Assembly: GCA_026025795.1 (NCBI GenBank)
Contig: JAPEUG010000124.1
Location: 1-40,757, forward strand
Length of the DNA stretch: 40,757 nucleotides
Source: Thelocarpon superellum
Lineage: Eukaryota
Reading direction: 5' to 3'
Shown: in pieces, positions 1 to 40,757 of the stretch
How positions within the stretch are numbered: position 1 is the stretch's first letter
Layout of the letters: each line of letters starts with the position of its first letter
The notes under the pieces: model-generated
Told to the model about the DNA's origin: nothing
Database searches by the model: none
The model's input: only the letters and a program-made list of their open reading frames with translations
Program-made: the position numbers and the translations under genes

Positions 1-1702
1 GGCGCTGCTTTAACGCGCCGGAGGAGCTATCACACACGCCGAAGGAGGCTGAGCCGCGTCACGCAACACGACCCCACGACACCGGTACGACCTCCCAAAT
101 TGACACATAAAACCTCCCTTTGCACATCTGCCCTTGCAATCTGCTTCACTGTCATCAGTGTTGTCCACCACGCTGCGAAGCCCGCGTAAAAGTATCCTTC
201 GTAAGAATAGAAGAAGATAACATCGCTGGGCGTCACGGGCTCGACGCGTGGCGGACCGGCGGCGTCCCATACGAGCTTTGGCCTGAGGCCAGTCCCTCAT
301 GTGCTACGCGGCGGCGGTCGGCGTAATGCCGACGCCGTCGCGCATTATGTAATCTAAGCCCCATGTGCTTGCTAACCGATTGCTACACCTAATTGGCGGT
401 TCAGTCTTCCTCCACACCATGGCGGACCATTGACCGGTCCCATTGGACATGTGGCCCGTACAATCCGCCATCTCCACGGTGCTTCCCATGCTGCGGTTAC
501 GTGGTTTGCTTGCGTGGAAGGTTCGAGAGGTAGCGATAGTCGTGTTGGATGATTGCCAAGAGCTCAGCCCTGCTTAGCTAAGGCCGCTTCGTCGGCCAGT
601 CGAGCCGGCGCTAGGCCAAGCCTCCTCAAGTACAAGCATGTCGACCGGCACACGACGCCGCTGTTGGCACCGCCTGGCATCGTGATTTGCTGCGTGCGTG
701 TCAGCAAGATGGATGAAGGGAAGGTCGGAGCACGACTTAGAGGGGCTACTGGTGCCGGGGCCAATGCAGCCCTGTTCGACCCGCTTCCAGGACGATCTAT
801 GGGCTCTCGTCGCACCGCGACCGCGACCCTCTCTACTCATCCTGGTATGCGGGCGGTGTTGCATGCATGAGATGCAAGCCATTCTCCTGGCCCCCATGAG
901 TCACAGCTGGGCAGGCGTTTCCTGTGTACCGACTGGTCGATTTCCGGTGATTCGGTTGGCCAGGTCGGAGCACTGGGGAGGATGCATGCTGTATGTGTAC
1001 GGCACGGGACGAACGTCGTCACGCCGCTCTACTGGTCTGGCACTTTCCTTCTCTGCGCGTGTGGACGCGAACGTGAGCGCGTTGAGGGGAGCCAAGGCCA
1101 GGTAGAGGAAGAGATTCCGATCACGTAAATCACACGTTTCGGTCGGTAGCCGTCAGCCACACGAGACGCCACATTGCTTCGCCCCTTGCATTTGGCGGTG
1201 TGATTTCCAGATGGAGAATGGGGCAACATTTCCTGAGGGGACCACGTTGATGAGATTACACACATCCTTCCACGTGCCAATCATGCATGCCTACATTACC
1301 CATCTCATACAGAACGGCATTATCAAGGCGCGAGCTAAAACCCGCGCGGCTTTGATATCGGTGGCAAAGGGGACTGCAATAAGTGCAGCATATTATGTAC
1401 GGGAGCTAGAGCCAATGTTTCTCTCATCCTCGTCCGGCCAAAAATGGACGATATGAACGCCTGGTCGCCCCCACCACCTTAGTTCCGAAGTCCCCCAGTT
1501 CCCTGATGGCCCACTTTTATTATCCGTCTATATGATGCATTGAAGTCGTTACGTCGATCGTGAAGTTGGTGCGGATGAATTGCAGATCCAGGCGCCTCGG
1601 GTGTGAAGTCGCTATCGCAATGAAGGAGAGTCGTGATGAAGCTGGAGTCGAAGGAATGTCGTGATCGGTCGACAGCGGTGAGAATGAAGGTGCCGCGGCG
1701 CG

Positions 1703-2584
1703 CTATTCTGTGCCGATGGTTTCGGAGCAGCTGCGGAAAAAAGCGGCGAGCGACTGCGGTTGAGACCAGCTCCGACATCGAGGAATGTCGCGCCAGGGGC
1801 CGGCCGTCATGCCGTCCCAGGTCTCGAAGTCGTAGGGAACGCTGATGCTCTTCGAGCCGAGATAGGCTTCATTCTGGCAGCCGCGTACGAACTCGCGGAA
1901 GGAACGGTCCATGTTCCACGAGGCGCAAGCCGGGCTTGGATTCCATCCTGAAGCTACCATCTGGTCGTAATCGCCCATGCCAAAGGCAACGGCGTCATTT
2001 TGCTCGCGTCTCCTCCGTGGCCTCCGCGAGATGCCGACGTGTGCGGCGCATGGCTTGAACCACGGACTTGTGTTGAGAGGATCGTACTCGGTGCAGATGT
2101 CATTTGCACCAGACGCCGACCCTGTGTCTCCATCCGATCCGAGCAGCCAGGAGCCAGACGTGGCCCCAAGGCTCCCTCGTCGCATTGGTTGTTGGGCTTC
2201 CGTCTCTGCGTCTGGCTCGGCGTGTGCAGGGGCGGGTACTGGGGCCGCGGCCGGGGCCGGGGCGGCTTCGCGCTTTTCGTCTCGTTTCTCTGGCGCATCC
2301 ATGTGGGTTGCTTGCTCGTCTCGCTTGGACAATTTGACGCCGCAGACATGGATGGGTCCGATGGGCATGCCGTTTTGGTCGGTGGGGATGTGATCCGGAC
2401 AGTTGAGGGTTCCGCCCGAGCTGCCTGTCACGCTGTCACCGCCGCCACCGAAGCTGTTGGCGAGGGCTCCAGCATCGCTTCGTGCCCAGATCGAGGGCGA
2501 GTTGCCCTGGTAGGGACGAGGGAGCGGCGCCGCCAACGCGAGGGCGACGGTGGCGACAATGACGGTACAGCTTGTGGTGTGCAT
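1703..2584 (-). CDS. Secreted Kex2-processed multi-module peptide precursor (KEP-like), 293 aa, unknown function
   Basis: ATG at 2584 (the ORF track starts at an upstream GTG). Signal peptide MHTTSCTVIVATVALALA|APLP. Dibasic sites: KR x3, RR and RRPRRRR. An EA-AP-AP-AA-AP-VP-AP dipeptide run follows a KR. Four Cys-pair modules. No intron needed. TATATA about 200 bp upstream. Confidence 0.8.
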   Translation of the reverse strand: MHTTSCTVIVATVALALAAPLPRPYQGNSPSIWARSDAGALANSFGGGGDSVTGSSGGTLNCPDHIPTDQNGMPIGPIHVCGVKLSKRDEQATHMDAPEKRDEKREAAPAPAAAPVPAPAHAEPDAETEAQQPMRRGSLGATSGSWLLGSDGDTGSASGANDICTEYDPLNTSPWFKPCAAHVGISRRPRRRREQNDAVAFGMGDYDQMVASGWNPSPACASWNMDRSFREFVRGCQNEAYLGSKSISVPYDFETWDGMTAGPWRDIPRCRSWSQPQSLAAFFRSCSETIGTE

Positions 2585-2778
2585 GACGGTCGTGGGTGAT
2601 GGCACAGACACCACGAGCTAGACTCGATACAATGAAGAAGCTCACCGCCAACTTCAGGAGGAGGGTGCTGTCACAGTGGTGATATACAGGCGAAGTATTG
2701 GTGGGCTGAGATGAAAAGATGACAGATGGTGGAGGATGGAGGGCAGCAATGTGAGCGCCACAGCGATCGGCGTCTGAA

Positions 2779-2784
2779 TATATA
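2779..2784 (-). promoter_or_regulatory. Putative TATA box of the peptide-precursor gene
   Basis: TATATA in a GC-rich context about 195 bp upstream of the ATG at 2584, followed on the - strand by a pyrimidine-rich leader. Confidence 0.45.
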
Positions 2785-3115
2785 TGAGCGCACGCGCTGG
2801 CGCAAGCGCGTCCATGCGCCCATCCCACTCTGGCCGAAGCGGGCGCCATCATGGAGGGGTGGGTGTGGGCGCCCTGGGCAACGAAGCGATTGGCATCTCA
2901 ACCGGCGTGAAAAAGTGCACCGGCCTGCGACGGAGGACCCAGTGGATCCGGATATGCCAGGCGAGGGAATAAAAAGTCTAATGGGGATTGCAGGACCTTT
3001 GGTCTGTCGTCACCGATCGAGTGCCGTCGGCGGCGCCGTCCCCGGCAGATGGGCCCTAGCCGTGGGATGGCTGGGCTGATAGCGGGCGTGGGAGGGCAGG
3101 GTCCTGGGACGCGGG

Positions 3116-3165
3116 CGGGAGCATGAGGGAGTCATGAGGGAGCGATGAGGGAGCGATGCGGGAGC
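3116..3165. repeat. Degenerate ~11-bp tandem repeat (GGGAGCGATGA-like, ~4 copies)
   Basis: gggagcatga gggagtcatga gggagcgatga gggagcgatgc gggagc read directly. Confidence 0.7.
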
Positions 3166-4950
3166 CACGACGTCCATCTTGGGTCCGAAGGGGGCAGGTC
3201 CGGCGGGCAGGAGCGCCTGACAAGAGAGCGGCCGCTGAGCAGGCAGGGCTGGCGGGGACTACGGACGCCGTGGACGAGCAGGGTGTGCAGATTCCGGCGG
3301 CCGGTCCTGGGAGCGAAGTGGCTCAGCAGGGCTCTCAGACGTGCGTTTGGTCCGGTGCTCCTGTGCGCCTGGGCTCTTCTGCTCCTCGACTGGAGCTGCC
3401 CGCGGGGGGGGGGCTCCAGCGTTGCCGATAATGACCGAGTGATTCTGTACTCGTCCTCGTGCTCGTCGGTGATGGGTGTGGATAGGCAAAGTCGGCTATC
3501 GACCTCGCATGATGTCGGTAATTGATCCTGGATCCAGGAACGAAGGCAACTGGCAGCAAGCGAGGCCCGACCTGGGCGCTACTACGCACTAACGGCGGAT
3601 ATTCGCGCAATTCCACCCTCTTGATCTGACAGGAAGCTGCTCGTGTCGCCAGCTCTCTTCTGGTATGTTTGCCACTGGCGTGCCCGGGGGCTCGGTCGGG
3701 TCGGCCAGCCACTCCATCTCAGATAGGTAACTACTAGGTCACGACGAGTCTGCGTCCTGTAGGCTCGGTCGGGTCTGGCGTCGTTGGGCTCGCCTGGGCT
3801 GGTCTGACCTGCTAGACTAGTCCCGTCGCCAGGCCAGCTTCTACTCGTGCATTGCCGTGCCCGCGTCCCAGGAGCTCCTTGAGCTCTCAGCGGACGTATG
3901 TTCCGTCGCCTGTGCCGGGGATGACTGGACCTACGTAATCCGAGCGCTCGCAAGAACGGTATGACCATGGAGCTATTTTGGGCTCGCGGGAACTCTGCCC
4001 ACTGACCATGTCCGGGCAACGTGCGGGTCTGGTGCCACAGAAAAGCCAAATTGCGGGCATTATGAAGACGAGCGGCGTTGTGAAAACCAGATCCACACCG
4101 TCATCGGATTGTTGGCATCGTGTCGCTGTGGATCTCACTTTTGCCACAGCATCGGACGACGATGCAAAACTCTGCGCAGATTCTTTCCCGCCACGCCCAT
4201 GCTCGTCTCGCCGGCTCGTCGCGCTCGCGCGGACGATTGGACCGCGGGAGGGGTCGGAGAGCATGTTTCTCCGATAGGCGAACGGGCTTCACGCCCAACC
4301 TTGCGGTCGGCTGGATAAAAATATCTCCGTTACAGCTGTCGTGAAGCACGTTCGTCCGCTTTGTCTCCGAGACGGCGGTTGGTTGCAACAGGGTGTGTGG
4401 CGAGCCGAACTTCTGTGGCTACCGTCATGCCCGCGGCGGTGAGGCAGGTGGTGGTGCGTGGGGGGGATGGTGACGTACGCACGGTTGCGATCCAGACGTC
4501 CGGACGCGCACCCAGGGTCATCACGGGGTGTGCGTGAGGAGGGGTGAAGGCGAACGTGCGCTTGCTTGAGCGATGCGTGGTGGGGCCATTGTTGGTCGGT
4601 CTTTTGACGCCTATCAACTGAAGTAGATTGATAGCGAAAGAAGCGAGCGAGCTTGACGCGCCCACCAGCCTGGGTGGGTGGGCACTGATACCGCGATAAC
4701 CCTCCCTTAAGCGTGGGATCGTCTTGAGCTGGCGTGCGATAGAATGGCGCCGGCGCTCGCAGTAGAAGGCGCGAAGAAGGGCGGTGGAAGGACGGAGAAC
4801 GCGTACAATGGCATCGCGACTGCGACCTGCGACCTGCAGCGTGAGTGCCGATACCAGCCACCAGGGCTTCCTTGGAAACGTTTCTGGAACTGCAGCCGCT
4901 GGAAGGTCGCACGCTCCGACCTTTACCCGCCCGTTACCGATGTTCTGCTA

Positions 4951-4985
4951 GCGAGCTGCGAGCTGCGAGCTGCGAGCTGTGAGCC
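4951..4985. repeat. 7-bp tandem repeat (GCGAGCT)x4 plus one degenerate copy
   Basis: gcgagct gcgagct gcgagct gcgagct gtgagcc read directly. Confidence 0.85.
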
Positions 4986-6181
4986 GGGTTGCAGCGCAAG
5001 ACACCGAGTCAGCATGACGTAGGACATGCTTGATCCAGCGAGCGAGCCGACGCACATGCTCGCAACGAGCAGTTTGGTTGCGACCTCATCCTGGTGGGAT
5101 GGCATGAGCACTCATCTGCGTGAGACCTGGGACCGCCTGCACTTCATGCGTCATCGGTATTATTCGATAGGGTAATAGCATTGGGACTGAAAGTCGATCT
5201 CGATCAAGCTGTCAAGGAGAGCAGAGCGAGGACTCCGTAAAGTGGAGCGGCCTTGCAGACCGGACTCGCGATAAGAGGAGATACGAGGTCTTTGGTGCGG
5301 CGCGGCTTCTACTTGACCAGGATGTCCTGGATGGCCGACGCGCGACGACTAGTCTAGTCTGTCTCTCAGGCAGCTATCGGTCGTAACGTTAGGGCTTGTA
5401 CGTCACGAGCATCGACAGCGAGCAGCAACGGGCGTAGCAACGGCCGCGAGGACCGCCGAGGTTCATACGCCGCCACTGCTAGAATGAGGGTGAACGGGTC
5501 TCTGTGATTCCTGGTCTCCAGACTCGTTTCGGGTCGGTGGCGTGTTGGGGGGCTCTGGCCTCTTGGAGCGGGTCCCTGCGTTTACTTGGCGCGATTTTGG
5601 CGTGGACTGTTGTTCGGGCCGCTTGTCTACAAGGATGAGGACAATAGGAAACGAGTAGGGCGACGCGGTGGTGCAACGCGTGCTGAAACGCTGAGCGATC
5701 GGCCACGCCGTTTTTCGCCCGTCACAGTGCGCCCGGTCTCACGCGTCGATAGGCCGTCAATCACCACGCCTGTTAGGCGCCTGTCGGACGCCTAGGGACG
5801 TTGTTTCTCGGCGGAGAGGCCGCTTGACGACGTCTGGCAACTGTTGATGCTGGTGCAGCCTCCTTTTGCTCCCACAGTTTGTCGGTGTCACCTCTCGGTG
5901 CGGCCTCCATTCGCTGCGCCGTCCAGCGACATTATCTATGACTGTTGAATGGGTGTTGTAGTATTCACATCTGCATTCATCACGGCTTCTCCAGCTATCC
6001 CGCGACTACTTAAGTGATGGGAGTCGCATCCTGACGCGTTCGATCTGTTCTGTCTTTCTCAGCTTCGTGTTCGAGTTTTCTATTGCGTCGTAGGGTATCT
6101 CGCTCGACGATTTCCTTCAGAGTCGTTCCTTTGACATCCATCCTCTGCTTCCCGGCTGCCTGGCGCAGTCGCCGCACGAGA

Positions 6182-6895
6182 ATGGCGCACGCTTCTTCCA
6201 ACATGATCTGTACGATCCTTCTCGTTTGCCTGGCCTTTGCCACTCACTCGACGTCGGCGCTGAGCGTCCGTCGTCAAACCACCGCTGGCACCACCTCGCC
6301 AAGCCTGGACATCACCGAAGCACAAGTCCTCCAAGTCTCCCCCGCGGCAAACACCTGCACCGGCGCCCCCTACGCCGACGAATGTGCCACGGCGGCACAA
6401 GCGGCCCCATACATCACGGCCGGCTTCCAGACCTACAGCATCACGACGTCTGGCGAGGCTGCAGCGCTACTGAGCCTGATGGCCTTTGAGAGCGGCGACT
6501 TCAAATACGACAAGAACCATTTCCCTGCGCCGGGCCGGCCGGGCCAGGGCACGCGCAACATGCAGTCCGCGGCCTTCAACAAGGAATACGCGGCGTCGAT
6601 CCCGAGTCTCGCCTCTCAATTCTCGTCTCTCGCTTCCCAGGGCGATGATGATACCACCGAGAACGCTATTCGTCAGCTCGTCCTCGCCGACCAGTACGAC
6701 TTTGCCTCGGCCGCCTGGTTCCTCACCTCTCAGTGCTCGTCGGCCGTGCGCTCTGCTCTGCAGGGTAGTAGTGGCAGCGAAGGCGTCGCTCTGCAGGCGT
6801 GGCAAGATTACATCTCGTCTTGCGTTGGCACGAGCCCGACGTCTGATCGGCAGGCGTACTGGGAGAAGGCTGTTACGGCCCTGAGCTCGGCCTAG
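6182..6895 (+). CDS. Secreted protein with GH19/lysozyme-like motifs, 237 aa
   Basis: ATG at 6182 (alternative Met at 6203). Hydrophobic signal ICTILLVCLAFATHSTSA, then a propeptide ending RR. Motifs FQTYSITTSGEAAALLSLMAFESGDFKY, GQGTRNMQ, FASAAWFL and DRQAYWEKAVTAL. Four Cys in the mature part. Strong GC3 codon bias. Confidence 0.85.
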   Translation: MAHASSNMICTILLVCLAFATHSTSALSVRRQTTAGTTSPSLDITEAQVLQVSPAANTCTGAPYADECATAAQAAPYITAGFQTYSITTSGEAAALLSLMAFESGDFKYDKNHFPAPGRPGQGTRNMQSAAFNKEYAASIPSLASQFSSLASQGDDDTTENAIRQLVLADQYDFASAAWFLTSQCSSAVRSALQGSSGSEGVALQAWQDYISSCVGTSPTSDRQAYWEKAVTALSSA

Positions 6896-7122
6896 GAGTG
6901 GAGGAGAGGGGAGGGGAGGGGAGGGGGGTGATGTGATGAACAAGACCAGTCCACGTGTCCAGCTGGAAGAATCTAGGTTAGAAATGGAGCAGTCATTACC
7001 TCTGAAGAACTCTTTTCTCTCTACTGTAATGTGTCCCTAGCGTCATAATGTCTGCCAAGAAGCTGACGACAGCTCTGCATGCCATAACCTACGACAGATG
7101 GAGAGATGTACAAGGACGAAAG

Positions 7123-10100
7123 TCACACATCCTTTTCCTTCTCCTTATCAGACATACTGCCCTGTCTCACGCTCCCTCTTCTTGCAGACCGACTGACCAC
7201 CACGCCGGGGAAGATGCGCGGCTCGGTGCCGCTTATATGTGCATGTCCTAGTTCTGTGGGCGCATGCGGGTTTGCATTCGCATGAGGTATCGTTGCCGGA
7301 GCGCTTGTGGCCGTGCTGCCCGGGGCGTTGGCGTGCGCTGATGTTGAAGCGGAGGGGGGAGTCGAAGCCGAGGCGGAGACGGAGGTGGGAATGGACGAAG
7401 GCATTGGAGGCACGGTCGGGGGCGGCGCCCTGCCTGTGGCATGAGGTGTGCGCAGGGCGTGATGAGTGATGGTGGAGAGTGGGCCGTCGGCTGGTTTTGC
7501 CTCTCCGCCGATTGTGGGTGCCGTGGCTGTCGAGGCTGATGGTGCGGCCTGGTTCTCCGCTTGGTTGGTATATCGTGCGATCCTATCACCACTCATCAGA
7601 GACGCGCTCAAGCGAGGAATGTGACGCTGCACGTAGCGTACATCGATAGCTCCTGCAACAGCGTCTCATGACGAAACGCCTCGCGAATGTTCGGCACGTT
7701 GCTCTTGGCCATGGTGTTGCCCGACACGCCTGGAAGATGGTAGTCCGGCCCCAACCATCGCTGCTTGATGGCATGTTCGAAGCCGCTTTGCTGCACCGAG
7801 TTCTTGGCCAGTTCGCACATATCCACGGCGCTGAGCTTGTAGATCTGTGCCGCGACGGAGTATTCTTCGATGAGCGGCTCCTTGGTGAAGGCGAACTGTA
7901 GCGGGTCGTCCGTCGAGAGCGAGACGCTGAGGCCGCGTTTGAAGTAGGGTAGAAAGGGGTTGCGCTCGTAGGCGAGAAAGAGCGCATTGTTGCTCAGCGG
8001 AGACATGGCGATCCCAATTTGCTCGAGATAGAAGATGTATTGTAGTAGAGGCACCTTGCGGAGCAGCAGGCCGTGGCTGATGCTGTGGCAGCAGAGCACC
8101 GCTGCGGCCAAGTGATCCGTGTCGCCCGCCTCGCCGCAATGGGGACGGAGGAGAAAGGTGTTGAAGCCCCGCCGCCGCCGCCACACGTTCAACGAGGCGA
8201 GGTTGGAGAAGAGATAATAGATCCAATAGCTGTACGGTGGATTCTGTAGCGTGTTCCACGACTTTGGCAGGGGAAACTTTCGATAGAGGCGCCGCTCCAC
8301 CTTGCTCTCGTCATCCACGCTGTCGAATCCGATGACCCGCTGCAGGAAAATGTGGAGTTTGGCATGACTGGACGGGTCTTGCGTGACCTCAAACAGCGGC
8401 TGGAAGAGGTTGATGATGACTTGCTCAAAGTGGACCATCAAGCCCGTCGACTTGTACACGTCGAAGAGGCGGGGCACCTGGATGAGCCAGCGCACGTTGT
8501 GTGAGAAGAGCTTGTTGTCCACCACCCACGCCGCCAGCTTGTCCCACTCGTCCAGGGTGCGACCGTAGATGGAGATGCGCCACTCGACCATCTGATACTT
8601 GCTCGACTCCAGGTCCGAAATGACTTCCTTCGTGATCTCCGCGAGGTAGCGGCCGTTGATGAAGTTGTCCGTCTTGAGAAAGATGGTGCGCAGCCGCGAT
8701 TCGCCGATCGGATTGTACTTGAGGTTGAACTTGTCAAACCGATGGAACGAGTCCGTGTGCGCGTGCATGTCCAGCGTGTCGATGCTGAGGTCGTATGCCG
8801 TCAGGTTGATGCTCTCAAAGACTTCCTTGAGCGTGAGATGCTTCCCATCCCGGAACATCACCACCTCGTCTGGGCACTTCTTCATCTTGCTCTTGATGAA
8901 GCGCAGGAGATGCTTCTGATTCATGCACGCCGAATGATGCACGTGCGTGTCGACCTTGCGCACATTGTAGAAATCTCGGTGCGGCACACGCTTGCTATCG
9001 GCCATCTCTTGGTACTCGTTGAGAAGCACGTACAGGTTGAACTTGCCCTCAAGATATTGGAGCCGTCGAAACGCGAAGCTCTTGCTGGGTCCGTCGGACG
9101 ACACATTGAGCACCTGATCGAGATCCATGTAGAATTCGCGAATCGTCGGCACGTTGACAATGGGCGTGTCCTCGTCGGCCGCGTCCGCGTCTGCATACAC
9201 CTGGAAGACGCTGTTCTCGTCCAATCGGAAGGTCATCTTGTCCGTGCAAGGCATGGGCAGAAGATCCTCCATCTCAAAGTCCTCGCCGATGTTCTCCCCT
9301 TGCTTCCGCCGACGACTCGGCGTTCCCGGCACTGGCTCCCCAGAAGATGGGGGTGGGCGGCGAAATGCGACGAGTTTGTCCCCATCAAGCGACGGGTCGG
9401 CAGTACCAGCGTGATTTGCCACGCCCGTTGTGTCTTCTTGCCAGACAGGCTCGGGCGGTGGGGGGTAGATGTGCCACGATGGTTGATCCTTGGGATTGTC
9501 TGCCGGCCCCTGCAAAGACAGGCGGATGTACTTGTGTCGTACATCCAGGACCTTCTGGATGTTGGTGTAGATGGCACTCAGCTCCGAGTGAATGCTGGAG
9601 TCACTGTCGACAAAGCCTCCGCTTCCGTTCCCCAGTCCTACTCCGGCGCCGGCGCCATGAAGACCTTGTGTGGCCAGTAGCGGTGGCTTATATTCATGTG
9701 GGAGTCCTGGGTGCATCGCATGGCTCCTGGCGAGGGCATCGGCCTCGAGGAGTGCAGCATGGGCGGGCTTGGACCCGGTGTTGGATAGGCCCTCGGACGG
9801 CCTTGAAGGGGGGGAAGCGCTTCCATTCCGGAGCTCGTCACGTTCCTCGCGTGAGGGCAGGGTGACCGTATGCGTGTCATGGTCCTCCATCGATCCCCGT
9901 GTGGGGCGGGTATGACAGCTGTTCCCGGCCTGGCCCATGAGAACGGTGGGATCGCTGGAACAGTGAGAGAAGCCATGGGGCCGGCCCAGCGGGGCTCCAC
10001 CCTCCGCTCCGTCGCCAGGTGGATTCTGCGCCTCGATCTGGCTCTGCTGATAGAAGAGCTTGGCGTCGGCGTGGCTCATCTGTTTCTCGGCCGCGTAGTC

Positions 10101-10452
10101 ATAGTAGGCGGTTTTGCGTTGTCGGTCCCGAGCCAAGGGGACTTGGGCGCCGTCTCCTTCGTCGTGGTCCATCGCGTCGTGCACTGGTGTAGCATCTTCG
10201 TTGACGTCCTCCTGCGTCCCTGTGGCTTCGACGCGGTCACGCCACGAGCCCATGGAGGAGGCATCCCCGTCATGCAACGATGTGCCGTCATACTGCTCCC
10301 GATCGTCGTCTGACAGATACTCGGCGTGGTGAAGCCGAGAAGCGCTCAGATGGGACGGAAGAGGTGTGAGTTTCGGACTCAGAGCTGAAGAGCCTATGAT
10401 CCGGTTAGACACCGCAGGGACGCAGCTTGGGAAGTGATCTACCTGTGGCCAT
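7123..10452 (-). CDS. AMD1: AMP deaminase, ~1073 aa; exons 10452-10443, 10393-7642, 7582-7123
   Basis: Motifs [36 protein letters not shown] and the catalytic [10 protein letters not shown]. Intron 10394-10442 (GTAGAT..CTAAC..TAG) joins MAT|GSSALS. Intron 7583-7641 (GTACGC..CTGAT..TAG) joins ELSM|IARYT and brings in the 7123-7632 ORF as the last exon. Confidence 0.97.
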
Positions 10453-10956
10453 TATGAATACTGGACCTGGTCTCTCGAGGGAAGCTGGTGACAGCCGCAC
10501 GCCGATAAACCACTCAAAAGGGCTCTACAACGAGCTCATCTCGACGAAACAATGCCCACTCTTCAGGATCGTGACATTCCTGTGCAGAGAGTCGTGATTG
10601 GGCTCGGGACGTGACGTGGCCGTGAATGCGATGGACAAGGAGAAGGACTTGGTCTTGTACTTGGTCCTACACTATCTTCCATCTCAGTGGCTGGGGAATT
10701 GATCGAGCTGGACCAGGCAATTCGTCACACCATGCCCGCCGCCACCACCACCAACGGATCCGTGCACGACTTCCATGCCCATCTTACGAAAGGTGGTGAG
10801 AAGGTCATCTGGATTACTACCTTTTCGATAGGCCAAAGGGCTTGAGTACGGTTCACAGGATCCCGTGGAATACATGGCACCTAGCAATGTCCGGCCCCGC
10901 CCCCGCCAATGCTGTAGCACACCAGGGACGCTGGGCTACCTAAAACTCTCACCCAG

Positions 10957-13613
10957 CTAGTCGTCATCCTCAATATCGTCATCGCTCAGAACAAGTCGTG
11001 CAATACTCTGCTCGTCCGGTCGAGCAGGTCCAAGGGTGGAACCAAGCTGCTTCCGCGGATCTCGTGGTTTGGTCGTTGGTCGAGCAGCGAGTGGTCCATC
11101 TTCCACGGGCCGGTCCGTCGCCCAGTCCGATGTCCCGTTCGCCTCATCCTCGTCATCAGGGATCGCATCGTTTTGACCGTCGATGCCGCGAAAGGTTGTG
11201 ATGCTCTCCAATTGGCGACGAGGCGTGGGGTCGAGCGACGTTTTTGGGGCGATCTTGGCCAGGTAGGGTAAACGCTCGAGGATCATCTCCTGTCGGTCTG
11301 CTCGTCCACCCATCCCCGACATCGCGCTCTCCGGAGACGCAGGGGCGCTATCGCCAGTTGGGGGAACGCGGTACCCGGAAAAGCCAGGAGCCGCACTCGT
11401 CCACGACTGCACCACGCCCGCCGTGGTGGCCCGGTCGGTGCCAGCAGACGTGGTAGATACCCTGTCCAGCGGACCACCAGGTTGCTGGAAGCGACGGATC
11501 CAGGTGTCCACCAGGCCGCCCGTCTCCTCCGTCTGTCGCCACAGGCGTGATGAGGTAGGATAGAACATCTTGAAGACGTCGTTCGACCGTCCACCACCAA
11601 CGCCGCCGCCGCTACGAGACCCGGTCGAGAGGGCCCCGGCGGTAAAGGCGCGTCGCTTGACGGGGTGGGGGAGAGCAAATAGCATGCTGCGAACGGCCAC
11701 TTGAAAGCTCATCTCATCCTGTCGCATGGCATCCGAGGCGGTGCCGGGAGCGGCCCCGCCACCCCGGCCCGCGCCGAGGTCACTCTTCCAGTGCAGACAC
11801 AACAGGTCGCTGTTGGAAAGACCATCGACGCAGCCATTGATGGCGTCGAACATGGCTTCGATCGATGGCCCGTCGCACGACGGCAGGTAGTTCTCGTGCA
11901 GTGCGGCGAGGAAGGTGGACGTGTCTGTGCCAGTCTCATCAATCAGCTCATCGATCTGGACCTGCGATAGCTTCGGCCGTGCGTGACTTGAAAGGTGATC
12001 TGGTAAGAGCGTCTCAGGGCTCGTCATCGCAGGGGTGGCCACGGGGTCATCCCGTTTATTATACACCACCTTCCCAACGGCGTGGAAGATACCCAGGCTG
12101 GCCTCGCGCTGCGTGACCAGCTCGAGTGATTCCCGTTCCATCTTCGTCAGTGCGCTGGCGTCGGTCCGCGGTCGCTTGGAGGCGCCAAAGGCCACACTTG
12201 CGCCCCAGTCCTCTTCTTCGTCGCCCCGCAGGCAGAGAAATTCGAGAGAGCCTACGGCGCTTCTGATGTCGCCCACCTCCGCGAGTTTCTCTAGCACCCT
12301 AGGGCCGGGAGTCTTCCGTCTGCCAGACCGCCGTGATTCTTTCTGTACGATGAGACCCAGTGCTTTGGTCAGTAAGGTGCGTGCGATCGGATTGAATTCC
12401 ACAACCGAGACGGCCGGGTGGTGCAAGATGTCGGATCCAAGCAGCCGGTGGGCCGTAAAGCTGTCCGCAGCCGCCGAGCTGGTCGTCAACAGCGTCTCGG
12501 AGATGATCATGACCATGGGTGGGCTCGAGTCCGTCAGCGAGGCGGGGGACCGCCACTTGGCCGTTGCCGCCGCCGCGGCCGAGGCGAGATATTGGTGCAC
12601 GGCAGCGCGAAAGGATTGCAAGGCTGTGGAGGCGCGGGTGAAGGTGTTGGGGAACTCCTCAACCAGCACAATCTTTCGACGACTTGTGGGCTGCACCGGC
12701 GGCCCTTCGGCCTCGGTCAAGGCGAGGGCGCCGTAGGTGGCACTTCGCCCAATGAATTCCTCAAATTGGGCCGACATGGAGGAATATCCCTCACTCGTGG
12801 CCACGCTCCCCACCGGGTTTCGCCACTCCAGTATCTCGACGTCCATCGCCTGCGACAACAGATGGATGGCGGTCGTCTTTCCCGTTCCGGCCGGTCCTTT
12901 CAAGATCAGGAGTTTCTATCAAGTCCAGGTCAGATCTCGTCGTCGTACAAGGGTGAGATACACACCTGCCGCGTGGGTCCTCGTAGGCCATCCTGTAGCC
13001 AAGCTCGAACATCGGCCACTTTCTTCCGGTGGACCGCGAGCTCCTCGAGCGAGGTCGGCCCGTACTTTTCCGCCCATGGCCGTCGATCCAGCTCTTGAAG
13101 TCTCGTCCCTGGCTCCTCGCCCGGGGTTACCGAACCTGGTGGGGCCTTGAACCTGCGGCTCATCTGGATCACGTCCGATGGAATCTTCCGCCGGAGACTC
13201 GAGCCATGGCCTGCCTGGGTCGACGGGAGGTCGTCGTCTAGCGAGTCATCTTGAATCAGGTCCTCGTCGGGCTCGTCGGGCTCGTCGAGGACGGAGGTAG
13301 AGGGCCCAGTGCTGAGTGTGCTGTGAGCCGCTGCGGCGAAAAAGGTGGCAATAGATCGACCATTGGCCTGCGTTCCGTGGACGGCGTCGGCTTTCTTTGG
13401 AGAGGCCCGCGTCGTTCTCGAAGCGGTCCTGCCTCGTTTAGAATCGCCTTTAAAGGGGCTTGGAGGTTTGACATTCTCCGCTTCAACCTGAGTCTTCTTG
13501 GCCGCGATACGCCCGGAGATCGATGTCGAGCCATCGGGAGCATCGGATCCGTGATGGGGCAATGACGACGGCACAACGAGGCGCTTCTGCCGTTTCGCCG
13601 GACGAGCGGCCAT
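10957..13613 (-). CDS. RAD17: Checkpoint clamp-loader subunit Rad17 (S. cerevisiae Rad24), ~868 aa; intron 12916-12965
   Basis: PWAEKYGPTSLEELAVHRKKV, Walker A LKGPAGTGKTT, Walker-B-like VLVEEFP, GDIRSA sensor, IFHAVGKVVYNKR, LHENY and an acidic C-terminus LVLSDDDIEDDD. A 50-bp GTGTGT..CTGAC..TAG intron joins PTRQ|KLLILKG. Confidence 0.95.
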
Positions 13614-14269
13614 GCCGGGCGGCGATTCTGCGTCGGAGGGCGGTGGTCGGCATTCCCTCTTCAGCACGGGGACCTTCTTTGTGGCCTACGATGGGCCATC
13701 ACGAATCGCTTCACTTCTCCACTTGATGGGCGTGCGGGGGTCCCAAGTCGAGATACGCCGAGCTATTCACCACCTATCTCGTCGTCCATTCTCTTGTTTA
13801 CCAGCTGGAGTTGCGTCTTCGGCTGCGCAATGTATTACGTAAGCAACGTCACTCCGCCGCCGCCGCCACCAACGCGATCAGAATCCGTCCAGGTTACGGG
13901 ATGGGACGCAGCAGCGGTCTGGGGAAATTACTCTGTGGTGATGCTAGTGTACAGGGAAATAGAACCGGAGCGGGGCGGCGGACTGAGAGACAAGAGACGT
14001 CTCTTGTATCCTCAAGTGGAGAAGAGAGGGTCAAGACGACAGCATCCAGACCGTGATCTGGAGACAAGTGGACAACAAGGCAAGATGGTGGACCCAAGCA
14101 ACAGCAGCCGCAGCGGCACGAGAGACAAGAAGGCACACAGGGTCGCGCCAGGCCGGAACGACGTGCGACCGAGGTGCAGCAGGAACCGAGGAAGAATCGG
14201 CGGCAAGGGCTGGCTCCGGTGGTAGCCACACCCCAAATGGCTCGTCCCTGCGACTGATCTTCCGATGTA

Positions 14270-17200
14270 TCAGTATGGAAGATGATCGTGAGGATCATGC
14301 GGGTGATAGACGGGATTTTCGATCCGGATCAGACGCCGACGGTCGTCATACGCCGGTCCGCCCGGGAGGTCAGCCTCGAAGCGGGGATACGCGTGCAGGA
14401 CCTCGCGAGACTCGGGCGGGTTGACGAGAAATCCACCATGGCTAGGCGCAGCATGCGCCGGCACACGTCGCACAGGCATGTATCCACCTCGCTCTTCATA
14501 CTCGGGCACATAGGCCATCCGGTCATCGGCGTAAGTAACATAGGCCTCGTGCATCGGTTGGGCGTACATCGGTCGCGCCTCCGTTGTGACTTGTTCCGGC
14601 CGCACGCTGGCCGGCGAACGGGCGCGGTAGACGGGCTCGCGTCCTGCGGGTCGTGGAACAGATGCACGCTCACGCTCACGCTCGCGCGCCGAGAAATCAC
14701 CCTCCTCAAGCCGTGCCACGGTCGCGCGCGGTGGCGATCGCGATCGGTCGCGCACTGGTGCAGGGTCGGTGCGCATGTGCTCATACCGTCCGTAGCGGCT
14801 CCGTGGCCGGCGCGCATGCTCAAGGCCCAGTCGCTCATGGGACCCGGCGTGATTTGGCGACGTAGGGTCGGGAGCGATGCCATCGCCAGGATGATCGTCC
14901 ACGAGATCATGCGTTGGTGCAGAGCGTCGAAGTGCCTCACGCTCCCCTTGACGCTCCCCTTGTCGCTCATGTGCTGGATGTGGGTGGGTGTTGGGCCTCT
15001 CTCCGGGCTGCAAGCTATTGAGAAAGCGTTCGGCGGCGGTGAGCCCCTCACTTGGTGACGAGGCGGGATGTGCATGTTCAGCGCCCTCGGCGCTTGGATC
15101 GCCGCGGACCTCGCCGTCTTCGGACCCTTCCTGTGCCGCAACAAGCTCGCGTGCCGGCGGGCGACGCGGGTCATGATGGCGCGGGATGGGCGAACCACGG
15201 GCCCGGGCACGGGATGGTCGGGAATGCTCGTCGGCGTGGCCACCGGCCCATCGTGCCGCCGCGCGGCTGGGGGGAACACGCGCGACGCTGTCCGCACCAT
15301 CGAAGGCGGGGGCGTCGGGATGGGCGGGTCGCCCTCCGTCGGCGGATCGAGTGCCGTGGGCGTCATATCGTCGCGACGAGGGCGGGGCGTGGGATTCCCC
15401 CTCAGCCGAGATCTCGTGGGAGGGATAGAGGTGGCCCGACGGTTGAGAGCGCCGCGCGTCGCGGGTCGCCGCGCGTCGGGGCTCGGGCGCTTCGCGATGC
15501 GATGAGGAACGGCTTAGGGGGACCATGCTCGTCTGGCGGTACGGCGGGGCATGTGGAGCCGGTCCTTCTCGCGTGTCAGCAACGGGACGGTCAATCGTTT
15601 TTGAGTCTCGATAAGGGGGCCCCGGGATAGGTCCAGTTGTGCTGGCCGAGCCGATGACGGGAAGGGGCCATTGGAAGGCTTCGTGAAAGACTTCGGCGAC
15701 TAGCCGGAGCTTGTCATCATCCATTCCGGGCGCATGGAGCAGCGCCGCGATGACGCCGCGGTCCGGGAGCTCGACCATATCTTCCTTCCAGTCCAGCATG
15801 GGCGACGGATATCCCGCCGGCGTCCCTCGTGGCGGGGCGGCGCGCTCCACGTGCACGGTCCGGAAGTGGTGTAGCAGGGCGGGCAAGGTATAGACCTTGC
15901 GATCGCCAGTGGGGATCCGCGGCGGATGTCCATGGCCGGTGCCGTTCCTGAGGCAGGCTCTGCACGCAATCCCATTGAAGCTGTTGAGCGGCCTCATCTT
16001 CGGATGGGTGGCCAGTCCATCCATGAACATAGCCAGACTAGGATCATTGAAAAACTTGGAACGAAAACGGGAAAGCGTGTGATGAATGATGACTTGGAGC
16101 CGGACACTGCTCGATAGATTCTTGATCCCGGACGTCGAGGACCACAGTCCCCGGGCAATGGTGGCCATTTCCTCGAGCTGCGTCTCATACATGCCCCCAG
16201 GGGCGCCGGGCATCCCGAGCGGCGCGGCCCCTGCGCCTGGCGCGGCGTAATTAGCAACCGCGGCGTACCGGTCATACTCCTGCGACGCCGGCGGATACCC
16301 GGCTGCATTCAGCGGCGCGCGACCAGGTATCGGCGAGGGATAGGCTGGCGCGGGGTAGGGCGATCCAAAGCCTGGGGAGCCGTGCGGCGGGTATGGTCCG
16401 GGGTACACCTCGTAACCAGGGACGCTGCCGTGCGGGCCGTACGGGTACATGGAGCCTGAGGGATAGTAACCTTGGAGGGATCCATTGTACGCGTTGGGCA
16501 TGGGTAACATCCCTTGGGAATAGTTGGCCGGCGCCGGCGGATGGTACTGGCCTGGGCTGAAGGGGGGGTATCGGTTCCGTCCTCCCGCGGCGGCAGGGTG
16601 TGGGCTGGCGCCCGCACCTTGAGCGAAAGATCCATGCTTGGCGGAGGCATAATGCGGGTGGGGAGGACCGCCCAGTCCGGAGGCATGGCTGGGCGTCGCT
16701 CCAACATAGATGGCGGCCTTGGCCAGGTTGGGGTCCGGTTGAAAGGGCGAATGCTCGGGCCACTCGGCCTTCCAGTGGACGACGATGCTGCCCTGGCTGA
16801 GGGCGTTAGTATGTTTGGCGGCAAAATGCTGGATGACGCCCTCGAAGCCATAGAACTTGGCCGGGTGTTCACAGCCATGACACAGGAAGAGCTCCTTCCG
16901 GTACTGTTCCGTCAGAGGGCGCAGCTTCTGGTCGAAGACCCATTTCATGTTTTCCAGGATCAAGCGTTGGTGAGCCGGGGCCCTGCTGGCGCCGGCACCC
17001 TCGGGATCCGCGCCGTGGCGGGAAGTGACCTCCTCATAGTAGCGTTTGCGGACTTCGATCAAGACGTCCGCGGCAAACCTGGGGCTCGAATCCTTGGTGA
17101 TCCGATCGCGCGGCCAGCGCTCACGGATGATGTCGTCGGTCAGTCGGCCCAAGCGTTCCCGGATGGGCTGTTGGGCCTCCTCCCATTCCTTGTCCTGCAG

Positions 17201-19002
17201 CTCGCGGGCCTCGCGAGCGCTGGCTTCCTGCTGACGACGCTCCTCGATCTTGGCTTGGGACAGGACGCTCTGGGCGAGTCGTTCGCGCTCGATCCGTTCG
17301 GCGGTATCACGCTGAGCGACAAGCAGCGGGCGTAAGACGAACCACTGGCCCTCGGTCAGCGGCATGGAGATCTGCATGGCGTTCTGAAAGGATTCCATGT
17401 GGTTCAAGACCGCTGGGCCGATGGGCGGCGAGAGCATCTGGCAACGTCGCTCGATCTCGGCCCGTCGTGTGGCCTTGAGCTCGGTGACCTCGCGCATGCT
17501 GCGCTCCACCCGCGGCTGCTTGAAGGAGCCGTGGGCCGGATGCGGCGCGCCATTCTGGCTCGGTGAGGAGGAGTCCCGTGGGGGGAGCGTCGAGGCTAGC
17601 ACACCATGAGATGGATCGTGTGTCAATTTCTGAGAGCGGTCTGACTTACGGGTACGCGCGGATTCCCCGGTCATGTCTACCAAAAGCCGCGGACTGGCCA
17701 TAGAACCCGGTCTCGTAGACGTGGGGATGCTATCGCCCGGAGTGGCCCGGCCGGAGGCATGTGGCTCCGACAGGTCATGCAGATGTGAGGAAGGAGCGCC
17801 GTGGGTGGCAATTGGGGGCCGCTCAACGGAGCGCTTGGCCATCTTAACTTGCACCTTAGTCCAACCGCTCGAGGACTCCCATCGCTCCCATCGGGATGCG
17901 TCGGCGATGCGCTCTTTTCCGCGGCTGGCCAAACCCTTCAGCCACTCTTCGGTGGAGGCAGGGCCGAGGGCCTTGACCTCATTGAACTCCTGCGTAATGT
18001 CATCGATATGGTCACGAAGAAAATGCTTCGTCATCTGCAAGGTGGCATGAGTGACGGCGAGCGAGAGGGCCGTCGGCGTGATGACATGTACTTGCGGTGT
18101 GAGGAAGACAAACGGGAGGGCGGCGAGGAGGGCGAAGGGAATGGACGCCGAGGTCAGGAGGTCAATCTCCTGTCCACTCCGTCAGCATCTTGGAGGGCTT
18201 GCCGTGCGTTCTGCGCTAGGTGGCTCACCTTGTCTGATCGCTCGAGAAGACATGATCCGCAGCTCCGCAGGCGAAAGGGCCAGATGGGACGGACTCGATT
18301 CTCTCCCAGCGCGGGCTCCCATGGGTGATCAGGGCGCGAGACATAGGGCGCGGTGATGGCGGAGGCGAGGTCTCGTTTCCCGCAAAAGTGACAGGACTTC
18401 CCACCGACCAATCTCCACATGTCTAGCTCCGTGAAGCCACTCAAGGGTTTGGGCATCTCCGGCAGGAAGCGTCGCCGTGATGCCACCCAGATGGCATTCG
18501 CCGTATCATGCGGGGCACCGGTCGAGCGCGAGGGCGTGAGCCATGCCCGAAAGTGGGAGCTCACCCGGAGAAGCGTGGCCAGGTCTGGTGGCGGGACGAA
18601 GGGAAAGACGTGTTGCCAGATTTCAGGTGTCAGCGATGATCGATCCTGAGGCCGCGGAGCCGAGCGCGCATGATCGCTCCGCTTGAGACGTTTCGGCTGG
18701 TGTCGCTCGACGGATTCATGGTCGAAGCTCCGAGGGCTCGCAGGGGTCCGGTGTGTAGGATCGTGACCGTTGGTGTACGGATTGCCTCCAGGCAGGACCG
18801 GACTTCGCCGCTCGGGCGAGGCGGGGCGTTTGTGGTGGCGAGGCGAGGTGTCGGGACGGTCCGCATCGGCAAGGTCGTCGCCTGATGAGATCTCGCCTTC
18901 CTCAATGCTGTCTTGGTCATTTGGCCGCGACGAGGAGGTCGGCGTCGGCGATGCGCTCGAGGCGGAGGGATTCAGCACGAGAAAGTCTTCTGTGACCGCC
19001 AT
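14270..19002 (-). CDS. Large F-box-like / zinc-finger protein of unknown function, ~1539 aa; introns 18170-18228 and probably 17596-17649
   Basis: F-box-like LTPEIWQHVFPFVPPPDLATLLRVSSHFR. CxxC pairs (CHFC, CGSC). C2H2-like motifs LCHGC..IQHFAAKH and CRAC..LHHFRTVH. Coiled-coil region, Pro/Tyr-rich linker and disordered Arg-rich tail. Intron GTGAGC..CTGAC..CAG joins ERSDK|EIDLL in frame with the 1256-aa ORF. Confidence 0.85.
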
Positions 19003-20648
19003 AGCGGACGGCGAGCGCCGATGCGACAGGCGTAAGGTACGTTTCGCGCGGCCGCGGAAGGAGCGGAGTGGAGACACGGAGTGAACGGAGTGAACGGAGT
19101 GAAATCAGCAACACGCCAGGGCCGGCGAGAATGCAGAGCGAGGGACGATAGACAACTGCATTCCCTTCTAGCGCGATAGGAGACTGCAGATAGAGACGGA
19201 AGTGTGAGGGCAAGCACGTCTTGCCAACACTCGCAGAGAGAATTGCCACCTTGCGTGTTCCTTCGGCCAACACTTGGATTGTTGGTCGCTCAGGCGCGTT
19301 GCCAACAGCAGCGTCCAAGAAGCTGGGAAGCGGCGGGCTTGCCGTTTCTTCTTGGAGCTGCGCCAGCGACTGCGGAGACGATGTTGTGCGCGCGATCCGG
19401 TTAGGTAGCGGGATCGAGTGCAAGGGGGAGCAGGAGGAGGAGGGCGGGAGCGGCCGAGACTCGACACCGTCTCGGAGAAGGGACTTCAGTGCACCGGAGC
19501 TGAAGGAGCGGAGGAGAGTCCTGGTGGATGCACCCCAACGTAGATGAGTCCGTCACGGGAGCGGCCGAGGTGGGGACATGCTTCCGGTATGTAGGCAAAG
19601 AGAAGGAATGGTCATGGAAACCGTCACCGGCGATGATCGGAGTGGCAGCAGTACGAAGTCGCCGGTACAGTGCAATCAGTGCGGGTCAAGCAAATTGGTC
19701 GACGAGACCGTTGAATCCTTGGCGAGACTTTGCTGTTCACCACGAACCACAGATTATTACGGAGTGCACGGCAGACCATCTCATCCTCGCAACTCTTCGC
19801 TAGTAACCGCAGGTAAGAGCAGCGAAACCATTTCGCGGCTTGAACAGAGTAGGGCTGCAGAAATGATTGGTCAGGGCCTGCCGAAGGCCCAAAGTCGGTC
19901 ACGGGAGGTTGGCGTGCAGATTTCATGCGGGGGCACACAGGCACCGTAGGCACACTCATACGGTATCCCGCGTCGACGATTTTGGCACGCCGGATGGAGG
20001 CAGGGTGGATACTGACGTCTGACAGCGCAGGTCAAACATCGCGCGAGAACGGCTACCGGTCTGGGGTCCTCTCTCAAGGGCCTGGAGAACGCGTACTACT
20101 ACGGTGAAGCATCGGCCGACAGCCAACGGCCAACGGCCAACTGCCAGGTGCCAATTCCGCACTGCTCCTTGCGACAGACCAGAGACCAAGACAGGGACCT
20201 CGTAATATTACTATTCGCCCTCCGTGCTCCATACGAGGACCTTAAACGCGGTGCTCTGCTCAGAATCAATGTCTTAGGGTGGTGCTCGTACCCCGAGCGT
20301 CTGGCCTTGGGAGAATCGATTGCCGTACAAGTATAGTGGGGGGCGGGTAATTGCCGGTGTAAGCGACGTCAGCCCCCAGACAATCGAGCTCGCGGCACGA
20401 AGGGCGAAGATCCGCCGCAGCATCCTCGGCGCAGCGGACTCGGTCTTGAATCCGACGGCGGGCGAGTACGAGTCCTCGGAGGCAGCATAACATCAGGTTC
20501 TCTAACGCCATCCCTCCTCCTTCTCCGCCATTCTCGCCCGTCTGCGTTCATAACCCCGCCCCTCCCGGACTGAAATGATCCTCATCCGACGATCGAGGTG
20601 AAGACGCTCCTGAACTCCGGCACCTCGTCATCACCCCAGGGAGCAAGC

Positions 20649-23224
20649 ATGGCCACGCTAAACCTATCTACCAACGGCCCGTCCATCACCAAGAGCTATC
20701 AGTCCGTCGTCGATGCACCACCGCCCACTGGTCCCGCGGCCTCCTCATCCACTTACGGACAGTGGGCCGTTTTCTCGGTGTCCGCCCCTTTAGCCACTGC
20801 CTTCGAGCAGAGTGCCAGCGGCAAGGAGAGTGTGTTAAAGGTGCAGAGCACCGGCGGTATGGGGACCCTCTCAACCCAGCCCAGGCCGTTCGTCACCATG
20901 GGTCGGACGCTCAGCTAACGAATGCATGGCTACAGCGGGCGAGTTGGTGGATTTGATCGAGGAATTCTCAGATGGACGAATTCAATTCGCCTTCGTCAAG
21001 GTCAAAGACCCCAACACTGCGCTGCCCAAATTTGCCCTCATTGGTTGGTGCGGCGAAGGCGTGCCAGAGCGCACCAAGGGCTACTTCACCAGTCATCTGG
21101 CTGCGGTGGGCAACACCCTGCGCGGCTACCACGTCCAAATCACCGCCCGCACCGACCGAGACCTCACTCCTGAAGGCATCATGCAGAAAGTGTCAGATGC
21201 GTCGGGCTCCAAGTACTCAGGGGGCAGTGCATCCTCGACGTCGGCGTCATCCGGACCACCCCCACCCATTGCCTCCAAGCCCGTCTTCACCCCTACTCGC
21301 GTCAGCAGCAGCGGCGGGGGAAGTGGATTCAACCCCCTGGCTGGCGCGCGATCCCGTCCCGGTGCAGCCAAGAACGCCAACGTCGATGCCGACGGCTGGG
21401 GACAGGATGCACCGCCCGTTACGCGCACGCAGCTGGAGAAAGTCCCGTCGGCCTATAACCCCACCAAGGTCAACATGAGCGAGCTGACCCGGCAGAAAGA
21501 AGCCCCGTCACGCTTCACGCCTACCGTCACAGACACGCCTGACACCAGGGCTGATGTCGTCAAGGGCGCCTATCAGCCCGTGGGAAAGGTCGACATCGCT
21601 GCCCTCCGCCGGCAGGCCCAAACGTCCAGCACGAGCCAGGATGACCGTCCGACGACGGTCAAGGGCGCCTACGAACCCGTCGGCAAGGTTGACATTGCCG
21701 CAATCCGGGCCCGAGCACAGCCTCCTCAGCTCCACGATGCCGCTCCGGCCGCGGGACCAATCGCACCCGTGACTGTGGGGACTGCGACGGCGACCGCAAC
21801 GCCATCAGAACGGCTTACGTCGCTCCCTAAGCCACGCGTGGCCAATAAGTTTGGCTCCGGCGTGGCCAGCTTCACTGGGACCAGAGCCCCGACGCCAGGA
21901 GGCTTTGGGACCGATCTCAAATCTCCCCCAGCCGCGCCTCCGGTCGGTGCGGCAAGTCGGACATTTGCGGATGAGGGCGGCAAGACCCCGGCACAGCTCT
22001 GGGCCGAGAAGAAGGCCCGCGAGCGGGGCGTCAGTGGCACCAACGAGACGCCCTCCGCGACCGCGATCGGTGGACCGCCGTCGCCGATGGCGAGCCAGAA
22101 GAGTGGCGGCGAGTGGAAGAGCGGCTATTCGGGCAAGAGCTGGGCGCCTGTGGCCACGACTGCCACTGGACGCTCGGGTACCAGCAGCCTCGGTCAGCAG
22201 CGGACCGGACCGGACGACGAGCCGGCCGACGACGGCGTCACGTCCCCGGCCGGTGGGGTAGGGGCGCTTCGTGACCGCTTCAAAGGAGCGGCGCCCATGG
22301 GTGCTCCCACTTCCGCCCCCGGCTCGACGGATGATGGCCATGCGCCCGCCCCGCCTCCGCTGAACACGTCGAATAAGCCGAACGCTGGCGTGCCCATGCC
22401 CGGCTTGCCGATGCGTCCACGGCAGGTGGAGGCCGCGACGATCCCACCACCGCCCGCGGTACCTCGAAGTCCAACACCGCCCACGCCACCGGCCATGGAA
22501 TCGGGATCGCCGATCCGCATCGTCATGCCCATCGGCCGGGGCAACGACGCCGACGTGGAACCGCCGGAGGAACGGTTGGACCCACCTGCCTTTCCCACCG
22601 CGTCTCTCGCCCAGGTCGCGCCGCATGAGGACGAGCTTACGGAGGAGCCCGTGGGACACGACCCGGCCCGCGGCGCCGGCGAGGCGGTGGCGGGGGCATC
22701 TTTTGGTGCTGGCGCCTCAGCCCCATCGGGCAGTGGCAAGCGCGCGCTCGTGCAATACGACTACGAAAAGGCCGAGGATAACGAGCTGGACCTTAAGGAA
22801 GGCGAATACGTCACCAACATTGACATGGTCGATGAAGACTGGTGGATGGGCGAGAACGCACACGGCGAGACGGGTCTCTTTCCGAGCAACTACGTCGAGC
22901 TCGTTGAAAGCGAGGAGGCCCAGGCTCCGGTGCCTGAGCCCCACGTTCATCACGAGCCTGAACCAGTCCCGGCTGCGCCTACTCGGGCCGAGGGGCCCAG
23001 CGCCGTCGCGCTTTATGATTATGAGGCGGCCGAGGACAACGAGCTGACATTTGCCGAGGGGTCCAAGATTGAGGGCCTGGTAAGTCATCTATCCGAACAC
23101 CCCGGCGGGGCGGACGGTGTATTGATGATTGCCATAGGAGTTCCCCGACGAGGATTGGTGGTTCGGACACCACAACGGGAAGAGTGGACTCTTCCCATCC
23201 AATTACGTCCAGCTCGAGGAGTGA
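20649..23224 (+). CDS. ABP1: Actin-binding protein Abp1/drebrin-like (ADF-H domain, Pro-rich region, two SH3 domains), ~812 aa; introns 20857-20935 and 23080-23137
   Basis: ADF-H domain FAFVKVKDPNTALPKFALIGWCGEGVP. SH3 #1 ALVQYDYEKAEDNEL..DWWMG..GLFPSNYVE. SH3 #2 ALYDYEAAEDNEL|EFPDEDWWFG..GLFPSNYVQLEE is completed only after splicing out the GTAAGT..TAG intron. Confidence 0.96.
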
Positions 23225-23892
23225 ACCATCGATGCATCGGAAGCCGGCCGGGTGTGTTTTAAGTAAAAAGCGCCTTGTTGTCTTCTAGCTCTCGTAGATG
23301 GCCATCTGCCGTGAAATCACACGAGTCTTGCATTTCATCTCTGGCATCGATCAATTCTATGGATTAGACGTACAAGCCATCCGATCGAGAGGCTACCCCA
23401 GCTAGCATCGTAAGATCTTCGGGGCTTCCTTGCATAACCCGGGCGTTCCAGTCGGAATGACTGCTGGCGTGCTGGGTAGGCTACGGTTCGCGACAGCGAC
23501 CCGCCGGTTGAAAAGCAAACGATTCCGGTATCGGCTCAGGCGATGACGAAGTGGAGAAAGAGTCGTAGATAATTGGCTCGCGGCACTGGCGCCGCTTGAA
23601 AGTGCTGATTAATCTAGTATGCGTGATGCGAGATGCGAGATGCTCAATGTCCATGACTGGCACAACTACAGGGCCTCTCCACTTCTCTTTACTTCTTTAC
23701 TTGAATTCTAGGATTCCTTGAATTCTCTTCCTCCCATCTGTTTATCAAATCCATTGCAGATGACTAGGAAGCAGCAATCCTACTGATTAAGTAGACCAGA
23801 AACCCGCAACATTCGTCCGGCCCGCATACCCCACCACCCCACTACGTCCCCTCGGTCAGCCAGGCGTGGTCCCATCTTCAGCGCGAGAGAAA

Positions 23893-24911
23893 ATGGCGAG
23901 CTTGGAGGAGGTCAGCCAGGAGAGCGACTTTCGCTCGCGTCTCGAGCAAGCCCCGCCATCCACCCTGATCGTCATCTACTTCCACACGCCATGGGCCGCG
24001 CCATGCGAACAGATGCGCACCATCCTCTCTACGCTCGCCTCATCATACCCTGCATCGACCGCGTCTACGCCATCCTCTCCCATATTCCTGAGCCTGGATG
24101 CCGAAGATCTTCCCGATGTCTCCGAGAGCTATGACGTCTCCGCCGTGCCATTCATAGCTCTCCAGAAAGACGGGAAGGTAGTGGAGAGCATCAGCGGTAT
24201 CGATCCCGCTCGTATCCGCGCCGCTGTCGAAAGACACGGCGGCAGCGCCAGGGCGGACAAGGCTGGATCCAAGACGCTTCCACCCCCCCAAACCATCGCA
24301 GCGCCCTCGACTGCCATCGCGCCCGCCACCAACGGCGGCAGTGGCAGTGGCAATGCCGGCCCCCATCCCACCACGACCGAAATGTCCACCAGCGACGCCC
24401 CCGCCGCCGTGACCGCCACCGTACCCGAAGACCTCCACGCGCGCCTCACATCTCTTGTACAAGCGGCCCCCGTCATGCTGTTCATGAAGGGCACGCCGTC
24501 CTCGCCCCAATGCGGATTCAGCCGGCAACTGGTCGGCCTGCTGCGTGAGCGAGGCGTGCGATATGGCTTCTTCAACATCCTCGCCGACGACGAGGTCCGT
24601 CAGGGCCTGAAGGAATTTGCGGACTGGCCTACCTTTCCCCAGCTGTGGGTCAAGGGGGAGTTGGTCGGGGGGTTGGATATTGTAAGTTGCACGCGCGTCT
24701 TTCTTTTCCTGAAAACTCCATCTGGACGTATCACTCTCCCCGTGTACCCTATGGTGCTGATTCTTGCAAATTCCAGGTCAAGGAGGAAGCGGCGGCGGAT
24801 CCGGCCTTTTTGAGCGAACACGCAGTCAAGAGCAACAACGCTGCTGTATCGGAGAACGGCGCTGCGTCAACCCCGAACTTACCTGCGCAGCAGACGGTCA
24901 CCACAGCCTAG
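23893..24911 (+). CDS. GRX4: Monothiol glutaredoxin Grx3/4 (Trx + Grx domains), ~307 aa; intron 24682-24776
   Basis: Trx-like WAAPC. Grx domain PVMLFMKGTPSSPQCGFSRQLV..WPTFPQLW..GGLDI. The intron GTAAGT..GCTGA..CAG joins GGLDI|VKEE. Confidence 0.96.
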
Positions 24912-25225
24912 TGCGCCGTCAGGTACTAGTATGAAGACGAAGGAGCGGATTCAGCTTGACTTGGCGGCAGGCGTCGCGTATATTCATGTTCAGATGGAGT
25001 CAATCTAGAGGTTAGTTCTATTGAACGCAAATACCATGGTACCATGTATTTCTGCAAATGCCTTTCTGCTTCCTGCTCGTGCAAGTACTATACATTGATT
25101 CTTTGCTCCCCTACTCGACTCTTCCATACTCTGATTCCCGCGCCGCGTCCACCCAGCTGCCGATCTTCACCACGAATGTCTCCTTGCTTGGCTCATCGTA
25201 GATCAACCGCACACGGCAAGCACAC

Positions 25226-25873
25226 CTACAAGGCGATAGCGAGGGCGAGGATACCGACCACACCGGCCACGGAGGCGACCGTGAAGCGGCTAGGCTTGGT
25301 GCGGTCGCTGGACGAGCTCTTGCTGCTGCTGGTCGCGACGGTGGTGCTGGTCGTCGAGGGCGAAGAGGGTGATGTCGTGGAGGGGGTGGAGCTGGAAGAC
25401 GAGGCCGGAGCGGAGGAAGACGACGAGGCCGACTTGGCCGTGGGCTCGGGGCCGGCAATCTCGCCGTACAGCGAGTTCAGATCCGACTGGGCCGCGGTGG
25501 GCAGGAGGGAGAACCACGAGGGAGCGGTGCCGATGGCGTAATCGGACTGGTATTCCGAGAAGACAGAGGCCAGGACAGTGGGGTTCTCGATGGCGTTGAT
25601 CAGCGAGGTCGGGATAGCCGACAGCACCGACGTGGGGATGTCCAGCGCGAACACGTTGATCTCGGACTCGATCAACGTCTGGAGGGCGGTGTTGGTCGAC
25701 AGCTCGGCGCCGAGGCTGGACAGGCCCGCAGGATCCGTGGCGAGGCTCTCAATCGCCGATGTCTCGCTGGGCGAGATGCCCAGGTCGACGTCCGTCTGAC
25801 GCGCCGCGATCTCCGCGCTTCCCACCGCCGAGAGGGAGAGCACGGTGGCCGCGAGGAAAGCCTTGCTGTGCAT
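25226..25873 (-). CDS. Probable GPI-anchored, Ser/Thr-rich cell-wall protein, 215 aa
   Basis: Signal peptide MHSKAFLAATVLSLSAVGSA. Helical domain ending APSWFSLLPTAAQSDL. Ser/Thr-rich stalk. Hydrophobic C-terminal tail FTVASVAGVVGILALAIAL. Confidence 0.88.
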   Translation of the reverse strand: MHSKAFLAATVLSLSAVGSAEIAARQTDVDLGISPSETSAIESLATDPAGLSSLGAELSTNTALQTLIESEINVFALDIPTSVLSAIPTSLINAIENPTVLASVFSEYQSDYAIGTAPSWFSLLPTAAQSDLNSLYGEIAGPEPTAKSASSSSSAPASSSSSTPSTTSPSSPSTTSTTVATSSSKSSSSDRTKPSRFTVASVAGVVGILALAIAL

Positions 25874-27157
25874 GATGCTGATGCTGATGCTGGTGCTGAG
25901 GAACGAGAGAAGGTGATGATGCTTTAACGAAGGTCGATAAGTTGTTGAATGGTCTAAGAGGAAAGACTTGCTACGAGAGGAGCCAGCTTCTTGCCAAGAG
26001 AACGTCGAAGGGGAGCGGAGAGGAGCCAGGAGAGCGGAGCTATTTATCATCTCGAGGGCGGATCCACATGGACGGGAATCATCCCTCGACTGCGTACGCA
26101 GCAACAGAAAAAAATGGCCACCGCAACGGCGCCAACAGTTGCATGCAGCAACATGGGGGCCAAGCACGTTCTGCTCTGATCATCCAGCTCTCATCGTCAG
26201 CGCGGATCAACCGGAAACGGGTCCACTTCTCAGTTTCAGCCCCTGGGCTGTTGGGGGCCATATTCCGACCGTCTAGATGAGGTTGGATTGGACAAGCACA
26301 ACAAAGATGCAGACGAGTGGGCTCCAGGTCAAGGGTAGGTCATGCTGTCGAGCGCTGGAGACTCTCGGCGCTCAGGGACGAGGTAATTCGTGCCGGCACT
26401 CCCGTACTAGTACCTCGCTGCCGGGACTTACCGCCGTCTAAAGCGACGGAAAGAGATCGGCCGGCGTGCGGCTGTTTCCACATTTAGGGCTGAGTGAGGC
26501 TGGCCGAGTGGGGATTTGCTGTGGTCGTGGTACCCGTCTCCGACTCATTGGGTTTGCTGGCACCGCCCGATGACCACAGGCTCGCGGGACAAATATGAAG
26601 GAAATGGACCCCACCACGGCTCAGAATGACCCACCGGCTATGATTCCGCCAGCATTGCCTGTGGCGCGACCCTGGCCGCCCGGTCGTTGGCGATCGGAGA
26701 GCAAGGTTTGCGCGAAGAACCCAACGGAAGGTCCGCGATGGGGCCAAATTTGGTCGACAGTCGGGAGACGCGTGGGCCAACGCCAGTCCGCTTGGCGCGC
26801 CACATTGGCCAGCTCTTTAATGCCAGGTACCTCGTCACCCAGCTAGCATGTATGGTGAAGCGGCGCACCGCTTCCGGACGCGGAGTACGAGCACCTGAAA
26901 CATGGCGAGTTGGTCAAGGTGATCGTTTTGGTCGCCTGCGTGGAAGAGCTTCGAGGCCGGTCATAATAGCCGAGACTACCGTGCTTTTAGACGTATGGTA
27001 TCAGAGCCAAGGTACGCGATTAGACCGAAGGATATCGAGTTTGTTTTAGCAACTGCGAGCTACATTAAATGGCACGTTTTGCACTGAGTCCGACGGCGCA
27101 GACGCCAACAAGCCGAGGCTACTAGCCAAGCCCCCCCTTGCTGGACCATTGCTTGGC

Positions 27158-27655
27158 TCACTTGGAGTTGTCAAATACCGTCACCACCCGCGTGGGGTAA
27201 GCGACATATCTCTTGCGGTCCAAGAACTTCTCCTCGTCGGGCACGACAATCTCGTTGTACTCCTTGGACGCGAGAACCTCGGTGAACTTGTCGTAGGATG
27301 ACACGTCGAAGATCACGATGCCATCGTAATCGGCCACGGGGAAACCGTCTTTCTGCGCGGCTTGGGCGGCGTCATTGAAATAATGGGTCTGAGGACGGCC
27401 AAGAGCCAAAGGTTAGTCGGTGTTACCAGCATTCCTCACGCATGTTTGCCTCACCTGTTCGTATTTGATGAGATTCTTCCGCACAATAGGAAGGTCTCCA
27501 AAGATCTTCGAGTGTGTGTTGCGCCAGTAGTGGTGGAACTCCTCCTGGGTTAAGCCCGGCTTGCGGTAGAAGAAGACGTGCACACGGACCCGATCTTCGT
27601 ACTGCGGGGGCTCGGTAGACAACGCATACGACGGGAGCTCGGTAGTGACAGCCAT
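27158..27655 (-). CDS. EthD-family dimeric alpha/beta-barrel protein, ~143 aa; intron 27389-27454
   Basis: RKPGLTQEEFHHYWRNTH and ADYDGIV..VVPDEEKFLD are EthD-type motifs. The intron GTGAGG..CTAAC..CAG joins KYEQ|THYF. Confidence 0.9.
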
Positions 27656-28618
27656 GCTGATGTGTTCTTGGCCTCGTGTTCGTTTGAGAGCGATAGGGAT
27701 TGCACTGATGCCGGACAAGAATCGGCCGAAAAGGCGACGACGGATGGTCTTAAGTACACCAACCAGGTCGCCGTCCGGGATGGACTGAAATACGTCAGCT
27801 TGCCTTCGGGTCCAGAGCTCCAAGAGCACGCATGCAATCAGGACTCACGTCCCGGCGAGCCCTGACACTCTGTGCGTCGCAGCTCGAGATCCGCCACCCT
27901 CCCGAATCCCCCGCCCTCCTACGTGCGACTGCACTATCTGTCCTCCATATGCCACCGGTGTGGCCTATTATGCCAGATGCATATACCCCAAGATCATCCG
28001 TATTCACCAAGGCTCTGCCTGCCTGAATAATTCCCTGCGTGCCTGAATTCCATGCACCGAGAGATCTCCTATACCCTTTCATGCTCTACCGTCGAAATAC
28101 ACCCTCATTCAATCTTGGCAATGGCTTGAGTTGCGCTTGGTCCGCACCAATCTGTGCATTTTCGACTGACATGCACGAATTTGTTCGCAGACTAAGGCGA
28201 CACGTATGGGGCTGTCCTTGGCAGCCCGCCATGCCATCTCTCTACATACCCAAGGAGGAAGGACGGCATTTCCGTGACACGGTCTGATATATTCAGCCGC
28301 TCTTGGCTAATGCGGGCCGCGGGTCGGCCTGGAGCTCATGCGAACCAGCTTCGAATGATCCCCACACACTCGGGCCACGAGCTGCTTTCGTCAAGCTTGT
28401 GAAAGCATGCGGGAGAGGATGTTGCCACGGGACATTGGAGACGAGTCGTGGCTCGGTAGCTTCAGATGCCTACGACCCCAACAACGCTATATTGATAGTA
28501 GGTGCGCCCTTGCAACAGTGACCTACATTCCAGGAGATGCATGTCCTCAGCACGTCATCGCGGACGCATACCATCTCATGCGCCCACGAAGCGGCGGTAG
28601 CATGATCCGGACGCATCA

Positions 28619-29554
28619 TCACCTCCGTCCGTCGTCTCTCAGATGTCTCAAAAGCATGCCTAGTCTTCTCAGTGCACTTCCCTCCGGCTCGCCACGGTGC
28701 CGCTCTAATCCCCCACCTTCCTCCGCACGGGCCTCCTCCACCTCGCGCCGGGCATCCTTGACCAAGGGGAGCAAGTCACCCCAAACTTCGTCGACATAGC
28801 GATGAAGGAAGCCATCCCAATCGTCCATGGTAGCAAGAACGTCGTTGGAGAAGGGTCCGGGCAGACCAGCAAGCACAGTCGAGGTGTTTTCGCGTGCGAG
28901 TGATGGCGCCATATCTGAGTTGAAGAGGTCCTCGCTCGATAGGGACGGCCCTTCCTCGCCCTCGTCGACGGGGATGTCAGTCATGCTCGAGAATTCCGTC
29001 GACCAGAGAAGCGCGACGACGTCAGCGCCGTCTGTGGGTGAAATATGCGAAGAGGCCGGTGCGGCCGCCTGGAGGCGATCACCGCCTTCAAGGTCATCGT
29101 CGGCGAGCCGCTCCGGCGGATGGTACGGCGGAGTGGTGTGCAGAAAGGCGTCGTACTCATGCTCTACACGCTCATGTTGGGCGGCGGAATCAGAATCCGC
29201 GGAGCGGAAGGTCTCCTGGTCCACGACCGAGCCAGAGATGGGTGGTCTCCCTAGGGTATTTGTAGCTGATTCCCTTACTGCTACCCCACTCGAAGTGGAA
29301 GAAACGTATGGTCCTGTGGCCGAGCCCGAGCCCGAGCCTTTTTGGGAGCCATTCAGCGTCGTGGCAAGGGCACCAGCGAGAAAATCTCCATGGCTAGGGT
29401 TCAGCCAAGCACGTGTGAGACCCGCTGCAGAAGCACTTATCCGAACCACCGAAGACGGAGGATCATCTGGAGCTGTGGGCGTGGCGGCCGTCGCCTCATC
29501 GATGACGGAATCTTTGTCTTTGCCCTTGCCCTTGCCCTTTTCCGCTGATGCCAT
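28619..29554 (-). CDS. Hypothetical protein, 311 aa
   Basis: Single ATG-initiated ORF with plausible composition. Ordered-looking C-terminal block WDGFLHRYVDEVWGDLLPLVKDARREVEE..ALRRLGMLLRHL that I recall from uncharacterised fungal proteins (unverified). Confidence 0.8.
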   Translation of the reverse strand: MASAEKGKGKGKDKDSVIDEATAATPTAPDDPPSSVVRISASAAGLTRAWLNPSHGDFLAGALATTLNGSQKGSGSGSATGPYVSSTSSGVAVRESATNTLGRPPISGSVVDQETFRSADSDSAAQHERVEHEYDAFLHTTPPYHPPERLADDDLEGGDRLQAAAPASSHISPTDGADVVALLWSTEFSSMTDIPVDEGEEGPSLSSEDLFNSDMAPSLARENTSTVLAGLPGPFSNDVLATMDDWDGFLHRYVDEVWGDLLPLVKDARREVEEARAEEGGGLERHRGEPEGSALRRLGMLLRHLRDDGRR

Positions 29555-30031
29555 GTATCAGTGCGTCGATTTGTTGCGGCTGCCACAGTATGACCATTTT
29601 TCTTCGGCTCGGCGCGTTCTGTTCACCATCCCGTGGGCCGTGGGCGAAAAGGTACAAAAGAGGACGACGGTTGGACGAAGGTAAGGTGTCGTTAAGGTGT
29701 AGTAGCCTACAATGGGACACGGTGCACATACTCTGCCGGAGGGACTCGCGAGCGGTTGAGGGTCTCAGGTGGGGCGCTTCCCCCGCGTCAAGGAACCGGA
29801 GGTCCGCGAGCAGCCACAGGAGCATGGTAGTAAAGCATGTGATTGAGCGGCGGCGTTTGCCGACGCCCGTTTGTCAGAGCGAGGACGAGCGGCGTTCGTA
29901 AGACCGCCTGAGAGTGACTTTCCGCACTCTCGTCTCCACGGCTGTCAAACATCTTCATTTTCCTCGGGGCCGTCTGGTTCCTGACATTGCCCCTACCCTT
30001 GGCGCGACGGAACCAGAGGCTTGCTATGAGT

Positions 30032-30978
30032 TCAGTCTGACAAGGAGACCTTAAATGGTTTCACTTGGAGCAAGACTTCGGAGCCGTCCTTGAATCTGGT
30101 CGCCAGTTGACCACCAGTTGTGCCTTGGTACTGTTGCGGGAGCTGTCCGGTGACGTTGCTCTCGCTTACGCCCGTCGTGTTGATGTGGCTCTCCGTACCA
30201 TCTTCGACCGTTTGAGCCAGCGGAAGCTCCCCGGAACTCCACGAAATCGCCGAGGTGCTGTTGGTCAGGCTGGCAAACAAGGTCTGACAGTTTCCATCGA
30301 ACAGTGACAGCATGCTTGGGCCACTACTCAGCACGGTGACGGAGATGTAGCTGTCGACGTATGCGATGTCAGTTCCGTCTCCGGGCAAAGCAAATCCGAA
30401 ATGCTTGAGCGTGACCCCCATGGTTTTGCTGCCGTTTCGTGGCTGCCATTCCGGGCTCTGCAGCTGGGCCAGCTCGAACGACATGCGTCCACATGCCGGG
30501 GGCCAAAATGGGTCTTGGCTGTCGAGCCAGGTCGCTACTCCGTCCGCTTGAGCAAAGGCATTGATGGTCGTCGCTGGGTCTACCGCATATGAGAGACGGG
30601 TGACCCCCGTCTGATTGTTTGGTGGCTGGAGATATCGGACGACAGTAGGATCATTGGGATCCCAAACCGTGGGTGGCTTCTCGTTCTCGCTGAGGATATG
30701 CAGGCTCAAAGAGTCGGTCAGGTTCCACTGCTCTACCCGCGATCCATTATCACGATATGACGCGAATAAGATCTGGTCGTGGGTGTAAGGGTAATGATAA
30801 TCAAGTTTCCGACTGTCCTGATGTCAGCAGATGGCACTCTTGATAGCGCAACGTCCGGCACGTACGTGACGTGATACGCTGCGTCTACTTCTCGACCGGT
30901 AACGCCGGTAGCCCATAGCGAATATGTGGCGAGGAACCACTCGATGCGTCTGAAGGTGGAAGCGTGTTTGGTGCTCAT
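30032..30978 (-). CDS. Putative secreted glycoprotein (orphan), ~297 aa; intron 30813-30865
   Basis: A 53-bp intron GTACGT..GCTGAC..GACAG joins the 30733-30978 ORF (signal-like WFLATYSLWATGVTG) in frame with the 30032-30709 ORF (HVT|RKLDYHYPY..LTDSLSLHIL). Seven N-X-S/T sequons. Confidence 0.7.
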
Positions 30979-31522
30979 CGTGTGGTACCCTCGAGCGACG
31001 GTTTAGAATCCACGGTCGACGCGGGTCATCAACAGGTTCCTTCGGCCGCCTCCAAGTGTCTCTTCTGATCAGGGAAGGCCATGGTCCATTTATGCGGACG
31101 TAGAGTCCGTCGGAGTATGACCGTGGCGTCATCATACCTCTTTTATGTGCGCCAGTACGAATCCTCGGACGCACGCGACTATGGCATGCTTTGAGGCAAT
31201 ACCTGATCCATCATGGACAGCAGCGTCCGATCTCGAGACAGGGTCGGGGGACCGTGCGCCTTTATTGATCCTTCCCGATCCAGGCTGTTGATCGGTAGTT
31301 ATATGGCGGATTTACGTGGCCATGAGGCATATAACAAACAAATCAGTACCTCCTGATCACACTGCTCTGACCCCGCGCCCGATGGCGAGCTTCACATCGT
31401 GGCCATTCCTTGGACTGGCACGACTCGTACCTTTTCTCGGTCCGTGTTTTCAGATCGCGTCATAAGGCTCTCTACGCGCTTCGCATTCTCAGCGCACCTT
31501 TCTTTGCTCAATAGCCGTCATC

Positions 31523-32467
31523 ATGTTCGCTATTACTGCTACTTCACTTCTGCGTCTCATCCTCGCCGTGCTTCTCTCTCAACCTAAGACCGTGGCCAAC
31601 GGGGCTTTGACTGAATCTGACACGAAGCACCAACATCAGGCCCCTAGCAATGTTGCGGCCACGATGGGCGTCCTAGAGGACTCAGTCCGCACCGGATTCG
31701 CAGCGGAAGAACAGCAACTCGCGGCCCGGATGCCCAGGCCAACCGATTCGGATAGCGAGTCGGACAACGAGCACGCCGACTGGCTGGAATGGGACGGCAG
31801 TCAAAGGTTGACGATCCTCCAGTTGCCTGGATCGTCCAATGTCTACCACGTTTTCGTCAGGATGGAATCCTACATAGCACGGAACACGCGCTGCAGGGTA
31901 TTGTTGCTGCTGGAGGCCGGACTGAAGATGCACGAGCGACGGACCGACGCCCCGCCTGCAAAGTCCGGCGTGGCGATCACGACACCCGATGGGTGGATGT
32001 ACGCTTATTGTCCTGGCCGCACAGGCGTTCCGGTCGCCGTCCTTCGACAAGTCCTCACCATGCTCATGGGAAGCGCATTCGACGGGTGGCCGAATGGAAA
32101 CGTTTCGTCCTTTGGTGTCTTCATCTCTCTTGAGCAGAACGTTCGAGTTCCTGCTGGATACATCAACGTGCAACTCATTCCATCGAGAACAACGAGCCAA
32201 AGGGGTGGACGATGCGTAGCCCCTGAACCTCTTGGGCCACCGCCCAGTCGAGTCCCGCAAATCCGACCTGAACCAGCCGCCGAGCCTCAAGCTGCGGTTC
32301 CGCACCCGTCGGTAGTACCTGCTGCACAAGTCATGCCACCAACGAGACGCCCACACCACGGGCGTCCGATCGGACAATCACAGTCGGCAAGGGAACATGA
32401 CAGGTGCCGTAGCCGTCTTCGAAACAGTCGAGGCGCTGGTCGTTACACCGATCCGGAAGAGTTGTGA
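31523..32467 (+). CDS. Putative secreted orphan protein, 314 aa
   Basis: ATG-initiated ORF with hydrophobic N-terminus MFAITATSLLRLILAVLLS. Acidic linker, a mixed alpha/beta-looking central region with 3 Cys, and a Pro-rich tail. TATAA at ~31330. Confidence 0.6.
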   Translation: MFAITATSLLRLILAVLLSQPKTVANGALTESDTKHQHQAPSNVAATMGVLEDSVRTGFAAEEQQLAARMPRPTDSDSESDNEHADWLEWDGSQRLTILQLPGSSNVYHVFVRMESYIARNTRCRVLLLLEAGLKMHERRTDAPPAKSGVAITTPDGWMYAYCPGRTGVPVAVLRQVLTMLMGSAFDGWPNGNVSSFGVFISLEQNVRVPAGYINVQLIPSRTTSQRGGRCVAPEPLGPPPSRVPQIRPEPAAEPQAAVPHPSVVPAAQVMPPTRRPHHGRPIGQSQSAREHDRCRSRLRNSRGAGRYTDPEEL

Positions 32468-33756
32468 GAAGGTGCACTGGGTCCAACACGCGGAGAAATG
32501 GGACGCGCCATGTCCTCTAGTACAGAAGTGGGCCAAAGGTTGGGGCAGGAGATGGAACGGAATGAGACGGGCCGAATGAAGATGATCGAGGTTCTCGCTG
32601 CTGTAAATCATGTAGCAAATGATCACTTTTACCGCACAATAACGGTGGGAAGACGCACATATGCACTGCTCTCTCATGGTGACCAACGTCCAGTAATCCG
32701 AGAGATATTTTGGTCCTACCGAAAACGATGATGTTGTTCAGGGCGCATGGGTGGGGGACAACGTGTTGTTGCTTGATTACAAGGGTGGTGCTGCATCGGC
32801 GGGCGGCGGCGGCGTGACCGAGCTTCGAGCCTCGCCAGCTTCGATGATGGGTCACGCTTCCACGTCTGACAGGCCCAACTGTCCACGCAGCTACTCCACC
32901 CATGACCACGATCACGCCGTCGTGTGGTACGAGCGTCGTACTAAGATCTGAGCAGTCGTTGTGGTGCATGCGGCCTCGTCGCCCGCAGGCCACGCCGCCA
33001 GCACGGTCGGCTGAATAATGGGGCGGTGGCGGCGGGAGGAATCGAGTTGTGCGACGGCTAAGTAAAGGGCGGGCAATGGTAGCCTTGACTGCCGAACCAT
33101 ACTCGTGCTGTACTCGTGCTGTACTGCGTAATCATGGGGGAAGAGTTTAGTATCAGGGATCGCGGGCAAGCACCCAGCACGTAGCAGCAGCGCGCAGACG
33201 AGGCTACTGTAGGGTACGAATACTCCGTACTTGTATGTTACTGCGTACCTCGTACGTCCGGCGTAGTCGGGTGCCTGACGACTCAATCACACTTCCCCAT
33301 CGTGCATTTGCTTGCCGCATCACGGCCTCACCCACTCGCCCACTCACGTCTCGCACCATCAGGCAACCTATCCTTCAGCCTGGAGACAAGCCATCCCGAC
33401 CACATCCTTCATCCTTCCCTATCACCTCGTCATCGCCCTGCAAGCGTGTCTGACTCTCTACTTCATCGTCGCGTATCGGTAGTGGGACAGATTGGTGGAG
33501 GGGCAGCGTCATCCAACCGTCGCCCGTCCTCCTACTCCCACCATTCCACCTCTGGTGCCTCTTCTGTCCTCCGCTTCTTCCTCTCGCCTCCGCCGCTGAC
33601 CATCACACTCTCGCGACGCGCTCACCCTCAGCCCTACCCGTGCTCTTTGTAGCTCCTACCAACTTTTCGCCCAGCCGCTCAACGCTGTACACCTCGCCCC
33701 ACCGCCTCCGGTCGACTGCGTGAAGTTGGCTCCCTCTCGGACGTTGTTTCGGAAAG

Positions 33757-35607
33757 ATGGTGGACGGAGATGTGAATTCACCAACGTGGAAATTCACACA
33801 GTAAGGCCTTCATCTCCTTCCCCCTCACGCCTTCGGCTTTCAATGATCCTCCGTCCGCCACCACGCCGACGCGGGTGTGCCACGCGACCCATCCTCGGCA
33901 TCAGAGCTATGTGTGTGAGAGAGAGGGCTGATCCGTTGTCGCAGATGCTTTGGTGATAAGGGCGACGTGGAAGATATCACCGAGGGTGAGTTCACCTCCC
34001 TTCCCCAACTCTTGCCAGCCCGCCTTGCCCCTTTGTCGCTGATGGCTCCTTTTCCTAGCCGATATCATCTCGACGGTCGAGTTCGATCATACCGGCAATT
34101 ACTTGGCAACGGGCGATAAAGGCGGTCGTGTTGTGCTGTTCGAACGGAACGAAGGCGTAAGGCTTCGACCCCTGCACCACGCGCCAGAGGGAGCTGACCC
34201 GCGCAGAAAAAAACATGCGAATACAAATTCCACACGGAATTCCAATCCCACGAACCGGAGTTTGACTACTTGAAATCCTTGGAGATCGAAGAGAAGATCA
34301 ATAAGATCAAATGGTGTCGGCGGCAGAACGCCTCGCATTACCTGCTCTCGACCAACGACAAGACCATCAAGCTATGGAAGGTGTTCGAGAAGTCGCTCAA
34401 GGTGGTGGCGGAGAACAACCTCTCGCATGACTTGACCCCCGCTGGCGCCGTTGGCGGCGGCGGCCCACCGCGGCTGAATCCGTCGCTGCACTTCCCCAAC
34501 TCCGCCGCGCTGAAGCTGCCGCGATTGACGCACCATGACACGGTCGTCGCCGCCGTACCCCGCCGGACTTACGCCAACGCCCACGCCTACCACATCAACA
34601 GCATCTCCGTCAACAGCGATGGCGAGACCTTCATCAGCAGCGACGACCTGCGGATCAATCTGTGGAACCTGAACATCCAGGATCAGAGCTTTAACATTGT
34701 CGACATCAAGCCCGCTAATATGGAGGAGTTGACGGAAGTCATCACCGCCGCCGAATTCCACCCACAGAGCTGCAACTGGTTCATGTACGCCAGCTCCAAG
34801 GGCACCATCAAGCTGGCCGATATGCGAGAGAGCGCGCTGTGTGACCAGCATGCGAAGCGTAAGTGGCCTGGTTCCGGACGCACGAGCGGTGCGGAGATGC
34901 GGGGGCTAACGGGTGCCCGTGTAGAATTCGAACAGGAAGAGGACCCGGCATCACGCTCCTTCTTCTCCGAGATCATCTCCTCCATCTCAGACGTGCGATT
35001 CTCACACGACGGCCGATATATCCTCTCGCGCGATTACCTGACAGTCAAGATCTGGGACGTCAACATGGAACGGCAGCCGGTCAAGACCATCCCGATCCAC
35101 GAGCATCTGCGACCGCGACTATGCGATACCTATGAGAACGACAGCATCTTCGACAAATTCGAGGTGGTCTTCTCGGGCGACGCCAAGAACGTGATGACGG
35201 GCAGCTACAACAACAATTTCATGATCTACCCCTCCGACCCGGAGCGTGAGATGGAGGTGGTGTTACAAGCGGACAAGTCGGCCTTCAAGGCGAAGAAGGT
35301 GGGCGTGCCCACGCCCATCAACGCCGCGACCAGCCCGACCAACTCGACGGGTAAGAAGGGTGGATCGAGAGCGGGCAGTCCGGCCGCGCCGGGCCAAGGC
35401 GGACGGATGCGCAAGGAGACGGACGCCGACCAGATCGACTTCAACAAGAAGATCTTACATATGAGCTGGCATCCCTTTGAGGACAGCATCGCCATCGCGG
35501 CGACCAACAATGTGCGTCGCTCCCCCTCTCCCTTTTTCCGTGCGATGCGGATGACGGCGTGCTAACGTGTCTCGCCGCGCCAGCTGTTCGTCTTCTCCGC
35601 ATTGTAA
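33757..35607 (+). CDS. CDC55: PP2A regulatory subunit B (B55/Cdc55, WD40), ~481 aa; introns 33801-33944, 33986-34058, 34157-34206, 34859-34924, 35512-35583
   Basis: Spliced product reads [112 protein letters not shown]. All five introns are GT-AG and keep the frame. Confidence 0.98.
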
Positions 35608-36245
35608 GGATTGGCGTGTCCACGACGTTTGTTCTCTGTGTGGGTCGCTAGGTCATTCGGATAGGCGTTGTCGTGTGCGGCCCTCTCGATCCATCTCATC
35701 CCTTCATCTATCCGTGTGGGTTGCGACACGAGGAGTCATGAGTCCATAATGCGACAAGACAGCACTAGACGCAGGCACCCTGGGGACGGGGGCCTCGATG
35801 ACGATGAATCGAGATCTGATGCCAATGCCGTCCGCCACACCAAGGATGCCGTAGCTGTAGACGTGCCATGTGCGATCTGTAATGAGCGACGTGTGATGAG
35901 CGACGTGTGATGTTGCGCTAGGTGTCTGGCGGGACTCAACCTGCCAACGAACGGTTCACGCTACGGCACATCCGTTGCTTGGAGGGGACCTTGATCGTGC
36001 GGATGGAATGAGCACTCCTGGGTATCGGGCCGGATCGTCATGCCATCATAGTACACGGAAGGATGAAGGGAGGCAAGAAGGGCACGGAAGAAGACCCGAG
36101 GACGCGCGAGGATCCACCGGTGAGATACAAACAAGAAGCACCAGTCCAACTCATCCAACCAACTCCCCCTTCCCCGCCCTTTCCGTCCCATCCACGCACG
36201 CACCCATTTCGACACCAACTGGCCAAGCATATCCAACGACAAGGT

Positions 36246-37550
36246 TCAAAACCCAGCCACGCTCCTCACGATGCTATCGGCATTGGACGCCAGCCAGAGA
36301 TCCCAGAAGCCATTGTGGTTGAGGGGATGGGTGGCGTTGAAGCAATCGCTCCAATGGTTCTCGTCGCCCCAGTACGCCGACGAGATGTGGCCCGTGGCGG
36401 ACTCGGTGAGATTGACGGGGCCGACGGGGCCGAAGCCGTCGAGGAAGGTGGCGTAGTGACTGGTCGTGGCTTGCTTGTAGTGGGTAACGATGGAGGTGAT
36501 GCCGATGACGACGGCGAAGCAGAGACCGAGGAAGGAGGCCAGCAGCGCCAGGCCCATGTGCGAGCGTTGTATCGAGCGTTCCACGGGCTGGAACCATTCC
36601 GTCACTTTGCTGCCGAGCAGGTGCCGGCATCCGTACACGGTCCCGAGCACGGTGACCAGCCAGATGCAGCCCAGGATGGAGATGGCTACTTCCGACTGAT
36701 GCAGCACGTTAAGGTCGAAGTTGAAGTCGTCGGAAATGCCGTGCGGCACGTAGCGGTTGTAGTTGCTGGCGTCCTGGCTGTACGACTTGTAGTTGGCGCA
36801 CCCCACCGCGCGCCACCTGGTGTATTGCGTGCCGCAGTCGGAGGCGAACAGGGCGCAGTTGCCGCCCTCGAAGGCGTACTTGCCGTAGTAGGCGGTGCCG
36901 TGGCGCGTGTCGAAGGAGGAGATCAGGAAGGCGGTCGAGGCAAAGACGGTGTCGATGAGCAGCACGAAGTTCATGATGCGCGGCATGGCCCGGCTGGCCA
37001 GGAAGGTCTGCACGGAGATGAGCAGGATGAGCAGGCTCGACGGCGCCGCGTGCGTCCCTCGCCCCGTCGCCGCCACCTTGATGGCCAGCGCGAGCGCCAG
37101 GAAGACCCGGAACGACGTCCACAGGAAAGCGACCATGATGCGTATTCTCGCGAACGGGCCCAGCGTGCGATCGGGCCCTTCCATCAGGTACCGTTCTGGG
37201 AGGTGCTCCTGCGCGTGCTCCGTACCACCCTTTGTGCCATTCAACGCCTCCATCTCTGCCTCGGCCTGCGCTCGTTGCTGCAGCTCATTGCGCTGATCAA
37301 TGTTGGCTTGCGCTCGCGCCTTCCATGACCTGATCCCCGTCACTTTGATGCGTTTGATGTCGGGGGTCCACGACACGCAGGCCGATCGAAAGCCGATGAA
37401 TCCAAGGAGCAGAGAGAGCAAGATGCTGGCTGTCAGGAGCGGCCATGGCGTCGGCAGGTTGCCCTCGGGGTAGTAGATGGTGATGTTTGACGTGTGCGTC
37501 CTGTTGATGGTCCCGAACAGGACCGCCGGGGTGGAGTTGACGTTGGACAT
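36246..37550 (-). CDS. Multi-pass (~6 TM) membrane protein of unknown function, 434 aa
   Basis: Six hydrophobic segments, an N-terminus with N-glycosylation sequons, a Cys-containing loop (GGNC..DC..VGC) and C-terminal WSDCF..P..GFWDLW. Very high GC3. The ATG at 37550 is preferred over 37808 because a TATATA lies between them. Confidence 0.85.
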   Translation of the reverse strand: MSNVNSTPAVLFGTINRTHTSNITIYYPEGNLPTPWPLLTASILLSLLLGFIGFRSACVSWTPDIKRIKVTGIRSWKARAQANIDQRNELQQRAQAEAEMEALNGTKGGTEHAQEHLPERYLMEGPDRTLGPFARIRIMVAFLWTSFRVFLALALAIKVAATGRGTHAAPSSLLILLISVQTFLASRAMPRIMNFVLLIDTVFASTAFLISSFDTRHGTAYYGKYAFEGGNCALFASDCGTQYTRWRAVGCANYKSYSQDASNYNRYVPHGISDDFNFDLNVLHQSEVAISILGCIWLVTVLGTVYGCRHLLGSKVTEWFQPVERSIQRSHMGLALLASFLGLCFAVVIGITSIVTHYKQATTSHYATFLDGFGPVGPVNLTESATGHISSAYWGDENHWSDCFNATHPLNHNGFWDLWLASNADSIVRSVAGF

Positions 37551-37753
37551 GGCCACTGGAGGCGAGCGCAGGAGCCACGCGGATAAAGGCGGTTGACGGT
37601 CACGGAGCAGCAGGAGCCAGAAGTACGGGCAAGTACGGGACGCAAACTCCCAATGATCATACACCTGTGGGTCTGCAACACAAGCAGATCTAGTCACTCC
37701 ATCTCGCAGCGTCAATGGCAAGCCATATGTATCTCGCAGCGTAACGCGACGAA

Positions 37754-37759
37754 TATATA
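37754..37759 (-). promoter_or_regulatory. Putative TATA box of the membrane-protein gene
   Basis: TATATA about 200 bp upstream of the ATG at 37550. Confidence 0.4.
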
Positions 37760-38799
37760 GACGCGCAGCAGTGGTCAGGTCACGAGCATCGCCGTGCTCT
37801 CTTTGCATTACGGTGCGGTCCAGACCCCAAACGACTTCATGTCCGACTGATCATAGAGGCAACGGAACAGGTACTTTTTCCTGAAAGGATTTGCATCGGG
37901 GCCATGCCGCTCCGCTCCTTCGTGGCGGTATGCATGCGCCAGTCATTCAGCTGAGATTCGTCAAGCCGCAAGCCACAGTGTGCTGCTCCCCATTGCTTCG
38001 CTGTTGGAGCAGCCAATGACCAGCCCGGAGTCCTGCCGGCGGTGGCCGACACAGCCCATTACTTCCGAACGAGGCCCCCGTGAACCCTATCTCTGCCAAG
38101 AGGCGGCAGCAAGAGACGCTTGTCTGTATGAGCCACAAGCGCCGACCTCGAATCAGAGCCATCCGTGATCATGTTATCGTCCGTTGTGTGTATCAGACAC
38201 TGTGGACCACGATAGAAGAGGCCGGGGCAGTCGTACGTACGATGTTCATCTACGGCGCCTCTACCAGATCATCCGCGCGCTGTGTCCTCCACCTTTGCCA
38301 ATCCCCTGAACCAAAGTCCGTCAAGGCCGAGCACCGATGCTATTGGTAGTGCTCCGTCCTCCGTAGGGGCCCGTGCAGAGCCTATCCGAGTGCGCAGTAC
38401 TGCTCCGTGGACCCTTACCCGTTTGGTGAAACGGCATTCGTTACCGTTGAGCCACGACGCCTCAAGCGATGAACGTAATCGCGTACCGCGGTCGTGACAG
38501 CCCAGCTTCAATGACGACCTGATGCAAGTTCAAGAATATCGGACAATGGAATCTTGACGAATTGGAAAGATGGAGTGAAATACATGGATATCGGCGACGG
38601 GACAAATCGTCAACTTTCGCCGCTGGTTGACGACGCCTGCTGCCAGCAACCGGATCTCCACGCTCAGAACCGACTTGGTGCGTTGGACCTCTTCAATACT
38701 TGTAGCTGGTCTTCATCTCAAAGCCTGTCTACAATCAGGCATTGATGACCATAGAAACGTGAGGCAACTGATACTGCGTAGGTCTCAAACCTCTCCAAG

Positions 38800-40267
38800 A
38801 TGCACGACGTCCCGATACAGCTCGCCTCCACCGGAAGGGAGAGCCGTGATGATGTCGCGATGCAGCGTGCCAAAGCTTCATCCAAAGATCCCGCAGGCAA
38901 CGGTAACATCCAGCAAACGTTGGCGGTGGCAGGGGCAGTAGCACATACCACGCTCCCGGCATGGATACAGACGGGTGTCATGGTGGGACTGATCTTCGGC
39001 GGCTGCTGCTCCAACGTGTGTTTCTCGCGGGCGGTTTATCAGTAGTGACAAAGGGTCTGACCGCAAAACGTCTAGGTCTTTGCATTGGAATCCATCGTCA
39101 AGTGAGTCGCTGAAGCTCTGTAGACGCTGAATTTGGCTGACAATGTACAGGACACATCCTGATGCAGGTTCGCCATTCCGCTCGTTCTAAGATGACACCT
39201 TCCCACTCACCCGATCCCTCCAGGGCTGTTGATCACGATCACGCAATTCCTGCTGGTAGCAATGACGGGCTATGCCGCACACTTCTCGCCGTCCAATCCA
39301 CCCTTCTACCTCAAGCCCAACGCGGTGCCATTATCGCGATGGTTCATCAACCTGGTCCTATTCTTTTCCGTCAACATGCTCAACAATTATGCCTTTGGCT
39401 TCAACATCTCCGTCCCAGTCCACATCATTCTCCGCTCGGGAGGGAGCGTCACCACCATGTTGATTGGCTGGCTATGGGGAAAGCGGTTCACACGACTCCA
39501 GATTATATCCGTCGCGTTGTTGACTCTCGGGGTAGTCATTGCCGCCACGGCCGACGCCCAAGCACAGGTATACCGATTCCACTAGTCCGGGACAAGAACC
39601 AGCCATTTACTCAGATCAACAGGGAAAGACATCCAGCAACCCTGAAACGAGCACCAGCGTCTTCATCAGCGGCCTGGTGATCCTATTCCTCGCGCAAGTC
39701 CTCTCAGCCTTCATGGGACTCTATGTACAGCGAACGTACGAGATCTACGGGCAGCACTGGCGCGAGAACCTCTTCTACAGCCACTTCCTGTCGCTTCCTC
39801 TCTTCCTGCCCTTCCTGCCCTCCATGCGTCGGCAACTCACGCAAGTAGCCGCCTCGCCGCCTCTCACCCTGCCCACCTCTCTCACCACCGCCCTCCCACC
39901 ACCCATCACCGCGCTCTTTGCCAAATTCACCGCACAGATCCACATCCACATCCCTCGCCAGATCGCCCTCCTCTTCGCCAACGCCGTGACGCAGTACGCG
40001 TGCGTCCGCGGCGTCAATCTGCTGGGGGCTCGTAGTTCGGCACTGACGGTCACGATCGTGTTGAATATCCGCAAGCTCGCGAGCCTGCTCCTGAGCATCT
40101 GGCTCTTTGGGAATCGACTCGCGCCTGGCGTGCTGGTTGGTGCTGTCGTGGTGTTCTCGGCTGGTGCGCTGTACGCTTGGGAGGGGCAGCGGAGAGCCAC
40201 TGCTGCCGCGGGCGCGGGCGCGGGTGCGAATGCGAACGCAAGGGCTGTAGAGAAGAAGGATCTGTAA
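38800..40267 (+). CDS. YEA4: UDP-N-acetylglucosamine transporter (Yea4/SLC35B4, UAA family), ~415 aa; introns 39016-39075, 39102-39150, 39168-39223, 39568-39622
   Basis: IFGGCCSN|VFALE, LITITQF, NNYAFGFNISVPVHIILRSGG, WRENLFYSHFLSLPLF, TQYACVRGVN, LNIRKLASLLLSI. The start is uncertain (38800 or 38860). Confidence 0.94.
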
Positions 40268-40566
40268 TTTGGGACAAAGCCGGAGGAAGAAGGGGCGTAT
40301 TTCGCATTGGACGGCGTATAGCAGAAGTGGATAGAAGCATATAGAATGACGTGTTGATACGCGTATGGCTCGTCATAGAACGAGACAGGCTTTTGACATG
40401 GATACGTGACTCGAGGTGACTATTAGGTATCCCTACGCTGTCATACTAGGATAGGATGTGAATTGTGGGAGGATAGATGGAGGAGAGAGAGGGGAGTGAG
40501 TAAGGGAGGAGGGGGGATGGAAGAATGGTAGAATTGAGCGGGGAAGGGGGGGCGGACGGGTGAGCA

Positions 40567-40616
40567 CAGAGAGAGAGACACACACACACGCACACGCACA
40601 CACACACACATACACA
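40567..40616. repeat. Compound microsatellite (AG)n/(CA)n
   Basis: cagagagagagacacacacacacgcacacgcacacacacacacatacac read directly. Confidence 0.9.
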
Positions 40617-40757
40617 CGACGAAGAGAAATGAAAAAGAATACATCGATTCCCTCCGCTACAAAACCTCACCAACGACGAGAAATGAAAATAGAATACATC
40701 GATTCCCTCCGTTACAAAACCTCACCGACGACGAGAAATGAAAATAGAATACATCGA
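40616..40757. repeat. 54-55-bp tandem repeat (minisatellite), about 2.5 copies, truncated by the window end
   Basis: Unit GAGAAATGAAAA(T)AGAATACATCGATTCCCTCCG(C/T)TACAAAACCTCACC(A/G)ACGAC starts at 40624, 40678 and 40733. Confidence 0.92.

Follow-up and report, generated by a model that had tools for sequence, protein, structure and literature searches.

A predicted secreted precursor with dibasic-bounded, disulfide-looped cassettes in Thelocarpon superellum

The window (i.e., the whole 40,757-nt stretch of Thelocarpon superellum contig JAPEUG010000124.1 that was analyzed) contains near its beginning an intronless reading frame for a protein of 293 amino acids, referred to as P0001 (Table 1). 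Its start codon is the first ATG downstream of an in-frame stop, and GC3 was higher in this frame (0.70) than in the two alternatives (0.61 and 0.59), the corresponding values for neighboring genes being 0.70–0.79. A preliminary description of this DNA read the frame as a secreted polyprotein from which several peptides could be released, and the precursor features that it listed were all found in place when coordinates were recomputed. An identical 293-aa protein is present in NCBI nr. Identifiable neighbors among the 37 flanking ORFs (15 + 22) are housekeeping genes, and no paralogue of P0001 was detected in the window by tblastn, matches elsewhere having E values of at least 2 (e.g., 4325–4516, E 4.9).

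Table 1. Features of the P0001 locus (positions in the window; aa, residues of P0001)
Feature	Position	Strand	Remarks
P0001 coding sequence, intronless, 293 aa + stop	1703..2584	-	Co-linear homology with P0002 over whole length
Predicted signal peptide, aa 1–18 (MHTTSCTVIVATVALALA), likely cut A18/A19	2531..2584	-	Hydrophobicity, likeness to P0002
Short basic pro-region, aa 19–35, ending IWAR	2480..2530	-	Aligns with P0002 ...SQSLLKR then QSDA
Cassette A, aa 36–88, 53 aa: Gly/Ser-rich lead, Cys62-x18-Cys81 loop, tail GVKLS, KR	2321..2479	-	
Acidic Pro/Ala-rich spacer, aa 89–136, interrupted by EKR, EKR, MRR	2177..2320	-	
Seven in-register X-Ala/X-Pro dipeptides (EA-AP-AP-AA-AP-VP-AP), aa 106–119	2228..2269	-	Directly after KR105
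Cassette B, aa 137–188, 52 aa: Gly/Ser-rich lead, Cys164-x14-Cys179 loop, tail, RR	2021..2176	-	
Polybasic junction RRPRRRR, aa 187–193	2006..2026	-	Aligns with P0002 SKARR then D, before Cb
Double module C, aa 194–293 (C1 to ~aa 245, C2 from ~aa 246)	1706..2005	-	Matches P0002 Cb-Cc
TATA-like hexamer	2779..2784	-	200 nt upstream of P0001 ATG
AATAAA	1516..1521	-	182 nt past P0001 stop codon

RNA-library contigs from two metatranscriptome runs (151 nt, depth 2) mapped to 2369–2519 and 2576–2726, reaching upstream as far as 2726, and thereby cover part of P0001, thinly. The contigs were identical between runs, which may therefore represent duplicate deposition of a single data set, and they may also reflect DNA carry-over. 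Two DNA runs labeled moss metagenome (X2 and X3) carried 2074–2701 with three differences, which establishes its occurrence there and no more than that; one variant, 2196 G>A (A130V by our own translation), falls in the acidic spacer. Across four runs (RNA and DNA), 1594–2063 was without any contig, and contigs cannot show absence.

One true relative of P0001 was identified by an exhaustive phmmer search of 1.84 billion representatives (E 2.4e-6). This protein, P0002, comprises 813 aa, comes from another assembly and is 24–28% identical to P0001 (pairwise E 1e-11). The phmmer match covered P0001 residues 194–287, indicating module C as the best conserved part, while the order of parts in P0002 is co-linear with that in P0001 (leader, A, dibasic site, acidic spacer, dibasic site, B, dibasic site, C-C). 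Dibasic sites were noted in both proteins at all four comparable internal boundaries, i.e., after A (KR in P0001, RRR in P0002), before B (MRR-G and ERR-G), after B (SRR and ARR) and before C (RRRR-E and ARR-D), and the C-C junction was site-free in P0001 and P0002 alike. Retention of boundary sites and Cys pairs in homologues, on which the preliminary description made its reading depend, was thus found at 24–28% identity in P0002, the single relative on which all conservation arguments for P0001 are based. In addition, P0002 contains seven KR/RR-bounded repeats of 24–25 aa (24 aa × 7 = 168 of 813 aa, or ~21%). The possibility that the Pro/Ala spacer of P0001 represents one copy of this Ala-rich repeat was not supported, the observed scores being reached by 157 to 499 of 1000 shuffles.

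Word-index searches at near lengths returned only the query among 8000 scored candidates, both for P0001 and for P0002 (residues 1–813), and a search with P0002 residues 500–813 at shorter lengths returned 340 candidates, none of which had E≤1 and none of which was P0001. Since a known relative was missed, this type of search is blind at such divergence and its blanks are silent on family size. At E≤0.001, P0001 and P0002 matched nothing else except an 881-aa bacterial protein (P0003, E 3.1e-4) with many VSGWTDLVAVSAG units, which was judged by eye to be a chance or low-complexity match. A metagenome locus (L001), the one of 507 pattern stretches to pass tblastn, was likewise judged spurious by eye; the match contains the search pattern SGWSPSPAC itself and the 175-aa frame is overlapped by an open frame of 644 aa. 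No Pfam family was found for P0001 (E≤10) or P0002 (E≤1), and no match was seen among PDB sequences at E≤10.

The signal peptide proposed earlier was supported by a rough hydropathy test in which the sole hydrophobic segment of P0001 was N-terminal. Thus, the Kyte-Doolittle value was 2.84 over residues 8–18, whereas past residue 30 it did not exceed 1.33, or 0.15 for windows of 19 aa (a rough test for a transmembrane segment), and the scan revealed neither a later hydrophobic stretch nor a hydrophobic or GPI-type C-terminus. The call was made from hydrophobicity and an A-L-A-A motif read by eye, with the likely cut position following the -3/-1 small-residue rule. The N-terminus of P0002 is alike, beginning MH... 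and having a leader that ends AIA and is followed by AP. The pro-region of the preliminary description is also present in P0001, but the WAR at its end, being monobasic, is no canonical site, whereas the corresponding region of P0002 ends in a canonical L-x-K-R.

Module A proper (aa 36–86; 2327–2479) is followed by LSKR and module B proper (aa 137–186; 2027–2176) by ISRRPRRRR. Cassette A aligned with P0002 residues 100–152 (score 59) and cassette B with residues 160–212 (score 53), neither score being reached by any of 1000 shuffles. The B loop, CTEY..NTSPWFKPC, which contains one N-glycosylation sequon, corresponds to CTEW..ISPWIHMC in P0002. The four Cys of module C, at residues 220, 236, 270 and 286, define two C-x15-C loops, with no dibasic site inside the module in P0001 and none between Cb and Cc of P0002. 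Comparison of C1 with C2 gave a score of 75, reached by none of 2000 shuffles, while the similarity of A to B was weak and driven by the Gly/Ser-rich part (score 41, attained in 20 of 2000 shuffles). Similarity of A and B to C was not significant, the observed scores being reached by 786 and 392 of 2000 shuffles. These findings agree with the earlier proposal of two module types, each duplicated, the duplication of A and B being the weaker case.

Enrichment of dibasic motifs, approximately 4-fold, was evident in both proteins. Thus, the [KR]R count in mature P0001 was 8 as opposed to 1.79 expected, a count reached by 1 of 5000 shuffles, with 14 of the 26 Lys and Arg residues in dibasic runs, and the count in P0002, which includes the seven related repeats, was 20 as opposed to 4.58 expected (0 of 5000 shuffles). 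The Cys loops as defined here were free of dibasic sites in both proteins, and a dibasic site lay within 12 aa downstream of 7 of 9 loops in P0002 (reached by 90 of 5000 circular shifts) and 2 of 3 loops in P0001. The earlier reading is supported in its precursor architecture and in the dibasic sites, which are enriched, lie at module boundaries and are retained in P0002. Cutting in silico at every KR or RR gave eight fragments of P0001 (70, 13, 4, 31, 52, 3, 2 and 100 aa). The cassettes so obtained are regular, at about 52 aa, with lengths in P0001 of 53 aa (provided that WAR is used as a site), 52 aa and 100 aa, as compared with 52, 51, 53, 52, 54, 103 and 113 aa for P0002.

Aliphatic P4 residues were noted in LSKR and ISRR, Leu at this position being a kexin preference (PMC8528282), and acidic residues follow four of the six dibasic clusters of P0001. 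Within the acidic spacer, the two EKR motifs end at aa 101 and 105 and MRR occupies aa 134–136; the equivalent region of P0002 is RRR, DEMIERR. The spacer pieces of P0001 have calculated pI values of 4.05–4.15, and all of the predicted products are acidic (pI 4.0–4.5). At the polybasic junction, RR-P (aa 188/189) has Pro at P1', which is unfavorable for cleavage. A run of X-A/X-P dipeptides, the signature of Ste13 processing (PMC6339444), follows one of the six clusters (length 7) and none of the other five. The run exists as previously described, but its correct register is not improbable in a spacer so rich in Pro and Ala.

AlphaFold2 modeling of whole P0001 from a 2-row alignment gave a mean pLDDT of 39.6 and a pTM of 0.18; secondary structure began no earlier than residue 200, and there was no sign of the one globular fold that the preliminary description had set against its own reading. 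Module C was the sole part with predicted helices, although at pLDDT 52.0 its fold was not confidently predicted. The ESM Atlas model of P0001 had a pLDDT of 0.42, and the nearest cluster for the whole protein, 'Pheromone 1', scored 0.76, which is below the usable level and represents a lead, not evidence. Structure rows in the same resource all had TM≤0.26 for whole P0001, and the C part, taken by itself, matched no feature and had TM≤0.36. Because any orphan modeled from a 2-row alignment can be expected to show a low pLDDT, the description of linkers as unstructured is weakly founded.

P0001 looks like a real gene from its frame-specific GC3, its leader, the signals resembling a promoter and a poly(A) site, RNA-library contigs and homology with a co-linear P0002. 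A chance open frame in DNA of 62% G+C is thought very improbable on these grounds, even though high G+C favors spurious frames, an antisense frame at 1952–2599 is open for 215 codons and the word-index searches gave no close relatives. Another reading, possible but rather doubtful, is that P0001 acts in one piece as an intact or once-cut secreted modular protein, e.g., of the hyphal surface or matrix, with small disulfide-stapled knobs on a flexible low-complexity chain and with basic pairs that belong to the linkers or are cut only in part. In many fungal proteins that are secreted or part of the wall, a Kex2 site serves for propeptide removal alone (e.g., Ywp1), 147 potential Kex2p substrates are reported for C. 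albicans (PMC5784256), and the Gly/Ser-rich and Pro/Ala-rich stretches of P0001 resemble linkers. Passive linkers are nevertheless hard to reconcile with an approximately 4-fold dibasic enrichment and with conservation of boundary positions in so divergent a relative; furthermore, exposed KR/RR sites in a Golgi-transiting protein should be accessible to kexin, and a GPI-type anchor signal is missing from the C-terminus.

It is also unlikely that function resides only in the C-terminal 100-aa, four-Cys helical domain, with everything upstream serving as a disposable pro-region or chaperone. Such an arrangement would follow K2PP effectors (i.e., SnTox3, ToxA and SIX1/4/6), in which a Kex2 site of the L-x-K-R type is described as splitting a pro-piece from the Cys-containing mature part (PMC8528282). 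P0001 shares with these effectors a fungal origin, a predicted secretion and a Kex2-type site before a Cys-containing part, its strongest site, RRPRRRR, immediately preceding the best conserved and only predictably helical module. In contrast with one cleavage and one folded domain in K2PP effectors, P0001 has five further dibasic clusters besides the strong site before C, and C itself was modeled at pLDDT 52.0. Moreover, modules A and B upstream are conserved (0 of 1000 shuffles each), as are the Cys pairs within them and the sites on either side, and this speaks for A and B as products rather than filler. A pro-region of 175 aa would be unusually long for this class. A precursor of the ustiloxin/dikaritin RiPP type, with short cores cyclised by clustered enzymes, is scarcely credible. 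A signal peptide with Kex2 sites is consistent with the logic of ust-type precursors, for which short repeated cores and nearby DUF3328 (plus tyrosinase) genes are described (PMC7329392), but short repeated Y-x-I-x type cores are absent from P0001, and no Pfam match to DUF3328, tyrosinase or any tailoring enzyme was obtained for the 37 flanking ORFs, the sequence covered past the 3' end of the gene being 1.7 kb only.

The best explanation, to which we assign a probability of about one half, is that P0001 is a kexin-processed polyprotein that would give rise to three acidic disulfide-loop peptides and spacers and would work like Ece1 or a KEP (KEX2-processed repeat protein). The prepro-polyprotein would enter the ER by means of its N-terminal signal peptide, and one intramolecular disulfide loop per cassette would be closed there. 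Once the protein is in the late Golgi, cuts after KR or RR in unstructured linkers would be made by a kexin of the Kex2 type, a Kex1-type carboxypeptidase would afterwards remove basic residues from the fragments, and the sole spacer that begins with X-A/X-P may be trimmed by a dipeptidyl aminopeptidase of the Ste13 type. The predicted products are A (~51 aa, one disulfide), B (~50 aa, one disulfide, possibly N-glycosylated) and C (100 aa, two disulfides, helical), with small acidic spacer peptides co-released. The reading frame, its composition, the dibasic enrichment, the module repeats and the co-linearity with P0002 are established here, whereas we infer that the protein is secreted, that the Cys pair as proposed, that any site is cut and that the products are active. 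As a guess, the likeliest activity would be an extracellular signaling or interaction role in a moss-associated fungus; assignment of the products as toxins, effectors or signals is pure conjecture.

Searches for near-identical short repeats have been the main route to Kex2-processed peptide signals and toxins of fungi, and a precursor with differing, longer, disulfide-looped products escapes repeat-based screens. If the proposed processing is true, the P0001/P0002 family would offer secreted fungal peptides with a new scaffold and a worked example of a polyprotein built by module duplication around conserved cut sites. A tentative extension, which may be true although the balance is against it, is that P0001 and P0002 belong to an undescribed, lineage-restricted fungal family of 'cassette' prohormones in which a ~52-aa module (i.e., Gly/Ser-rich lead, disulfide loop ending [WF]-x-x-x-C and dibasic cut site) was duplicated, lost and mixed with KEP repeats. 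If so, P0001 would yield three stapled peptides and P0002 a dozen plus seven linear repeats, and one evolutionary series would connect KEPs of the repeat type with polyproteins that lack repeats, such as Ece1. At present, P0001 represents a well-formed hypothesis on an orphan gene in a fungus associated with moss, and its practical value is modest.

Among known systems, KEPs include the alpha-factor precursor (Le Marquer et al. 2019, PMC6339444; Umemura 2020, PMC7329392). P0001 resembles these proteins in having a signal peptide, several KR/RR sites, site-bounded peptides and one KR followed by X-A/X-P, and P0002 in having a canonical block of seven repeats. P0001 differs from KEPs in its ~52-aa disulfide-loop cassettes, as opposed to short near-identical peptides, and in the C repeats, which no site separates. 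The KEP pipeline, as described (PMC6339444), selects proteins with a signal peptide and no transmembrane segment, no fewer than four fragments of 2 aa or more, at least three similar fragments and repeats amounting to at least 15% of the protein. P0001 has eight fragments and, by the rough hydropathy test, a leader with no transmembrane segment, but only A and B were alike (by Smith-Waterman alignment and shuffles, as opposed to the FIMO step of the published pipeline) and the C repeats share one fragment, so that it falls short of three similar fragments, whereas P0002 has seven. Counted as repeats despite this shortfall in number, A and B would make up 105 of 293 aa. Nor does P0001 follow the alpha-factor pattern, in which KR and X-A/X-P dipeptides stand ahead of every repeated mature peptide, since its X-A/X-P run occurs at one of six clusters and leads into a piece of the acidic spacer instead of a repeat. 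The earlier wording 'unlike classic KEPs' was nonetheless too strong, as two or three motif types are reported in 79 of 1193 published KEPs (PMC6339444) and Ece1p provides a precedent (PMC5784256).

K1-type killer preprotoxins (delta-alpha-gamma-beta) are described as undergoing dibasic spacer excision and Kex2/Kex1 maturation (10.1101/2024.10.11.617966). By description, P0001 is similar in its leader and pro-piece, two Cys-bearing modules and spacer bounded by dibasic sites. The chains of K1 stay joined by inter-chain disulfides as one toxin, whereas each cassette of P0001 has its own Cys pair and P0002 strings together up to a dozen loops, which favors independent units. Ece1p of Candida albicans, the candidalysin precursor, a protein of 271 aa with seven KR motifs, has been shown to yield peptide fragments through the action of Kex2p and then Kex1p (PMC5784256). 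Like Ece1p, P0001 appears to be a small secreted preproprotein (293 as opposed to 271 aa) that carries several dibasic motifs behind a signal peptide. The peptides of Ece1p are not known to contain Cys and one is a hydrophobic cytolysin, whereas the predicted products of P0001 are acidic and disulfide-looped, the likeness being one of description. Of the systems compared, Ece1p is the closest analogue for the mode of working proposed for P0001.

The minus-strand gene at 1703-2584 was an uninterrupted ORF of 293 codons whose start was the first ATG past an in-frame stop, and on recomputation all elements listed for it in the preliminary description were recovered where they had been placed (see table). 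Third-position G+C was 0.70 in this frame and 0.70-0.79 in neighbouring genes, as opposed to 0.61 and 0.59 when the same strand was read in its two alternative frames. A TATA-like hexamer was located 200 nt 5' of the ATG and an AATAAA 182 nt 3' of the stop. A 215-codon stop-free frame antisense to the gene (1952-2599, plus strand, GC3 0.64), which lacked support, is most likely a by-product of high G+C. NCBI nr held a record of exactly the encoded protein, here P0001. The same two 151-nt contigs in each of metatranscriptome runs X4 and X5 matched the locus, one on 2369-2519 with no differences and the other on 2576-2726 (5' leader and start codon) with six; these contigs had a depth of 2, possibly came from one data set and could reflect DNA carry-over, and their support for the gene is weak. 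Positions 2074-2701 were also present, with 3 differences in 628 bases, in DNA runs X2 and X3, both of which carry a moss metagenome label. The RNA-library contigs had two of these differences as well, both in the 5' leader; 2196 G>A gave Ala130Val in the spacer by our own translation. Since near-identical DNA occurs in these runs, a close strain of the fungus appears to live on moss.

Features of P0001 and neighbouring genes in the window
Feature	Residues of P0001	Positions	Strand	Detail
Module A	36-86	2327-2479	minus	Cys62-x18-Cys81, then LSKR
EKR + EKR			minus	between module A and dipeptide run
Dipeptide run	106-119	2228-2269	minus	EA-AP-AP-AA-AP-VP-AP
MRR			minus	between dipeptide run and module B
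Module B	137-186	2027-2176	minus	Cys164-x14-Cys179, then ISRRPRRRR
Module C	194-293	1706-2005	minus	four Cys
AMP deaminase		7608-10451	minus
Rad17/Rad24		10957-12915	minus
DUF7892 protein		14270-18181	minus
Cofilin-SH3 (Abp1-like) protein		20839-23262	plus
Thioredoxin-glutaredoxin fusion		23791-24813	plus

The window (about 60% G+C) was eukaryotic and fungus-like, and several housekeeping genes were noted in long frames nearly without introns (7608-24813). The 3' end of the P0001 gene was followed by only 1.7 kb of flank before the contig end. The next recognisable feature upstream was a 237-aa ORF at 6182-6895 (plus strand), 3.6 kb away in divergent orientation. Its product starts with a hydrophobic leader and contains several Cys; it matched no Pfam family at E<=1 and is a second orphan, secretion-like gene. 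Between the two, about 3 kb (2900-6000) contained no convincing ORF, no Pfam match for 12 frames of at least 100 aa, and two tandem repeats (an 11-mer x4.7 at 3117-3167 and a 7-mer x4.9 at 4951-4984).

P0001 matched no Pfam family and no PDB sequence at E<=10, and a word-index search returned P0001 only. An exhaustive phmmer search of 1,835,955,588 representatives gave three proteins at E<=0.001, namely P0001 itself, an 813-aa protein (P0002; E 2.4e-6, and 1e-11 by pairwise BLASTP) and an 881-aa bacterial protein (P0003; E 3.1e-4), which was full of VSGWTDL units and was set aside by eye. P0002, likewise an orphan, was encoded on a 3.4-Mb contig in a different assembly. Blanks in word-index searches carry no weight because one that used the C-terminal portion of P0002 as query missed even P0001, and a single metagenome locus that was returned was an artefact of the search pattern. 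As detected here, the family has two members. No description of it was found among the open-access papers searched; supplementary tables of KEX2-processed repeat proteins (KEPs) in PMC6339444 and PMC7329392 could include similar cassette proteins.

P0001 and P0002 were co-linear. Both leaders started MH, had a hydrophobic core and ended A-[LI]-A before A-P. Cassette A, with a Gly/Ser-rich lead and a Cys loop, read ...IWAR followed by SDAGALANSFGGGG...LNCPDH...C in P0001 versus ...LLKR followed by QSDATVGAYGASGG...LNCPEM...C in P0002 (score 59; 0 of 1000 shuffles as high). A dibasic site came after this loop in both (LSKR versus TRRR), then a short acidic spacer with a dibasic end (..QQPMRR before GS versus DEMIERR before GG). 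Cassette B likewise had a Gly/Ser-rich lead, a loop (CTEY..NTSPWFKPC versus CTEW..ISPWIHMC) and then RR (score 53; 0 of 1000). The two C units of P0001, C1 and C2, aligned with units Cb and Cc of P0002 in the pattern Y-x-x-M-x-x-x-G-W-x(5)-C-x2-W-x(4-5)-S-x3-F-x3-C; in both proteins a dibasic site preceded the pair (RRRR before E versus ARR before D) and none lay between the units. By their score (75; 0 of 2000 shuffles as high), C1 and C2 are clearly duplicates. A and B were weakly similar (41; 20 of 2000) and matched each other's P0002 counterparts at 50 and 52 (0 of 1000 each); because of these scores, the earlier proposal of two module types, each duplicated, holds. Similarity of A or B to C was not significant by shuffling. 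A loop ending [WFI]-x-x-x-C also seems common to all module types. Extra elements of P0002 were loops in its N-terminal part, a third unit of type C, three further C-terminal loops (two then RR or KR, the last at the C-terminus) and seven Ala-rich repeats of 24-25 aa (residues 263-433), each with a KR or RR end and six of the seven starting with a single QA; these repeats are a textbook KEP block set among Cys-loop cassettes. P0002 also had 21 Cys (an odd number), six N-glycosylation sequons and a KLDE end. It is a distant relative of like design that keeps the predicted cut sites at module borders.

Mature P0001 contained eight [KR]R sites (1.79 expected from shuffles; 1 of 5000 as high) and P0002 20 (4.58; 0 of 5000), the latter count being inflated by the seven related repeats. 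Dibasic runs accounted for 14/26 and 39/78 K+R residues, respectively. No site fell inside the author-defined Cys loops of either protein; one KR of P0002 lay in a C-K-R-L-C stretch not classed as a loop. The loops with a site no more than 12 aa behind them numbered 2/3 in P0001, which alone is not significant (548 of 5000 circular shifts as high), and 7/9 in P0002 (90 of 5000). In-silico cutting at KR/RR gave eight and 20 fragments, and the Cys-bearing ones were strikingly regular in size: 53 (with the WAR cut; otherwise 70), 52 and 100 aa from P0001, and 52, 51, 53, 52 and 54 aa plus double units of 103 and 113 aa from P0002. P4 was aliphatic in LSKR and ISRR, a kexin preference (PMC8528282 section 3), and acidic residues came after four of the six dibasic clusters of P0001. 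Of the six clusters, only the one at KR105 was followed by a Ste13-type run, of seven X-A/X-P dipeptides, and the run preceded an acidic 15-residue remainder rather than a Cys module. Its register is suggestive, though not improbable, because in this Pro/Ala-rich run only E106 and V116 are neither Ala nor Pro and both occupy first positions of a dipeptide. Ste13 trimming is possible, and would be peripheral.

The module architecture and its statistics were observed directly, and the prohormone-like design of P0001 is convincing. For a kexin-processed polyprotein, in which we infer secretion, disulfide pairing, cutting and activity from sequence, we put the probability at about 0.5. The leader would take P0001 into the ER, each cassette would form its own disulfide, a late-Golgi kexin would cleave at dibasic sites that are exposed, and the basic tails would then be taken off by Kex1-type trimming. 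The predicted products are peptide A of about 51 aa (pI 4.5), peptide B of about 50 aa (pI 4.05), whose loop carries one N-glycosylation sequon, and the two-loop C of 100 aa (pI 4.5), released together with acidic spacer peptides.

The AlphaFold2 model of the whole protein (two-row alignment) had mean pLDDT 39.6 and pTM 0.18, with no residue reaching pLDDT 70 and helices in 206-287 only; the ESM Atlas model had pLDDT 0.42. The C region alone reached pLDDT 52.0 and pTM 0.40, with one helix before, and another ending at, each second Cys. These models do not support the single folded domain that the preliminary description had named as contrary to its proposal, although an orphan without alignment depth would score low anyway. 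Less likely than kexin processing is that P0001 acts as a modular secreted protein that stays whole or is cut just once. It is unlikely that only C is of importance, as in the Kex2-processed pro-domain effector class (K2PP). A RiPP precursor is scarcely credible, given that none of 37 ORFs scanned (15 of at least 200 aa in the whole window and 22 of at least 100 aa in about 5 kb around the gene) matched DUF3328, tyrosinase or other tailoring enzymes. That there is no gene at all is very improbable; homology is the strongest support for one, and P0001 is the product of a real, secretion-targeted orphan gene.

The kexin-processed mechanism would resemble that of KEPs or of Ece1p, the Candida albicans candidalysin precursor. 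Ece1p has 271 aa and seven KR motifs, and its cleavage into peptide fragments by Kex2p and then Kex1p was shown experimentally (PMC5784256). Under the KEP pipeline (PMC6339444 section 24), P0001 has a signal peptide by a rough test and yields at least four fragments but lacks the required three or more similar ones. P0001 should therefore not be classed with the KEPs, although P0002 could be. The contrast first drawn with classic KEPs was overstated, multiple motif types having already been published (77 of 1193 KEPs with two and 2 with three; PMC6339444). K1-type killer preprotoxins (delta-alpha-gamma-beta) offer a further analogy in a spacer reported to be removed at dibasic sites. P0001 would belong with the Kex2-type fungal polyproteins and represents no new principle.
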